DNA of 64,000 nt from an uncultured Pseudomonadales bacterium (lineage in GTDB: Bacteria; Patescibacteriota; Microgenomatia; UBA1400; CAYNFZ01). Below, piece after piece: positions 1 to 64,000 of this stretch (positions are counted from its first letter, which is position 1; the number at the start of each line of letters is the position of its first letter). The DNA is taken from assembly GCA_964398525.1 (NCBI GenBank), contig CAYNMS010000001.1:6569-70568 (forward strand), read 5' to 3'. The position numbers and the translations under genes are program-made. The notes beneath the pieces are model-generated. The model ran no database searches. It was given only the letters and a program-made list of their open reading frames with translations, and was not told where the DNA came from.

Positions 1-2
1 TT

Positions 3-269
3 TTAGACGACATCTCCTCAAACGCCACCCCTGCCACCGATTCTGCCAATCTTCAAGACAACATCATCCCCAAACAATCATTCTCTCTCACCCTAACCCC
101 CCAAGGAGAAGTCGTTTATGTCATCGAAGGCACCAAACGACGTCGCTTCTTTGGCCTTGTGCCCATTACCGTTCATAAAACTATCACCGTCTCCGCCGAC
201 AATGGTGACTTGATGGCAGAAACTTATCCCAACATTTACTACCGCCTCCTCGACACTCTCTCAATTTAA
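3..269 (+). CDS. C-terminal fragment of a hypothetical protein (5' end lies before the window)
   Basis: Frame 3 is open from the window edge to TAA at 267-269. No recognisable motif. Its stop overlaps the stop of the convergent ORF 266..769 by a few nt. Confidence 0.3.
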   Translation, partial: LDDISSNATPATDSANLQDNIIPKQSFSLTLTPQGEVVYVIEGTKRRRFFGLVPITVHKTITVSADNGDLMAETYPNIYYRLLDTLSI

Positions 270-769
270 TACCCCTTAGGTGGCTTTAACTTTTTCCCTA
301 GAAAAACCAATTTCATTTGCTTCAATCTCTCAGTTATTCTTTCCACCTCATTCTCTAACTCTTCTCTGGTTACACCTTTAGTTTTAGCCTGGTTCCAGAC
401 AACTTCCATTGTCTTTTCAAACCTATTGTTAAAACGCGTGTTCAAATCTTTCCATGCTATCCCTTCCAAACTCTGGGCAACCTCTTTTCGATATTCCAAT
501 TCGCCAATTTTCATCAAAAATGCCAAGCCTGGATAACCTAAATACCCTTGCCAATATGTTCCGTTATCATTTGTCATGATTGCTTGCTTCATTTCGTCCC
601 AAAACACCATATAAAACTTATTCCTACTACTCGAAAACACTCTGGCCGATACGACGCCTTCATTATCTTTATCATCTACTTCTACTCGCCCGTCAGCCAC
701 TGCTCCCAAAGCCTCATAAATTTTTATAGCTGGCGGCAATTTCCACTCCATTACCAAACAACATATCAC
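266..769 (-). CDS. hypothetical protein (167 aa)
   Basis: Complete ORF on the dominant coding strand with purine-rich codon usage like neighbouring minus-strand genes. No motif recognised. Confidence 0.5.
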   Translation of the reverse strand: MICCLVMEWKLPPAIKIYEALGAVADGRVEVDDKDNEGVVSARVFSSSRNKFYMVFWDEMKQAIMTNDNGTYWQGYLGYPGLAFLMKIGELEYRKEVAQSLEGIAWKDLNTRFNNRFEKTMEVVWNQAKTKGVTREELENEVERITERLKQMKLVFLGKKLKPPKGY

Positions 770-1030
770 TTCCCCACCAAGTCAGCAATTAAATATACCC
801 TCAACGTCCCCATAACTTTTCCTATTCCATGCAAATGAATTGATACATTTGCATTATGTTCCTCTCTAAAATCAGCTATTAATCTTGTTAGAAAAGCCTA
901 AACCAAGTTTAAATTGATTATTACCAACAACTTTTTGTCAAACTCATCTTATCCTGTAAATGTTTCCTTAACTACCAACTTCTCCAAATATTGACCAAAG
1001 TCCTCACTCCAAAGCCCCACGCTACATAAC

Positions 1031-1066
1031 CAAAAAACCAAGCTTCCGCTTGGCTTTTTTATTTTT
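1031..1066. terminator. bidirectional rho-independent terminator hairpin (CCAAGC-TTCC-GCTTGG) flanked by an A-run and a T-run
   Basis: Perfect 6-bp stem at 1038..1053, followed by T6/T5 on + and by T6 on the minus transcript. It lies about 80 nt past the 23S 3' end, so it probably terminates the tRNA-Ala-23S transcript. Confidence 0.5.
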
Positions 1067-1129
1067 GCTCTTTAGCAAGTGAAGAGAAAGATAGCGAGTT
1101 CTTATCGTAATTAGACTTTATCTTTTTAC

Positions 1130-4050
<2,921 letters not shown>

Positions 4051-4327
4051 AGTCAAGATTAAAGTCTGATCTAATAAGACCTACTGGTTTAAAGTTTAAA
4101 AAAACCTTAAACATTTATCTTCTCTTCACTTGTTAAAGAACAAATACTGCCGGGGTATTCCCTCTTGCAGATCCCGTACCGACTCTCTTTTGCTAATCTC
4201 TCTGTAGCCGGACAGCTACTCAATTAGACAATTTATCAAGTCGTCTTGTGGGATTAATGTGCTTCGAGTTTAAAGACTCGCGAAAGCCAATCTTTCAAGG
4301 CTTTAGCCAATCTTCAATTCTCGTTTG

Positions 4328-4400
4328 TGGACCTGAGCGGGCTCGAACCGCTTACCTCGTCATTGCAAATGACGCGCTCTACCAGCTGAGCTACAGGCCC
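4328..4400 (-). tRNA. tRNA-Ala (anticodon TGC)
   Basis: Reverse complement GGGCCTGTAGCTCAGCTGGTAGAGCGCGTCATTTGCAATGACGAGGTAAGCGGTTCGAGCCCGCTCAGGTCCA folds as a cloverleaf with anticodon loop TTTGCAA. It lies about 280 nt upstream of the 23S 5' end. CCA not encoded. Confidence 0.9.
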
Positions 4401-4720
4401 AAGAATTAAAGTGCCGTCAGTTCGCCACAGCCAAGTTGTACTCAACTAAAGCCAACCTATCAACGAACTAACTATTCTTTTTCGCTTATTTTTCCCCTAA
4501 GCGTTGGGATAAATGGATTTGCAACCGCTTTTATACGGTCAGCTGGATTATTCAATCTTAAAAAGTGCTGCTAGAGACCAAGTCCCTCAGGCAGCTTCAC
4601 TCACCATGACAACCAATCAGTGCGGTTTAAGTTTTTTCGGGTTGTCGCTTTCAGTTTCTGCATAAGGTTACTTGGGATCTCTCCAAGCGTACTGTATGTT
4701 ATCACCCCTTATTATTAAAT

Positions 4721-5104
4721 TCAATCCCTGCTCTCCCGCCAATTAGTTTCCATATTTGGCCAGTTCTGATTTCTCAACTCAAGACCTAAACTCAAGTCTA
4801 TAGTTACCCTGTCTCGGCTCAATTCAAATTTCTCAACCAATTCATTCATCGTCACCGCCAAATCATGCCTCCCCTTCAAGATCTTTCTCATCAAAATCAT
4901 ATTAATCCGTGGCTCATCTCCGGTTTTATCCACAACCACCAAACCCACCATCACCCCTTTCAAGTTCAAGTCTGGCACCACCGCCAAAACCCGCCCCTCC
5001 GGTAATTCATTCATGTGGCGTCCTACTTGATTTCTAATCATTTCCTGCCGCTTTTGTTTTCCTTCTCGATCAACAAAAATCATCCTCCCTTTTTTTTCTT
5101 TCAT
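4721..5104 (-). CDS. hypothetical protein (127 aa)
   Basis: Complete ORF with a 4-nt overlap on the upstream csbD-like gene, suggesting an operon. No motif recognised. Confidence 0.45.
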   Translation of the reverse strand: MKEKKGRMIFVDREGKQKRQEMIRNQVGRHMNELPEGRVLAVVPDLNLKGVMVGLVVVDKTGDEPRINMILMRKILKGRHDLAVTMNELVEKFELSRDRVTIDLSLGLELRNQNWPNMETNWRESRD

Positions 5105-5358
5105 TCCAACTCGTCCTCATCATCTTCATCATCTTCAAAATCCTCCCCCAAACTCTCCGCCCAAACGTCCACCTGAGCCTCTGCCTCCTCAAGATCCAAG
5201 TCATACTTTTTCTGGATCATTCCTACCAATTGATCTCTCTTACCTTCAACTTGAAGCAATTCGTCATCAGTCAACTCTCCCCACCTCTCTTTCGCCTCCC
5301 CCTTAAACTCACTCCAATTTCCCCTTATATCGTTCCAAAGGTTGTCACCATTATCCAT
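5101..5358 (-). CDS. CsbD-family general stress protein with polyacidic C-terminal tail
   Basis: KGEAKERWGELTDDELLQVEGKRDQLVGMIQKKYDL matches the CsbD/UPF0337 consensus (KGKxKExWGKLTDDDLxxIxGKRDQLVGKIQExYG). The tail is DFEDDEDDEDELE. Confidence 0.75.
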   Translation of the reverse strand: MDNGDNLWNDIRGNWSEFKGEAKERWGELTDDELLQVEGKRDQLVGMIQKKYDLDLEEAEAQVDVWAESLGEDFEDDEDDEDELE

Positions 5359-5492
5359 ATCATCTCCTGTTAACTGCTATTTCTCATAGCCTAATCTCCC
5401 TTTGTCGCTAATTGGTCAGAATTAAGTTAAATTTTGGTAATAAACCTTTTTCTTTCGTCTTGTCCTTGATAGACTATAGGCAAGGAGTTTTT

Positions 5493-5756
5493 ATGAACAT
5501 CAATCCTCGCCATTTTTCTCTCAAAACCAAACTCATCCTCTCGTTCCTCTTACTCTTCACCGCCGTCTTAGCTGCCTTTTACTGGTACTACCGCTCCACC
5601 GTGGATAAACTGGAAGCCGCCAATCGGCTCGAATCTCAAGCCCAAACCCTCCAACAAGAAATCGACGAATGCACCCTCCTCATGCAACAACAACAAGGCG
5701 AATTCTCCCGCTTCCAATACTGTTCACGCCTGCTCGAAGTCTTCCACTCCAACTAA
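5493..5756 (+). CDS. small membrane-anchored coiled-coil protein (87 aa)
   Basis: The internal ATG at 5493 has AGGAG 7 nt upstream; the track's longer ORF (from 5412) has no SD. One N-terminal TM segment (LILSFLLLFTAVLAAFYWYY) followed by a Q/E-rich helix. Confidence 0.45.
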   Translation: MNINPRHFSLKTKLILSFLLLFTAVLAAFYWYYRSTVDKLEAANRLESQAQTLQQEIDECTLLMQQQQGEFSRFQYCSRLLEVFHSN

Positions 5757-5792
5757 CTTAACCTTTTCTCAATTTTCTAGGTCTTTTAAGGC

Positions 5793-5927
5793 CTATCTTG
5801 ACTGATTCATTCGCTGATGGAGCTTAAAACCCAACGCCGCGCCAATCAAGGAAACCATGATGGCCATAGTGGCCGAACTCATCAGGGAAGGCAAAAACAA
5901 GTTAACAATTAAGGGCAGAATCTCCAT
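5793..5927 (-). CDS. 44-aa hydrophobic membrane peptide (below the ORF-track size cutoff)
   Basis: ATG at 5927 is preceded by AGGAGG at optimal spacing. Translation: MEILPLIVNLFLPSLMSSATMAIMVSLIGAALGFKLHQRMNQSR. A palindromic operator-like site lies just upstream. Confidence 0.4.
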   Translation of the reverse strand: MEILPLIVNLFLPSLMSSATMAIMVSLIGAALGFKLHQRMNQSR

Positions 5928-5949
5928 TTAGCCTCCTATTTTTATATTA

Positions 5950-5967
5950 AGTGACAAACATGTCACT
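5950..5967. promoter_or_regulatory. inverted repeat AGTGACA-N4-TGTCACT (candidate operator)
   Basis: Perfect 7-bp arms seen directly. It sits about 20 nt upstream of the SD of the 44-aa peptide gene and overlaps AT-rich -10-like hexamers (TAATAT/TATATT). Confidence 0.35.
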
Positions 5968-6237
5968 AGGAAAACCCAATATACACTAAGTTCTTTCCAA
6001 CTTTAAACGCAATTCTCACGGAATTCTTACAAATATTTAATCCCATTAACCACAACCATTCTACTCAAAGCTGCTAATTTTCTCTCAATACCATTCTTCT
6101 AAATCTTCTGTCATGCAACCTCTGGCACCTTCTCTACCAGTTCAACTGGCTCGACCATGACCACTTCTTCTGGAACTCCTTCATCGTTTCCAACCGAATT
6201 CCGCTCCCCATCACCACCCCTACCATTACCGTCTTTC

Positions 6238-7905
6238 TCACTTTTCTCTCACATCCTCTGGCAATTCCTTCACTTCATACTTAGCCAATATCTTTCGTAT
6301 TTGATCTAATGTTTTCTCATTCCATTTACTGGACAAAAGCCAACTAAGATCTACTAAATCTATCGGATCAAAAGCAACTCCCAATTCATTCAACACGTTA
6401 CTCAATTCTTCCATGTTTTCAGCCCCAAGTAACTCTTGTTTTCCGTCTGATTCGGCTTCTTTTTCCTCTTTTGTATCCATCGGTATCTCCAGTGCACCAT
6501 CTTCCTTTGATTCCTCACTGCTCTCAGCTTCACCACCAAGCTCTACTTGATCCTGTTCTAGCGACGAAGCCGCTTCTTCGGCAACTTCTTCACTTTCTAT
6601 TTTTTCTCCTTCAAGTAATTTCTTCACCTGAGCTAGACCATCCATTAATTCGCTTTCTCCATCACCTTTCACCCTCTCTGCCAAAGTATCCAACCAACCA
6701 ACCAAAGCTTCCATATCAACCCCCTCCAAACCCCCTCGCATTATTTTTTGAACAAAAATTCGCAAACTAACTTTTTCATATCTTTCTAATCCGTCCAAGC
6801 CATCTATCTCCTTTACGCCTTCCCCTAATCGATCAATCAATTCCTTTTTTTTCAATTCCTCAAACTCTTTTTCTTGCTTAATCACCTCTGCCTCACTCAA
6901 ATCCACACCATCCTCCATCCTTTCCTTCAATTGCTTGAGTGCAAACAATACCTCTATCACACTCTTTTCATCTACACCGTACGTTTCATTCTCAATTCTC
7001 CTTATCCAATCATTAACATCACCAATGTTGGCCGTCTCTGGGCTGGTTAGCAGTTGTTTAATCTGGTTCACTCCAATTTCACCAAAAGCCTCGTGCATTT
7101 CTCTTGCACTCTCAATCCCTTGCTTACTCACTCGCCCCCACACTCTTTCTGGATCTTTTTTCCATTTATCCCATTTTTGCTTCGCCTTCTCAACCAACCC
7201 TTTGCCTTCCGATGCTGTTTCTTTGGCTTTGTCAACAACACTTGAAGTTTTTTGCTCCCACCCTGACCTTAAATCTATGGCTTCCTCCACAACAGGTGTC
7301 GTTTTTTCCAGCTGTCTCTTGATTACTAACAAATCTCCAGCTTTTTTACCCCCTGCCTCTCCCGCTTGTTTCATCAAATCGTCCACAATTGCATTTACCG
7401 ACTCAATCGTCTGACTTGTTGCCTCACCTTTTTCCAACACCGCTCTGACCAAATTTCTCTGCTCAGCCAAACCAATACTCTTAGTAGCACCTAAAGCCTG
7501 CTTCTTAATTCTTGCTGCTAATTCATCAGGACTCGGTTGTTTTTCCTCTTGTGCCTTCAATTTCCCTAACTCTTGATCCGCCCCTTCCTTCCACTTCTGC
7601 CAATTTTTCTCTTTAAACTCTTTCGCTTCCTCGCTCAGTTCACCTACCGAATCTATCAATTTCCCCTGATCATCACTTTTTTTAAAACTTGCTTCCACCT
7701 GGTAATCCTGATTCCTCGGCGGCTCGCCCTTGTTTATTAGCTTTCTCACTACCCTCCCCCACAAACCTTCTTTTGGTGCTTCTGGTGTCGTTGTCTCTCT
7801 TGCAGGCGCTAAACCAGCTTCTTGCAATTCTCCCACCTTTTTACTCAACTCCTTTGCACTAGGTGGAACTCCCTCTACCGCATGCTTTATTACATCAATA
7901 TCCAT
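6238..7905 (-). CDS. large acidic E/K-rich low-complexity protein (555 aa), probably coiled-coil or disordered
   Basis: Uninterrupted 1.67-kb ORF on the coding-dense strand. Composition dominated by E, K, L, G. No TM or signal peptide. No enzyme motif recognised. Confidence 0.55.
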   Translation of the reverse strand: MDIDVIKHAVEGVPPSAKELSKKVGELQEAGLAPARETTTPEAPKEGLWGRVVRKLINKGEPPRNQDYQVEASFKKSDDQGKLIDSVGELSEEAKEFKEKNWQKWKEGADQELGKLKAQEEKQPSPDELAARIKKQALGATKSIGLAEQRNLVRAVLEKGEATSQTIESVNAIVDDLMKQAGEAGGKKAGDLLVIKRQLEKTTPVVEEAIDLRSGWEQKTSSVVDKAKETASEGKGLVEKAKQKWDKWKKDPERVWGRVSKQGIESAREMHEAFGEIGVNQIKQLLTSPETANIGDVNDWIRRIENETYGVDEKSVIEVLFALKQLKERMEDGVDLSEAEVIKQEKEFEELKKKELIDRLGEGVKEIDGLDGLERYEKVSLRIFVQKIMRGGLEGVDMEALVGWLDTLAERVKGDGESELMDGLAQVKKLLEGEKIESEEVAEEAASSLEQDQVELGGEAESSEESKEDGALEIPMDTKEEKEAESDGKQELLGAENMEELSNVLNELGVAFDPIDLVDLSWLLSSKWNEKTLDQIRKILAKYEVKELPEDVREK

Positions 7906-7928
7906 CCACCCATCATTTCAAGTTTGAC

Positions 7929-8375
7929 TTAATCCGTCAACAATCCCTCAAGTTTGAGTAGCCACTTCTTTCTCTCTACTCCCCCAGAGTAGCCCCCCAA
8001 ACCACCACTACTAGACACTACCCTATGGCACGGCACCACAATCGGCACCTTGTTGGCTCCACATGCTCCCGCTACTGCCCGCACCGCCAATGGCTTACCC
8101 ATTCTTTTGGCTAGCCCCTTATAACTCACCGTTGTCCCGTAAGCCACTTTCATCAGCTCCTGCCATACTCTCTTCTGAAACTCTGTCCCTTCAAGCTTTA
8201 CTTCCATTTCAAATTCCCGTCTCTCGCCTCTCAAATACTCCTCCACCTGCTCCCCAATCTTCGACAACTTATCACTCTGCTTTAGTTCATTAATCCAATT
8301 CACCCCCACCAGTTTGCCTTCCTCCGATAAAACTTCTACCCCACCCACCAAAGTCTTTATTCTTTCAACTTTCAT
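7929..8375 (-). CDS. ogt: methylated-DNA--protein-cysteine methyltransferase (O6-alkylguanine-DNA alkyltransferase)
   Basis: Active-site PCHRVV motif, preceded by the TVSYKGLAKRMGKPLAVRAVAGACGANKVPIVVPCHRV helix-turn-helix region typical of Ogt/Ada-C. Confidence 0.85.
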   Translation of the reverse strand: MKVERIKTLVGGVEVLSEEGKLVGVNWINELKQSDKLSKIGEQVEEYLRGERREFEMEVKLEGTEFQKRVWQELMKVAYGTTVSYKGLAKRMGKPLAVRAVAGACGANKVPIVVPCHRVVSSSGGLGGYSGGVERKKWLLKLEGLLTD

Positions 8376-8754
8376 ATCTCCTCCCTTTCACCAACACCTT
8401 TCCATTCAACTTATCAACTCCCCCCTCAAAAACCAACTCCCACCCCATACCTATCAGTCTTACATGTTCATCTTCAAAAAAGGCCACTACTGGTACTTCT
8501 GGATTTTCTTGCTGGTTTAATTCCATTAGCTCCTCCCAATCCTCCACTCCACTTAGCTTCCAAAACAAACAACCATTAGAACTAATTAATTTCAACCTCA
8601 CCTCTTCTGCAAAAGGTAATCCTAAATTAAACTCCCTTATCCTCCTTCTCCCCCTTCTTAACTCAATCGCTTCTCCTGCAATTACTTCCCAAGGATAACC
8701 TCTACCCTCTCCTTCATTACCCGAAAAATATCCCCTCCTCCTATATTCATTCAT
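8365..8754 (-). CDS. hypothetical protein (129 aa)
   Basis: Complete ORF overlapping ogt by 11 nt and the upstream PTP gene by 8 nt, so the three genes form a tightly packed operon. No motif recognised. Confidence 0.4.
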   Translation of the reverse strand: MNEYRRRGYFSGNEGEGRGYPWEVIAGEAIELRRGRRRIREFNLGLPFAEEVRLKLISSNGCLFWKLSGVEDWEELMELNQQENPEVPVVAFFEDEHVRLIGMGWELVFEGGVDKLNGKVLVKGRRYES

Positions 8755-9211
8755 GATCGCTCTCCACGAATTTCTTAATTACTCCCTTCACTCCTCTCTC
8801 TATCATTTCATACACCCCCTTAAACCCACCTCCATAATACGGGTCAGGCACCCCCACTCCTGGCTCACCCACCAATTCCATCAACAATTCCACTCTAGCT
8901 TTTGATATTTCTGGTTTATTTTCTTTGAGCCACTCCACGTGCTCCTGGTCCATTCCTATTATCAAATCAAACTCATCAAAATCACTCTCATTCACTTGCC
9001 TGGCTCCACCTTCATACCTTATCCCTTTTTCTTCTAGTAGTCTCCTCGCTCTCAAATCCGCCTTTTCTCCCTCATGCGCTCCCACTGTCCCTGCCGAATC
9101 TACCCCCACCTCTCCCTCCAAACCCATCTTCTCCAACTCATTCTTCATCACCGCCTCCGCCATGGGCGAACGGCAAATATTTCCGGTACACACAAACAAT
9201 ATCTTAAACAC
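8747..9211 (-). CDS. low-molecular-weight protein-tyrosine phosphatase (or arsenate-reductase-like)
   Basis: N-terminal P-loop FVCTGNICRSPMAE (CX5R(S/T)) and a C-terminal DPYY-like motif (VPDPYYGG). Confidence 0.85.
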   Translation of the reverse strand: MFKILFVCTGNICRSPMAEAVMKNELEKMGLEGEVGVDSAGTVGAHEGEKADLRARRLLEEKGIRYEGGARQVNESDFDEFDLIIGMDQEHVEWLKENKPEISKARVELLMELVGEPGVGVPDPYYGGGFKGVYEMIERGVKGVIKKFVESDHE

Positions 9212-9255
9212 AATTTCCTACTTTACCCCAAACCTGGCGTTTTCCCAAGCCCAAA

Positions 9256-10935
9256 TTACCCGGACTTAACTTCCGCGATCAACTCCTCCAGTACACCAAT
9301 ATTGCCTGACACTTCTCTACCTCTTTCCCAAATTTCTTCTGCTTTTTCGCTCTCTCCCTCTTGCCACAGTACTTTCCCCCATAAAAACCAATTTTGCCAT
9401 TGCGTTGGTTCCAATTCGACTAACATTTCTACCTCCTCCTTCAATTCTTCACTAGCCCCCGTTTTCTCATAAAGGTGAATCAACCTCCTTCTGGACATAA
9501 AATCTTCAGGTTTACTTTCAGTTTGAAGTTTATAAACCAAAATCGCCTGCGCCCACTCTCCCATATCTTCCAACAACAAACCTGTAGCCAAAGCCGCCAT
9601 TCCTTCTTTAAGTTCCAGTGCCCTTCCACAGGCCTCAATTGCCTTAGGAAAATTCTCCTGGGTGCGCAACGTATGACACAAATTCGTCCACAACCTCCCC
9701 GTTTCCCGCCTCTCTATGTTATACCGATAAAACCCAATCGGCTCCGCCCACACTTCAATTTGTCTCCACGTCAGCCCCAACCAAACCACCAACACTCCGA
9801 CAGCCATCCACCTCAGTCGTTCCCACTTCCACTCTACACCGGCCACCAACCCGATCATCATCCCCGCCATCGCCACATAAAGCCAGTGTTCATAAAGTAG
9901 CGCATTACCGGGCAACACTCCGGTAAAAGGAAAGATAAATATCCACCACCAGGCCATTCCAAACCATATCCACATCTTTCCTTTCTCCCTGTATTCCCTC
10001 CACCCCAACCACAATATCAAAAGACTCACTCCTATCATCCCAGCAAACCAAATATTAACCCCCTTCATGATCGGCACCATCCGCTCGTAGTGTAAGCCCG
10101 TTGGCCACACCAACACTTTCATATACTCCCAAAACACTCTTCCAAAAGTCATCACCCTCACCCACAGGCTGTTAGTATACTCGCTCCCCAGCGACGAAAA
10201 CTCATAGCCATCCAAAAAGTTCAATCTGGTCAGCCTCAGCCACACGTATCCGACCACTCCGCCAAGTGCCGCTACCAAACCCACAATTTGAGCTTTATAA
10301 GCTTTCCACTTCTTCCACTTTTTCTTTTCCACTATCTCTTTAACACTAATCAGACCAAATAGCCCCACTCCCACCACTGCCACTTCTTTAGCCAAAATCG
10401 CCAACCAATATAATCCCACCGCCAGGGCAATTAACTTCCCCTTCCTCACTTTAGTGTTTTTCCCAAAAGCCTCCGCCCAGCAGTTTGCCCCTACAAAAAG
10501 TAGCAGCGCATACAAACTATCTCCCCTGGAATTTGCATAAGCTACTGCCTCCACTTGGGTTGGATGTACCAAAAAAGCCACCGCTACCACACCCGCCTCC
10601 TCACGTTTCATCCCCATCCTTACTAATAGTTCAAACAAAGCCACCCCCGCCATGCTGTGTAAAACCAGATTAGTCAAGTGAAACCCCATCGGGTTCAATC
10701 CCCACACTGCTTTATCCAGAGCAAATGTCAAAGACGTCAGTGGCCGGTAGTAGTTACTTACCTGTCCCACCCCGCTGGTCGTGCTCTCGGAAAATATTCG
10801 ATCAAACCTGCCCAGAGTAACACTCTCATTATCCACAAAAAAAGCATAATCATCCCACAAAAATCCATTTCCCAAACTCGGCAAATATGCTATCACGCCC
10901 ACCAAAAACATCAGCTTCCAGCTCAACCACTTCAT
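9256..10935 (-). CDS. polytopic membrane protein with FLWDDY motif and C-terminal TPR-like repeats (PMT/TMTC-like putative O-mannosyltransferase; GT39/DUF1736-like)
   Basis: More than 10 predicted TM helices. Conserved GFLWDDY near the N-terminus after the first TM, as in TMTC/DUF1736 proteins. The C-terminal ~130 aa are soluble and helical-repeat-like. Confidence 0.5.
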   Translation of the reverse strand: MKWLSWKLMFLVGVIAYLPSLGNGFLWDDYAFFVDNESVTLGRFDRIFSESTTSGVGQVSNYYRPLTSLTFALDKAVWGLNPMGFHLTNLVLHSMAGVALFELLVRMGMKREEAGVVAVAFLVHPTQVEAVAYANSRGDSLYALLLFVGANCWAEAFGKNTKVRKGKLIALAVGLYWLAILAKEVAVVGVGLFGLISVKEIVEKKKWKKWKAYKAQIVGLVAALGGVVGYVWLRLTRLNFLDGYEFSSLGSEYTNSLWVRVMTFGRVFWEYMKVLVWPTGLHYERMVPIMKGVNIWFAGMIGVSLLILWLGWREYREKGKMWIWFGMAWWWIFIFPFTGVLPGNALLYEHWLYVAMAGMMIGLVAGVEWKWERLRWMAVGVLVVWLGLTWRQIEVWAEPIGFYRYNIERRETGRLWTNLCHTLRTQENFPKAIEACGRALELKEGMAALATGLLLEDMGEWAQAILVYKLQTESKPEDFMSRRRLIHLYEKTGASEELKEEVEMLVELEPTQWQNWFLWGKVLWQEGESEKAEEIWERGREVSGNIGVLEELIAEVKSG

Positions 10936-10997
10936 CCCCCTAGCCTATCATAACTGCTTCGAAAATTGATCTCACACTCTCGCTTTCACACCTTAAA

Positions 10998-11258
10998 TCA
11001 ACCCTTTGAAGGGACGATTTGTCCTGTTTTCCAGTCAATTTTTCGACCAGGTCTTTTGTTTGCAGGCTCAGCTATCACAAATTCCTCTGGATCCAAAGCT
11101 TGTGCGTCTTCAGCAGAAATATCTCCAAGATAAGTTTTGAATCCTTGTCTTCCAACTCTTTCAAATCTAATTTTTCTATTAAAAATCTCGCTTTGATCCA
11201 TTTCACCATACTGCTCAATACTCATTCTTCCTCCCAAATGAATTGCTATATCCACCAT
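10998..11258 (-). CDS. hypothetical protein (86 aa)
   Basis: Complete ORF in the same orientation as its neighbours. No motif recognised. Confidence 0.35.
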   Translation of the reverse strand: MVDIAIHLGGRMSIEQYGEMDQSEIFNRKIRFERVGRQGFKTYLGDISAEDAQALDPEEFVIAEPANKRPGRKIDWKTGQIVPSKG

Positions 11259-11294
11259 AGTATACCCACCAATTCCCTTTCCGCAATCCCCTCT

Positions 11295-11960
11295 TTAACT
11301 CCAAAACTCCGGAAATTTCTTCATATACTTCTTTCGCCTCTCACCCTTCATTTCAGGAATAAACGGCCGAAAACTATCCAGTCTCTCCAAATTCCGCTCA
11401 AAGTGAAACAGCAACTTATTCACATAATTTGCTAAATCCTCATAAGCCTGAATATTTTCAATATAAAAATACTTCTCCTTTCTGTTGCCCGCACTCGATC
11501 TGGCCGTAAATGTCCCGATCCCTACCAAAGCCTGAAAATACCCTCGCCCGTATGCCCCAGTATCTTCAATCTTATCTAGCCCTAGCGACAAATTGTACCG
11601 ATTCCACGGCGTCGTGTAGATAAACTTAGTCAGTCTTCTGTTCGTCAAAATAAACACACTCTTCTTCCACAGTGTATACACCCACCAGCCCCCCACTCCC
11701 ATAAATAACCCCGCCAAGAATAAAACTGCCACCGACACTAACCCAATTCCTTCCACTCCCGCTTGAGCCACCAGCAAAGGCAATCCCATGCCCATTATCA
11801 CCAACACCGCTACCACCAAGACAATCATCAACATCCTCAACCACAGCATTACCGTCGCTTCCCGCGTAATATATAAAATTCGCTCATCACTGGATTGCCC
11901 TGGAAACTTCAAGTCCCGGTAAGGAAACACAAACTCTCCCACCCTAAAAACGCTATTCAT
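11295..11960 (-). CDS. membrane protein with bacterial PH (bPH_2/YdbT-like) domain
   Basis: Two TM helices follow a short N-terminus. ILTNRRLTKF and the downstream beta-rich segment resemble the DUF304/bPH_2 fold signature. Confidence 0.45.
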   Translation of the reverse strand: MNSVFRVGEFVFPYRDLKFPGQSSDERILYITREATVMLWLRMLMIVLVVAVLVIMGMGLPLLVAQAGVEGIGLVSVAVLFLAGLFMGVGGWWVYTLWKKSVFILTNRRLTKFIYTTPWNRYNLSLGLDKIEDTGAYGRGYFQALVGIGTFTARSSAGNRKEKYFYIENIQAYEDLANYVNKLLFHFERNLERLDSFRPFIPEMKGERRKKYMKKFPEFWS

Positions 11961-12194
11961 GCCCCTATTCTATCAGTCTTCTCCCCGTTCTTCTTCAACT
12001 TCAGGTTTTCTCACACTATCCCAAAACTCCACTCCCCACACTCCATCATCTATTGGACTTTCTGACGCATCCAATTGCTCTTCAATTTCACTCACCCTCA
12101 TCACCTCCATTCCAGATTTTTCCCATCCTACCAAACTGTCACCACCTTGTCTCTACCTCTCCACTACACACCATAAAATCTTCAAAATTCAAAT

Positions 12195-12659
12195 CTACCT
12201 TTCAATTTGTCTCCGCCAAATATTTCCCTCAGTCAAGTTAACAATCGATCGCTTTTCTTCTCCCACCTCCAAACTCCCCCTACCCAAATACTCCAAAATA
12301 GACTCCAAATAATCAGCTACATACCCTTTTTCTGCAAAAGCATTTGCTCCACAATCAAAAACAGTTCGTGAAAATTCTTCTCCTGTAGCTATCAATATTC
12401 GACACCAAGGTATTTGATTTCTGATTTCTTTAGCCAACACCAAACCGTCGTGATATCCATACAACTCGTTCTGCGTTCCCCTATCCCCCTTATCCAAAAC
12501 AGCCACTTCAAATTGCCTATTTGACCTAATAATAAATCTTGCTTGTGTCAAATTATGTGCTATTTCCACTTCCATTCCAAGATTTGTTAGTTTATCTTCC
12601 CAGATAATCGCCCAATCCCCATCATCATCTACTACCAACGCCCGTATTTTATCCATCAA
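12195..12659 (-). CDS. stand-alone response-regulator receiver (CheY-like) domain protein
   Basis: ALVVDDD acidic pocket, candidate phospho-acceptor Asp in AVLDKGD, conserved Thr (ILIATG) and Lys (AFAEKG). No output domain. Confidence 0.55.
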   Translation of the reverse strand: MMDKIRALVVDDDGDWAIIWEDKLTNLGMEVEIAHNLTQARFIIRSNRQFEVAVLDKGDRGTQNELYGYHDGLVLAKEIRNQIPWCRILIATGEEFSRTVFDCGANAFAEKGYVADYLESILEYLGRGSLEVGEEKRSIVNLTEGNIWRRQIER

Positions 12660-12719
12660 AATCCTGTTTATGAATATTGATTTCTAGAAAGAAACATTCT
12701 CCACTCACACATCTTCTTG

Positions 12720-12793
12720 TGGGTGAGCCAGGAATCGAACCTGGGACCTCTATCTTATCAGGATAGCGCTCTAACCGACTGAGCTACTCACCC
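12720..12793 (-). tRNA. tRNA-Ile (anticodon GAT)
   Basis: Reverse complement GGGTGAGTAGCTCAGTCGGTTAGAGCGCTATCCTGATAAGATAGAGGTCCCAGGTTCGATTCCTGGCTCACCCA. Cloverleaf with loop CTGATAA. It lies in the middle of protein genes, far from both rRNAs. Confidence 0.9.
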
Positions 12794-12848
12794 TCAACAA
12801 ACCCTGATTTTACCATGAACCACCCTGACAAAAAACGCTTTCTGCTTT

Positions 12849-13070
12849 TCACTCACCCCTATTTATTCTCAAGCTCAGCTCATTAACTACCATATCCAGT
12901 ACCACCACTGCCCCTCCGGCTATCATCAACACCTCATTTGCCTTACCTTCCAATTCCGCCACTAGCCCAATCAACAAACTCATTCCCCCAAAAATCTTAG
13001 CTCCTAAAGATAACCACACATAATCCGCATTCTGTTGGCAGTATTCATATATCTCTTCAGCTCTTCTCAT
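12849..13070 (-). CDS. hypothetical small protein (73 aa, one hydrophobic segment)
   Basis: ORF immediately downstream of ruvB, abutting with 0 nt gap. No motif recognised. Confidence 0.35.
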   Translation of the reverse strand: MRRAEEIYEYCQQNADYVWLSLGAKIFGGMSLLIGLVAELEGKANEVLMIAGGAVVVLDMVVNELSLRINRGE

Positions 13071-14111
13071 CTACAAAAGCCTAAGCTTTTCATCTCTCTG
13101 ATCCGCTATCCCCAAATGCTCATAAGCTTTCTCTGTCACTATTCTCCCCTTAGGTGTGCGCTTCAACAGTCCCGCTCTCATCAAAAACGGCTCATACATG
13201 TCCTCTATAGTAGCTACATCCTCGGCGATACTTGCCGCTAGTGTCGATAGCCCGACCGGTCCTCCACCATGCTTTTCTACAATGGCCGTCAGTAGCATTC
13301 GGTCATTTCCATCCAGTCCAATTTCATCCACCTCCAACAACTTAAGAGTTTTCTCTACCACATCTCTAGTTATCAATTTATGCTTATACACCTGGGCGAA
13401 ATCCCTCACTCTCTTTAGTAGTTTCAACCCAATTCTAGCCGTTTTCCTCGATCGTGCCGCCAGCATCAACGCCGCTTCATCCTCAAACTCCAACATCAGT
13501 TTCTCCGCTGCTCCCATAATAATTTCCGCTAACTCTCCATCACTGTAAAAGTCCAACCGGTGCACCACTCCAAATCTGTCTCTCAATGGTGAAGAAATCT
13601 TACCTACTTGCGTCGTCGCCCCCACAATCGTAAATGGTGCCAGATCAAGTCTCACCGTTCTTGCCCCTGGCCCTTTCCCCAACACGATATCCAAAGCAAA
13701 ATCCTCCATCGCCGGATACAGCGTTTCCTCCACCACCTTGTTCAACCGATGAATTTCATCAATAAAGAGTACATCGCCCCGCTCCAAGTTCGTCAAAATA
13801 CTTGCCAAATCCCCCGCCCGCTCCATCGCCGGCCCGCTTGTCACTCGAATATTTGCCCCCATCTCCTTGGCAATAATGTGAGCTAAAGTAGTTTTGCCCA
13901 GTCCCGGTGGCCCGTAAAACATCACGTGTTCAATCGGCTCACTCCGGCTCTTGGCCGCTTCCAAAGCAATTTTCAAAGCCTTCTTGACCTTTTCCTGACC
14001 TCGAAACTCACTCCAACTTCCTGCCCGCAAAGACTGGTAAAGCATTTCTTCTTCATCCTCAAGAGGCTCGACCACTCTCACCTCATCACTTTGAACCATT
14101 CTACTTGCCAT
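13071..14111 (-). CDS. ruvB: Holliday junction branch-migration ATPase RuvB
   Basis: Walker A GPPGLGKTTLA, Walker B LFIDEIHRL, sensor and arginine-finger regions, and a C-terminal winged-helix typical of RuvB. Confidence 0.95.
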   Translation of the reverse strand: MASRMVQSDEVRVVEPLEDEEEMLYQSLRAGSWSEFRGQEKVKKALKIALEAAKSRSEPIEHVMFYGPPGLGKTTLAHIIAKEMGANIRVTSGPAMERAGDLASILTNLERGDVLFIDEIHRLNKVVEETLYPAMEDFALDIVLGKGPGARTVRLDLAPFTIVGATTQVGKISSPLRDRFGVVHRLDFYSDGELAEIIMGAAEKLMLEFEDEAALMLAARSRKTARIGLKLLKRVRDFAQVYKHKLITRDVVEKTLKLLEVDEIGLDGNDRMLLTAIVEKHGGGPVGLSTLAASIAEDVATIEDMYEPFLMRAGLLKRTPKGRIVTEKAYEHLGIADQRDEKLRLL

Positions 14112-14117
14112 AATGTC

Positions 14118-14169
14118 TACTTACTACTTACTACTTACTACTTACTACTTACTACTTACTACTTACTAC
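14118..14169. repeat. heptanucleotide tandem repeat (TTACTAC)x7 (GTAGTAA on the ruvB-sense strand)
   Basis: Seven perfect 7-nt units read directly from the sequence, starting 7 nt upstream of the ruvB ATG (14111). They lie within the divergent region shared with the + strand GT-C gene at 14300. Confidence 0.9.
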
Positions 14170-14299
14170 ACGAAACATACCCCAAAACACCCTAGAGAGC
14201 AAGTCACTCCACATGGCTCTACTTTCTTATTATTCCCTCATTGATACCATTCTTACATCCAAGTAAAATCCCATTACTCAATCTTTTTTCTCTACCCAA

Positions 14300-15637
14300 T
14301 TGAATCGAATCTCCTCTCCACTTCACACCCTCCTCTCCCTCCTGGCTTTTCCTAAAGGCAAATCTCTCTCCCTTCTTTTAGCCCTCCTCCTGATTACTTT
14401 TCTCTTCTGGTTCCTTCGCCTCTATAACTTCGACCAACTCCTCACCTTCCACATCGACCAAGCCCAACATTTCTTCGAAGCCAAAGAAATGGTCGATACC
14501 CGGACTCCCAAACTGATCGGCCCTATTGTCACCACCCGCATGGTAGACGGCCGTGGCTTCTTTATCGGACCACTTTATTCCTATCTCTTGGCCATTCTAG
14601 GCAGCATTTTCAGCTGGAACATTATCGCCATTACCAAATTTCTTCTATTAATGTGGTGGTCTAGTGCTTTACTGCTCACCGTTTGGGTCGCCCGCCAACT
14701 TAATTGGTCAATTGCTCTATTGGTTTATCTACTCCTCGCCACCCATCCGACCCTTGTTGGTTATAGCCACATGGTCTTAAACCCCAACTTCCTCGCTTTG
14801 TTCTCCATTGGCTTTTTCTTTTTCCTCTTTCGCGCATTCTCCCACCCCTCCAAAGCCAATTGGTTCCTGACTGGCCTATTTACCGGTATTTGTCTGAGCT
14901 TTAACTACTTAGTTCTTTCCTATTTTGGCCTCATCGCCCTTGTCTGGCTTTACCAAATCTATCGTCGCCGTGCCCGCATTATCGACCCACTTGTCATCGG
15001 ATTTGGCATCATTCTTGGCAATCTGCCTTTCTTTATCTTCGAACTCCGGCACAATTTCTACAATCTCCGTACTATCCTTGATCTTGGTGTCAGTCCTGGT
15101 GGTGGAGCCAGTCTTATCGCCGGCTACACCCTCTTTGCTTTTCTTCCCCTAGCTGTCTGGATTTTTGCCTACTTTGCTGAATTTCTTCGCCGTAGAATCG
15201 GTTTTTTGGTTCCCCTCCTCCTCACACTTATCTTAGTTTTTTATTTCCAAACCTCCACTACTTATAGCCGTACCAGAGGTATCGGTATGCCCAAAGGCTG
15301 GAGTGTTCCCCTGCAGCAACAACTCGCCTACCAAATTTGCCAAGACAATCATGGCGAACCTTTCGAAATCGCCGCCATGGTCACTGCCGATATTCGCGCT
15401 ATGGATCTTCGCTGGTTTGTCCAGCAATGCGCCCAACCTGCCGGCTTTACACAGTATCCCTTCGTCGACACGCTTTATTTAGTCGACCAGGGTTTCTTAG
15501 CCCAAGGCATCGAGCCAGGCAATTGGGAAATCGCCAGTTTTGCCCCTTTTGCAGTTAGACAAAAGCAACAACTCAATCAATACCTCTGGTTTTACAAACT
15601 CGAACGCCTAAAACCTTCCTCCTCTCCCGCTCTCTGA
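14300..15637 (+). CDS. polytopic GT-C-fold membrane glycosyltransferase (ArnT/PMT/GT39-83-like)
   Basis: 445 aa with about 10-12 TM helices. Acidic first-loop motif (HIDQAQHFFEAKE) and large C-terminal periplasmic-type domain, the architecture of undecaprenyl/dolichyl-phosphate-sugar-dependent transferases. It interrupts the ruvA-ruvB gene pair on the opposite strand. Confidence 0.5.
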   Translation: MNRISSPLHTLLSLLAFPKGKSLSLLLALLLITFLFWFLRLYNFDQLLTFHIDQAQHFFEAKEMVDTRTPKLIGPIVTTRMVDGRGFFIGPLYSYLLAILGSIFSWNIIAITKFLLLMWWSSALLLTVWVARQLNWSIALLVYLLLATHPTLVGYSHMVLNPNFLALFSIGFFFFLFRAFSHPSKANWFLTGLFTGICLSFNYLVLSYFGLIALVWLYQIYRRRARIIDPLVIGFGIILGNLPFFIFELRHNFYNLRTILDLGVSPGGGASLIAGYTLFAFLPLAVWIFAYFAEFLRRRIGFLVPLLLTLILVFYFQTSTTYSRTRGIGMPKGWSVPLQQQLAYQICQDNHGEPFEIAAMVTADIRAMDLRWFVQQCAQPAGFTQYPFVDTLYLVDQGFLAQGIEPGNWEIASFAPFAVRQKQQLNQYLWFYKLERLKPSSSPAL

Positions 15638-15640
15638 CTC

Positions 15641-16195
15641 CTATCTCCCCAACTTCTTAATCACTTCTCTCACTTTCTCTTCCTCTCTCATACCAGCAGG
15701 TAAACCTCGAAGCACTTCCTCCACTTCTCGTCGTCCAAACCCCATACTCATCAACGCTTGAACCAGCTCTCCTCCATCTGTCTCCGTCAAATCTAGTTCT
15801 GCCAAATCTCCCAACTTACTCTTCAGATCCACTATTATCCGTTGTGCGTTCTTCTTGCCAATTCCCGACACGCTGGTAAAAAATCCTACATCTGCCATTG
15901 CCACCGCCTTCTGCACTTCTTCAGCTTTCCCTCGATTCAACACATTCATGGCCATTTTTGGCCCCACCCCTGAAACAGAAATTAACATCTGAAATAACTT
16001 TAGTTGTTTCTTGTCCCTAAACCCATAAAGCGTCAACTCATCTTCTTTGACATATGTGTGCACATAAACTTCCAAACCTGCTCCTTTCTCCAATCCCTCA
16101 GATACCATCACCACTTTATATCCCACCCCACCTACCATCAGTATCAAAGACTTCTCCGCCACCTCATATATTTCACCTTTTAAAAATCCAATCAT
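15641..16195 (-). CDS. ruvA: Holliday junction DNA helicase RuvA
   Basis: N-terminal MIGFLKGEI...GVGY OB-fold start, HhH motifs (GVGPKMA, GIGKKNA) and a C-terminal RuvB-interaction domain. Confidence 0.9.
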   Translation of the reverse strand: MIGFLKGEIYEVAEKSLILMVGGVGYKVVMVSEGLEKGAGLEVYVHTYVKEDELTLYGFRDKKQLKLFQMLISVSGVGPKMAMNVLNRGKAEEVQKAVAMADVGFFTSVSGIGKKNAQRIIVDLKSKLGDLAELDLTETDGGELVQALMSMGFGRREVEEVLRGLPAGMREEEKVREVIKKLGR

Positions 16196-16229
16196 TTCCC
16201 TCCTTTATTCGCCTCATATTATCACACCT

Positions 16230-16700
16230 TTGACCAACACTTCCGCCAGAGGTTATAGTTACCCTATGCTCAAAATCTATCGTTTCCTTGCCGTCATCAT
16301 GCTCATCTCCGGAGCCATTATGTTCTCCGCTCTCCTACAAACCTTCGATGCACTCCCTCCCCGCCTCGTTCAATCCCTCATCAATTCTCTAGATCACCGC
16401 CGCCTCCGTGAGCCTACCCAATCGCAAATCTACGATATGTTTAATCAATCCAAACTCTGCCGCCAAAACGCCGACTGTAGTTACTCTGTTACTCGCCAAA
16501 CCCATTGCCAAATAGAAGTCGCCAACCGCTATTACCTCGAAATCCCCGAAGATCAAGAATTTGTTTTCAACCCCATCGATTGCCCCACTCTACCTGAACG
16601 CGACTTTGACTACCTCACTTGCTCTAAAAATATCTGCACCAAACACAATCTGCCCTTTAAGGATTTCTTCACTCGTCCCAACCCCTCTCCCCAGCCCTAA
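16230..16700 (+). CDS. small Cys-rich membrane-anchored or secreted protein (156 aa)
   Basis: N-terminal hydrophobic anchor (FLAVIMLISGAIMFSALL), then a soluble region with 6 Cys (CRQNADCSY...HCQ...DCP...CSKNIC). Wedged convergently between ruvA and ruvC, with a 4-nt overlap on the ruvC stop. Confidence 0.4.
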   Translation: MTNTSARGYSYPMLKIYRFLAVIMLISGAIMFSALLQTFDALPPRLVQSLINSLDHRRLREPTQSQIYDMFNQSKLCRQNADCSYSVTRQTHCQIEVANRYYLEIPEDQEFVFNPIDCPTLPERDFDYLTCSKNICTKHNLPFKDFFTRPNPSPQP

Positions 16701-17188
16701 GTCGACCTTGTCCTCAATTGACTGTTGATAAAAAAATGCGTCAATGCCGCCGCCATCGCATCCGCCGCATCATCAGATTTTGGCACAGCTTTCAACTTCA
16801 ACTGGCTTTTTACCATCATCTGCATTTGCTTTTTGTCAGCCTGGCCATAGCCGGCTATACATCGCTTTATCTGTAGTGGCGTGTAGTTATAAGCCGCTAC
16901 CTTCTTTTTTACTAAAGCTACCAAAATTACCCCCCGAGCCTGCCCCACTCCCATCACCGTCTTGGCATTTTTAAAAAAGTACAACTCCTCCACTGCCGCT
17001 GCATCTGGATGATGTTTATCCACCAACTCACTAATTTGATCAAAAATCTCCTCTAGTCTTACATTCAATGAGTCTGTTGGCGAAGTCTCCAAACACCCGC
17101 ACTCCACCAAATTTTGCCTAGATCGATTTCCTTCCACTATCGCCCAGCCCATCCTCCCAAACCCCGGATCAATTCCCAATACTTTCAT
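16697..17188 (-). CDS. ruvC: crossover junction endodeoxyribonuclease RuvC
   Basis: N-terminal MKVLGIDPGFGRMGWAIVEG with catalytic Asp, conserved E/D/D carboxylates, RNase H-like fold, 163 aa. Confidence 0.88.
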   Translation of the reverse strand: MKVLGIDPGFGRMGWAIVEGNRSRQNLVECGCLETSPTDSLNVRLEEIFDQISELVDKHHPDAAAVEELYFFKNAKTVMGVGQARGVILVALVKKKVAAYNYTPLQIKRCIAGYGQADKKQMQMMVKSQLKLKAVPKSDDAADAMAAALTHFFINSQLRTRST

Positions 17189-17225
17189 GTTCCTATCTTA
17201 TCTTTAAACCCTTAATACTCAACTC

Positions 17226-18470
17226 CTATTTCTCCCAGTCAGACATCACTGTCTGTGGCAGCCTCAATTTCCTAGGCATCACTAAAAACAATCCAACACA
17301 AACTACAGCTCCAAAAATCCCCAACCATCCAAAAGTTGCGATCTCACCAATAAATTCCGATGCTCCTCCTACCAAAACCGGCCCAAACACAAAGGCAATA
17401 CTGCCCATCGAACTGGACAAACCCACCAGATGTTTTCTCTCTCTCCCCATCCTACTTAATAAATCCGTATACACGGCATCAATCAAGGGTAAAGCTACCG
17501 AAGCCAACATGCCTGCTACAAACACCAAAGCTATCCTAAACGGCAAACTCACATCCAAAAGTTGTAACCCTAAAACCAGACTCGCACCCGCCATCAAACC
17601 TGTTGCCCAAATCTTTTTCCGTCGATATATACCCCATTTAACAATCATCCCTCCCGCAAACAATGATGGTAACAAATATGCCGGTATCCACAACCCGCCC
17701 CACCAACTCTCTTTCAGCAAGCGGGCAGACAGCACCGCCCCTATTGTCCAAAAACTCGAATCAATCAACGTAAAGATCAATGACAACACCAATATAGGCC
17801 AGATATGAGGCAGCAATACTAACCAGTGTCCTATTTCGTCTTTCAAGTTCACATGTTTCCAATCCGCGCTCCATTCCCGCTCTCCCTTTTTGTCGGATAT
17901 CAAAATAATCATTCCCCCTCCTAAAACCGCCAAACCGATGGCAACCATTAACATCGCCTCTACTCCTATCATCAGCAACCCTCCCGCTAATAGCGGACCA
18001 AACACGTAAGCCAAACTCGAAAAGGTTCGCAATATCGCCCACACTCCGCTTCGCCTCTCTACCCTTACCCTCTCGGCCACATACTGCTGTTTAGCAAAAA
18101 TTAAAATTTCATAATACACCCCCCACAACCCCATCCCCACCAGCGCCAACCATAATCCTCGCATCAAAAACACCCACCCCATTACTCCACTAAACAATAT
18201 TCCTACTACCACCCCAAACACAAACAGATAAGTAGCCTTAATTTCTTTAACTATCTGAGGAAAGGCTAAATCCACTCCCAGCCCCACCACCGACGAAAAA
18301 CTCATCACCAAGCCCATCAATAATCCACTCCCCCAAATTTCCTCCAATAGTCCTGGCACCCAGAAACTCAACATCGCATCTGCCAAATAGATGAAAAAAA
18401 TTGCGCTTACCAAACCAGCCATCCTCAGCCAAAACGGATTAAATCTACCTTGCCATTCTTGTTTCTTCAT
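17226..18470 (-). CDS. MFS-type transporter (12 TM)
   Basis: 414 aa organised as two six-helix halves separated by a charged loop (ISDKKGEREWSADWKH). Gly-rich helices typical of the major facilitator superfamily. Confidence 0.55.
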   Translation of the reverse strand: MKKQEWQGRFNPFWLRMAGLVSAIFFIYLADAMLSFWVPGLLEEIWGSGLLMGLVMSFSSVVGLGVDLAFPQIVKEIKATYLFVFGVVVGILFSGVMGWVFLMRGLWLALVGMGLWGVYYEILIFAKQQYVAERVRVERRSGVWAILRTFSSLAYVFGPLLAGGLLMIGVEAMLMVAIGLAVLGGGMIILISDKKGEREWSADWKHVNLKDEIGHWLVLLPHIWPILVLSLIFTLIDSSFWTIGAVLSARLLKESWWGGLWIPAYLLPSLFAGGMIVKWGIYRRKKIWATGLMAGASLVLGLQLLDVSLPFRIALVFVAGMLASVALPLIDAVYTDLLSRMGRERKHLVGLSSSMGSIAFVFGPVLVGGASEFIGEIATFGWLGIFGAVVCVGLFLVMPRKLRLPQTVMSDWEK

Positions 18471-19310
18471 CTTTCAATCTTAGCAATTCTTTCTTACCAA
18501 TTTCATGCCAAAACTCTCTCCCCCCTTGAATATAATATATTCATGGTTTCCCTCGTTCTCCTTAACCTTTTTCTTTTTCTCTTCCTTCTCTTAGTCATTT
18601 TTGAACTTTCCCTGTCTCACAAGCCTTCTCGTTTTCATCAAACCTCCCTTTCGTTTTCTCCCTTCTTTACCCTGGTACTTGTTCTCATTTCCATGGCTTT
18701 AGTCTTGGCTCTAATCCTCTATGCCCCCGGTCATCTTCTCCGCTACTACATCATTTTCCTCATGGGCTTTTCCCTAGTGTCTCATACTTTTTGGCTTTCC
18801 CAGAATAAGCATCACCAATTTATCTTTCCTCTCCTGGCTCTCCTACTCTTCTTTGCTCGTTTGTATACCAGTTACGATCTGATCCATAATCTTTTTCTCA
18901 TCTTTGCCATCTCCTGGCTTGGTCCAGTCATCACTCAAATCAAACTCATCAATCGCCACCGCTTTGTCGTTATCAGCCTCCTCTGGTTTCTCTATGATAT
19001 TGTCTTTGTCTGGGTTAGTAAAACCAGCGCCCAAGTCCAAGTTAATACCGAAAATATCGGCTTTCCCCTCGGCCTCACCGTCTCCGACAATCTTCTTGGC
19101 ACGGGTGATCTCCTTTGGTCTTCTTTATTCCTCTCCATCCTGCCTTCCTCCCACACCCGTCTTCACGCCTCTCTCTTACTCTTGTCTTCCAACATCATTC
19201 TCAATCTTTTGGCCATCACCCTCGGGTTTTACACCTTCCCCCTTCTCGTCCTCTGGGTCCCCCTTGGCATTCTCTACCTCAATTTTTCCATCAAAAAACC
19301 CCGCGTTTAA
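18450..19310 (+). CDS. putative GxGD-type intramembrane aspartyl protease (presenilin/signal-peptide-peptidase-like, A22-like)
   Basis: Polytopic protein. It has a YD motif in a TM helix (LWFLYDIVFVW) and, about 40 aa later, LGTGDLLW (GxGD) at the start of another helix, the two-aspartate signature of presenilin/SPP homologues; a PLG motif sits near the C-terminus. The true start may lie downstream of 18450, which overlaps the MFS gene. The stop codon lies in the loop of the 16S terminator hairpin. Confidence 0.4.
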   Translation: MPFLFLHLSILAILSYQFHAKTLSPLEYNIFMVSLVLLNLFLFLFLLLVIFELSLSHKPSRFHQTSLSFSPFFTLVLVLISMALVLALILYAPGHLLRYYIIFLMGFSLVSHTFWLSQNKHHQFIFPLLALLLFFARLYTSYDLIHNLFLIFAISWLGPVITQIKLINRHRFVVISLLWFLYDIVFVWVSKTSAQVQVNTENIGFPLGLTVSDNLLGTGDLLWSSLFLSILPSSHTRLHASLLLLSSNIILNLLAITLGFYTFPLLVLWVPLGILYLNFSIKKPRV

Positions 19311-19316
19311 GCGGGG
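19293..19316 (-). terminator. rho-independent terminator downstream of 16S (CCCCGC-loop-GCGGGG + T6 on the minus transcript)
   Basis: Perfect 6-bp GC stem followed on the minus strand by TTTTTT. About 225 nt past the 16S 3' end. Confidence 0.5.
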
Positions 19317-19540
19317 TAATCTAGCGAATCCAGGCAATTCTAAACCTCTAAGAGGTGGTAGGAAGCGACCATCCCAAACAGAAAGCCTGTTTAAGCTGGT
19401 CCCTTCTTGGTCTCCGTGGCAACTACAAGGTAATGCCACGTGCCCAATTTAAGGCTGGGTGCCTAGAGTATTTTTGATCTGTTACCAGATCAGGGTATTT
19501 ACTTATCCCATGCGTGAGGCTGGGAACCCGTACTCCTTAG

Positions 19541-21044
<1,504 letters not shown>

Positions 21045-21082
21045 ATGAGCAAGAGACATAGTTCATCTCTTACTGCTTCCTA

Positions 21083-21107
21083 CCACATCTTAGCTGTTAA
21101 GATGTGG
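21083..21107 (-). other. perfect 10-bp hairpin in the 16S 5' leader (CCACATCTTA-loop-TAAGATGTGG), a candidate processing element
   Basis: Read directly. About 40 nt upstream of the mature 16S 5' end. Confidence 0.4.
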
Positions 21108-21137
21108 ATCATTATCCTTACTCTGTTTTCGCTGCGT

Positions 21138-21166
21138 ATTTAATTATTAAAGTGCAATAAAACCAA
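21138..21166 (-). promoter_or_regulatory. candidate sigma70-type promoter for 16S (-35 TTGGTT / 17 nt / -10 TTAAAT) with AT-rich upstream region
   Basis: Hexamers with 17-nt spacing, about 90 nt upstream of the mature 16S 5' end on the minus strand. Weak match, by eye only. Confidence 0.25.
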
Positions 21167-21250
21167 TCCAGGGGTTTTTAGGCCTTTGGTTTAGTCACTC
21201 TGTGAGCCTTTCCGTTAGGAGTACTCACTTAAAAAAGTTTGCTGTCAAGA

Positions 21251-21276
21251 AATAAAAAGCCCCGACTAAGCGGGGA
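21251..21276 (-). terminator. rho-independent terminator (CCCCG-ACTAAG-CGGGG + T-run on minus) ending the upstream minus-strand gene before the 16S promoter region
   Basis: 5-bp GC stem followed by TTTTTATTT on the minus transcript. About 100 nt downstream of the stop of ORF 21378..21746. Confidence 0.45.
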
Positions 21277-21377
21277 TGGTTATCAAGTGGCTTAGCTGAG
21301 ATTTTTACCTTGTCATACTCAACATGTATCCTACCACACTCTCCTTTAAAATCAACAGCCACCACCCCTATCCTTTT

Positions 21378-21746
21378 TTAACTTTTTTCAGCCCAGTTAA
21401 TCCCCACCCTTTCACTTAAAATTGTAAAAGGCTCCAGCCTTTTCATAACATCCCGCTTTATCCACATCATCTCTTCAAACATGACCCCATCTTCCTCCAA
21501 TTGTTCAATTAAATTCAAATCAGATGCATTGTTTAAATACTGCAATAGTAGAACCGCCAGAATTTCTCGTCTTGCTTCTTCACAAATCTCACCTTCAAAC
21601 ACCTTTATCAAAGTTTCGACAGGTATTAACCATTGGCCTTTTTCCACTTCCTGAATACTCAAATCATCTACACAAACAGAATTCCCCAATCTCTTAACCA
21701 ATAGTTTTCCATGACTCTCATTCAATTGTAGTTCTGGATTTCGCAT
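21378..21746 (-). CDS. hypothetical protein (122 aa)
   Basis: Complete ORF. No motif recognised. Confidence 0.4.
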   Translation of the reverse strand: MRNPELQLNESHGKLLVKRLGNSVCVDDLSIQEVEKGQWLIPVETLIKVFEGEICEEARREILAVLLLQYLNNASDLNLIEQLEEDGVMFEEMMWIKRDVMKRLEPFTILSERVGINWAEKS

Positions 21747-21802
21747 TTAGCCTACTATTTTAGGCACGCGTAATTTACCCAATCTTCAGGCAAAATGCAA
21801 AC

Positions 21803-22498
21803 CTACCAGACTAAAATGGTCGCCACCTCAGCACAACTCTTTCCTTCCTGCCCCTCCGTCGTCACCCACACGTTATAAATTCCTCTTTCATCTGCTTCCA
21901 CTCGATCTCCATTCCTCCATTCCTTTTCTCCCGTCGGACCAATCACTTTAATTCTCGTGTCGTCTGCAAATTGTCCCGTGCCGTCGTGAAACGACCCCAC
22001 TCTAAACTCCTCCCCCCTGTCTAATTCCAGGTATTGTCCCCAATCAGTTTGCTCATCAGGTTGCACTCTAGCCTGAGTACTCCCATATTTACACTCTGCT
22101 ATTTCACTCGGATACGCTTCTACTTCAACACTCGCCCACTCCATACAGTTATCCCCCCACTGTCCCTCCGTCGTCACCCAAATCCGATACGTCCCAGGTC
22201 TGTCAGCCCTAATTGTAGCTTCATTACTCGAGAAATCATGCACTCCTGGGCCCAATACAATTATCCTGGTGTCATTGGCAAACTGCCCTGTCCCATCATG
22301 AAACGAACCCACTCTAAAACTCTCACCTTGTCTAATCCTAATCTCCCTCTGCCAAGGCTGGCTAATGCTCTGCTGTACTCTTGCCTGAGTCGAGCTATAG
22401 TTACACCCCACCGCCCCTACTTCCGATCCCACACTCAAGCCTGCCAACAACAATCCAAGCACCAACCCCAAACTCAATATGCCTTTTATCTTCTTCAT
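21803..22498 (-). CDS. secreted protein built from two tandem ~100-aa repeats (beta-rich)
   Basis: ATG at 22498 has GGAAG 8 nt upstream and opens a signal peptide (MKKIKGILSLGLVLGLLLAGLSVGSEVGA). Two internal repeats share SSTQARVQ...FRVGSFHDGTGQFAxDTRI.V.GP...WVTTEGQ.G..C.E.A. Confidence 0.5.
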   Translation of the reverse strand: MKKIKGILSLGLVLGLLLAGLSVGSEVGAVGCNYSSTQARVQQSISQPWQREIRIRQGESFRVGSFHDGTGQFANDTRIIVLGPGVHDFSSNEATIRADRPGTYRIWVTTEGQWGDNCMEWASVEVEAYPSEIAECKYGSTQARVQPDEQTDWGQYLELDRGEEFRVGSFHDGTGQFADDTRIKVIGPTGEKEWRNGDRVEADERGIYNVWVTTEGQEGKSCAEVATILVW

Positions 22499-22565
22499 AC
22501 TAACTTCCTCTGCCCGCAAACTCTAACAAACAAACCACTACCCATCAAGCTTTTTTACCGTTTTC

Positions 22566-23396
22566 TTACCCAATTCTTGGCCTTTTATGTTCAATTATTT
22601 CGACTTCTTTTTCTTGGTAAACTATCGGATTACTTAGTTGTATTTTTCTTTCTTCATATCTTGATAATTGCACCTTCAAAGCCATTTCACTCAATTCTTG
22701 GTCATTAAACCTATTAGCTACACGCTCCTCTCCTTGAAGCACATAACCTAAAAACTGAGTCGCAATTGGGCTCATAGTTGCAATGCCAAAAATCTGTACT
22801 ATTGTCTGAAATGTACTTAAGTCTTGAGTAACAGTTATAGCCGAGAGCAGACCTGCCGCCACTCCTGCCAATCTATTCAATCTTTTTTTATAACGCAATA
22901 TTTCATTTAACTCCCTTTCGTTTTCACCTAGATGGGCTAGTTCATGTAACAAATTTCCAGAAATTCTTTGGTGCAATTTTTTAGTATCTACAAAATCATC
23001 TTGCACTACTCCCCTTAAAAGATTTGGTAAATTTACTCCTACCAATTTCATATCCTCCCGATCCGTACGTTGAGCAGCCGCTGCCTCTATCAAAAAAAAT
23101 TCATCCTTTAATCCTGACTCATTCATCCCCATGTTCTGACTTGCATAAGCACTCATGTCATTAAAACTCCCGAAAAAAACAATTTCGTTAATCTTTAACC
23201 TTAATTCTTGTGCTCTCTTGCTTTCTCCCATTTCCTCTAATCTATCCGCTGCCTCCAAAATCACAGCCTTTCTATCGATATCCAAATGAATCACCCATCC
23301 ATTGGCACACTTCACGCTGGCCTTTACTCTTTCCGGCATATCCCTAAATTCGCCCTCAATTACTACCCCATCATTGGAAACAATGCCATCTGCCAT
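22566..23396 (-). CDS. putative HExxH zinc metallopeptidase with hydrophobic C-terminal segments
   Basis: HELAHLGE motif (HExxH plus a downstream Glu). Start set at MADGIV (23396), which has GGGAG 6 nt upstream and abuts the mnmA stop; the track's longer ORF overlaps mnmA by 34 nt. Hydrophobic stretch AGVAAGLLSAITVT after the motif. Confidence 0.5.
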   Translation of the reverse strand: MADGIVSNDGVVIEGEFRDMPERVKASVKCANGWVIHLDIDRKAVILEAADRLEEMGESKRAQELRLKINEIVFFGSFNDMSAYASQNMGMNESGLKDEFFLIEAAAAQRTDREDMKLVGVNLPNLLRGVVQDDFVDTKKLHQRISGNLLHELAHLGENERELNEILRYKKRLNRLAGVAAGLLSAITVTQDLSTFQTIVQIFGIATMSPIATQFLGYVLQGEERVANRFNDQELSEMALKVQLSRYEERKIQLSNPIVYQEKEVEIIEHKRPRIG

Positions 23397-23398
23397 TC

Positions 23399-24544
23399 TT
23401 ACTCCCTTATTACTCCTCCCCCTATCATACACGCCCCACTGTCCTTCCCATCATAAAACACACAAGCCTGCCCCGGCGCCACTCCCCTCAATGGTTTCGG
23501 CGTCTGCACTTTTACGCTTCCCCTCTCTCTTGCCACATTCGCTTCCACCAACTCTCCCAAATTTCTTATCCTCACCCACACCTTCATGTTTGAAGCCAAT
23601 TCTTCTTCAGATACCAGCCAGTTCATCTCTTCCACTTCAAACTTATCTCTCTCCAATTCCACCTCCTCACCAATCATCAATTGGTTTTTCTCAACGTTCT
23701 TACCCACCACATATAGAGGCGGCAGTTCCCGAGGTTCCCAGTCAATCACCCCTCTTTCCTTAAGCTTCTTAATTCGTCTTTTATCCAATCCTTTACCCAC
23801 CCGTTGGCCAATCGTGTAAAACCACGCTCCCTCATGCTCACCCACTCTTTCTCTGGTACCACCAACATCTACCACCAATTCCCCCACTTTCTGTTCCAAT
23901 CTCTCCTTTAAAAAATCCCTCACGTTAATCTCTCCCATAAAACAAATCCCCTGGCTATCCGGTTTGCCCGCCGTCTCCAACCCGTACTCCTTTGCCCTTT
24001 CCCTAACCATTTCTTTAGTTTCTATCTCTCCAATTGGAAATAATATTTTTCCCAACTGTTCTGGCTTTAACTGATACAAAAAGTAGCTCTGGTCTTTTTG
24101 GGTGTCCCTTCCTCTCTGCAAGCAGTATTTACTCCCAACTTGTTTTATCCGTGCGTAGTGTCCCGTCGCCACATAATCAAACCTAGCCGGTTTACCCTGA
24201 GCTTGCCCAATAGCCCACTCATAAAACAAACCAAATTTAATTTCTCTATTACACACTGTGTCCGGATTCGGTGTTCTTCCCAATTCATACTCTCTATAAA
24301 AATAATCCACCACTTTCTTTTTATACTCATCTCGGAAATCCAACACCTTAAACGGTATTTCCAATTTCAAGGCTACTGCCAAAGCATCCTTACGATCCTC
24401 CTCCGCCCTACAACCAGGCGCCCTCCAACACTCCAAAAACACTCCGGTTACATCATAACCGGCCTCCACCAGCATTGCCGCCGCCACCGACGAATCCACC
24501 CCTCCCGACAACCCTACTGCCACTTTTTTTCTCCCCTGTGTCAT
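23399..24544 (-). CDS. mnmA: tRNA-specific 2-thiouridylase MnmA
   Basis: PP-loop VAVGLSGGVDSSVAA, conserved catalytic Cys residues, and the NREIKF and GHYAR motifs characteristic of MnmA/TrmU. Confidence 0.9.
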   Translation of the reverse strand: MTQGRKKVAVGLSGGVDSSVAAAMLVEAGYDVTGVFLECWRAPGCRAEEDRKDALAVALKLEIPFKVLDFRDEYKKKVVDYFYREYELGRTPNPDTVCNREIKFGLFYEWAIGQAQGKPARFDYVATGHYARIKQVGSKYCLQRGRDTQKDQSYFLYQLKPEQLGKILFPIGEIETKEMVRERAKEYGLETAGKPDSQGICFMGEINVRDFLKERLEQKVGELVVDVGGTRERVGEHEGAWFYTIGQRVGKGLDKRRIKKLKERGVIDWEPRELPPLYVVGKNVEKNQLMIGEEVELERDKFEVEEMNWLVSEEELASNMKVWVRIRNLGELVEANVARERGSVKVQTPKPLRGVAPGQACVFYDGKDSGACMIGGGVIRE

Positions 24545-24574
24545 CCTGCAATTTTATCAAACCACTTCTCCCAA

Positions 24575-25036
24575 CTATTCTGACTTTCCCTCTTCATGGG
24601 TCTTTTCACTCTTCCAGACATCGCGGCCTTTAGCCCGCTGACCTTCAATCTCATTTTCCGGATCATACATCACCACAAACTGTTTCAAATCCTTTCTTCC
24701 AATCAACATCGGCAAGTTCATGTGTGTCCTATCCACCACACTCGCCAATGAATTTACCTCAATCCCTCTCATCCAAAACTTTACCTTAATTACTTCCCTT
24801 ATCTGGTTTATTCCCAAAGAACTCCGGTAATGCCTTGTAAACACCACGTTTTCTTCCTTCAATAAACCCAATTTCTCAGCCAGACCCCGATCCAAACTCG
24901 TCCGATAAGCTCCTGTATCCACTTTCGCATCAACCAAATGTTTTTTATTGTTTGAGTCTTGTACTTGAACTTGCTCAAACACTCGCACCATTTTTCTTCG
25001 GTGTAACACTCGACTAAAAATATTTAAAACTTTCAT
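24575..25036 (-). CDS. stand-alone retropepsin-like aspartic peptidase domain protein (RimK-associated 'ATP-dependent zinc protease'/DUF785-like)
   Basis: DTG catalytic signature (KVDTGAYRTSLD). Clear paralogy to the C-terminal domain of the upstream ATP-grasp protein (VIDTGLYRTQIDKDLAAKLGLL vs VDTGAYRTSLDRGLAEKLGLL). 1-nt overlap with that gene. Confidence 0.55.
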   Translation of the reverse strand: MKVLNIFSRVLHRRKMVRVFEQVQVQDSNNKKHLVDAKVDTGAYRTSLDRGLAEKLGLLKEENVVFTRHYRSSLGINQIREVIKVKFWMRGIEVNSLASVVDRTHMNLPMLIGRKDLKQFVVMYDPENEIEGQRAKGRDVWKSEKTHEEGKSE

Positions 25037-26316
25037 TATTTCGTTACCTCCGGATTCACCAAAAACCCTTGCAGATCTAGCCTTCCCACCACCAACTTTA
25101 TTTTATTCTGACTTCTTGAAACTACCGATGCCGCCGACACCGTCTTCCTGCCGCGAATATAAAACACAATCTCCACTACTCTCTGCCTCCCTTTCTTGAG
25201 AGTCCTCTCCCAAAGTTCATGTTCTTCACCCAGTAGTCCTAGCTTTGCCGCCAAATCCTTATCAATTTGGGTCCGATACAAACCAGTATCTATCACCGCC
25301 ATCAGTTCGTGTCGCTTCTTTTCACTATCCAGTAAGGCTACCTCCTCCTGCGCTCCAATAATCGTTATTCCCTCATCCGCTTTCACCTTATCTGCAAAAC
25401 TCTCCGCAAACAGTGCTTTCCCCACTCTTACTCCATGATCCACATTCCTGACACGCAGTCCCTCCACTCTCTCCAGTCTCCACTTTAGCCCCGCATCATT
25501 AGCAATTTGGATTCCCAATCCCGGACTGGCATTTAATTCTACTACCATCGGGCCTTTATCATTGTGTAACAAAATATCCACTCCACAAAACATCAATCCA
25601 GTTGCCTCAGCCGCCGCCACCGCCGTTCTCAAAATTGACGACCACAAAGGAATTTTCAATCCATTAAGCTTCCTTCTTGTCTCCGGCACATACCTCACTC
25701 TGTTGCCGTGTTGAACTCCTTTTAAGGTTACTCCCGTCCCCACATCTATTCCCACTCCAATTGCTCCCTGATGCAAGTTAGCTCTACCTTCAGATTCCTT
25801 GGTCGGTAGTCTTAACATCGCCATTACCGGCACTCTATTAAATACCAACACTCGAATATCCGGCGTTCCACTGTAAACATACCGTTTAAACTTAGGGTGT
25901 CTCGGCACCCTTTCCTCTACAAAGGCTTGATGCCTCGTTCCAAAAGTACTGTACTGTCCTTCCAAAATATCACTAATATGCAGTTCCAAATCCTGTCGAC
26001 TCAAACGCTCTCCATCCACATCGAGCCAGCTTTCTTTCTCTGGCAACTTCTTTTTGATTATCAAAATACCCTTACCCGCACTCCCAGATGAAGGTTTTAT
26101 CACAAAACTCGTCTCTATTGTCTCAAAATCAAATCCTTTCACTTCTTCCATTGTTTCAAACAATCCATACAGTTTAGGCACCGATACTTGAGCCTGTTCT
26201 AACATTTCTTTGGTCATCAATTTAGAATTGGCTATGTCCACCGCTTTGTCTGCATTCAAAGACTTATACAATTTCTGTCTAGCATTTAGACCCAAAATAT
26301 CTGCCGGTTTGGCCAT
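25036..26316 (-). CDS. RimK-like ATP-grasp ligase fused to a C-terminal retropepsin-like (DTG) domain
   Basis: ATP-grasp motifs FVIKPSSGSAGKGILII, DIRVLVFNRV, RANLHQGA and GVDILLHNDKGPMVVELNASPGL closely parallel RimK (GVDLL...GPLVMEVNSSPGL). The extra C-terminal ~120 aa carry the DTG motif. Confidence 0.7.
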   Translation of the reverse strand: MAKPADILGLNARQKLYKSLNADKAVDIANSKLMTKEMLEQAQVSVPKLYGLFETMEEVKGFDFETIETSFVIKPSSGSAGKGILIIKKKLPEKESWLDVDGERLSRQDLELHISDILEGQYSTFGTRHQAFVEERVPRHPKFKRYVYSGTPDIRVLVFNRVPVMAMLRLPTKESEGRANLHQGAIGVGIDVGTGVTLKGVQHGNRVRYVPETRRKLNGLKIPLWSSILRTAVAAAEATGLMFCGVDILLHNDKGPMVVELNASPGLGIQIANDAGLKWRLERVEGLRVRNVDHGVRVGKALFAESFADKVKADEGITIIGAQEEVALLDSEKKRHELMAVIDTGLYRTQIDKDLAAKLGLLGEEHELWERTLKKGRQRVVEIVFYIRGRKTVSAASVVSRSQNKIKLVVGRLDLQGFLVNPEVTK

Positions 26317-26328
26317 ACCACCCTCATC

Positions 26329-27243
26329 TTAATCTAGTAAACTTCTAAATCGCCAATACTCCATTAATCTCAAACCGGAAAACTTCCCCAAAAAGATATT
26401 AAATATCGCCACTATCAAAAGCACCGCCTCAGTATTCAAAAGCACAAACAACTGCACCATTTCCAAATTCATCACAAAATAAGCCACCACCGCCAACAAC
26501 AAAGTTTCCAAAGTCATTTCAATCGCCTCATCCCTGCTTCTTCTGGATTGTACTTCCATAAATGTCTCAGCCAACAAAACCATCAATAAAATCGGAAAGA
26601 TCGACAGCTGCGTCAAGTCGTTTAAATTCAAGTACGGTGCCGCCACCAATAAAATCACTACCCATAAAGTCACTGCCCAAAGCAGCAATGACGTCCTGGG
26701 TAAATATGGTAGTTTCAAACCCCTGATTAGCATTCTAGCCAAGGTTGCCACCAGGATAATACTAAAAATTAAAATAAACCCCGTCGTAATTCCCGTTGCC
26801 AATAAACCAATAGACACAATCGCTGGCGTAAAAATTCCAAATCCTCGTAGTCCAATCAAGTGTCTAGACGCCGCAATCATCGCCGTCACGATTGGAAACA
26901 TCAACAAAAGTACAATCGTGTTTGCCGGCACTCCCGCCATTACTGCTGATCGAATCGACCATCGCAAAAAATTAGTTATCGAGAATTCCCCCACCGGATG
27001 TGTCAGAATAAACTGAGCTAACTTTCCCCTTGTTTCTCCTTGAGTCTCAGTCAAATCACTGCTTCTTTCGGTAATTCTCTTCACCACACCACTGGCTGTC
27101 GCCTCCATGGCCGCTTCTGTCGCCTCCTGAGCTTCTAGATCTGTATCAGGTGATGGCGAAATCACTACCCCTTGGGCATTTGCCTCCCCTACACTCCTAC
27201 CCAACAATCCCAACAAAAAGCCCACGATTATTAGTTTCTTCAT
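26329..27243 (-). CDS. membrane protein with signal peptide, ~60-aa acidic periplasmic segment and ~6-7 TM helices (RimK-associated?)
   Basis: MKKLIIVGFLLGLLGRSVGEANA signal peptide, then multiple hydrophobic helices. Sits immediately upstream of the ATP-grasp gene on the same strand. Confidence 0.45.
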   Translation of the reverse strand: MKKLIIVGFLLGLLGRSVGEANAQGVVISPSPDTDLEAQEATEAAMEATASGVVKRITERSSDLTETQGETRGKLAQFILTHPVGEFSITNFLRWSIRSAVMAGVPANTIVLLLMFPIVTAMIAASRHLIGLRGFGIFTPAIVSIGLLATGITTGFILIFSIILVATLARMLIRGLKLPYLPRTSLLLWAVTLWVVILLVAAPYLNLNDLTQLSIFPILLMVLLAETFMEVQSRRSRDEAIEMTLETLLLAVVAYFVMNLEMVQLFVLLNTEAVLLIVAIFNIFLGKFSGLRLMEYWRFRSLLD

Positions 27244-27281
27244 GGGCTTATTATATCAAGGCTAATTGCTTGAGTAATTAC

Positions 27282-28070
27282 TTAGTTTGTCAGTGCTTCG
27301 TCTAGAGCGGTCTGGAACACACTATATGGCTGAGCTCCAACTACCACTTTGCCATTTATGATGAAAGTAGGTGTTCCACTCGCCCCTACTTGGCTAGCCA
27401 ATGCCAAATCATCATCTACCGCCTGTTTGTATTTCTCTGAATCCAAACAACTTTCAAACTCACCCGAATCTAAACTAAGCTCTCGGGCATATCCAACAAA
27501 AACTTCAACCGGATCTCCATTGGACCATTCCTGCTGACCTTCAAAAAGTGCGTCATGCATTTCCCAATAAGCATCTTGATCTCCTGCACATCTGGCCGCC
27601 TGAGCCGCTGCATGTGCGTTACCATGAAAAGGCAAAGGTAAATCTCGAATCAAATATTTAATCTTGTCATTTTCCACGTAATCAGACTTAATCGAGGGCT
27701 CTGTTTGCTGAAAGTGCCTTTGACAAAAAGGACATTGGTAATCAGTAAACTCAACCAACACCACCTCAGAATCCTCATTTCCCCTCACGGCTGCCGGATT
27801 CTCCATCACTCTCTGCCACTGTTCTTCATTCAGTTCAGTTACTTGTTCTGGGGCCTGGGCCTGAGGCGCTGCCGCCTGCTGGTTGTTATTGGTTCCTTGA
27901 GCTACCACTCCACCTCTTAGCATCCTCAGTTGACCATAAAAGTAGCCCAAGAAAAAAGAGCTAACTACCAACGCCAACGTCAATACCCCCATCATTTTGC
28001 TCTGGGCTTCCATTCCTTTCCATGCGGTCACCAGCCCTTTCAAACCGCCTGATTTTTGTCTACTCGGCAT
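27282..28070 (-). CDS. DsbA-family thiol:disulfide oxidoreductase, membrane-anchored
   Basis: CPFC active site (FTDYQCPFCQRHF), the cis-Pro region GTPTFIING, and one N-terminal TM anchor. Confidence 0.8.
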   Translation of the reverse strand: MPSRQKSGGLKGLVTAWKGMEAQSKMMGVLTLALVVSSFFLGYFYGQLRMLRGGVVAQGTNNNQQAAAPQAQAPEQVTELNEEQWQRVMENPAAVRGNEDSEVVLVEFTDYQCPFCQRHFQQTEPSIKSDYVENDKIKYLIRDLPLPFHGNAHAAAQAARCAGDQDAYWEMHDALFEGQQEWSNGDPVEVFVGYARELSLDSGEFESCLDSEKYKQAVDDDLALASQVGASGTPTFIINGKVVVGAQPYSVFQTALDEALTN

Positions 28071-28131
28071 AATTGTCTCCTTCTTAAAAGTTAATACACC
28101 TTATCTTTTTTGCTAGTTTCCTGTCAACGGT

Positions 28132-29373
28132 TTATTTATTTCCTACCCGATATCTTCTTGCATCCAAAATCCTGCCCACTGCATAAATGTAAGCCGCTTC
28201 TCTAAAACTTACCTTCTCTGTTTCTTTTAGCCGGTTAACTTTATCAAATGCCGCATCCATTTTCTCTCTCAATTTATCAATTACTCTTTCTTTTTCCCAA
28301 TAATCCCCGCTATTATTTTGTACCCACTCAAAATACGACACCGTTACTCCTCCGGCATTAGCCAATATATCCGGTACTATTTCAATCCCCTTATCCAGCA
28401 AAACCCTTTCCGCCTCAGGTGTAGTCGGTCCGTTAGCCAGTTCCAATATCCACTTAGCCTTAACTTTATCAGTTCTCTCCAAATCTATCACTCCCTCCAT
28501 AGCCGCCGGCACCAACACATCCACCTCTTGCTCTAACACTTCCCCGCCCTCTCCCCACAAAACTCCTTCCATTCCCTCCAGACTTCCAGTTTCCCGTTTA
28601 AAATTAATCACCCTTTCCCAGTCCAAACTCTCTGTCGGTTTTGCTTTTACAGTCCCTTTTGAGTCACCCACAGCTACAATCTTATACCCCTTCTTCTGGG
28701 CATACTCCCCAAACCAATAACCCACATTTCCCAATCCCTGAATTGCAATAGTAGTTTCACTTGCCTTCCAACCCAAACTCTTAACCAAAGCCTCTAACAC
28801 AAAAAAGCCTCCCAGACCCGTGGCCTCCTCTCTTCCTTGAGATCCGCCCAGAACTACTGGTTTGCCGGTAAACACGCCGGGTTCTTTTCTGCCCACCAAA
28901 CTTTCATACTCATCCAGCATCCACGCCATCACCTGTGCATTAGTGTTCACGTCAGGTGCTGGTACATCCTTCCAGGCCCCCAGTCTCTCACCCAACATTC
29001 TCACGTAAGCTCTGGCTATCTCTTCCAATTCACTCATCGTCAATCTTTTCGGATTTATCGCCACCCCTCCCTTACCTCCACCCATAGGCAAATCCATCAC
29101 CGCACATTTCCAGCTCATCCACATCGACAAAGCTTTCACCTCATCCACACTTACATCTTGATGAAACCTGATTCCCCCTTTAAAAGGACCCAAAATACTA
29201 TTGTGTTGGGCTCGATAAGCTTTAATTTTTTTTCGCTGGCCAGCAATCACCACATCCAATTCTCCCTCAATTATTGCCTCATGTTCAGTTAAAGCTTTCC
29301 ATTCTTCATCACTCATCGCCACCCGTTCTCTCACTTGCGCCAATTGCTCCACTGCCGCTTGATACGGGTTCAT
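28132..29373 (-). CDS. gdh: Glu/Leu/Phe/Val-family dehydrogenase, most likely glutamate dehydrogenase
   Basis: Catalytic lysine region KGGIRFHQDVSVDEVKALSMWMSWKCAVMDLPMGGGKGG and Rossmann motif GLGNVGYW. Confidence 0.88.
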   Translation of the reverse strand: MNPYQAAVEQLAQVRERVAMSDEEWKALTEHEAIIEGELDVVIAGQRKKIKAYRAQHNSILGPFKGGIRFHQDVSVDEVKALSMWMSWKCAVMDLPMGGGKGGVAINPKRLTMSELEEIARAYVRMLGERLGAWKDVPAPDVNTNAQVMAWMLDEYESLVGRKEPGVFTGKPVVLGGSQGREEATGLGGFFVLEALVKSLGWKASETTIAIQGLGNVGYWFGEYAQKKGYKIVAVGDSKGTVKAKPTESLDWERVINFKRETGSLEGMEGVLWGEGGEVLEQEVDVLVPAAMEGVIDLERTDKVKAKWILELANGPTTPEAERVLLDKGIEIVPDILANAGGVTVSYFEWVQNNSGDYWEKERVIDKLREKMDAAFDKVNRLKETEKVSFREAAYIYAVGRILDARRYRVGNK

Positions 29374-29390
29374 TCTTCCTCCCTATAATT

Positions 29391-30452
29391 TTATTTTTTG
29401 GCTGCCAGCCATCTTTCAGCATCCAGTGCCGCTTGGCATCCCATAGCTGCCGCTGTTACTGCCTGTCGATATCTAAAGTCCACCACATCTCCTGCACCAA
29501 ACACACCCTCTACCGAAGTCATTGTGGGAAAGGCCACCAAACCTTGGTTTATATGTGTCTCTGCCAAACTCACCCCCATCTGGCTCAACCCCAATCGGGT
29601 TACCAAATATCCTTGTTGATCGATCTCTAAATCATCCCCAAATATTTGCGTCATTGGTTTATGTCCAATTGCCAAAAAGACTCCATCTGCTTCCAATTCC
29701 TCCACACCAGTCTCGCTTTCTAATCTAACCCCTTCCACCTTCGTCTCCCCCAAAACTTCAACCACTCTACTATTCCACTTTATTTTTACCTTAGCGTGGC
29801 TTTTAACTCTCTCGGCCATAATCTTACTTGCTCTCAATTCGTCTCTTCGCACCACCATCGTCACCTCCTCTGCAAACTTGGTCAGTGCCAGCGTGTCCTC
29901 CACCGCCGCATCCCCACCCCCAACCACAAACACCTTTTTGCCTCGGTAAAACGGCGCATCGCACACCGCGCAAGTCGCCACTCCTCTTCCAAAAAGTTTT
30001 CCCTCTCCTGGCACATCCAACATTTTGGCAAACGCCCCAGTGGCAATGATCAAACTTTCAGCTCCATATTCTGGCTCACTGGTCTTTACCTCCTCTACCA
30101 ATCGTTTCACCGTTTCCCTGTCACTCTTTGTCGCCCATTCCCCTTCCCCAGTGCTTGGCAACTTAGTCCACACTTTAAACGGTCTCTGCCTTAACTCTAC
30201 TGCACTCACATTTTTATCAATAATTTCCGCCCCAAACTTCTCAGCCTGAGCTCTCATTTGAGCCATCAACTCAGGCCCCATAATTCCATCCCGAACTCCT
30301 GGCCAATTCTCCACCAAAGTGGTATTCATCAGTTGTCCGCCAAAATTCTCCCCCGCAAAAACCAATGGCTTCAAATCCGCCCTGGCTGCATAAATTGCCG
30401 CCGTATACCCAGCCGGACCACTGCCAATAATAATTACTTTATGTTTTTCCAC
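29391..30452 (-). CDS. trxB: thioredoxin-disulfide reductase
   Basis: FAD motif IIGSGPAGYTAA, redox-active CAVCD, NADPH motif VVGGGDAAVE. It carries a ~35-aa C-terminal extension beyond typical TrxB length. Confidence 0.9.
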   Translation of the reverse strand: MEKHKVIIIGSGPAGYTAAIYAARADLKPLVFAGENFGGQLMNTTLVENWPGVRDGIMGPELMAQMRAQAEKFGAEIIDKNVSAVELRQRPFKVWTKLPSTGEGEWATKSDRETVKRLVEEVKTSEPEYGAESLIIATGAFAKMLDVPGEGKLFGRGVATCAVCDAPFYRGKKVFVVGGGDAAVEDTLALTKFAEEVTMVVRRDELRASKIMAERVKSHAKVKIKWNSRVVEVLGETKVEGVRLESETGVEELEADGVFLAIGHKPMTQIFGDDLEIDQQGYLVTRLGLSQMGVSLAETHINQGLVAFPTMTSVEGVFGAGDVVDFRYRQAVTAAAMGCQAALDAERWLAAKK

Positions 30453-30495
30453 TTAATTCCTTAACTACTTTTATTAATCAGAGTTAGCCTTATTT

Positions 30496-30816
30496 TTAGG
30501 CAGCCTGTTTCAGCAGTTCTTCATAGCCAGCTTTCCCACCAAAACCGATTTTTCTCTCCACTTCTTCCCCGTCTTTAAACAAAACCACCGTCGGAATGCT
30601 CATCACCCCATATTCACCTGCTATTCCCTGATTCTGATCTACATCGATTTTAATGATTTCATATTTTCCCTCACTATTATCCGCCAACTCATCCAAAACT
30701 GGTGCCGCCATTTTGCATGGTCCACACCAATCTGCATAAAAATCGACCAATACCGGCACTTTTGCTTTTAATACTTTCTCTTCAAATTCATCCTGGTTAA
30801 TGTGTGTTGCTCCCAT
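30496..30816 (-). CDS. trxA: thioredoxin
   Basis: WCGPCK active site, 106 aa. Confidence 0.9.
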   Translation of the reverse strand: MGATHINQDEFEEKVLKAKVPVLVDFYADWCGPCKMAAPVLDELADNSEGKYEIIKIDVDQNQGIAGEYGVMSIPTVVLFKDGEEVERKIGFGGKAGYEELLKQAA

Positions 30817-30846
30817 TATTTCTCCTTAAAAACTTAATAATGTTTT

Positions 30847-31122
30847 TTATCCTTGTTTAAATAAAGATTTCAAGATCTTATCAAAGTCTGCCAGTCTCTT
30901 CCTTGATTTAACGCATTCCTTCGCTTCATTGGTCAGCAAATCCCTTGCCACTCCGGACAAGGCGCTTCTAACTGCCATAATCTGCTGAGCAATTTCACCA
31001 CATTCCCGACCTTCTTCATACATTCGTCTCACCGCCGCAATTTGCCCTTCCGCTCGTTTCAATTTATTTAAAGTTTTGTCCATACGTTCACCAATAATAC
31101 TCCCCCCTAGTATACAAGTCAA
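30847..31122 (-). CDS. CsoR/RcnR/FrmR-family (DUF156) metal- or stress-sensing transcriptional repressor
   Basis: LNKLKRAEGQIAAVRRMYEEGREC...IMAVRSAL matches the DUF156 signature (L.RLKRIEGQVRGV.RM.E....C..........A.R.AL). Probable true start at MDKTLN (31083). Two Cys (C-x28-C) but no His at the His61 position of Cu-sensing CsoR. Confidence 0.6.
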   Translation of the reverse strand: MTCILGGSIIGERMDKTLNKLKRAEGQIAAVRRMYEEGRECGEIAQQIMAVRSALSGVARDLLTNEAKECVKSRKRLADFDKILKSLFKQG

Positions 31123-31139
31123 GCCTGTCTTTCATCTAC

Positions 31140-31658
31140 CTAATTGGTTATCTCTACCTTATTTCCAATTCCAATTCCCCATTCCTCTACTTTGCCCAAA
31201 TCCACTTCCAACACATACTTCACCTCACTTCTCGGGCTAAATTGTTTTAAATTTACCCAATCCTCAGGTTCCTCAGGCGCCTTCACTCTTTCAGTTACAT
31301 CCACCACTTCACATTTTGCTACCCTCCCCGATTCCTCATCACTACACTTGCCTATCCAGATAAAATCCAATCCTATCCTCATTCCTTTCATCCAAAAACT
31401 CGGTACATGCGCTCTAGGAAACACAAACAACATCCCCTCACTACCAATTTCATCTCGGTAACCAAGACCTTTAGTGATTTTTTCTGGTGTATCCGCCACT
31501 TCCACATTTAACTGTCTTTCTCCAATCTTCATTTGCGTCATTTTCTTTTCTTCTACCGTCTCCCCCACACTTTCATTTTGAGCAATCTTTGCACTACACC
31601 CGCCCAAAACAGCCAGCCCCAACAATCCACCCAATATTCCCCATTTTGACAACCTCAT
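31140..31658 (-). CDS. DUF192 (COG1430) lipoprotein
   Basis: Start chosen at 31658 (GGGAG 6 nt upstream), giving the lipoprotein signal MRLSKWGILGGLLGLAVLGGC. Core VEVADTPEKITKGLGYR...GMLFVF...FWMKGMRIGLDFIWI matches DUF192. Confidence 0.6.
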   Translation of the reverse strand: MRLSKWGILGGLLGLAVLGGCSAKIAQNESVGETVEEKKMTQMKIGERQLNVEVADTPEKITKGLGYRDEIGSEGMLFVFPRAHVPSFWMKGMRIGLDFIWIGKCSDEESGRVAKCEVVDVTERVKAPEEPEDWVNLKQFSPRSEVKYVLEVDLGKVEEWGIGIGNKVEITN

Positions 31659-31671
31659 CCTATCTCCCATT

Positions 31672-32463
31672 CTAAACCCTATTTCTTCCCTCATTTTGTC
31701 CTTCCCTATTTTTTCTGCTTATTAGCACAAATCCGGCCAATATCATAACCAAAGCCACCATCTGCCCCACTGCCACTCCACCTAATTCCCACCTTTCAAT
31801 TCTCATCATTTCCAGTCCAAATCTAATCACACCATAACCTATCAAATAAACCCCCAACAGTTTTCCACTTCCAATTCTAAAATTGCCATTTAAATATATT
31901 CTCATCATTACAACAAACAGTACCAAATTCAGCAAACTTTCATACAAAAACAATGGCTGAAATCTCTCAAAACTTTCATACCCGGAAAGTCTGTTCTCAA
32001 TATCTATTTTTATCCCCCAAGGCCAATTAGTCGGCTTTCCATATAACTCCTGATTAAAGTAATTTCCAAATCTTCCCAGTGCCTGCCCTACCGGCACTCC
32101 CAAGGCAGTTATATCAGCGTATTTCCATACCAACTTTTGAGTTACCTCACCAAGTTTAAACTTTAAAAACAACACCATTCCTAACAATCCTCCGGCAATT
32201 GCCCCAAAAATCCCCAACCCCCCGTTCCATACAGCCACAATTTGATCCAAATTTTTTTGATAATAATCCCACCAATCAATTACATGATATGCCCTAGCCC
32301 CCACAATCCCCGACAATACCACCCAAACCACGCCATCTTCTACTACTTTCTTGTCCATTTTTTCTCTTTTTGCCACCCAACCCACAATCCAAGTAGCCGT
32401 CAACACTCCCAAGCCAATCATTAATCCATAAACTCTTATCCCAATTTCCTCAATTTCAATCAC
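31672..32463 (-). CDS. lgt: prolipoprotein diacylglyceryl transferase
   Basis: Lgt signature region GGLGIFGAIAGG...GRFGNYFNQELYG, conserved His (YHVIDW) and the Y..G..RF..E..R C-terminus. 7 TM. Confidence 0.85.
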   Translation of the reverse strand: MIEIEEIGIRVYGLMIGLGVLTATWIVGWVAKREKMDKKVVEDGVVWVVLSGIVGARAYHVIDWWDYYQKNLDQIVAVWNGGLGIFGAIAGGLLGMVLFLKFKLGEVTQKLVWKYADITALGVPVGQALGRFGNYFNQELYGKPTNWPWGIKIDIENRLSGYESFERFQPLFLYESLLNLVLFVVMMRIYLNGNFRIGSGKLLGVYLIGYGVIRFGLEMMRIERWELGGVAVGQMVALVMILAGFVLISRKNREGQNEGRNRV

Positions 32464-32493
32464 CTTTACCTCTAGTTAATTATCTAGTCTATT

Positions 32494-33180
32494 CTACATT
32501 CCAAACAATGCCATCAAACTTACAAGCACAAAAAACCCGCCAAACACCCCCACCACCACTTTTAGTTCATCTTCACTCACTTTTCTCTTAATCGGCCAAA
32601 ATAATTTGCCCATCAGATATTCTTTATCCGACCAGTCCTCTTTAATTCCCAATACTAAATTCAACCCCACTCCCAATATCAAGCCTTGTGCCAGAAGGCT
32701 TAACGAGCTGGTCATTAGAAATAGTGCCAGCACCACCCAGGCCCCCAAAAACAAGACATTGTTCATCGCCAACTGAACCTGTTCATGCTTTCGCTCTAGT
32801 AAAAGATTCAACCCTTCTTGGTACCGTTTCTGCTTTATCAATCCCCTTACTTTTACGCTCAAATCATCCTCAGGTCTGGAAAAATAAACAAAAATTAACC
32901 TGTCTGCCAATCCAAAAACCATACCTAACACTCCACCCAGCAAAAACAACACCATTCCCATTAACGCTTGCCACCTCCAGTTGCTCCGAAGCAAAAGCCC
33001 CAACGCCATCACTCCAAAATATACCCCTCCCACCACACCTATTCGTCTATTTATCCAGCCACTCCAATCTTTTTTTAGAGGCGCTGTCCCTTGTGAATCC
33101 TTGGTTTGTGTTTGCACTTGTTGCTGTGTTGTCCACGGTTGTTCCATGATTCCATCATACACAATTTGATATCTGATCAA
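32494..33180 (-). CDS. hypothetical polytopic membrane protein (228 aa)
   Basis: About 5 hydrophobic helices. No motif recognised. Confidence 0.4.
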   Translation of the reverse strand: MIRYQIVYDGIMEQPWTTQQQVQTQTKDSQGTAPLKKDWSGWINRRIGVVGGVYFGVMALGLLLRSNWRWQALMGMVLFLLGGVLGMVFGLADRLIFVYFSRPEDDLSVKVRGLIKQKRYQEGLNLLLERKHEQVQLAMNNVLFLGAWVVLALFLMTSSLSLLAQGLILGVGLNLVLGIKEDWSDKEYLMGKLFWPIKRKVSEDELKVVVGVFGGFFVLVSLMALFGM

Positions 33181-33237
33181 AATATCTAACCTCTATTCAT
33201 CACCTCCAAACTCATGTTTTTCACTTTCCAGATTTGT

Positions 33238-33543
33238 CTATTTCTTTTCATCTCCAGTCTTTAGTTGTTTCAATTTCCACATAAACAATGCTCCTGGCTT
33301 TTTGGCTCCAGCATCCTTCACAAACGACAGTGCCTTCTCCAACAATCTTCTATCCTCTTTTTTAGCCAGCCTAATATATAAAGCCTTATGCTTTTCGTCA
33401 TCAAGCTCCATTGCCAATCTATAACCATAATCCTGAAACTCTTGGGTTATATATCCCCCTTTATCCTCCAGTTGAAAGTTTTCCAAAAGCCCTGCCAAAG
33501 TCATCAATCCATCACTTTTATCGGTGTTTGTCTTTTTGGTCAT
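33238..33543 (-). CDS. hypothetical protein (101 aa)
   Basis: Complete ORF. No motif recognised. Confidence 0.35.
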   Translation of the reverse strand: MTKKTNTDKSDGLMTLAGLLENFQLEDKGGYITQEFQDYGYRLAMELDDEKHKALYIRLAKKEDRRLLEKALSFVKDAGAKKPGALFMWKLKQLKTGDEKK

Positions 33544-33556
33544 GTGTCTATTTTAC

Positions 33557-34783
33557 CTATTTGTTTCTTCGTTGATGCTCCTCAATCAAGGTTGACAATA
33601 CAATTCCCCCTGCCCCCATGCCCACCACCACCAACCAAATTATCTCTTCCCTCCACATTAACACTAAAGCCAAAATCAACAATACTAGAATCATCCAAAT
33701 CGACTGCCACAATATCCAATACACCACAAATGAAAACGTCTCCGGTCCCTTTGCTCTCTTAAATGCATACCCAAAGAAAAAATTCCTAGAGGTAGTCGAA
33801 AACAATTTATCCACACTATCCACCACCATTATTTGGGTCAAATTCTTCACCCACATTCTTACCCCCCACATCACTGCCCCACCAGCAGCTCCCAAAACCT
33901 GAAACTTTCTCATATTTGGTTTATCAGTTAATTTTGCCACCAAATATGTAAATACCACCGTTGCCAAAGCTGTCACCGACCCAAAAACACCTACCTTTTC
34001 AATGCTACCCACCAATAACATTACATAAATTGGCCAAAAATCCCCATACATTGAATCATTTATCAATCTTCCCCCCATCGCTATTCCTGCTTTTACAAAT
34101 GTCCATTCGCTCGTCCAATCTAAAAATTCCCGCCAACTCACCTCATCCAAATGCAAGTGATGCTTTAAAAATAAAGCCGGCACTCCTGCTAAAACCAAAA
34201 ATATAACAGCCACCCCAAACATATATTCATATCCAAATCTTGAAGCAATCAATGCCCCTATCAGTGGTGCGGCTACATGTCCAAGCTTTGACATTGCATC
34301 CAATCTGCCAAATTCAGTTCCCATGTTCTCTTCCTTTGATTCATCTGAAAACAAAGTAAAATAAGTCACCCAAAACGTGCAAATCACCAAACCATTCAAC
34401 ACCCCAGCCATCAACACATACCACAAATTCCTCGTAACACTTGCTTGGGCCAATAATAGAAACATACCCACTGATAATAAGGCAGAAACCAAAAGTGTTC
34501 TCCTGTATCCGATTTTTCGAATCAGTCCGTTTCCTACCCCCACTACTCCCCCTACCACCACCAATCTTGTTATCAACCAATACAAAACCACCAACAATAA
34601 CCCCCCCTTTATTTCACCACTCCAAAAACTCTCTCTACCAACTGAAAAAATAAATATCGAACTCAACACAGTCACCAAAGCATAAGCAATTTCTCTAAAA
34701 AAGGTCATTATCCACAGACCTTTTTGATCTTTAATTTTTCTTCTTCTCACCGAAAAAACAAATCTCGACCACAAATTCAACAT
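33557..34783 (-). CDS. MFS-like transporter
   Basis: About 12 TM in two halves and Gly-rich helices. The start is uncertain: an alternative ATG at 34708 gives MTFFREIA. Confidence 0.45.
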   Translation of the reverse strand: MLNLWSRFVFSVRRRKIKDQKGLWIMTFFREIAYALVTVLSSIFIFSVGRESFWSGEIKGGLLLVVLYWLITRLVVVGGVVGVGNGLIRKIGYRRTLLVSALLSVGMFLLLAQASVTRNLWYVLMAGVLNGLVICTFWVTYFTLFSDESKEENMGTEFGRLDAMSKLGHVAAPLIGALIASRFGYEYMFGVAVIFLVLAGVPALFLKHHLHLDEVSWREFLDWTSEWTFVKAGIAMGGRLINDSMYGDFWPIYVMLLVGSIEKVGVFGSVTALATVVFTYLVAKLTDKPNMRKFQVLGAAGGAVMWGVRMWVKNLTQIMVVDSVDKLFSTTSRNFFFGYAFKRAKGPETFSFVVYWILWQSIWMILVLLILALVLMWREEIIWLVVVGMGAGGIVLSTLIEEHQRRNK

Positions 34784-34810
34784 ACCCTCACTCTAATACA
34801 CCCAAAGCCT

Positions 34811-35347
34811 TTATATAAGTCTCTCTTTGATTTCTTCAGTTATTTTCTCCAACACACTTTGCATTTCTTCTCTCTCAGCCTTCTTCATTTTCATCAATAC
34901 AAATTCCGCTCCACTGATTCTTCGTCTCATTTCCTCACTTCGATTGTCCACTCCTATCCTCACGCGCCAAAACTCCTTGGTCTTCAAAGCGTTTTCAACT
35001 GAATTCACTCCATTATGCACTTTCGGGCCCCGCGCCCAATCAATCTTATATTCTCCCCAGGATAAGTCCAAATCATCATGCACCACCCACAAACCCTCAG
35101 CTGTCACTTCTTCCTGCTTTTTTAGAGCATAAGCCACCGCCACCCCACTTCGGTTCATGTAAGTCAAAGGCTTCACCAACTCAACCTCTAGACCATTTAT
35201 TTTAACCCACACATATTCAAACAAACCGTTTTTGTTTTTATTCCAGCTTTTCTCTCCGGCCAATCTCTCCACCACACCATACCCCATGTTGTGTCGTGTT
35301 GCTTCATACTTTTCATCCGGATTACCCAAACCCACAATAATTTTCAT
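34811..35347 (-). CDS. pth: peptidyl-tRNA hydrolase
   Basis: N-terminal MKIIVGLGNPDEKYEATRHNMGY (catalytic His), conserved Asp and the basic tRNA-binding patch. 178 aa. Confidence 0.9.
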   Translation of the reverse strand: MKIIVGLGNPDEKYEATRHNMGYGVVERLAGEKSWNKNKNGLFEYVWVKINGLEVELVKPLTYMNRSGVAVAYALKKQEEVTAEGLWVVHDDLDLSWGEYKIDWARGPKVHNGVNSVENALKTKEFWRVRIGVDNRSEEMRRRISGAEFVLMKMKKAEREEMQSVLEKITEEIKERLI

Positions 35348-35437
35348 TAAACCCCTTAATAATTCAGCTTCACCATTTTACACTCATAATTACATGATTT
35401 GACAAATAAAATCAGCTTTAGGTAAGGTAAAAGAACC

Positions 35438-37300
35438 ATGACGGACACCGCCTCCTCTTCTCAGCCAAATCTTTCCCAAGACCTTGCTGATATCCGTCTT
35501 CAAATTGAAAATCTTCAATTACCTGTTTCCGCTTTTCTGGGGATTCACATTAGCCCTGACCAAAACAGTTTCCAAGTCGCCAAAATTGGCGGTCAACGTA
35601 TTACCTTTCATCGCGAAAACACCTCCAAGTCTCAACTCGAACAAGATTTGCTCAACTGGATCCAAGCTCAAAGCCAAAATCAACTTAAAATTATTGCCGC
35701 CGGCTTAGGCAAACGTCATTCTCAAAATCCTCTCGTCTCCAAACTTTGGCTTGAGCATGACATAGTCCCTCATTTAATTTCACACCAAACCCACTCTGAT
35801 AAAGATGACATTATTGACACTGCTCGCAAAGTCTCTCATCTTTTCAACCCAGACAATTCCGCCAAACCAATTTTAAACGACGCTCATCGAGTCAAAGTCG
35901 CCTCCCTCGTCAAACTCTCCGACTACCAACAACTTCTCTCTCCCAACCGTTTCAAACAACTTACATCTCTAGCTCACTCATTTCAGGGTAAAAAACTCCG
36001 CTTTTTCTCCGCCACCCCTCAAGGCGGAGGTGTTGCCCTTATGCGTCACGCCCTCATTCGCCTTTATCACCTGCTGGGAGTTGATGCTCAATGGCATGTG
36101 CTCCAAGATAAACCTGAAGTTTTTGCTATTACCAAAACTAAATTTCACAACGTCCTCCAAAATGTAGCTGCAGCCAACGTTCGCCTTAACCCAACCGATC
36201 AAGAACTATTTAAAGCCTGGAGCCAGGATAACGCCCAATATTTCCAAGACGTGTTCAGCGATGCTGACGTGGTCGTTATCGACGATCCTCAACCAGCTGG
36301 TCTAGTCCCACATATTAGAAAACAAAACCGCCACGCCAAAATTCTTTACCGCTCCCACATTCAATTAGAGGCTCACCTCGCCAATGAACCAGGTACCCCC
36401 CAGCACGCTACTTGGGAGTTTATTTGGGATCAGATCAAGTCTGTTGACGGTTTCATTTCCCACCCCGTCAAAGGCTTTGTTCCAGCCAATGTTCCTTCAA
36501 ATTTGGTCGTCACCATGCCCCCGACCACCGACCCTCTCGATGGATTAAACAAACCACTTTCAGCTGAGCAACAAACCTACTATCTCAAACTCTTTGATAA
36601 ACTCCTACTTGAAACCAACCAAACCCCGCTCGATCTCAATCGTCCTATCATCACTCAAATTGCCCGCTTTGATCCCAGCAAAGGCATTCCTGATGTCCTC
36701 GATGCTTTTGCTCAACTTAGGAAAAAGCTCCAAGATTCTCACAAGCCTCAGCTCATTATTGCCGGTAACGGCAGTGTAGACGACCCAGACGGTGTCCCAA
36801 TTCTAAACCTTATTCGCCACACCCTCACTCAAACAAAATTTGCTTCTCTGGCTCCAGATATCAAAATCGCCCGTCTCCCTCACATTGATCAACTTCTCAA
36901 CACTCTCCTTCGTGTCAGCCACATCGTTCTCCAGCTATCCCACAAGGAAGGTTTTGAAGTCAAAGTTTCAGAAGCCCTCATGAAAGGTATACCTGTTGTC
37001 GCCTATCGGGCAGGCGGCATTCCTCTTCAGATCAAACATGGCCAAACCGGCTTTCTTGCCTCTGTTGGCAACATACCCCAAGTGGTTGATTATCTTCATC
37101 AGCTGCTCACAAAACCCAAACTGCACGCCCAAATATCTTCTCAGGCCACTTCAGCCGACCACTTTTGGGTCCAGACTCCCAGCAATGCCATTAACTGGCT
37201 CTTTTTGGCAGACCAAGTCTTAAAGCATGGTCAAATCTCCGGAAAAAACCAACCTCTCAGCTTGCTCTTGGATCAACACTTTGCTTCAAGCCTTTCCTAA
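35438..37300 (+). CDS. TreT-like trehalose synthase (GT4, GT-B fold) with ~170-aa N-terminal extension
   Basis: From residue ~175 the sequence tracks archaeal/bacterial TreT by eye: FSATPQGGGVALMRHAL, FHNVLQN, DDPQPAGLV, TMPPTTDPL, PIITQIARFDPSKGIPDVLDAF, VLQLSHKEGFEVKVSEALMKGIPVVAYRAGGIPLQIKHGQTGFLA. Confidence 0.7.
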   Translation: MTDTASSSQPNLSQDLADIRLQIENLQLPVSAFLGIHISPDQNSFQVAKIGGQRITFHRENTSKSQLEQDLLNWIQAQSQNQLKIIAAGLGKRHSQNPLVSKLWLEHDIVPHLISHQTHSDKDDIIDTARKVSHLFNPDNSAKPILNDAHRVKVASLVKLSDYQQLLSPNRFKQLTSLAHSFQGKKLRFFSATPQGGGVALMRHALIRLYHLLGVDAQWHVLQDKPEVFAITKTKFHNVLQNVAAANVRLNPTDQELFKAWSQDNAQYFQDVFSDADVVVIDDPQPAGLVPHIRKQNRHAKILYRSHIQLEAHLANEPGTPQHATWEFIWDQIKSVDGFISHPVKGFVPANVPSNLVVTMPPTTDPLDGLNKPLSAEQQTYYLKLFDKLLLETNQTPLDLNRPIITQIARFDPSKGIPDVLDAFAQLRKKLQDSHKPQLIIAGNGSVDDPDGVPILNLIRHTLTQTKFASLAPDIKIARLPHIDQLLNTLLRVSHIVLQLSHKEGFEVKVSEALMKGIPVVAYRAGGIPLQIKHGQTGFLASVGNIPQVVDYLHQLLTKPKLHAQISSQATSADHFWVQTPSNAINWLFLADQVLKHGQISGKNQPLSLLLDQHFASSLS

Positions 37301-37353
37301 TCCGTCACTTTTTCCCTTATTCCTCCTATCCATATCGGTTAAAATGGTGATCT

Positions 37354-38457
37354 ATGCCAAAAATCGTTTCTATTTTTGCAGCCCCTGAAGGTCATTTAAG
37401 TATCGCCCAAGCCTTGTATGAAAAACTCTCAGATCAGGGTTTCGATGTTCACCTCAATCTCTACGGGGACCGTGAATTTATACTTTATCGTCCTTTTTAT
37501 CGGTCTTTTCCCAAATTATGGAAAATCCCCTACACCCTAGGAGAAAGGAAACTCGCTCGCTTAACTGCCACCAAATATGCCCAGCGCCAATATCTCAAAT
37601 CCATCAAATCCGATTTAGCCGACCAAAAACCTCATGTGGTTATCAGTACCTGGTTTATGTTCAACCCCATCTTGGAATCACTATCCCCCACTCACAATTT
37701 TCTCCACTTAAACCTGGTCCCCGACCCTTGGTCGTTTCACCCCATAACTGTCTCCCAAATCTCCCCCAATCTAATCTTCGATGACCAAGCTGCCACTTTT
37801 TGCCACCAAATTGGCATCAAAAAAAACCTTGTTTTCCCGATTGGTTGGTTCGTTCGTCCCGCCTTTGAAGCTTCCTACCAAAAATCCGCCATTCAAAAAC
37901 AACTCAGTCTCGACTCTCGCCTAACCTTTTTAATTACCGGCGGCAGTGAAGGCAGTAATAAAATCTACGACCTCGTTTCTTCTCTGTGTCAACAAAACCA
38001 TCGCCTCCAAATTATTGTCATCTGTGGCACTAACCAGCAACTTTTCTACAAAATTTCCAAGCTCCTTTCTTCCTCCAGTCAAACCCGTCTTGTTCCCTTA
38101 GGTTTTACTCACCAAATCCACCAATACATGCAGGCAGCCGATTTAGTCATCGGCAAAGCCGGACCCAATCAAATATTCGAGTCAGTTGCCACCCACACTC
38201 CTTTTTTTGCCATTACCCACCTCCCCGGACAAGAAGATGGTAATCTTGAACTCATTCAAACCTACAAGCTTGGTTATGTCGAAGAACGTCCCCAGCCAGC
38301 CCTCTCGCTTCTCCAGCGCCTTATCCACTCCCCTAAATTACTAGAATCATCAAAAGACCCTCTTGCCTCCCTTGCCAAAACCAATCAACAATCCATAAAT
38401 CATCTCATCAAGCTCATCGACCAACATCTTGCCAGTAAAAAACTTAATTTCTCCTAA
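37354..38457 (+). CDS. GT28-family glycosyltransferase (MGDG-synthase/UgtP-like diacylglycerol glycosyltransferase; MurG relative)
   Basis: N-terminal KIVSIFAAPEGHLSIAQAL in place of the MurG GGTGGH loop, as in UgtP/MGDG synthases. C-terminal GT-B half with nucleotide-sugar motif (IGKAGPNQIFES, LPGQEDGN). Confidence 0.5.
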   Translation: MPKIVSIFAAPEGHLSIAQALYEKLSDQGFDVHLNLYGDREFILYRPFYRSFPKLWKIPYTLGERKLARLTATKYAQRQYLKSIKSDLADQKPHVVISTWFMFNPILESLSPTHNFLHLNLVPDPWSFHPITVSQISPNLIFDDQAATFCHQIGIKKNLVFPIGWFVRPAFEASYQKSAIQKQLSLDSRLTFLITGGSEGSNKIYDLVSSLCQQNHRLQIIVICGTNQQLFYKISKLLSSSSQTRLVPLGFTHQIHQYMQAADLVIGKAGPNQIFESVATHTPFFAITHLPGQEDGNLELIQTYKLGYVEERPQPALSLLQRLIHSPKLLESSKDPLASLAKTNQQSINHLIKLIDQHLASKKLNFS

Positions 38458-39455
38458 TTCACAATCATCATTTGCACCACCACAAAGCTAAAGTAAGCTC
38501 CTACTAACACCAACCCCTCTTGTCGTGACAGTTTGCGTTGACTGTATGTAAACCACCAAAACATGGCAAAAATCAAAATATAGAAAATTACACTTACCAA
38601 ATAAGTCATAGCCTCATCTCCCAACATAACCGGCGAAATCAACGCCACCGCACCTAGAATTAACGCTGAATTTGCTACCGTTGAACCAATAATATTCCCA
38701 AACGCCATCATGTATTCTCTTTTTCTAATCGTTCTTATTTCAAACGTTATCTCTGGCAAACTCGTACCAATTGACACCATAAAAAGCCCTACCAAAATTA
38801 CCGGAATTCCGATCAGCTCCGCCATCGACCCTGCCAACTTAACAATCAAATCCGACAACACAATCAACGCCGCCGACCCAACCACCAACTTAAACATTCC
38901 ATGCTCGATTTCCCTCTTCCCCAAAACTCTCAACACTTTGTGTCCCCAATCTTCCTCCTCCTCATAATACTCCTCACCCACTCTCTCCAGTCGTGCTTTC
39001 TTTTTCCTATTCATGGTGCTCACTACAAAAAACAGATACACCAGCAGCAACACACCCCCATCAATTCTGGATAGTTTCTTATCCATTAACATCAGTAGAG
39101 GCAGCAGCGCCACCAAAAATGCATACAAGATATCTTTTTTGTAAACTTGATTTCTTGCCTTAACCACCCCCGACAATACCGCCGCTCCTCCAATCACCAA
39201 TGAAATATTGGCCAAGTTACTGCCAATCACCACCCCCAAAGGTAACGTTGCCTCATTCTCAAGTGCGCTTGTCAGCCCCACAAACAACTCAGGCAAACTC
39301 GTTGCCAACGCTACCAAAAAGGTTGTTAGTCCATAAGCTTCAAACGATGTCCCCTTAGAAAGCTGCTTAATCCCCACTACCAATATATCCGTGGCTCTAG
39401 ACAAAGCATAAGACAGACCAAGCAATAACAAAGTTAAAACCAACAAAACCATCAT
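38454..39455 (-). CDS. Na+/Ca2+ exchanger (CaCA family, YrbG-like)
   Basis: Two alpha-repeat motifs (GLTTFLVALATSLPELFVGL, and GNIIGSTVANSALILG in the second half). 10 TM. 4-nt start/stop overlap with the upstream P-type ATPase. Confidence 0.75.
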   Translation of the reverse strand: MMVLLVLTLLLLGLSYALSRATDILVVGIKQLSKGTSFEAYGLTTFLVALATSLPELFVGLTSALENEATLPLGVVIGSNLANISLVIGGAAVLSGVVKARNQVYKKDILYAFLVALLPLLMLMDKKLSRIDGGVLLLVYLFFVVSTMNRKKKARLERVGEEYYEEEEDWGHKVLRVLGKREIEHGMFKLVVGSAALIVLSDLIVKLAGSMAELIGIPVILVGLFMVSIGTSLPEITFEIRTIRKREYMMAFGNIIGSTVANSALILGAVALISPVMLGDEAMTYLVSVIFYILIFAMFWWFTYSQRKLSRQEGLVLVGAYFSFVVVQMMIVN

Positions 39456-42034
39456 ATCTGCAACAGTACCTTATTCCCTATTTTTATCTGATAATCATGA
39501 TGAATAAAGATCCATTTCACCGCTTCAATCATCGTGATGTTAATAAGTCCCATTACTAACAGAAGCAGCAATTCCAGCATACTTAGCGGTACCGTCTCAA
39601 GCATTCGACTTATGCTCGGCACATAAAGCCCACTCATCATCAATAAAAACCCGACCAGCACTGCCACCAGTAAAAATTTATTATTAGTCAAATTCTCATT
39701 CCATAGATTTGCCCGCAGACTTTTAATCGAAAATATATAAAGTAGTGAATTAGTTCCCACTCCCACAAACATAAACGTCCTTAATGCCTCTACCGTTTCA
39801 CCTTTTGAGTATAACCACCAATAAAGACCCAATAGCATTAAGTTCGAAATCACCCCCACAGCCAGTATTAAACTTCTGATTTCTGCGTCCAATATTGGTT
39901 TATTTCTCGCCCTTGGTTTCTCCTCCATCACTCCCTCATCACTCAAATCAAATGCCAAAGCCACTCCCGGCAAACCATCTTCCACTAAATTAATCCACAA
40001 TATTTGAATTGCCGTCAGTGGCAAAGGTAATCCCAATATCAAACTTCCGCCAATCAAAATCAATTCCTGAAACGCATCAGTCAATAGATATGTAACCACT
40101 TTGCGCATGGTTTCATAAATAACCCTCCCCTCCCGAATCGCCTCTACAATCGTCTTAAAGTTACTGTTAAGAAGTACCATGTCCGCCGTCTGCTTACTCA
40201 CATCACTGGCTTCATTCACCACCACTCCTATATCCGAAGCCTTCAACGCCGGAGCATCATTAACTCCATCCCCAGTCATGGCTACCACTTCCCCTTTTTC
40301 CTTCAAAGCTGTTACTATCGCCAATTTTTGGTCCGGTGTAGTCCTGGCAAACAACACAATCTCACCAATTCTCTTCTTCAGTTGCCTTTGTGTCAGTTCC
40401 TTTAATTCGTCTCCAGTTATCACTTGTTCATCAGACAGTTCTCCATGCTCACCTAGAAGTTTCTTTAAGACTGCCACGGCTGTATCTTTGTAGTCACCCG
40501 TAATCACCTTAACTTCCACTCCTGCTCTCCTGGCAGCCAACAATGACTCTGCCACCTCAGGTCTTAATGGATCCTCAAACGCCAAAAATCCCTGCCACCC
40601 CAAATCACTAAGTTTCTTCTCTACTTCTCCACTCGTCTTAACTCTTTTACTCGCCATCCCAATCAATCTATACCCCTGTTTGGCCATTTCCTTAATTTTT
40701 TGTAGTTCCTCTCGTTTTCTCTTCGGAGACATATAAGAGTGGTTTAGTACTACCTCCGGCGCCCCGGCCATACTCACCAAATAATCTTTAGTGTCTCGAT
40801 TCAAACTGGCCATATACTTATTCGCCGAAGAAAATGGGATTTCATCTACTCGTTCAAATTTCTTCCTCACTTCTGCCACAGTTTTCTGTGTGATTCTTTT
40901 TACTTGGGTCTTATCCATCTCTTGTTTAGCCCACGCCGACATTGCCAACCCTTCCTCATCCCTTTCATCGTTGGCTAGTATTGACGTCAAAACCAGTCCG
41001 TCTCTTTCTCCCACAAACTCAACTACTCGCATCTTTCCCTCAGTCAAAGTACCAGTCTTATCGCAACAAATCACCGACACGCTCCCCAAGGTCTCAGCCG
41101 CCACCAGTTTTCTCACTAATGCCTTACGCCTCAAAATCCGCTGCATGCCTAAAGCCAATATTACCGTCATCGAAACCGCCAGTCCTTCAGGAATTGCCGC
41201 CACCGCCATCGCCACCGCTGTCTTGAACATTTCCGCCACCGGCTCTCCTCTAACCACTCCAATCACCATAATTATCCCCGTCGCTCCCACCACAATGTAC
41301 ATCAACACTTTAGCCAACTCCGCCAATTTCACCTGAAGCGGCGTATCTTCTTCCTCAGTTGTGCTCAAACTCTGAGCAATCTTTCCCATCTCCGTTTTAT
41401 TTCCTGTTGCCAACACCAACATCTCCCCCACCCCTCCCGCCACCGTCGTCCCCATATACACAAACCCCTCTGCTTTCTTGTCATGAGGTCCGGGTATAAC
41501 TAACTCATCCAAACTTTCAATTTTTTCCCACTTAGCCACATTCTTAGACACCGGCCGACTCTCACCGGTCAATAACGCCTCATTCACCGACAGTAAATTC
41601 TCCTCAATCACCACTCCATCAGCCGGTATACTCCCTCCCGAATCCAAAAGCACGATATCCCCCGGCACCAATTTACTCATCAATATCTTCTCTTGCTTTC
41701 CATCCCGTCTCACCCTTACTTGTGGCTTCAAATAACTTTTCAGCGCCTCCAACGACTTGGCCGCTTTCCATTCCTGCCAAAACCCCAGCGTTGCATTCAC
41801 CACCACTACACCCAAAATTATTGCCGTGTCCAGCCACTCTTTCAAATAAATGGTTACCGCACCGGCAAACAACAACACATAAATCAATGGTGACATAAAC
41901 TGCGATACCAACAGTTTTCCCACCGAATACTCCCGCTTTTGTTCAAACTCATTCGCCCCCACCATCACCAATCGCTTTCTGGCTTCTTGGCTACTCAAAC
42001 CATATTCCAAATCAGTTAAGGGCAGTTTTCTCAC
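39452..42034 (-). CDS. P-type cation-transporting ATPase (type II, Ca2+-ATPase-like)
   Basis: Phosphorylation motif CCDKTGTLTEG, hinge MTGDGVNDAPALKASDIGV, PEGL motif in M4 (IPEGLAVSMT), TGES actuator motif. 860 aa. Confidence 0.9.
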   Translation of the reverse strand: MRKLPLTDLEYGLSSQEARKRLVMVGANEFEQKREYSVGKLLVSQFMSPLIYVLLFAGAVTIYLKEWLDTAIILGVVVVNATLGFWQEWKAAKSLEALKSYLKPQVRVRRDGKQEKILMSKLVPGDIVLLDSGGSIPADGVVIEENLLSVNEALLTGESRPVSKNVAKWEKIESLDELVIPGPHDKKAEGFVYMGTTVAGGVGEMLVLATGNKTEMGKIAQSLSTTEEEDTPLQVKLAELAKVLMYIVVGATGIIMVIGVVRGEPVAEMFKTAVAMAVAAIPEGLAVSMTVILALGMQRILRRKALVRKLVAAETLGSVSVICCDKTGTLTEGKMRVVEFVGERDGLVLTSILANDERDEEGLAMSAWAKQEMDKTQVKRITQKTVAEVRKKFERVDEIPFSSANKYMASLNRDTKDYLVSMAGAPEVVLNHSYMSPKRKREELQKIKEMAKQGYRLIGMASKRVKTSGEVEKKLSDLGWQGFLAFEDPLRPEVAESLLAARRAGVEVKVITGDYKDTAVAVLKKLLGEHGELSDEQVITGDELKELTQRQLKKRIGEIVLFARTTPDQKLAIVTALKEKGEVVAMTGDGVNDAPALKASDIGVVVNEASDVSKQTADMVLLNSNFKTIVEAIREGRVIYETMRKVVTYLLTDAFQELILIGGSLILGLPLPLTAIQILWINLVEDGLPGVALAFDLSDEGVMEEKPRARNKPILDAEIRSLILAVGVISNLMLLGLYWWLYSKGETVEALRTFMFVGVGTNSLLYIFSIKSLRANLWNENLTNNKFLLVAVLVGFLLMMSGLYVPSISRMLETVPLSMLELLLLLVMGLINITMIEAVKWIFIHHDYQIKIGNKVLLQI

Positions 42035-42098
42035 TCCCTCATCGTATCAGATATCCCGTCCCCACTAAACAATCAACTCAAGTAAATTTTAACCAACT

Positions 42099-43895
42099 CT
42101 ACACAATCCTCTTCAACTCTTCTGCGCTGGTCGCCTGTTCTGGATCTTTATCATCTCTAAACTTAACCAGTCTTGGAAATCTCAATGCCAATTTTGCCGT
42201 GTGTATCGGAGATTTAGTAATCTCATCCGCCGCTATCTCCACAACTAGCCCTGGAGCCAGCCACACATCCGCAGCTAAATTCTTGACCACCTCATATTCC
42301 TTCGGTTTTTGATTTACCGCCAGCTTGTCGGCTCTAGACTTCATCTCTCGCCATTGTTCATCTGTCAACCCCGTCCCAATCTTAGACAAGCTATAAAATT
42401 TACCTTCTTCAAATCCGTCTCCCTCCCCTCTTACTCCTACCAAAAACGCACCAATCCCAAACCTCGATCTTTTACCCCTCCCCGCGTAATACCCTAAAAC
42501 CATTGGGTCTACCGTATCCGATAATTTAGCCGCCGAACCCTCGATTTCTTTAAACTTCACCCAACTCCAACCTCTTCTGCCAGGCTCATAGACTCCATCC
42601 CACTTTTTCACCATCGCCCCTTCTAAGCCCTCAGCCAATTGATGGGCATGATACTCTCTTATCGCCTCTGCCCTTTCGGTTACCAACACTTCAGGCACTT
42701 CTAGTAACTCTCCATTAACCACTGTCTCTTCCAATATTTTTCGTCGCTCACTAAAAGGTAGTTTCACCAAACTCTTTCCATCTTTGTACAAAATGTCATA
42801 TACAAAAAACTTAATTGGTATCTCTTTAGCCGCTGCCGCAATTCCGTGTTTTCTCTTCCTCTGTATTGTCTCCTGAAACGGTCGCAGTGCCCCGGTTTCG
42901 GGATCAATCCCCACTCCCTCACTATCCAAAATCACCTCTTCTGCTTTCAAGTACTTCCCCACTTCCATTAGTTCCGGAAACATCTCACTCGTCTCATCCA
43001 AGTTTCGTGTAAAAGTCCTCACTTCCTCATTCATTCCCAGGTTTAATTCCAATAAGCTATCTTGTTCTTTCTTTGTTTCTTCTCGACCCATTCCTCCTCT
43101 TCTAAAATGTATCTGAACTCTTGTTCCGTCATACTTAGGTTCCACTGCCACTTTTCCCATCTTCTTAACCATCTCATCCGCACTTTTAAGTCTTTGTGCC
43201 AGTGCCGGAATTACCGGTACTCCCAATTCCACCTCCACTCTCTCTTCAACCTCATCACCAGAAAACTGTTTTACTAGTCTTGCAATTTTACCGATATCCG
43301 GGGAAATTTGATACGCCCCCTCCAATTGTTTCCGTTTCTCCTTTCCGCCAGTCTCCATCCATGAAAGCGCATCCAGAATCGTCATATCCGAAAATCCAAG
43401 TCTCAATTTCCCCACCACCATCCTGCCTACATACTTACCAGAAATCTCATCCAGCTCCCTAAATAATTCTGCCAAACCTGCTACTTTCCTTTCTTGGCTC
43501 CCCTGCCCCTGATCCGTGGCGATTTCAACCAATCGTTCATAGACATCCAAAATCCCCAACCCATCGCTTTCAGCCATTTCTTGAGAATTTATGTTATCGA
43601 TCTTAAATCGACCCACCACTCCCCCCAAATCACCCAACTTATTATATTCTGCCCTTACCGCTTCTACGTTTAATCCAAACGCCAAGGCTATCGCCCTCAT
43701 CACCATCTTTTCTGCCAAATTAAATTCCAGTCTGTCAAACTTGGGTCTCAATTGCCCCAAGCTCAAATTCACCACTACCGAAATCTCCTCTTCACTCACC
43801 TTGCCAAACAACTCTGCCAACAACGCTGTCATCTCCAGCCGAGAGGGTGTTTTCTCTAACCTCTCAAAATAGGCTGACAATTCACTAAATTTCAT
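42099..43895 (-). CDS. ATP-dependent DNA ligase (archaeal/eukaryotic Lig-I-type with N-terminal DNA-binding domain)
   Basis: Adenylation motif I AVEPKYDGTRVQIH (KxDGxR), downstream nucleotidyltransferase and OB-fold motifs. 598 aa. Confidence 0.85.
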   Translation of the reverse strand: MKFSELSAYFERLEKTPSRLEMTALLAELFGKVSEEEISVVVNLSLGQLRPKFDRLEFNLAEKMVMRAIALAFGLNVEAVRAEYNKLGDLGGVVGRFKIDNINSQEMAESDGLGILDVYERLVEIATDQGQGSQERKVAGLAELFRELDEISGKYVGRMVVGKLRLGFSDMTILDALSWMETGGKEKRKQLEGAYQISPDIGKIARLVKQFSGDEVEERVEVELGVPVIPALAQRLKSADEMVKKMGKVAVEPKYDGTRVQIHFRRGGMGREETKKEQDSLLELNLGMNEEVRTFTRNLDETSEMFPELMEVGKYLKAEEVILDSEGVGIDPETGALRPFQETIQRKRKHGIAAAAKEIPIKFFVYDILYKDGKSLVKLPFSERRKILEETVVNGELLEVPEVLVTERAEAIREYHAHQLAEGLEGAMVKKWDGVYEPGRRGWSWVKFKEIEGSAAKLSDTVDPMVLGYYAGRGKRSRFGIGAFLVGVRGEGDGFEEGKFYSLSKIGTGLTDEQWREMKSRADKLAVNQKPKEYEVVKNLAADVWLAPGLVVEIAADEITKSPIHTAKLALRFPRLVKFRDDKDPEQATSAEELKRIV

Positions 43896-43970
43896 CCTAT
43901 CTCCTGTCTAAATCTCTCTGATTTTAACCTCTTGGGCTATACTTTGCACACCCACTCAGTACTCAAACTC

Positions 43971-45062
43971 TCAATTCTTCAACACGTAGTATGCCCCTTT
44001 AGTTTTCCCCTTCTTCTCCACCACTCCCTTATCAATCAAATCTTTAAAGTCTCTAAGCACTGTGTCCGGTGATACCATCGGCAACAAATCATTCGCCTCC
44101 GGTGTTGTCAGCTTACCCTGCTGGTTGAGTACTTCAATCAACTTTATCTGCCTCTCACTCAAAGCCACCTGTTGCCCCAGAGTTCCCTTTAATTTCATAT
44201 CTCTCGACAACTTCAACACTTGGTTTTTCACTGCATCTAATTCATTAGCCAGTCCCCAACAAAAATACTCCAACCATTCCGTCAGATCCATACTCTCCCC
44301 TTCACCCACACTCGCCAAAGCCTGGTAGTATCTCAATGCATCCCTGTCAAAATACTCTTCCAACGAGAAAAAGCGCTTTACATCATACCCTTCTCCATAC
44401 AACACCAAAGTTGCCAAAGCTCTAGCTGCCCGCCCATTCCCATCCGTAAACGGATGAATTCTAACCAATTCATAGTGAGTTATTCCTGCCCGCAATACCG
44501 AGTGATGTGCCCGACCGCTATCGCTGTTTAACCAAAAGAAAAACTCTTCAATCGCAATCGGCACCTCAACCGCTGGCGGTGGCATAAAAGTCAGTTCTCC
44601 TGTTTTAGAGTTTCTTATCGCCACCTGCACTTTCCGGTATTGGCCCGCCTCATCCTCCGGCAGAATTCTCTCCACCGCCTTTCGGTGCAAAGTCTTTAAG
44701 ATGTCATCAGAAAAGGTTACTGGCTGGGACAATTTCATTCCCCACTCCTCAATCCACCCTAATACATTCCTATAATTAATCACTTCCTGCACATCTCGTT
44801 CTCGCCCGCTCATTCCCGCTCTCTCTGCCACCGTTTCTGCTCGCTCTCCGTCCATTACCACCACTCTTTCAGCCTGAGACAGTGACAATTCATTTCCCTC
44901 TATCGCCGTTCCATGATGCACACTTCGCACCAATGCATCCTGTCTAAACTTAGCCTCCCATGCTGGCACCAGCGCGGCATGCTCAACCACTTCCCTTGCG
45001 CCATCAATCTTGCCAATGCTTTTTAAGATTTGGTGGGTAATTACATATCTGGGTTCAAACAC
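43971..45062 (-). CDS. Fic-domain protein (putative AMPylator) with C-terminal winged-HTH
   Basis: Core motif HPFTDGNGRAARAL (HPFx[D/E]GNGR). N-terminal HHGTAIEGNE resembles the inhibitory-helix region. The C-terminal ~70 aa are HTH-like. Confidence 0.85.
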   Translation of the reverse strand: MFEPRYVITHQILKSIGKIDGAREVVEHAALVPAWEAKFRQDALVRSVHHGTAIEGNELSLSQAERVVVMDGERAETVAERAGMSGRERDVQEVINYRNVLGWIEEWGMKLSQPVTFSDDILKTLHRKAVERILPEDEAGQYRKVQVAIRNSKTGELTFMPPPAVEVPIAIEEFFFWLNSDSGRAHHSVLRAGITHYELVRIHPFTDGNGRAARALATLVLYGEGYDVKRFFSLEEYFDRDALRYYQALASVGEGESMDLTEWLEYFCWGLANELDAVKNQVLKLSRDMKLKGTLGQQVALSERQIKLIEVLNQQGKLTTPEANDLLPMVSPDTVLRDFKDLIDKGVVEKKGKTKGAYYVLKN

Positions 45063-45189
45063 TTATTTCTCCTTATACTCCCTAGAACTGCTTCCCTATT
45101 CTTGCATTTCTTGCGCTAATTCTCAAGCAGTTTATGCTACACATTAATACTTCCTTGTGGTCCGTTTTCTTTTCAAGCAAAATTAACAA

Positions 45190-45438
45190 ATGAACCATTT
45201 AGAAAAGGAAAAAATTACTCTCGATTCTCCCTCTTTGACAGTAGCAAAGCTTACAAACTTGCTTCACACCATCGATCAATTTTTTTTCCCATCTATTGAT
45301 CCCGATTTTGATCCCACGTTGGAAGGTACCGAAGTTGCTCCTAACACTTATCTTATTGGTCAAACCTACTATCGCCTGGATGAAAACCACCCTCAATTTA
45401 AAGATTATTCCCTCCAAACGCTCGATTCTGCTTCCTAG
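45190..45438 (+). CDS. hypothetical small protein (82 aa)
   Basis: ORF diverging from the Fic gene. No motif recognised. Confidence 0.3.
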   Translation: MNHLEKEKITLDSPSLTVAKLTNLLHTIDQFFFPSIDPDFDPTLEGTEVAPNTYLIGQTYYRLDENHPQFKDYSLQTLDSAS

Positions 45439-45470
45439 CCTTTCTCAGCCTCTCCTGCTAAAATCCCTTC

Positions 45471-45770
45471 ATGGCTAAAAAAATCGCAGTCCCAGAATCC
45501 TCTAAAGAATTGCCCCTTGCAGTAGTTAGACAAATGATCACCCTTGCCACTTCCGGCTTTGGTTTAGTGGCTGCCCTAGCCTGGAACGAGTTTGTCAAAT
45601 CAGTCATCGAAGGCTATATCCGCCCCTATCTTCCCTCCGGCTCTCCGGTTATCTCCCTGCTTATTTATGCCATCATCGTCACTTCCTTGGCCGTTATCAT
45701 CACTCTCCAACTCGCCAAAATCGAAAAACGCCTTCAACGCGAAAAAGAAGCCGAAGCCGCCAAAAAATAA
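45471..45770 (+). CDS. small two-TM membrane protein (99 aa) with basic C-terminal tail
   Basis: TM1 LATSGFGLVAALAWNEF and TM2 VISLLIYAIIVTSLAVIITL. Loose resemblance to the MscL TM1 pattern (LAVAVVIGAAFG..V). Low-confidence functional call. Confidence 0.4.
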   Translation: MAKKIAVPESSKELPLAVVRQMITLATSGFGLVAALAWNEFVKSVIEGYIRPYLPSGSPVISLLIYAIIVTSLAVIITLQLAKIEKRLQREKEAEAAKK

Positions 45771-45772
45771 TC

Positions 45773-46666
45773 CTATTTCCGACCCAACTCCTTGGCTATT
45801 TCTTCCACTAAATCACTGCTGTTATAGTAAACTCCCACACTCTCATAAAGCCTGTCTGCAGCCTTCTTCAATACGAAACTTGAGCTCCCTGCCGCCACCA
45901 TTGGTTCATTTCTGGCTAACATTCCTCCCACCAGTCCTGCCAACACATCCCCCGTTCCTCCCTTAGTCAAACCTTCATTTCCTCCGACTATCAAAACACA
46001 CTCATCCCTCCTGCACACTATATCCTCCACGGATTTAGACAAAATTGTTACTCCCCCCAACCTTTGTGACAGGTCAGACAAGATTTTACCCCTTTCTTCT
46101 CTTATCTCCTCATCTGCTCTGTTCTGCATTTCCTCTAGCCGAGTCTTAATTTCAATTAGCCCGAGCTTTTCCACCAATCGTTTCAATTCACCCCAATGAG
46201 GTGTAATTATCATGTTTTCCGTCAGTTTTGTCGGGTCACATTCTTGTAATGCCCCACCGTCCACCACCCACTTTTTATCAGGAAACTTGCCTAGTAACTC
46301 ATTTACAATCTCCTCTGTGCTTCTTTCCCCCTCCATCAAGCCTTCTTTTCGAGGCATTCCCGGACCGATTATCACCACATCATCTTCCTTAATATAACTC
46401 TCCACCTCACCCCAATCCACCACAATCCCATTCCAAAAGCCTCCTTTAATTCTCTTTCTCACCACTTCATTATTTTCATTAGCACTCGACGTAAAATGTA
46501 CCAAGTCCACTATTTTACTCGCCACATCCGCACTCCAAAAAATCGATGCATGAAACAACTTGCTTCCGCCTATCACCAACACCCTTCCGTTTTCACCCTT
46601 ATGTGAGTCCTTAGCTGGACGCACTAATTTACTCAAATCTTCTCTGGTAAACTCGCTCATTTTCAT
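45773..46666 (-). CDS. nnrD: ADP-dependent (S)-NAD(P)H-hydrate dehydratase (YjeF C-terminal domain / Nnr)
   Basis: GRVLVIGGSKLFHASIFWSA and the C-terminal GGTGDVLAGLVGGMLA motifs of the carbohydrate-kinase-like YjeF_C family. Confidence 0.8.
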   Translation of the reverse strand: MKMSEFTREDLSKLVRPAKDSHKGENGRVLVIGGSKLFHASIFWSADVASKIVDLVHFTSSANENNEVVRKRIKGGFWNGIVVDWGEVESYIKEDDVVIIGPGMPRKEGLMEGERSTEEIVNELLGKFPDKKWVVDGGALQECDPTKLTENMIITPHWGELKRLVEKLGLIEIKTRLEEMQNRADEEIREERGKILSDLSQRLGGVTILSKSVEDIVCRRDECVLIVGGNEGLTKGGTGDVLAGLVGGMLARNEPMVAAGSSSFVLKKAADRLYESVGVYYNSSDLVEEIAKELGRK

Positions 46667-46953
46667 CTTCCCAGTTTAGCATAACCACCCCAAAACATTT
46701 GCTACAATCAATCCAAATGAAAATCCTTGTTCTCCTCTTTCTGCTCCTTCTTATCTCCACTCTCCTACCCACTATTTACTACCAACAGACTACCACTTGT
46801 CTAAATGAAACTGATTGCACTACCCAATCAGACTGGCTCACTGGTCCCAGCCTAGCTTCCCGATTCTTCAACCAACTCAAAGGGCTTTAGTCTCCTCTTT
46901 CCACCCCAGAATCAAACTCTCATCTGTTTATCACTAAACTTTTCCTTAGGTTT

Positions 46954-48252
<1,299 letters not shown>

Positions 48253-48321
48253 TTATCTAATTGGTTACACCGAGCTTAATTATACCGTTCTTGCCTAATT
48301 TTCCCAACCAAATTCACATCT

Positions 48322-48681
48322 TCAACGGCTCACCCAGCCTAAGCAATAAGTTTTCATTGGTGCAGGATAATAAGGCTTATTCACACTCAAACCCACCGAA
48401 GTCAATCTTATCCCCTTACACACGCATTTAGTCAACGCATATCTCTGCTCATCATAATTAGCCACTGCTTCTCCGCAGGCTGGCACCGGTAGCTCTAAAG
48501 CACCGATTATATACCACAACCCGATTTTTAGTAGATACCAAGAAAACAAAGTGATCAACCCGATGCTGCCAATTTGCTTTATCTTCTCCCACCAACTCTT
48601 TTCTGCCACTTTTACATTTCTTAATTGAAACATGTTCACTCTCCTAAAATCACGATCTAACTCATTATAGTCCGTATTCAC
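48322..48681 (-). CDS. hypothetical membrane protein with Cys cluster (119 aa)
   Basis: One or two TM segments (IGSIGLITLFSWYLLKIGLWYIIGAL), then CGEA...CVCKG. No motif recognised. Confidence 0.35.
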   Translation of the reverse strand: MNTDYNELDRDFRRVNMFQLRNVKVAEKSWWEKIKQIGSIGLITLFSWYLLKIGLWYIIGALELPVPACGEAVANYDEQRYALTKCVCKGIRLTSVGLSVNKPYYPAPMKTYCLGWVSR

Positions 48682-48730
48682 TTCGTCTTAATAACCAAAA
48701 AAGTCGTCTTTTACAATACTTCCCATCGTT

Positions 48731-49303
48731 TCACATCTTTAACTTTTCCTCATATAACGGCAAGTAATCTACCTCTTCGCCAACCAAATTGCTTTCATAC
48801 ACCACCACTCTCTCCACTTGCACCCTGTGGGGTATTTGCCAATTTATCTTTTTGGCAATTTCCTTCCCTATTTCGCCCTTCAATTTCCAACTGGCTTTCG
48901 CCTCAACTCTCCCCAAAGTTACATGCGGTCTAAACGCTTGAAAATCATCAAAGCCCAATTGTTCCAACTCCAACTTAATTTTCTTCCTCAGTGAAGCCAA
49001 GCTTTTCAAATCCCCTTTTAGTCCCATCCACACCACTTTTGGCCAAACTAAATCAGGAAACGCACCCAATCCTTTAAATTCCAATTCCATCTCCCCCACC
49101 CCCACACACGCCTTCTTTACCGCCCCCACCACCACCTCTATTCTGGCCTCTTCAACTTCACCCAAAAATACCAGTGTCACGTGCCAGTTGTCTCTCTTCA
49201 CCCACTTTACCGGCCAATGCTTCCGCTCCAGTTGTTTCATCACTTTGTCTATTCCTCTTTTTGCTTCTTGTGTTAAAGGCACTCCCACAAACACTCGCTT
49301 CAT
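48731..49303 (-). CDS. thpR: RNA 2',3'-cyclic phosphodiesterase (2H phosphoesterase, ThpR/LigT)
   Basis: Two H-x-T-x motifs (HVTLVFLG and HVTLGRV) about 80 aa apart. 190 aa. Confidence 0.8.
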   Translation of the reverse strand: MKRVFVGVPLTQEAKRGIDKVMKQLERKHWPVKWVKRDNWHVTLVFLGEVEEARIEVVVGAVKKACVGVGEMELEFKGLGAFPDLVWPKVVWMGLKGDLKSLASLRKKIKLELEQLGFDDFQAFRPHVTLGRVEAKASWKLKGEIGKEIAKKINWQIPHRVQVERVVVYESNLVGEEVDYLPLYEEKLKM

Positions 49304-49325
49304 CCGCTCATTCTAACAAACTAGC

Positions 49326-49769
49326 CTACCCCCTCCACTCCAACCTTACAATCTCTGTCTTAATTTGTTCCCCACCCTGATATACTCCTACTTTTACTTC
49401 CACTGCCTCCCTTTCGTAGTCCATCGGGTCAAACATAATTTGACCACTCCAACTGTTTCCCTCACCATTCAATCCACAAAACATAGTTTGCTCCCTCACG
49501 CCTCCATCTACTACCCAAGCATAATCACCTGTAATAACTAAGTCAAAGACTCCATCTCTACCTCTGTCCGGTTTTTTTACTGTCAGATCATATACTTTAT
49601 CTCTCCCTACCTCAGTTACTGGTTCATGGCTATCAATCCCATGCGGCAACACCCTAACCCACTCACCCTCTTTCCATTCTTCCTCCTTCATTTCTTGGTC
49701 TCGATCCACATCCTCGCCTTCCACTCCCTTATAGATTTTCTCAATTATTCTCAAATCTTCAATTCCCAT
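49326..49769 (-). CDS. hypothetical protein (147 aa)
   Basis: Complete ORF between thpR and recF. No motif recognised. Confidence 0.4.
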   Translation of the reverse strand: MGIEDLRIIEKIYKGVEGEDVDRDQEMKEEEWKEGEWVRVLPHGIDSHEPVTEVGRDKVYDLTVKKPDRGRDGVFDLVITGDYAWVVDGGVREQTMFCGLNGEGNSWSGQIMFDPMDYEREAVEVKVGVYQGGEQIKTEIVRLEWRG

Positions 49770-49793
49770 ACACTAAACTAACATATTCACACT

Positions 49794-50867
49794 TCACAAT
49801 TCAATCACCTTCATCTCTTTGCTCCACACCGGAATCTGTTCATTGTCAGCTGTGGTGATGATTGTTTGCTGTCGCTCCAGTTGTTCCCAAATCAACTGCC
49901 GATGCCCTCTGTCCAATTCCGACATAATGTCATCCAAGAGTAAAATCGGCCTTTCTCCACTCATTTTCTCCACAAATTCCATCGACAAAAGTTTAAGCCA
50001 CAACACCCCCAGTCTCTGCTCACCCCTGGATCCAAACGCCATCAAACTCCTTTCCTTTCCCTTCATCACCTTCTTCACTTCAATATCATCCCGGTGCGGC
50101 CCCACCAAAGTGTAACCGGCTGCCAATTCCTTTTGTTTATACTCCTCCAACCGTCTCTCGCTCATCACGCTCACCTCATAACTCGCACTCAAACCAAATT
50201 CTTTGTAAGTCTGCGTGTGATTAAAATAGTCCACCATCGCCCTCCTCTTCTCTTGCACATAAGTCCCGTTTTTAATTACCGACTGGTCCCAGTATCCCAA
50301 GGCTTGCCTCCCAGTCCTTCCTTCTCTAATCATCTCCAGAATTTTATTCCGTCTTCTCAAAGCATTTCCATAAGCCTTCAGGTTTCTCCCGTACTCGCCA
50401 TCAATCTGTGTCAGCACTTCATCCAAAAACTGTCTCCTCCTGGCCGGACTGCCCTCCACAATTCTCATGTCCTCCGGCCTAAACACCACGGCAAATAAGT
50501 TCTCCATAAACTTACTCCTATTTCTCCCCACTCCATTTACCAAAAATCGCCTTTTATTCACTCTCTTGCCTGCCACTACTCCTCTGGTAATCACAACTTG
50601 TAGCTCAGTTTCCTCTTCCTCTCCATTACTCACCTTTGCTCCCACATGAGCGACCTCTGCTCCAAAGTTCACCATCTCCTCCACTCTTCCCTCCCTAAAA
50701 CTCTCACCGGTGGATACCAACCAAATTGCCTCCAATACATTAGTTTTACCCGCTGTGTTTGGACCCACAATGATATTTGTTCGCTCTAAATTTGCTTCAA
50801 AAGCTACATGATTGCGAAAATTCATCAACACTAGTTTATTAATCTTCATGTGCTTGGATTCTAACAC
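49794..50867 (-). CDS. recF: DNA replication and repair protein RecF
   Basis: N-terminal MKINKLVLMNFRNH, Walker A GPNTAGKTNVLEAI, signature and Walker B (ILLLDDIMSELD). Confidence 0.9.
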   Translation of the reverse strand: MLESKHMKINKLVLMNFRNHVAFEANLERTNIIVGPNTAGKTNVLEAIWLVSTGESFREGRVEEMVNFGAEVAHVGAKVSNGEEEETELQVVITRGVVAGKRVNKRRFLVNGVGRNRSKFMENLFAVVFRPEDMRIVEGSPARRRQFLDEVLTQIDGEYGRNLKAYGNALRRRNKILEMIREGRTGRQALGYWDQSVIKNGTYVQEKRRAMVDYFNHTQTYKEFGLSASYEVSVMSERRLEEYKQKELAAGYTLVGPHRDDIEVKKVMKGKERSLMAFGSRGEQRLGVLWLKLLSMEFVEKMSGERPILLLDDIMSELDRGHRQLIWEQLERQQTIITTADNEQIPVWSKEMKVIEL

Positions 50868-51225
50868 TCCTATCTAATCCGCTTTCTCTCATAATCCTTA
50901 TTCCCTCACCATCCAAGTGTATGCACATCCCTGCAATTAAAGCATTTAACACTACTAGGGTTTTTAGCTCTTCATCAAGATCATTGAATCCAAACCATCC
51001 ATCCCCCATCCGAATTTTGCCAGTCTTCGTTGCTTCTACCGCCAACCTCACTCCCTTTTCAAAATTCAACCCTAATTCTTTTAAACTCTCTCGTTCACTC
51101 ACCAGTTCCACCCAGTCTCCCCACAACAAATACCACTTTCCCAAATCGTTGTTAAACTCCTCATCTTCATAATCTCCAAATATGGCAACCAAATCTCCAA
51201 TAAATTTTTGCTGCCTTTCACTCAT
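50839..51225 (-). CDS. hypothetical protein (128 aa)
   Basis: Complete ORF overlapping recF start by 29 nt and the NUDIX gene end by 8 nt. No motif recognised. Confidence 0.4.
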   Translation of the reverse strand: MSERQQKFIGDLVAIFGDYEDEEFNNDLGKWYLLWGDWVELVSERESLKELGLNFEKGVRLAVEATKTGKIRMGDGWFGFNDLDEELKTLVVLNALIAGMCIHLDGEGIRIMRESGLDRSVRIQAHED

Positions 51226-51652
51226 GCTTTAGTCTAGCCCACTCGTCAACAAACTTTTTCAAAAAACCTCCATCATCCCCAGTCTCCAAACCTCTAAACT
51301 CTTCTGGTCTAACCCACTTCCACACCTTGTGTTCGCTAGAAAGTCTCACTTGTGTTCCGCTTGCTTTTCCCCACCAACCAATTACCACCACCTCTATCCC
51401 CTCAGGCTTACTCCCCATGCTCGACTCCACTCTCAAAGGTTTGATATCACCAATTTCCAATCCTGTCTCTTCTAACACTTCCCGTCTAACACTATCATGA
51501 ATCTCCTCCCCAACTTCTAAATTCCCTCCTGGCAAATCCCACGCGCTTGGCCGTCGACAATCACTATCTTGCCGCTTAAGTGCCAACACTCTACCCTCTT
51601 CATTTACTACCACCACTTTAGAAAAAACTTTTACCTTCTCAAGATACTTCAT
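51218..51652 (-). CDS. NUDIX hydrolase (MutT-like)
   Basis: Nudix box GGNLEVGEEIHDSVRREVLEETGL (Gx5Ex7REUxEExGU). 144 aa. Confidence 0.8.
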   Translation of the reverse strand: MKYLEKVKVFSKVVVVNEEGRVLALKRQDSDCRRPSAWDLPGGNLEVGEEIHDSVRREVLEETGLEIGDIKPLRVESSMGSKPEGIEVVVIGWWGKASGTQVRLSSEHKVWKWVRPEEFRGLETGDDGGFLKKFVDEWARLKHE

Positions 51653-52523
51653 TCTTTCTCCTCTGGCACTTGGGACACCAATATGTTCCCCGCCCTCCTA
51701 GTTTTGCCTTTACCATTTCTCCTCCACACCCTTTTCTCAAACATCTCTCTCCTTCTCTTCCATATGCCAAAAAATGTTCCTGATACTTGCCCCCCATTCC
51801 GGCAATATCTACGTAATTACTATAACTTGCCCCACCTAGTTCAATTCCCTTATGTAGCACCTTTACCATTGCCTCGTGCAATCTTTCCACTTCCTGCTTT
51901 CCCAAATCTTTAGCTGGCTTAAACGGATCAATTTGGGCCAACCACAACGCATCGTTGGCATAAATATTTCCCATCCCTCCCATCTTGGCTTGATCCAAAA
52001 TCACCAATTTAACTGGCCTTGTAGATTTGCCTAACACCCCTCCCAAATACTCCACCCCAAACCTCTTATCCACCACATCCGGCGGCAATTGCCTCCGAAG
52101 GACCAAGAACTCCTTACCACTTACCAATCTCCACCAGCCAAACACTCTCATGTCATTAAAATATAGCCTGGCTCCGTCTTCAAATCTCACTACAATTCTC
52201 GTGTGTGTACTCGGCAGTTTACCCACCCAGTCTCCACTTGGATGTCCTCCCACCACTCTGTCATTACTCTCCTTCTCTACAAATATCAACTGGCCAGTCA
52301 TTTTTAAGTGAATTAACAGGCGCCTGTCTCCAGTCTCAAACTCCACCACAATCATTTTTGCCAGTCTTCCCACGCTCTTTATTTGCTTTCGATTTAGCAC
52401 ATCCAAGCCACTTCTAGCGCTTTTTTCCCGTCTGACCTCAACCTGAGCGATTGTTCTGCCGACAAGTACTTGATCTAACTGCTTGGCAATAGTTTCAACT
52501 TCAGGTAATTCTGGCATCCACAA
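51639..52523 (-). CDS. mutM: formamidopyrimidine-DNA glycosylase (Fpg/MutM; Nei family)
   Basis: N-terminal catalytic MPELPEVETI (Pro2, Glu3), H2TH region, C-terminal CxxC...CxxC zinc finger (RCLRKGCGG...YWCPKCQ). Confidence 0.85.
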   Translation of the reverse strand: MWMPELPEVETIAKQLDQVLVGRTIAQVEVRREKSARSGLDVLNRKQIKSVGRLAKMIVVEFETGDRRLLIHLKMTGQLIFVEKESNDRVVGGHPSGDWVGKLPSTHTRIVVRFEDGARLYFNDMRVFGWWRLVSGKEFLVLRRQLPPDVVDKRFGVEYLGGVLGKSTRPVKLVILDQAKMGGMGNIYANDALWLAQIDPFKPAKDLGKQEVERLHEAMVKVLHKGIELGGASYSNYVDIAGMGGKYQEHFLAYGREGERCLRKGCGGEMVKAKLGGRGTYWCPKCQRRKNEVS

Positions 52524-52557
52524 GCCTCCTAAAACTTATACTATTCTTCCCACTCTT

Positions 52558-53670
52558 TCACCGTCGCCGTAGTTTTTCTTCCACAAACGCAACCATCTCT
52601 TTTTTAAATCTTTCCTTTCCAAACTTCTCTCCATGTTTTCTTATCTGAGCCGGACTAAAACTCACTCCCTTTTCCTCCAATTTCCTTATCCCGCTAGCCA
52701 CACTCTCAGCCGTCAGTTCATCAACAAACACTCCAGTTTTCCCCTCCAACACCGTCTCCTGATATCCTCCCCCTCTGAAAGCTACTACAGGTGTCCCCGC
52801 CATCATCGACTCTACCGGAGTAATTCCAAAATCCTCATCACTTGCCAACGCCAAAAATCCCTTAGCTCCTCGATACAATCCAGCCAATTCCTCATCCTCA
52901 AGATACCCCAAAAACTCTACCGTCCCCCCTGCAGCCTCTTTCAGTTTCTTCATCTCTCCACTCCATCCAGCCGCCGCCCCAACTACTTTCAAAGGCACTC
53001 TCAACTTGTTGGCTGCCTCTACTGCCAAAGACAATCCTTTTCCTCCCACGATCCTCGATATTACCAGATAATAGTTACCCTTCTCCTTCTCTTGGCTACC
53101 CACCAACTCTACCGGTGGATAAATCACATCTGCTTCTCGTCTGTAAAACTTGTTTATTCTCTCTCTCGTGTTCTGCGAGTTTGCAATAAAATAATCCACT
53201 CTCTGGGCGCTCAAATAATCATATTGCCTGAGTCTGTTATTCACTACTTTGGCATATTGCCTCACCATCCAATATTTCTGCCACTCCACACTTGTGGGAT
53301 ATCCATACAAATACCTTGGTGGCGTATGGCAATAGCAAATATTCAAGGCACTATCTTTGGTTATCACTCCTTTGGTGATATACCAAGACGCGCTCGTCAC
53401 CACCAAGTCATAGTCTTCAAATGTAAAACTCTCCCAGATGTAAGGTGCCAAAAATCGTAGCGGACTATGAAGCTTACTTCTAAACCCAGGTATCTTCGCC
53501 GCCCATGACTCAATTAACTGTTTGTCTTCAAACCTTTTATAGGCAGGCGAATCTTTTCTGGCAAAAGCTGTATAAATCGGCGCCTCTGGCCAGATTTCAG
53601 TCATTGCCAACAACACCCTCTCCGCCCCGCCAAACTCCGATAAATAATCGTGAACTAAGGCTACTTTCAT
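52558..53670 (-). CDS. glycosyltransferase family 4 (GT-B)
   Basis: N-terminal KVALVHDYLSEFGGAERV and C-terminal EDFGITPVESMMAGTPVVAFRGGG (EX7E motif). 370 aa. Confidence 0.8.
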   Translation of the reverse strand: MKVALVHDYLSEFGGAERVLLAMTEIWPEAPIYTAFARKDSPAYKRFEDKQLIESWAAKIPGFRSKLHSPLRFLAPYIWESFTFEDYDLVVTSASWYITKGVITKDSALNICYCHTPPRYLYGYPTSVEWQKYWMVRQYAKVVNNRLRQYDYLSAQRVDYFIANSQNTRERINKFYRREADVIYPPVELVGSQEKEKGNYYLVISRIVGGKGLSLAVEAANKLRVPLKVVGAAAGWSGEMKKLKEAAGGTVEFLGYLEDEELAGLYRGAKGFLALASDEDFGITPVESMMAGTPVVAFRGGGYQETVLEGKTGVFVDELTAESVASGIRKLEEKGVSFSPAQIRKHGEKFGKERFKKEMVAFVEEKLRRR

Positions 53671-53697
53671 CTCTAAATTATACCTGCCTCAATTCCT

Positions 53698-54705
53698 TCA
53701 AAATAGCGCCTCTTGTACACTCATTTCAAATTCATCTGCCGGCAGTCTCTTTATCAAACTTTTAAACCCAAACTTCTCAAACAATGCTACTGTTTCTCTC
53801 TTGTCATAACCAGTCACTCGGCAGTCCTCAAGTTTAAGCTCAATCGGCACTTCCCTCATTATGGTCGCCAATTCCCGGCTTTTAAATGCCAGTTCTCTGC
53901 CCTCTATTAGTTTAGCCACCACCGCCACACCCACTCCCATCTTTAAGGCTATTTCCTTTAACTGCTTTGCCTCAATTTCCTCACTTTCACTCTCAGTTCC
54001 CAACACTTCACTTCTTGCTTCATCCAGTTTGTTATAAACACCCTCTAAATTCTCAAATTTCTTCAGTAACTCTACCGCTGTCTTTGGTCCAATTCCCCTA
54101 ATTCCCGGTATATTGTCACTGCTGTCTCCGGCCAACCCTTTGTAATCTACCACTTGGTCTTTCCTGACTCCCAACTTTTGCTCAACCTCTTCTTCCCCAT
54201 ACATTATCGATGGCTTACTTCTCATTCCAGGAATAAAAACTAACACCTTCTTGTTCTCTACCAACTGAAAAATGTCTTGATCTCCAGTCACAATTACGGT
54301 TTCTATCTCATGCTTGCTTTCGTCTCGTGCTTGCTCAGCTATTGTGCCGATTAAATCATCCGCTTCAAATCCCTTGACTGCAAACATGGGCATGTTCATT
54401 TTCTCCACCACCTCAAAGGCTCTTGGCACTTGTTCCTTAAACTCTTCCGGCGCTTTCTGTCGATTGGCTTTATACTTTTCATAACCATCTTTCCTAAACG
54501 TCGGCCCTTCACTATCAAAACAAATCGCCATGTGAGTCGGTTTCAATTCCTCTATCACCGACAACAATATCGAAGCAAACCCATACACCGCATTTACCAT
54601 CGCCCCGTCAGGCGAAGTCAAATATGGAATCGCATAAAACGCTCTAAAAAGTAGCGAGTGCCCATCAACCAATACCAATCTGTCTTTCTTTTTCTTGTCT
54701 GCCAT
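53698..54705 (-). CDS. stand-alone 5'-3' exonuclease (Pol I N-terminal / FEN-like, ExoIX-type)
   Basis: LVLVDGHSLLFRAFYA start and metal-binding acidic clusters (AFDSEGPTFR, FEADDLIGT, VTGDQDIFQL), followed by a helix-hairpin-helix (GIPGIRGIGPKTAVELL). Confidence 0.85.
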   Translation of the reverse strand: MADKKKKDRLVLVDGHSLLFRAFYAIPYLTSPDGAMVNAVYGFASILLSVIEELKPTHMAICFDSEGPTFRKDGYEKYKANRQKAPEEFKEQVPRAFEVVEKMNMPMFAVKGFEADDLIGTIAEQARDESKHEIETVIVTGDQDIFQLVENKKVLVFIPGMRSKPSIMYGEEEVEQKLGVRKDQVVDYKGLAGDSSDNIPGIRGIGPKTAVELLKKFENLEGVYNKLDEARSEVLGTESESEEIEAKQLKEIALKMGVGVAVVAKLIEGRELAFKSRELATIMREVPIELKLEDCRVTGYDKRETVALFEKFGFKSLIKRLPADEFEMSVQEALF

Positions 54706-54725
54706 GTCCTGATTTTACCAAAGCC

Positions 54726-55166
54726 TTATTTTGCTTTTCTCTTCCCGTCAGTTTCAGTTCTTTCTGGCTTCATACTAAAGCCCTGATTCTTCTCAATCCG
54801 TGCCAATTTTGCCTCCACCTCATCCAGCCTCTTGTCCAGCCGATTCCAATAATATCTATCCCGTACGCTAAATAATGCCACCGCTATATGTCCCACAATC
54901 AATCCAAACACCAAAACCCCCAACACTTCCAACACCATTCCCACCACTCTTCCTGCCAAAGTTACCGGATACACATCCCCCAAACCAACCCCTGTCATTG
55001 TCGTTACCGCCCACCAAACTCCGTCTTCTACATCGATAATATTTGCCCCAGCATGATTCACCTCCAGAGGCACAATCAAAATTCCCAGATTAAGAGCCAG
55101 CATTACAAATAAAACTACCAACAACTTAAACCGATGATGATGCATCAAATCCAACAAAGCTTTCAT
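54726..55166 (-). CDS. two-TM KcsA-like cation channel with non-canonical selectivity filter (GVGLGD)
   Basis: Pore helix plus filter WWAVTTMTGVGLGDVYPVT aligns with KcsA WWSVETATTVGYGDLYPVT. The Thr and Tyr of TVGYG are replaced by Gly and Leu. 146 aa, cytoplasmic charged tail. Confidence 0.6.
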   Translation of the reverse strand: MKALLDLMHHHRFKLLVVLFVMLALNLGILIVPLEVNHAGANIIDVEDGVWWAVTTMTGVGLGDVYPVTLAGRVVGMVLEVLGVLVFGLIVGHIAVALFSVRDRYYWNRLDKRLDEVEAKLARIEKNQGFSMKPERTETDGKRKAK

Positions 55167-55197
55167 TCAACCAGTATAGGTTATGCCCCACTCTCTC

Positions 55198-57156
55198 TCA
55201 ACGCTTGTTTGTCTTACTCACTCGTCTAGTGTTTTTAACCGCAACGCTTTTCCTTACCTTCTTGGCAGCCACTCTGGCTTTAGGTACTCCGACCAATTTT
55301 TCAAAATCCTCTCCATCAATCGTCTCTATTTTAACCAACTCCTCACTTACCCTATCCAGGATTTTCTTGTTTTTCTTCAGTATCGCCCTTGCCAATTCTT
55401 GTGCTTCTGACAGCAGCTTTTGCATTTCCTTATCTACCCTAGACTGAATCTCATCCGATATCTTGGTTGGTTCCATCACCGCCCGACCCCACTCTGTCGT
55501 CTCATACTGAGGCCCAAAATAAACCGGCCCCAGTCCACTCATTCCATAATCCACCACCATTGCTCTAGCTATCCTTGTGGCCCGACTTATATCACTCGAA
55601 GCCCCAGCTGTAAGTTCACCAAAAATCAGCTCCTCTGCTTCTCGACCTCCCATCATCACTGCCATCATTTCCATCAGTTCACTCTTAGTTTGCTGGTATT
55701 TATCCTGCTCTGGGGGCGTCATTGTAAAACCCAAAGCTTTACCTCTGGACACAATACTAATCCTGTGGACCGCATCCGCATGTGGACTAAAGTGAGCTAC
55801 CAGTGCATGTCCAGCCTCATGATAAGCCGTCATCTTTCTATCATGCTCGCTCTGAAGTCTCTTTTTGCTCGGTCCCAATTTCACCTTGGTTGCCGCTTCT
55901 TCCAAATCTTCCCAAGTTATTTCTTTACGTTCTTCTCTCGCGGTCAAGATTGCCGCCTCATTAAGCATGTTCTCCAGATCCGCTCCCGAAAAGCCCACCG
56001 TTCTTCTGGCAGCCCGATCCCAATCCATGTTTTTACTCACGGGTTTACCCAAACCATGGATTTTTAAGACTCTTTTTCTCTCGTCCAAATCAGGCAAATC
56101 TATCTGCACTCTCCTGTCAAATCTTCCCGGTCTAGTCAACGCCGGATCCAACAGATCTCCTCTGTTTGTCGCCGCCAACACCATCACGCTGTCATTTCTG
56201 GTAAACCCATCCATTTCCACCAAGATCTGATTCAAAGTTTGCTCTCTTTCGTCATGACCTCCAGCCGCTCCCAAACCCCTCATTCTTCCAATCGCATCAA
56301 TCTCATCGATAAAAATAATCGAAGGCGCGTTTTTCTTGGCCGTCTCAAATAAATCTCGGACTCTGCTGGCACCCACTCCCACCAACATTTCCATAAACTC
56401 ACTTCCAGCCATTGAGAAAAACGGCACTCCAGCTTCCCCTGCCACTGCCCGAGCTAATAAAGTTTTACCTGTTCCCGCAGGCCCAACCAACAACACGCCT
56501 TTTGGAGTACGCGCCCCCACTTTAGTGTATTTCTTGGGGTGTTTCAAAAAATCAACTACTTCTTCTAATTCTTTCTTAGCTTCATCCACTCCCCCCACAT
56601 CTTTAAAGGTCACATCCTGCTTGCCCTTGCTAAATAATTTTGCCTTACTTCTACCAAACCCCAAAATCCCGTCTTGTGCTCCTCTGGCTTGTCTTATCAA
56701 AAATAGGAAAAATACTCCCATCAACACCAAAGGCAGCAATGTTCCCAAAATATCCACCCACATCCTGCTCATCGATTGATCCGCTACCTCAAGCTCTACA
56801 TCGGCTACTTCCACTCCTGCGTTTTGCAGAATTTCCGTAAACGAACCCTGATCTTCAATCCTAGAATTAACTGGTTGTTCTTGATCCGCATAAAACACTC
56901 TTAGCGTTCTTCCTTCAATCAAAATTCGCTCCACCTTACCCGCTTTCACATCTGCTACTACCTCAGACAAAGGTACTTCCTCTCCGTTGCCCATTCCTCC
57001 AAAAAGCGACACAATAAACGGCACAAATAATAACAAAATCAGCAGCCACATCAACGCTCTGCGAAAATTAAACTTAAATTCCATCTCAATCTTTTTTAGA
57101 GGCTTTTTGCCTTTGGAGTCTGGTTTATCCTGCTTTTTTTCAGTTTTCTTCGCCAT
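55198..57156 (-). CDS. ftsH: ATP-dependent zinc metalloprotease FtsH
   Basis: Two N-terminal TM, AAA+ Walker [19 protein letters not shown], second region of homology, zinc site HEAGHAL. Confidence 0.95.
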
Positions 57157-57257
57157 AACGAGGGTATTCTAACCGATACTAACACTATTTACCAGGTCTA
57201 TTCTGGCACTCCTTCCCCCCAACTGCTTGCACCCAATTGTTCCTACTATCTAGTAGC

Positions 57258-57599
57258 TTATCTAACTATTGTACCCTTCGGCACCTCCCGACTAATCTCA
57301 ATTGGAATAGGCTTCTCTTGTGTGTCGCTCATCAACATCATTCCCTGACTCTCTTCTCCTCCCATTTTCTTGGGTTCCAGGTTCACCACAAACACACCCT
57401 TTTTGCCTACCATTTCCTCCGGCGAATAAACCCCTTTCACTCCGGCAAATATCACTCTTTCTCCCAACTCCTCACCTAAATCAACCGTTAGCTTTAATAA
57501 TTTACGGCTCCATTCCGGCTCTTCACACGCCACTACCTCCCCCACTCTCAACTCCAATTTCAAAAAATCTTCAAACTTAATCATGTCTTTCATCATCAA
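57258..57599 (-). CDS. tRNA-binding domain protein (CsaA/Myf/EMAP-II-like OB fold)
   Basis: DFLKLELRVGEVVACEE...KLLKLTVDLGEE...VVNLEPKKMGGEESQGMML matches the MetRS C-terminal/CsaA tRNA-binding domain pattern. Immediately downstream of trpS. Confidence 0.7.
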   Translation of the reverse strand: MMMKDMIKFEDFLKLELRVGEVVACEEPEWSRKLLKLTVDLGEELGERVIFAGVKGVYSPEEMVGKKGVFVVNLEPKKMGGEESQGMMLMSDTQEKPIPIEISREVPKGTIVR

Positions 57600-57608
57600 C
57601 TCCTTTTA

Positions 57609-58622
57609 TTAACGATTTAACTTATTCCTCTCCCCAATCACCTCATAAACTTCTTTAAGTGTCTCGCCTGCCAACTTCCTCGCTCTATCTGCCCCCTCCG
57701 CCAAAATCTCCCTCACTCGATCCACGTCTTCCTCTAACTCTTTCCTTCTTTGTCTCATGGGTTCAAATAGTTTCTGGTGCGCTTCATATAACTTTTGCTT
57801 CACTTCCACATCCCCAACTTTCCCTTCTCTGTACCTTACCTTCAAGTCTTCCACCTCATTCTCCCGCTCATTCATCAAATCGTGGTAGATAAACACCGGA
57901 TTCCCTTCTACTCTACCGGGGTCAGTCGGGTGAATTCTGGCTGGATCTGTAAAACTGCCCATTATCTGTTTTCGCACCATTTCAGGTTCAACAAAAATCC
58001 CAATCGTATTCCCCAAACTCTTACTCATTTTCCGCTCCCCATCCGTTCCTACAATCTTCCCCGTTTCTTTGCTAATCATCGGCTCTGGCAACGAAAACAC
58101 TTGTGATTTATAAGTCCGGTTAAAGTTTTCTGCAATATCTCGGGCTAGTTCTATATGCTGCCTCTGGTCTTCACCCACCGGCACTCCATCTGGCTTGTAC
58201 GCCAAAATATCCGCTGCCATCAATATTGGGTAATTAAATAGCCCCATATTAATCGCATCTCGCCTCTCCCCCTTCTCCAATTTATCTTTAAACGCATGCA
58301 TCCGTTTCATCTGTCCATACGACACATAGTTAGCCAGTACCACCGCCAACTGAGACTGTTCCGGTACATCCGACTGCCTAAAAAACACACACTTTTCCGG
58401 ATCAAGCCCCAAGGCTAAATAATCTAAAACCACCCCCACAATGTTTTTCTCCAATTCATCTTTATTCTGAACCGTCGTCAATGCGTGCAAATCTGCTACA
58501 AAATAATAAGTCTCTTCGATACTGTCTTGTAGCTCAATATGAGGCTTCACCGCCCCAAAATAATTCCCAATATGCAACTCGCTCCCACTTGGTGTAATCC
58601 CTGCTAGTACTCTTTTAAACAT
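57609..58622 (-). CDS. trpS: tryptophan--tRNA ligase
   Basis: Class I HIGH-type motif (TPSGSELHIGNYFG), KMSKS, and the Trp-specific GxDQ region (PVGEDQRQHIEL). Confidence 0.9.
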   Translation of the reverse strand: MFKRVLAGITPSGSELHIGNYFGAVKPHIELQDSIEETYYFVADLHALTTVQNKDELEKNIVGVVLDYLALGLDPEKCVFFRQSDVPEQSQLAVVLANYVSYGQMKRMHAFKDKLEKGERRDAINMGLFNYPILMAADILAYKPDGVPVGEDQRQHIELARDIAENFNRTYKSQVFSLPEPMISKETGKIVGTDGERKMSKSLGNTIGIFVEPEMVRKQIMGSFTDPARIHPTDPGRVEGNPVFIYHDLMNERENEVEDLKVRYREGKVGDVEVKQKLYEAHQKLFEPMRQRRKELEEDVDRVREILAEGADRARKLAGETLKEVYEVIGERNKLNR

Positions 58623-58687
58623 GTTTTCCTTTTATTTCTGATTTTATATCATAACTTAATTTCATGTCCCAACTCATTCAATCAACC

Positions 58688-59881
58688 CTAAGTTCTATCC
58701 TTCAATAGATTTTCATATATATTCTCCACATCTTTATCCCCTCTACCGGACAAATTCACCACTACCACTTCATCATCCAGCCTCTTTACTAATTTCGACA
58801 CATAAGCTAAAGCATGTGCCGATTCCAACGCTGGAATAATACCTTCATTTCTTGATAATTGCACCACCGCAATTACCGCTTCCTTATCGTCAATCCCTTC
58901 CACCTCCAACCGGCCAATATCATAAAGGTACGACAATTCAGGACTCACTCCCGGATAATCTAAACCAGATGCTGCCGAATAGGATTCAGTCACTTCGCCA
59001 TTTTCATCTACCAAAACACGGCATCGAAATCCATGAATATCTCCAGGTTTTCCCTTCATTAACGACATTCCGTGTTTCTTTGTGCTCACTCCTCGTCCAG
59101 CCGGTTCAACGGCCACTAGTTTTACTTTTTCGTCTCGAATAAACGAGTAAAATAATCCCAGAGCATTCGATCCTCCTCCGACACAAGCCACGACATAATC
59201 CGGTAACTGACCCAATTTCTGCAGTAACTCAGTTTTTACCTCCTTGCCAATCACAGCTTGAAAATCTCTAACCATAAGAGGATACGGATCTGGTCCCACT
59301 GCCGATCCCAACATATAAAAACTATTCCCATCATTAACATATGCCTCCAAGGCTTCATCTATCGCGTCCTTTAACGTCCTCTGTCCTCGAGTCACGGTCT
59401 GCACACTTGCTCCCAGCAGTTTCATTCGATAAACATTCATTTTTTGATTTTTTACATCTCTTGCCCCCATATAAATGGTTGCTTTCATCCCGAACTTGGC
59501 CGCCACTGTCGCAACCGCCACCCCGTGTTGACCCGCTCCCGTTTCGGCAATTAATCGTTTTTTTCTCAAAAACTTAGCCACCAAAGCTTGTCCGACAGTG
59601 TTGTTTATCTTATGAGCTCCAGTATGATTTAGATCTTCTCGCTTTAAATACACCCTCGCTTTGCTATCTTTAGGGACTAAACTCGCTGCCTCATATAACA
59701 GGCTCGGCCTTCCAACAAATTCCCGATACAGTTTTTCCAATTCATTTTTGAACTTGTCATCATGTTTCAATCGAATGTATGTCTCTTTCAATTGACCTAA
59801 CTTTCTCTCCAAAATTGGCGGCACCAATCTTCCTCCATATTGACCAAATTTGCCATTTTCGTCTGGAAATGTATATCTCAT
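58688..59881 (-). CDS. trpB: tryptophan synthase beta chain, stand-alone (no adjacent trpA)
   Basis: PLP-lysine motif LNHTGAHKINN, GGGSNALG, GAGQHG. Start placed at 59881 (AAGGA 7 nt upstream). The track's ATG at 59920 sits directly on the terminator T-tract with no SD. Confidence 0.85.
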   Translation of the reverse strand: MRYTFPDENGKFGQYGGRLVPPILERKLGQLKETYIRLKHDDKFKNELEKLYREFVGRPSLLYEAASLVPKDSKARVYLKREDLNHTGAHKINNTVGQALVAKFLRKKRLIAETGAGQHGVAVATVAAKFGMKATIYMGARDVKNQKMNVYRMKLLGASVQTVTRGQRTLKDAIDEALEAYVNDGNSFYMLGSAVGPDPYPLMVRDFQAVIGKEVKTELLQKLGQLPDYVVACVGGGSNALGLFYSFIRDEKVKLVAVEPAGRGVSTKKHGMSLMKGKPGDIHGFRCRVLVDENGEVTESYSAASGLDYPGVSPELSYLYDIGRLEVEGIDDKEAVIAVVQLSRNEGIIPALESAHALAYVSKLVKRLDDEVVVVNLSGRGDKDVENIYENLLKDRT

Positions 59882-59920
59882 TTTTTTCCTTAATAACTTA
59901 TCAATAAAAATAAATGCCAT

Positions 59921-59942
59921 AAAAAAACCCGCCTTCGCGGGT
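59921..59942 (-). terminator. intrinsic terminator (AACCCGC-GAAG-GCGGGTT + T7) between the Trp-rich leader ORF and trpB; candidate attenuator
   Basis: GC-rich stem seen directly, followed on the minus transcript by TTTTTTT. 28 nt downstream of the leader ORF stop and 40 nt upstream of the trpB start. Confidence 0.5.
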
Positions 59943-59969
59943 TAAGTTTATTTCAACAAAAAAGCCGAC

Positions 59970-60035
59970 TTAAACTTGTCCGCGCCATAAAAGATACATC
60001 TGCCACCAATCTCTGGATAAAAGCTTATTCAACAT
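59970..60035 (-). CDS. 21-codon leader peptide with three Trp codons (MLNKLLSRDWWQMYLLWRGQV), a candidate trp attenuation leader
   Basis: ATG at 60035 is preceded by GGGAGG with 7-nt spacing. TGG TGG tandem at 60003..60008 and a third TGG at 59985..59987, all in frame, ending in TAA. It overlaps the last codons of the TrpR-like gene. Confidence 0.5.
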   Translation of the reverse strand: MLNKLLSRDWWQMYLLWRGQV

Positions 60036-60282
60036 TCTTAAACCTCCCTAGCTGCAATTCTCTTGACCCTCTTGTCACCGTCGCAACTCCAATTTCCAAG
60101 TCTTGAGCAATCTGTCTCTGTTTATCACCGAATTTAAGTCGCCTGACAATCTCCAATCTCTTTGAAACTTGTTCCAACTCACCAGGAGTCAATATTCCCG
60201 TCAAAAAACTCTCCATCTCCTCTCGAGTCTGAATTCTAAGCATGTGGCCTATCAACTGATTCAACAATTGTTTTGTTTTCAT
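60025..60282 (-). CDS. TrpR-like DNA-binding protein (YerC/YecD family)
   Basis: 85 aa. The C-terminal helix-turn-helix QRQIAQDLEIGVATVTRGSRELQ matches the Trp-repressor/YerC fold signature (..IA...GVS.ATITRVSR.L). Confidence 0.65.
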   Translation of the reverse strand: MKTKQLLNQLIGHMLRIQTREEMESFLTGILTPGELEQVSKRLEIVRRLKFGDKQRQIAQDLEIGVATVTRGSRELQLGRFKNVE

Positions 60283-60295
60283 ATACTAGTACAGA

Positions 60296-60323
60296 AGTAT
60301 ACCATGTTCTCTTCAAAAATCAA
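60296..60323 (-). promoter_or_regulatory. candidate promoter for the TrpR-like/leader/trpB/trpS operon (-35 TTGATT / 16 nt / -10 TATACT)
   Basis: Hexamers read on the minus strand. TSS would be about 7 nt upstream of the ATG, giving a near-leaderless mRNA. By eye only. Confidence 0.3.
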
Positions 60324-60344
60324 TCCTGCCCAGTCACTGATATC

Positions 60345-60373
60345 TTGAACCAAACCCCTTTGCCTGATAAAAT
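60345..60373 (+). promoter_or_regulatory. sigma70-type promoter for the tRNA(CAT) gene (-35 TTGAAC / 17 nt / -10 TAAAAT)
   Basis: Near-consensus hexamers with 17-nt spacer. Predicted TSS 2-4 nt before the tRNA 5' end. Confidence 0.45.
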
Positions 60374-60383
60374 ACCTCTTACG

Positions 60384-60456
60384 CGCGGGGTAGTGTACGG
60401 TAGCACGTGAGGCTCATAATCTCACAGACCAGGTTCAACTCCTGGCCCCGCAACCA
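60384..60456 (+). tRNA. tRNA-Met (anticodon CAT), initiator-like
   Basis: CGCGGGG...CCCCGCAACCA, the same ends as E. coli tRNA-fMet, with an unpaired C1 x A72 (the bacterial initiator hallmark). Anticodon loop CTCATAA. CCA encoded. The anticodon stem lacks the three consecutive G-C pairs of canonical initiators. Confidence 0.8.
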
Positions 60457-60463
60457 AGAAAAG

Positions 60464-60488
60464 ACCGACCTTCATAGTCGGTTTTTTT
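60464..60488 (+). terminator. rho-independent terminator after tRNA(CAT) no. 1 (ACCGAC-loop-GTCGGT + T7)
   Basis: 6-bp stem followed by TTTTTTT on +. Confidence 0.5.
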
Positions 60489-60599
60489 GCTTCTAAATCT
60501 ATCTCCTCGAATTTTTGCCTGCTTTAGCATCTGTTAAAATATCAACTACTAAAGCTCAAGTTGTGCTCATGTTGACTTGCCAAACAAAGCTTTAGTCAA

Positions 60600-60671
60600 G
60601 GCAGGGTAGCTCAATGGCGGAGCAGAGTCTTCATAAGGCTAAGGTTGTGGGTTCGAATCCCACCCCTGCTA
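60600..60671 (+). tRNA. tRNA with CAT anticodon (elongator tRNA-Met, or tRNA-Ile2 if lysidinylated)
   Basis: GGCAGGGTAGCTCAATGGCGGAGCAGAGTCTTCATAAGGCTAAGGTTGTGGGTTCGAATCCCACCCCTGCTA. Cloverleaf with loop TTCATAA, G1-U72 pair, 27-43 mismatch. No CCA encoded. Confidence 0.75.
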
Positions 60672-60677
60672 CAGTCT

Positions 60678-61067
60678 TCACCAAAACAACTCCACCCACT
60701 GGACCCACACCGGTTTTTCTTCCTCCACCTCTGGCTTTTCTATTCCCTGGTCAGCCACCATCACCTTTTCAATCAGTTCATCCGGTATCACCACCACCGC
60801 CTCTCCAGGCTTAACCAATCCTAGTTCCTCACGAATATACACTTCATCCGCACCCGGACTCTCTACTTTCCTTTTCTCTTCCTCCAAAGCCTCTTTTTCC
60901 TCAATCAACTTCACCACTTCCGCCTCTTCTTTTTCCACTCTCCCACCTACACTCAACAATTCCACCAGGTTTCCTAGAAGCGAAATGGTGAACATCAACC
61001 AAATACCCACAATCATCATTGCCCCGATCTTCTTTCTTGTAGTAAAATTGTTTGCACTTAAACTCAT
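60678..61067 (-). CDS. FtsB/DivIC-like septum-formation protein (N-terminal TM + coiled coil), tentative
   Basis: One TM (IGAMMIVGIWLMFTISLLG), then a Glu/Lys-rich heptad region (EKEEAEVVKLIEEKEALEEEKRK) and PGE... as in DivIC/FtsB. Size and architecture only. Confidence 0.35.
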   Translation of the reverse strand: MSLSANNFTTRKKIGAMMIVGIWLMFTISLLGNLVELLSVGGRVEKEEAEVVKLIEEKEALEEEKRKVESPGADEVYIREELGLVKPGEAVVVIPDELIEKVMVADQGIEKPEVEEEKPVWVQWVELFW

Positions 61068-61164
61068 AATATGTTATTATAAGCCTATTCTTTTGGCCTG
61101 GTTCTTGCCCCCCGACCACTAAGTCCGGCTTTGCTGCCATCATTATTAACTAGACTTAATTGTA

Positions 61165-62046
61165 ATGGAAAACCCCGATTCCGCCACTTCTCTTTCTGCC
61201 ACTCACCAACAATTCATCAAAAATCTCCGTGACAAAGGCCGAGCCAATGCCACCATTCTTGCCTATGGCAAAGATATTGACCAGCTAATTGAATTCGCCG
61301 CTCTCCAAAAAATCACCGCCCCTCAAGCTATTACCCCCAACTTAATTGAACAATTCAAAGCCCACCTCGAAGCAGAAGGCTACACTCCTAAATCTATCTC
61401 CAGAAAAATCAACTCTATCAAGTCGTATTTTCGTTTTCTCCGTTCCCAAAAACTAATCCAAGACAATCCAGCCAACGACATCTCTCATCCCAAAGTCGAA
61501 CTTACCCCACCCAGAATTCTCACCAAACTCGAATACCGCGCCCTTCGCGATGCTTGTCGTCGTGACGAACGCGTCAGCGCCATTGTCGAACTCCTGCTCC
61601 AAACCGGTATTCGTATTAGTGAGTTGGCCGGCCTTAATCTGGAAGATGTCGACGCTACCAATAAAAAGATCCACATCCGCTCCGAAGCCGATCATGAAGC
61701 TCGTTCCATTCCTCTCAATCAGCCTGCAGCCAAAGCCCTAGAGGAATACCTAAAGTATCGACCCAAAACCAATGCCAAAACCCTCTTTGTTACCAAAACC
61801 GGCCGACCATTCCTTATCAGAAACATTCGTGCTGCCATTGATCGCTACTTCCGTCTTGCCGGCATCACCAATGCCAAAGTCAACGACTTAAGACACACCT
61901 TCATCGCCGAGCAATTAGCCGCCGGCACCCCCCTAGTCTATGTCAGCAAACTTGTCGGCCACAAACGCCTGACCACTACCGAAAAATATCTCAAATTCCT
62001 CGATAACCGCATGGAGAAAAACGAAGTTCGCCTCCAGGAACTCTAA
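61165..62046 (+). CDS. tyrosine site-specific recombinase (XerC/XerD-like integrase)
   Basis: N-terminal SAM-like core-binding domain. Catalytic R (GIRISEL), H-x-x-R (DLRHTFIAEQL), second His (LVGHKRL) and nucleophile Tyr (TTEKYLKF). 293 aa. Codon usage is host-like. Confidence 0.85.
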   Translation: MENPDSATSLSATHQQFIKNLRDKGRANATILAYGKDIDQLIEFAALQKITAPQAITPNLIEQFKAHLEAEGYTPKSISRKINSIKSYFRFLRSQKLIQDNPANDISHPKVELTPPRILTKLEYRALRDACRRDERVSAIVELLLQTGIRISELAGLNLEDVDATNKKIHIRSEADHEARSIPLNQPAAKALEEYLKYRPKTNAKTLFVTKTGRPFLIRNIRAAIDRYFRLAGITNAKVNDLRHTFIAEQLAAGTPLVYVSKLVGHKRLTTTEKYLKFLDNRMEKNEVRLQEL

Positions 62047-62432
62047 TGCCCGAACTCCCATTTGAGTCTGGGGGTCGAATTTGCCCCTTCACTTCTCACG
62101 ATCCAGACGGCAATCCTGACTTTTGTCGCAGAAAAAGCTGTCTCTTAAACAATATTCCCGACTGTGTTTTAGAAAGTTTAAAAATATCTGCCGAAGCCTA
62201 CTCAATTGATCAATTAGAAAATGAAGAAGAACAAGCTTCTCGAACATCTGATGTTCCCCCATTTCTCATCTCCCTCAGATTAGGAAGAGAACTTTTTGAG
62301 ATTCAACAAGAAATCGACAATACCACTAGACAACTAAGAATTAATCGTGATCAGTTTATCTCAAGCCTTCCTCAACAGCTTAGACCTCTCACCTATTCAC
62401 ACCCCAAATCATCAGAAGAAAGAACAGCTTAG
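62046..62432 (+). CDS. hypothetical protein with N-terminal Cys cluster, translationally coupled to the recombinase (TAATG overlap)
   Basis: C-x..C...C..C in the first 40 aa. The 3' two-thirds (after ~62160) are AT-rich and lose the host's C-over-G bias. Confidence 0.3.
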   Translation: MPELPFESGGRICPFTSHDPDGNPDFCRRKSCLLNNIPDCVLESLKISAEAYSIDQLENEEEQASRTSDVPPFLISLRLGRELFEIQQEIDNTTRQLRINRDQFISSLPQQLRPLTYSHPKSSEERTA

Positions 62433-62680
62433 TGTGCCGATTTCTTCTTCCTTAGTTTCACTCCTTCAAACACCTGCTCTTCCCCAGTTTCTTCATCTAC
62501 AATCTTGATAGTATAAGTTCTTCCCTCATCCTTTTCCTCTAACTTGTCTTGGCTATAAAAAAACTCATCCCAAAACGCCGCCTCGTAATCATCGTCTTGA
62601 AACATTTCACTCGTGTCTTCATCAAAATCAAAGTCATCTGAAAATTTCTTACTCATATTCCTCCTTGAGTATTTCCCCAA
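62429..62680 (-). CDS. small highly acidic protein (83 aa; D/E/F-rich)
   Basis: MGKYSRRNMSKKFSDDFDFDEDTSEMFQDDDYEAAFWDEFFYSQDKLEEKDEG... has a net negative charge of about -15. Convergent with the preceding ORF. Confidence 0.4.
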   Translation of the reverse strand: MGKYSRRNMSKKFSDDFDFDEDTSEMFQDDDYEAAFWDEFFYSQDKLEEKDEGRTYTIKIVDEETGEEQVFEGVKLRKKKSAH

Positions 62681-62778
62681 AAGCAGATGCTATAATAACA
62701 CCTCCCTCGAGTAAATACTACTACCACAGACTATAGCTCTTTTTCCCTTTTGTTCCCAGTACGCTAAAATACCCATAC

Positions 62779-62802
62779 GGGAGTGTAGCTCAGTGGTAGA
62801 AC
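62779..62802 (+). other. 5' tRNA fragment (acceptor 5' strand + D-arm: GGGAGTGTAGCTCAGTGGTAGAAC)
   Basis: Matches the canonical tRNA 5' third, but no anticodon arm follows. Its acceptor strand is complementary to the 3' fragment at 62963..62992. Confidence 0.5.
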
Positions 62803-62825
62803 CTTAAATAATTCCGCGAGTACTT

Positions 62826-62898
62826 GCGCGAGTAGCTCAATTGGCAGAGCTGTCGTCTTATACACGACTGGTTCCAGGTTCAAGTCCTGGCTCGCGCA
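62826..62898 (+). tRNA. tRNA-Ile (anticodon TAT; UAU decoding AUA)
   Basis: GCGCGAGTAGCTCAATTGGCAGAGCTGTCGTCTTATACACGACTGGTTCCAGGTTCAAGTCCTGGCTCGCGCA. All four stems are perfect (acceptor 7/7, D 4/4, anticodon 5/5, T 5/5). T-loop TTCAAGT. Anticodon loop CTTATAC. Confidence 0.8.
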
Positions 62899-62962
62899 CC
62901 TTTTAAAACGTCTTTTTCTCGCCTGGACCATCCAGGCAGAACAAGCCTAGCTTTTACACGTC

Positions 62963-62992
62963 CGGCCGGAGGTTCGAATCCTCCCGCTCCCA
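62963..62992 (+). other. 3' tRNA fragment (variable region + T-arm GGAGG-TTCGAAT-CCTCC + acceptor 3' strand CGCTCCC + A)
   Basis: Canonical T-arm. Its acceptor 3' strand pairs 7/7 (one G-U) with GGGAGTG of the 5' fragment at 62779. Together they would make a tRNA lacking only the anticodon arm. Confidence 0.5.
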
Positions 62993-63078
62993 CCTCTCTA
63001 AACTAGATAGTTAGTCTCAATCAAGTAATTAATTTGCTTTGTCTATCTCCTGTCACTAGACTGAAATATTCCCGATTG

Positions 63079-63618
63079 ATGAAAGAAACAATTGACTCCG
63101 TCACTCCTGATGATGCCATAGCCGATGCCTTAATATTTGGATATGCTGGTCTAATTCTTAAACAAGCTCATCATTTTCAAGAATCTCAACAAATCTCTTT
63201 GTCAACTATTGCAGCAGAATGTACAGTCCACGAGTGCGTTCCTGCATCAGCCAGAGCACTTGCTTATTTATTCACTCGACACTCCTCACTTTTCAAACGC
63301 TACTTTCTTCTTCATTCAGTTAATGCATTAAAAGGAACTCAACATCTCTGTTACAGCCTTGATCATCTTAAACATCAACTCCAAACCCAGCCACGCTCTC
63401 ACCCCCTAGTTTCCTATCCTGCCTATCAATATCCTGACTCCAACCAACACATGCTCTTTGTAGTCCTTGACAATAACAACCATTTTCATTGGGGATCTCC
63501 TGCCAATTCAGAAGTCAACGATCATCATACGCAACTATCCAAAATAATAACTTCACACAATGCTCCTGACATACCAACTTTAATTACTCAAGTTACCTCA
63601 TACGAAGGTGGTCTTTGA
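63079..63618 (+). CDS. hypothetical His-rich protein (180 aa) with atypical base composition
   Basis: ORF from the ATG at 63079. G is about equal to C on the + strand here, unlike the host pattern where C greatly exceeds G. No motif recognised. Confidence 0.4.
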   Translation: MKETIDSVTPDDAIADALIFGYAGLILKQAHHFQESQQISLSTIAAECTVHECVPASARALAYLFTRHSSLFKRYFLLHSVNALKGTQHLCYSLDHLKHQLQTQPRSHPLVSYPAYQYPDSNQHMLFVVLDNNNHFHWGSPANSEVNDHHTQLSKIITSHNAPDIPTLITQVTSYEGGL

Positions 63619-64000
63619 CCATCAGCCAGTTATCTTGAGTATCTTTTTACAAACCAACTTATCCCCACCCATCCATTTTTTAGTAACGATAAGCCAGGTT
63701 GGGAAATTACCAAATCCACTCACACTTCACTTCAAGATTACAATCAATATTACCATCATTTTGGCATCTGCCCTCCCATGATTGTCCACTTAACAACTCC
63801 TGACTCCAATCAAGCCTTCGTTTCCCACACTCGATTAACCTTCAACTTCTCTGCTGCATAGTTTTCAAAACTTTTTCAATATTTAATCAATCTGTTATCA
63901 AGCTAAAAAAAACTACTCTCATACTTTTTTCAGTCGCTTTCCTTTTCATCTTAGATTAATCCCACCACTCCCCCAACTTTATTTTCGCCAGTTGCCAACA

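What the first reader, a model, noticed from the sequence alone, without database searches (positions are those of the whole stretch)
62779..62994. Intact tRNA-Ile(UAU) gene nested between the two complementary halves of a split tRNA-like sequence
GGGAGTGTAGCTCAGTGGTAGAAC (acceptor 5' strand + D-arm) at 62779 and GGAGGTTCGAATCCTCCCGCTCCCA (T-arm + acceptor 3' strand) at 62963 have perfectly complementary acceptor strands. Together they would form a tRNA missing only the anticodon arm. In that exact position lie about 160 nt containing a flawless 73-nt tRNA cloverleaf with anticodon TAT. That insert is flanked by a short direct repeat (GCGAGTA at 62816 and 62828) and by a hairpin (GCCTGGACCATCCAGGC, 62921..62937). 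This is neither a normal tRNA array nor a group-I intron: the insert is too short and is itself a tRNA. It may be a tRNA gene disrupted or rebuilt by site-specific integration into the anticodon loop, a split or permuted tRNA, or a novel tRNA-in-tRNA arrangement. A tyrosine recombinase lies 0.7 kb upstream and compositionally foreign ORFs lie on both sides.
Basis: seen in the sequence. Interest (0 to 1): 0.72.

Follow-up and report, generated by a model that had tools for sequence, protein, structure and literature searches.

The report
Dead tRNA-Ile gene holding its replacement
The outer "split tRNA" is the broken remnant of this bacterium's original tRNA-Ile(UAU) gene, and a working tRNA-Ile(UAU) gene of a different lineage now sits inside it; similar arrangements recur in related uncultured bacteria, and how they form is unknown.

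Summary
An intact tRNA-Ile(UAU) gene (62826-62898) lies between tRNA-like pieces whose acceptor strands pair. The 360-nt locus is identical in six independent assemblies.

Relatives identify the outer pieces. At the same site (DivIC, Xer recombinase, small acidic protein, tRNA), L009, L010, L134 and L135 carry an uninterrupted tRNA-Ile(UAU). It is 81-88% identical to the outer pieces, and its last 25 nt in L009 match exactly. The inner gene belongs to another lineage: 88% to L008, 67% to the outer gene.

The outer gene is in three pieces, not two: 62779-62803, 62907-62914 (the "missing" 5' anticodon-stem strand) and 62954-62992. Two insertions split it: 103 bp carrying the inner tRNA at position 26/27, and a 39-bp hairpin in the anticodon loop. 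The reconstructed anticodon is TTT, so the outer gene is dead.

No group I intron, tmRNA or integration-site signature was found. The recombinase is a conserved Xer-type gene, also present in relatives without nesting.

Same-strand tRNA-Ile fragments flank 12-27 of 123 related metagenomic genes. 5' pieces lie upstream and 3' pieces downstream in 36 of 37 cases. The insertion mechanism is unresolved.

The parts
62688..62696 (+). Promoter-like extended -10 element, TGcTATAAT. It probably drives the whole locus.
   Evidence: Read directly from the sequence. TGCTATAATA(A/G)CAC is conserved upstream of the tRNA-Ile gene in WIN, L010, L134 and L136; L011 keeps the TATAATAACAC part, and L012 shows the full motif in raw sequence. 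The simple -35/-10 scan found nothing, so function is inferred.
62779..62803 (+). Outer tRNA-Ile relic, piece 1: acceptor 5' strand and D-arm (tRNA positions 1-26). It has a C11-A24 mismatch.
   Evidence: Unique match. 21 of 24 nt match the intact type A tRNA-Ile(TAT) of L009 and L010.
62804..62825 (+). 22-nt leader of the inserted segment. It contains CGCGAGTA (62815-62822), a copy of positions 2-9 of the inner tRNA.
   Evidence: Sequence. The leader is AT-rich and aligns with the shorter leaders of L011 and L136.
62826..62898 (+). Inner, intact tRNA-Ile(UAU) of type B. This is the functional gene.
   Evidence: ARAGORN. Rfam tRNA 68.8 bits. 88% identical to the L008 gene and 67% to the outer gene.
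62899..62906 (+). 8-nt spacer CCTTTTAA, the 3' end of the 103-bp insertion A (62804-62906).
   Evidence: Sequence and alignment with L011.
62907..62914 (+). Outer relic, piece 2: AACGTCTT, the 5' anticodon-stem strand plus the first three loop bases (positions 27-34).
   Evidence: It pairs 4 of 5 with ACGTC at 62958-62962. L011 has GATGTCTT at the homologous place, paired with GCATT through a compensatory change. ARAGORN accepts the reconstruction at default settings only when this piece is included.
62915..62953 (+). Insertion B: 39 nt in the outer anticodon loop, with the hairpin GCCTGG/CCAGGC at 62921-62937.
   Evidence: Sequence. It is homologous to the L011 segment TTTCGCGCCGGGG...GGAACATT, which has a different but still paired hairpin. 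It is found only in copies of this same strain among 137 loci.
62954..62992 (+). Outer relic, piece 3: the rest of the anticodon loop (TTAC, so the anticodon reads TTT), the 3' anticodon-stem strand, variable loop, T-arm, acceptor 3' strand and discriminator A.
   Evidence: 62959-62992 is 33/34 identical to positions 39-72 of the L009 tRNA. The last 25 nt match 25/25. nhmmer with a 3'-half model gives 21.8 bits, E 1e-4.

Best explanation
This locus is a tRNA-Ile(UAU) gene that was disrupted and replaced in place.

The resident gene (type A) is orthologous to the intact genes at the same site in L009, L010, L134 and L135. It is now broken into three pieces. A 103-bp segment inserted between tRNA positions 26 and 27 carries a complete tRNA-Ile(UAU) of another lineage (type B) with no promoter of its own. 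A 39-bp hairpin-forming insertion sits in the anticodon loop.

The inner gene is the working one. It is probably transcribed from the resident gene's conserved TGcTATAAT promoter. The outer 5' piece is then part of its leader and the other outer pieces are part of its trailer. RNase P and the 3'-end processing enzymes would cut the inner tRNA out.

The outer gene is a relic. Its anticodon reads TTT and it has stem mismatches. It persists because the insert supplies the function it destroyed and borrows its promoter, which makes the event nearly neutral.

On origin, I commit to insertion of a DNA segment from another tRNA-Ile lineage. It was probably brought in or moved between genomes by recombination that used the conserved tRNA sequence as short homology arms.

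Shown: the anatomy, the ancestry of both genes, the disabling lesions and the recurrence elsewhere. Inferred: the promoter use, the processing steps and the insertion route.
For: - Intact type A genes occupy the syntenic site in relatives. The acidic small protein and the Xer gene confirm the synteny.
- The outer reconstruction is 81-88% identical to type A and 66-76% to type B. The inner gene is 88% identical to L008.
- The three-piece reconstruction is accepted by ARAGORN at default settings, with anticodon TTT. The two-piece reconstruction is rejected.
- L011 and L136 share the architecture, but their relics are far more decayed.
- tRNA type does not follow the Xer tree. L133 (type B) and L134 (type A) differ although their Xer proteins are 84% identical. 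This implies repeated replacement.
- The promoter motif is conserved.
- Six independent assemblies give the identical locus.
- Same-strand tRNA-Ile fragments flank 12 (strong) to 27 (any) of 123 related genes, with the correct polarity in 36 of 37 cases. L027 has a fully intact outer gene, 40 and 44 bits, which reads as tRNA-Ile(TAT) once its insert is removed.
Against: - The donor of the 103-bp segment was not found.
- No target-site duplication, terminal repeat or nearby mobility gene explains how it inserted.
- WIN, L011 and L136 share derived features and so share an origin. Yet the WIN relic is much better preserved than insertion B, which is only about 60% identical to that of L011 by my reading of the alignment. 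This needs either constraint on the relic or a recent recombinational transfer into an intact type A gene.
- Assigning AACGTCTT as piece 2 rests on a 7-of-8 match. By my own estimate that has roughly a 6% chance of arising in a 155-nt insert. The L011 parallel and the ARAGORN result add support.
- No expression data exist.
Confidence: 0.8

Rival explanations
1. The outer pieces form a functional interrupted tRNA: a bacterial multi-intron or tri-split tRNA. The tRNA-bearing segment and the hairpin would be removed at the RNA level, for example by RNase P and RNase Z cuts around the inner tRNA followed by ligation, or by an unknown endonuclease.
For: After both inserts are removed in silico, the pieces make a cloverleaf that ARAGORN accepts. 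The acceptor strands pair 7/7. The relic is unusually well preserved compared with L011 and L136. The L027 outer gene is perfect once its insert is removed. Patescibacteria do carry tRNA introns (PMC13011429).
Against: The anticodon can only read TTT. There are C11-A24 and A27-C43 mismatches. No group I, group II or ribozyme family matches, even at E<=10. The intron-end rules fail, since there is no G before the 3' junction. Most other loci have only one half, or a truncated one. The inner gene already supplies the function. No bacterial enzyme is known to perform such splicing (background knowledge).
Confidence: 0.05
2. The pieces are attL/attR scars left by a genomic island or prophage that integrated into the tRNA gene through the tyrosine recombinase 0.7 kb upstream. 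Most of the element was later deleted.
For: tRNA genes are classic integration targets, and displaced fragments mark island ends (PMC4383910). A Phage_integrase-family protein is nearby. The region downstream of the tRNA varies among relatives. Other loci show an intact tRNA followed by a 3' fragment that starts in the anticodon loop or T-loop.
Against: The recombinase lies outside the nest. It is 60-79% identical to proteins from many related contigs that sources name XerC/XerD. It keeps its place next to DivIC in relatives with un-nested tRNA. The displaced pieces are not repeats of the inner gene (67% identity). A 5' fragment upstream is not what integrases that restore the 3' end leave behind. 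The inserts are 103 and 39 bp and carry no genes.
Confidence: 0.07
3. No foreign DNA was involved. Partial tandem duplications, caused by slippage or template switching with one breakpoint in a tRNA loop, produced extra 5' pieces upstream and 3' pieces downstream. The copies then diverged.
For: A tandem duplication with one breakpoint inside the gene automatically yields the observed polarity, 36 of 37. In L039, L113, L121, L112 and L117 the fragments match the adjacent gene's own sequence, with repeated spacer-plus-half units. The window itself has a 12-nt micro-duplication of the inner 5' end (62815-62834).
Against: In the window, inner and outer are only 67% identical, and each groups with a different lineage of intact genes in relatives. 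A neutral relic should not stay type A-like while the functional copy becomes type B-like. Piece 2 lies downstream of the inner gene, which a simple tandem duplication does not produce.
Confidence: 0.15
4. Chance resemblance or an assembly chimera that joined two tRNA loci.
For: None beyond the prior that tRNA-like motifs are common.
Against: The locus is identical in six independent assemblies. Both halves are unique in the window, with zero matches in shuffles. The match to L009 is 33/34.
Confidence: 0.01

Closest known systems
Displaced tRNA gene fragments at integration sites of genomic islands (Islander database, PMC4383910; tRNA gene fragments reviewed in PMC9897764)
   Same: An intact tRNA gene lies next to a partial copy on the same strand. 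Breakpoints fall in the anticodon loop or T-loop. Several metagenomic loci here (L104, L112, L117, L014, L017) look just like this on their 3' side.
   Different: In the window the fragments surround the intact gene on both sides. They belong to a different sequence lineage from it. The intervening DNA is about 100 bp with no genes. The nearby recombinase is a conserved housekeeping-type Xer gene outside the structure.
[quoted passage not shown] 2026, PMC13011429)
   Same: The host group appears to be the same. Interruptions fall in the anticodon loop, and in L027-type loci the junction is at or next to 35/36. Real group I introns are present in related contigs (tRNA-fMet in L011 and L015).
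   Different: There is no group I core and no Rfam hit. The non-tRNA part of the insert is far too short. There is no U/G splice-site signature. The insert contains a complete tRNA. The exons are degenerate.
Archaeal split, tri-split and multi-intron tRNA genes (reviewed in PMC4090602)
   Same: A tRNA sequence is divided into two or three pieces at structural junctions or loops. In some loci complementary flanks adjoin the junctions.
   Different: Those genes are essential. They are processed by the archaeal splicing endonuclease at bulge-helix-bulge motifs, and their pieces are conserved. Here the pieces decay in relatives, the anticodon is destroyed and a complete gene of the same function sits inside.
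tRNA-Ile with a UAU anticodon as the AUA decoder in bacteria lacking TilS (Mycoplasma mobile, PMC3575796)
   Same: Both the inner gene and the ancestral outer gene are of this uncommon bacterial type.
   Different: That work concerns decoding, not gene structure.

Membership tests
Relic (pseudogene) of a displaced tRNA gene | An intact orthologue occupies the syntenic site in relatives. | tested here: met
   L009, L010, L134 and L135 have an uninterrupted tRNA-Ile(TAT) after DivIC, Xer and the acidic protein. Identity to the outer reconstruction is 81-88%.
Relic (pseudogene) of a displaced tRNA gene | Disabling lesions in the relic and a functional replacement copy. | tested here: met
   There are two insertions, the anticodon reads TTT, and there are C11-A24 and A27-C43 mismatches. 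The inner gene scores 68.8 bits.
Relic (pseudogene) of a displaced tRNA gene | The relic decays in other lineages that share the event. | tested here: met
   L011 keeps only a D-arm piece and the interrupted anticodon arm. L136 keeps only GGTGGTAGAG.
tRNA gene with a group I intron | A group I catalytic core detectable by covariance model. | tested here: not met
   No Intron_gpI hit at E<=10 in 62650-63100. Caveat: divergent Patescibacteria introns can escape RF00028 (PMC13011429).
tRNA gene with a group I intron | [quoted passage not shown] | tested here: not met
   Insertion B ends in T. Insertion A lies at 26/27, outside the loop. The restored anticodon is TTT, not TAT.
Integrase-mediated island in a tRNA gene | The displaced fragment is a direct repeat of part of the restored gene. 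| tested here: not met
   The outer and inner genes are 67% identical overall.
Integrase-mediated island in a tRNA gene | An integrase is encoded inside the element, next to an att site. | tested here: not met
   The recombinase (61165-62046) lies upstream of both pieces and is syntenic in un-nested relatives.
Archaeal-type split or multi-intron tRNA | Bulge-helix-bulge motifs at the junctions and a splicing endonuclease in the genome. | not tested
   Junctions were not scored for bulge-helix-bulge motifs. Only 64 kb of the genome is available, so the enzyme's presence cannot be assessed.
tmRNA (standard or permuted) | A G3-U70 pair, a tag reading frame and a match to the covariance model. | tested here: not met
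   The pair is G3-C70. ARAGORN finds no tmRNA. Rfam scores are 6.9 and 11.3 bits against a gathering score of 47.

The most novel reading that the evidence does not exclude
The nested arrangement may be the footprint of an undescribed small element of Patescibacteria. The element would insert into loops or junctions of a tRNA gene and carry a full copy (or the missing part) of that same tRNA, so that insertion costs the cell nothing. Such an element can spread between genomes and can re-target its own copy, giving multi-layer nests.

Observations that fit this:
- WIN and L027 have intact-looking outer genes of a different lineage from the inner one.
- Repeated spacer-plus-half layers occur in L039, L043, L113 and L116.
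- L027, L060 and L112 have conserved 13-16 bp inverted repeats around the inner gene, with compensatory changes.
- A family of 130-185 nt sequences follows Ser, Met, Val, Gly and Ile tRNA genes. Each holds a guide-like stretch complementary to its own tRNA's T-loop and is followed by a duplicate of the tRNA 3' end.

A weaker variant is that some of these interrupted genes are spliced.
Probability: 0.2. Interest if true: 0.85.

Novelty: new variant of a known kind. Interest (0 to 1): 0.55.

Why it matters
Partial tRNA genes next to intact ones are normally read as scars of island integration. Here the relic surrounds a complete tRNA gene of the same function but a different lineage, with no integrase involved. 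Related arrangements recur in roughly 10-20% of the related metagenomic tRNA-Ile(UAU) loci I could sample.

This shows one way an essential single-copy tRNA gene can be exchanged in a very small genome without a lethal intermediate. It also warns annotators that intron or split-tRNA callers can be misled at such loci.

If a dedicated self-compensating element underlies the pattern, it would be a new kind of mobile DNA.

Tried and rejected
- ARAGORN with intron options (0-300 nt) on 62601-63100 found no interrupted tRNA at default settings. Only poor artefacts appeared at lowered thresholds.
- Rfam at E<=10 on the window locus and on L027, L113, L058, L089, L067, L076 and L049 found only tRNAs and noise. 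There was no group I or II intron, ribozyme or tmRNA.
- An exact-stem pattern for the inner tRNA found nothing in the metagenome collection. A junction pattern found nothing in viral contigs. The degenerate pattern found one 'viral' contig, which has the same length (169,059 nt) as the metagenome contig of L078 and was not followed up.
- The genome-collection scan with the recombinase returned only one relative, L008.
- Neighbours of nested loci in other contigs are housekeeping-type genes (FtsH by sequence resemblance, HPF, DUF1189, PIN, CobA, ATP-grasp, an Xer-like recombinase). None is a transposase or homing endonuclease.
- The 4.3 kb lying between the halves in L052 gave no Pfam hits.
- A two-piece model, with the anticodon arm simply deleted, was rejected in favour of the three-piece model.
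- Pairing between the ends of the insert (7 bp in L027 and L060) is not significant on length alone, p about 0.16. The window's insertion A shows no significant flank pairing.
- The window's downstream ORF has no real similarity to the ORF at that position in L134.
- I noticed a 13-nt resemblance of some downstream elements to the Tetrahymena group I P4-P5 region. That rests on a sequence recalled from memory. It was not supported by comparison with the real introns in L011 and L015, so it is left as a lead only.

Full report
**Observation**

The sequence is as described, with small corrections. The 5' half-like 24-mer is at 62779-62802. Each is unique in the 64-kb window even with three mismatches allowed, and none of 100 shuffles gave a match. 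Their acceptor strands pair 7/7.

ARAGORN and Rfam both call an intact tRNA-Ile(TAT) at 62826-62898, at 68.8 bits. The hairpin at 62921-62937 is present. The two GCGAGTA copies do not flank the insert: one is in the leader and the other is inside the inner tRNA.

The 360 nt around the locus are identical in six assemblies made from six different sequencing runs. A misassembly is therefore very unlikely.

**Context**

The window carries bacterial 16S and 23S rRNA genes, five tRNA genes, and FtsH, TrpRS, TrpB and DivIC.

The 293-aa tyrosine recombinase at 61165-62046 has thousands of homologues. Those at 60-79% identity come from uncultured bacteria. Sources name them XerC/XerD or assign them to Candidatus Chisholmbacteria, Woesebacteria and Cerribacteria. 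I therefore infer that the organism belongs to the Patescibacteria (Candidate Phyla Radiation, CPR) and is Microgenomates-like.

In ten related contigs the order DivIC, recombinase, small acidic protein (conserved AAFWDEF motif), tRNA-Ile(TAT) is kept. The recombinase is thus a resident Xer-type gene, not part of an island.

**What the outer pieces are**

At the syntenic position, L009 and L010 carry an uninterrupted tRNA-Ile(TAT). I call this lineage type A. Its first 24 nt differ from the window's outer 5' piece at 3 positions. In L009 its last 25 nt are identical to the outer 3' piece. L009 positions 39-72 match 62959-62992 at 33 of 34 positions. L134 and L135 have the same type.

The inner gene belongs to another lineage, type B. 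It is 88% identical to L008, 84% to L133 and L012, and only 67% to the outer gene. The outer reconstruction is 81-88% identical to type A genes.

The outer "split tRNA-like sequence" is therefore the former resident tRNA-Ile(UAU) gene.

**Refined anatomy**

The "missing" 5' strand of the outer anticodon stem is present. AACGTCTT at 62907-62914 lies eight bases after the inner tRNA. It pairs with ACGTC at 62958-62962.

| Feature | Coordinates | tRNA positions or size |
|---|---|---|
| Outer piece 1 | 62779-62803 | positions 1-26 |
| Insertion A | 62804-62906 | 103 bp: 22-nt leader, inner tRNA, CCTTTTAA |
| Outer piece 2 | 62907-62914 | positions 27-34 |
| Insertion B | 62915-62953 | 39 bp with the hairpin, in the anticodon loop |
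| Outer piece 3 | 62954-62992 | positions 35-73 |

Removing A and B in silico gives a cloverleaf that ARAGORN accepts at default settings.

The restored anticodon can only be TTT. There are also C11-A24 and A27-C43 mismatches. As a tRNA-Ile gene, the outer gene is dead.

L011 and L136 share this architecture. Their 5' relic ends at the D-arm, followed by an AT-rich leader, the inner gene, and then an interrupted anticodon arm. In L011 the stem (GATGT/GCATT) and the inner hairpin stay paired through different bases. Their relics are otherwise nearly erased.

**How the locus probably works**

The motif TGCTATAATA(A/G)CAC is conserved upstream of the tRNA-Ile gene in WIN, L010, L134 and L136. L011 keeps the TATAATAACAC part, and L012 shows the full motif in raw sequence. 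In the window it lies at 62688-62701, about 80 nt before outer piece 1.

The 22-nt leader of the inner gene has no promoter-like element. The inner tRNA is therefore most likely transcribed through the relic and released by the normal tRNA end-processing enzymes. This step is inferred. The simple promoter scan found nothing, and no expression data exist.

**Alternatives that fail**

- No group I or II intron, ribozyme or tmRNA model matches the region, even at E<=10. The tmRNA-type hits score 6.9 and 11.3 bits against a gathering score of 47. The pair is G3-C70, not G3-U70.
- Real group I introns do occur in relatives. The initiator tRNA-Met of L011 and L015 carries a 202-nt intron. Those introns look nothing like the inserts here.
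- The integrase-scar model fails. The recombinase lies outside the structure, the displaced pieces are not repeats of the inner gene, and the inserts are tiny.

**Evidence for repeated replacement**

On a neighbour-joining tree of the Xer proteins, tRNA types are intermingled. WIN groups with L008 (type B). L009 and L010 are type A. L011 and L136 are type B with relics. L133 (type B) and L134 (type A) have Xer proteins that are 84% identical. The tRNA-Ile(UAU) gene at this site has therefore been exchanged more than once, and the window preserves an intermediate.

**Recurrence elsewhere**

A degenerate pattern for type B tRNA-Ile(TAT) retrieved 120 metagenome contigs. I presume they are Patescibacteria, but I did not verify that.

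I masked all complete tRNAs and searched with profile models of the 5' and 3' halves. This gave 13 strong hits (E<=1e-3) in 12 loci, and 24 weaker hits within 500 nt on the same strand. In all, 27 of 123 genes were affected. 5' fragments lay upstream and 3' fragments downstream in 36 of 37 cases. Some contigs are near-duplicates, so these counts are approximate.

In L027 both outer halves are intact (40 and 44 bits) and differ from the inner gene by compensatory changes. Removing the insert at the anticodon loop gives a perfect tRNA-Ile(TAT).

Junctions usually read ...CTT(A) on the left and (T)ACACG... on the right.

In L039, L043, L113, L116, L121 and L065, units of spacer plus 5' half are repeated upstream. 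Units of spacer plus 3' part, starting in the T-loop, are repeated downstream. In these loci the fragment sequences equal the inner gene.

L027, L060 and L112 have a 13-16 bp perfect inverted repeat. It is made of the leader plus the first bases of the inner tRNA on one side, and sequence just after the tRNA on the other. No shuffle out of 2000 matched its length, and the bases differ between loci in a compensatory way.

Other tRNA species in these contigs (Ser, Asn, Val, Met, Gly) also have self-fragments. Their breakpoints fall in the D-loop, the anticodon loop or the T-loop.

**Mechanism and its limits**

For the window, the simplest reading is insertion of a DNA segment from another tRNA-Ile lineage into the resident gene. 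The event could be fixed because it compensates for itself and captures a promoter.

Partial tandem duplications would also give the polarity rule, and they fit the loci where fragment and gene are identical. They do not explain inner and outer genes of different lineages, nor a relic piece lying downstream of the inner gene.

One observation is unexplained. WIN, L011 and L136 clearly share an origin, yet the WIN relic is far better preserved than insertion B, which is about 60% identical between WIN and L011 by my reading of the alignment. Two readings remain open. The relic may be under some constraint. Alternatively, the cassette may have moved recently into an intact type A gene by recombination through the short conserved tRNA arms. 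I favour the second reading but could not test it.

No transposase, homing endonuclease or integrase was found next to nested loci.

**Comparison and novelty**

Displaced tRNA fragments are a known consequence of integration (PMC4383910, PMC9897764). tRNA introns are known in Patescibacteria (PMC13011429).

My five full-text searches found no description of a complete tRNA gene nested inside the relic of a same-anticodon gene, and none of its recurrence. I rate this a new variant of a known kind.

There is a minority possibility that a self-compensating, tRNA-targeting element underlies it.

Noticed in passing
window 1123-21042 (- strand): The rRNA genes are unlinked. The order is 16S (19541-21042), tRNA-Ile(GAT) (12720-12793), tRNA-Ala (4328-4400), 23S (1123-4053). 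The 6.7-kb and 8.3-kb gaps hold ordinary genes: RuvA, RuvB, an MFS transporter, a TPR protein and a low-molecular-weight phosphatase.
   Followed up: partly
window 8858-8872 (+): A 15-nt exact copy of the 3' end of tRNA-Ile(GAT), in inverted orientation, lies 3.9 kb from that gene inside the Ile-Ala gap and within ORF 8747-9211 (E 0.003).
   Followed up: no
whole window: Strand asymmetry is extreme. GC skew is -0.24 to -0.53 in every 4-kb window, and it holds over genes on either strand.
   Followed up: no
window 60384-60456; L011 571-845; L015 8013-8285: The window's initiator-like tRNA-Met has no intron. Near-identical genes in L011 and L015 carry a 202-nt group I-type intron in the anticodon loop.
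   Followed up: partly
window 62046-62432 and 63034-63618: Two ORFs of 128 and 194 aa have no Pfam match. They are absent from these positions in relatives, so the surroundings of the tRNA are a variable region.
   Followed up: partly
L058 3860-4070 and 4155-4520; L085, L048, L041, L076, L080, L089, L067, L043, L113, L049: A family of 130-185 nt sequences follows tRNA genes (Ser, Met, Val, Gly, Ile). Each contains a stretch complementary to that tRNA's own T-loop and T-stem. The conserved motifs are GGCGGAG and GGGGTCGnGAGCC, or CGGGAAaGGGGTCGGGAAAC. Most members end in ..GAC. A duplicate of the tRNA from the T-loop to the 3' end then follows. There is no Rfam match.
   Followed up: partly
L052 3280-3380; L084 about 4510-4610: Upstream of complete tRNA-Val(GAC) genes lies a partial tRNA-Val copy. 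Its anticodon loop holds a homologous 34-39 nt hairpin insert (cccgtacaacg...cgtttacgggg), as seen for Ile in the window.
   Followed up: no
L052 3456-7966: 5' and 3' halves of a tRNA-Ile(TAT) relic lie 4.4 kb apart. They enclose the intact gene plus about 4.3 kb of 60% G+C DNA with no Pfam hits. The sequences next to the two junctions are complementary to each other.
   Followed up: partly
L024, about 40 nt downstream of its first tRNA-Ile(TAT) gene: Two different complete tRNA-Ile(TAT) genes lie in tandem, 42 nt apart.
   Followed up: no
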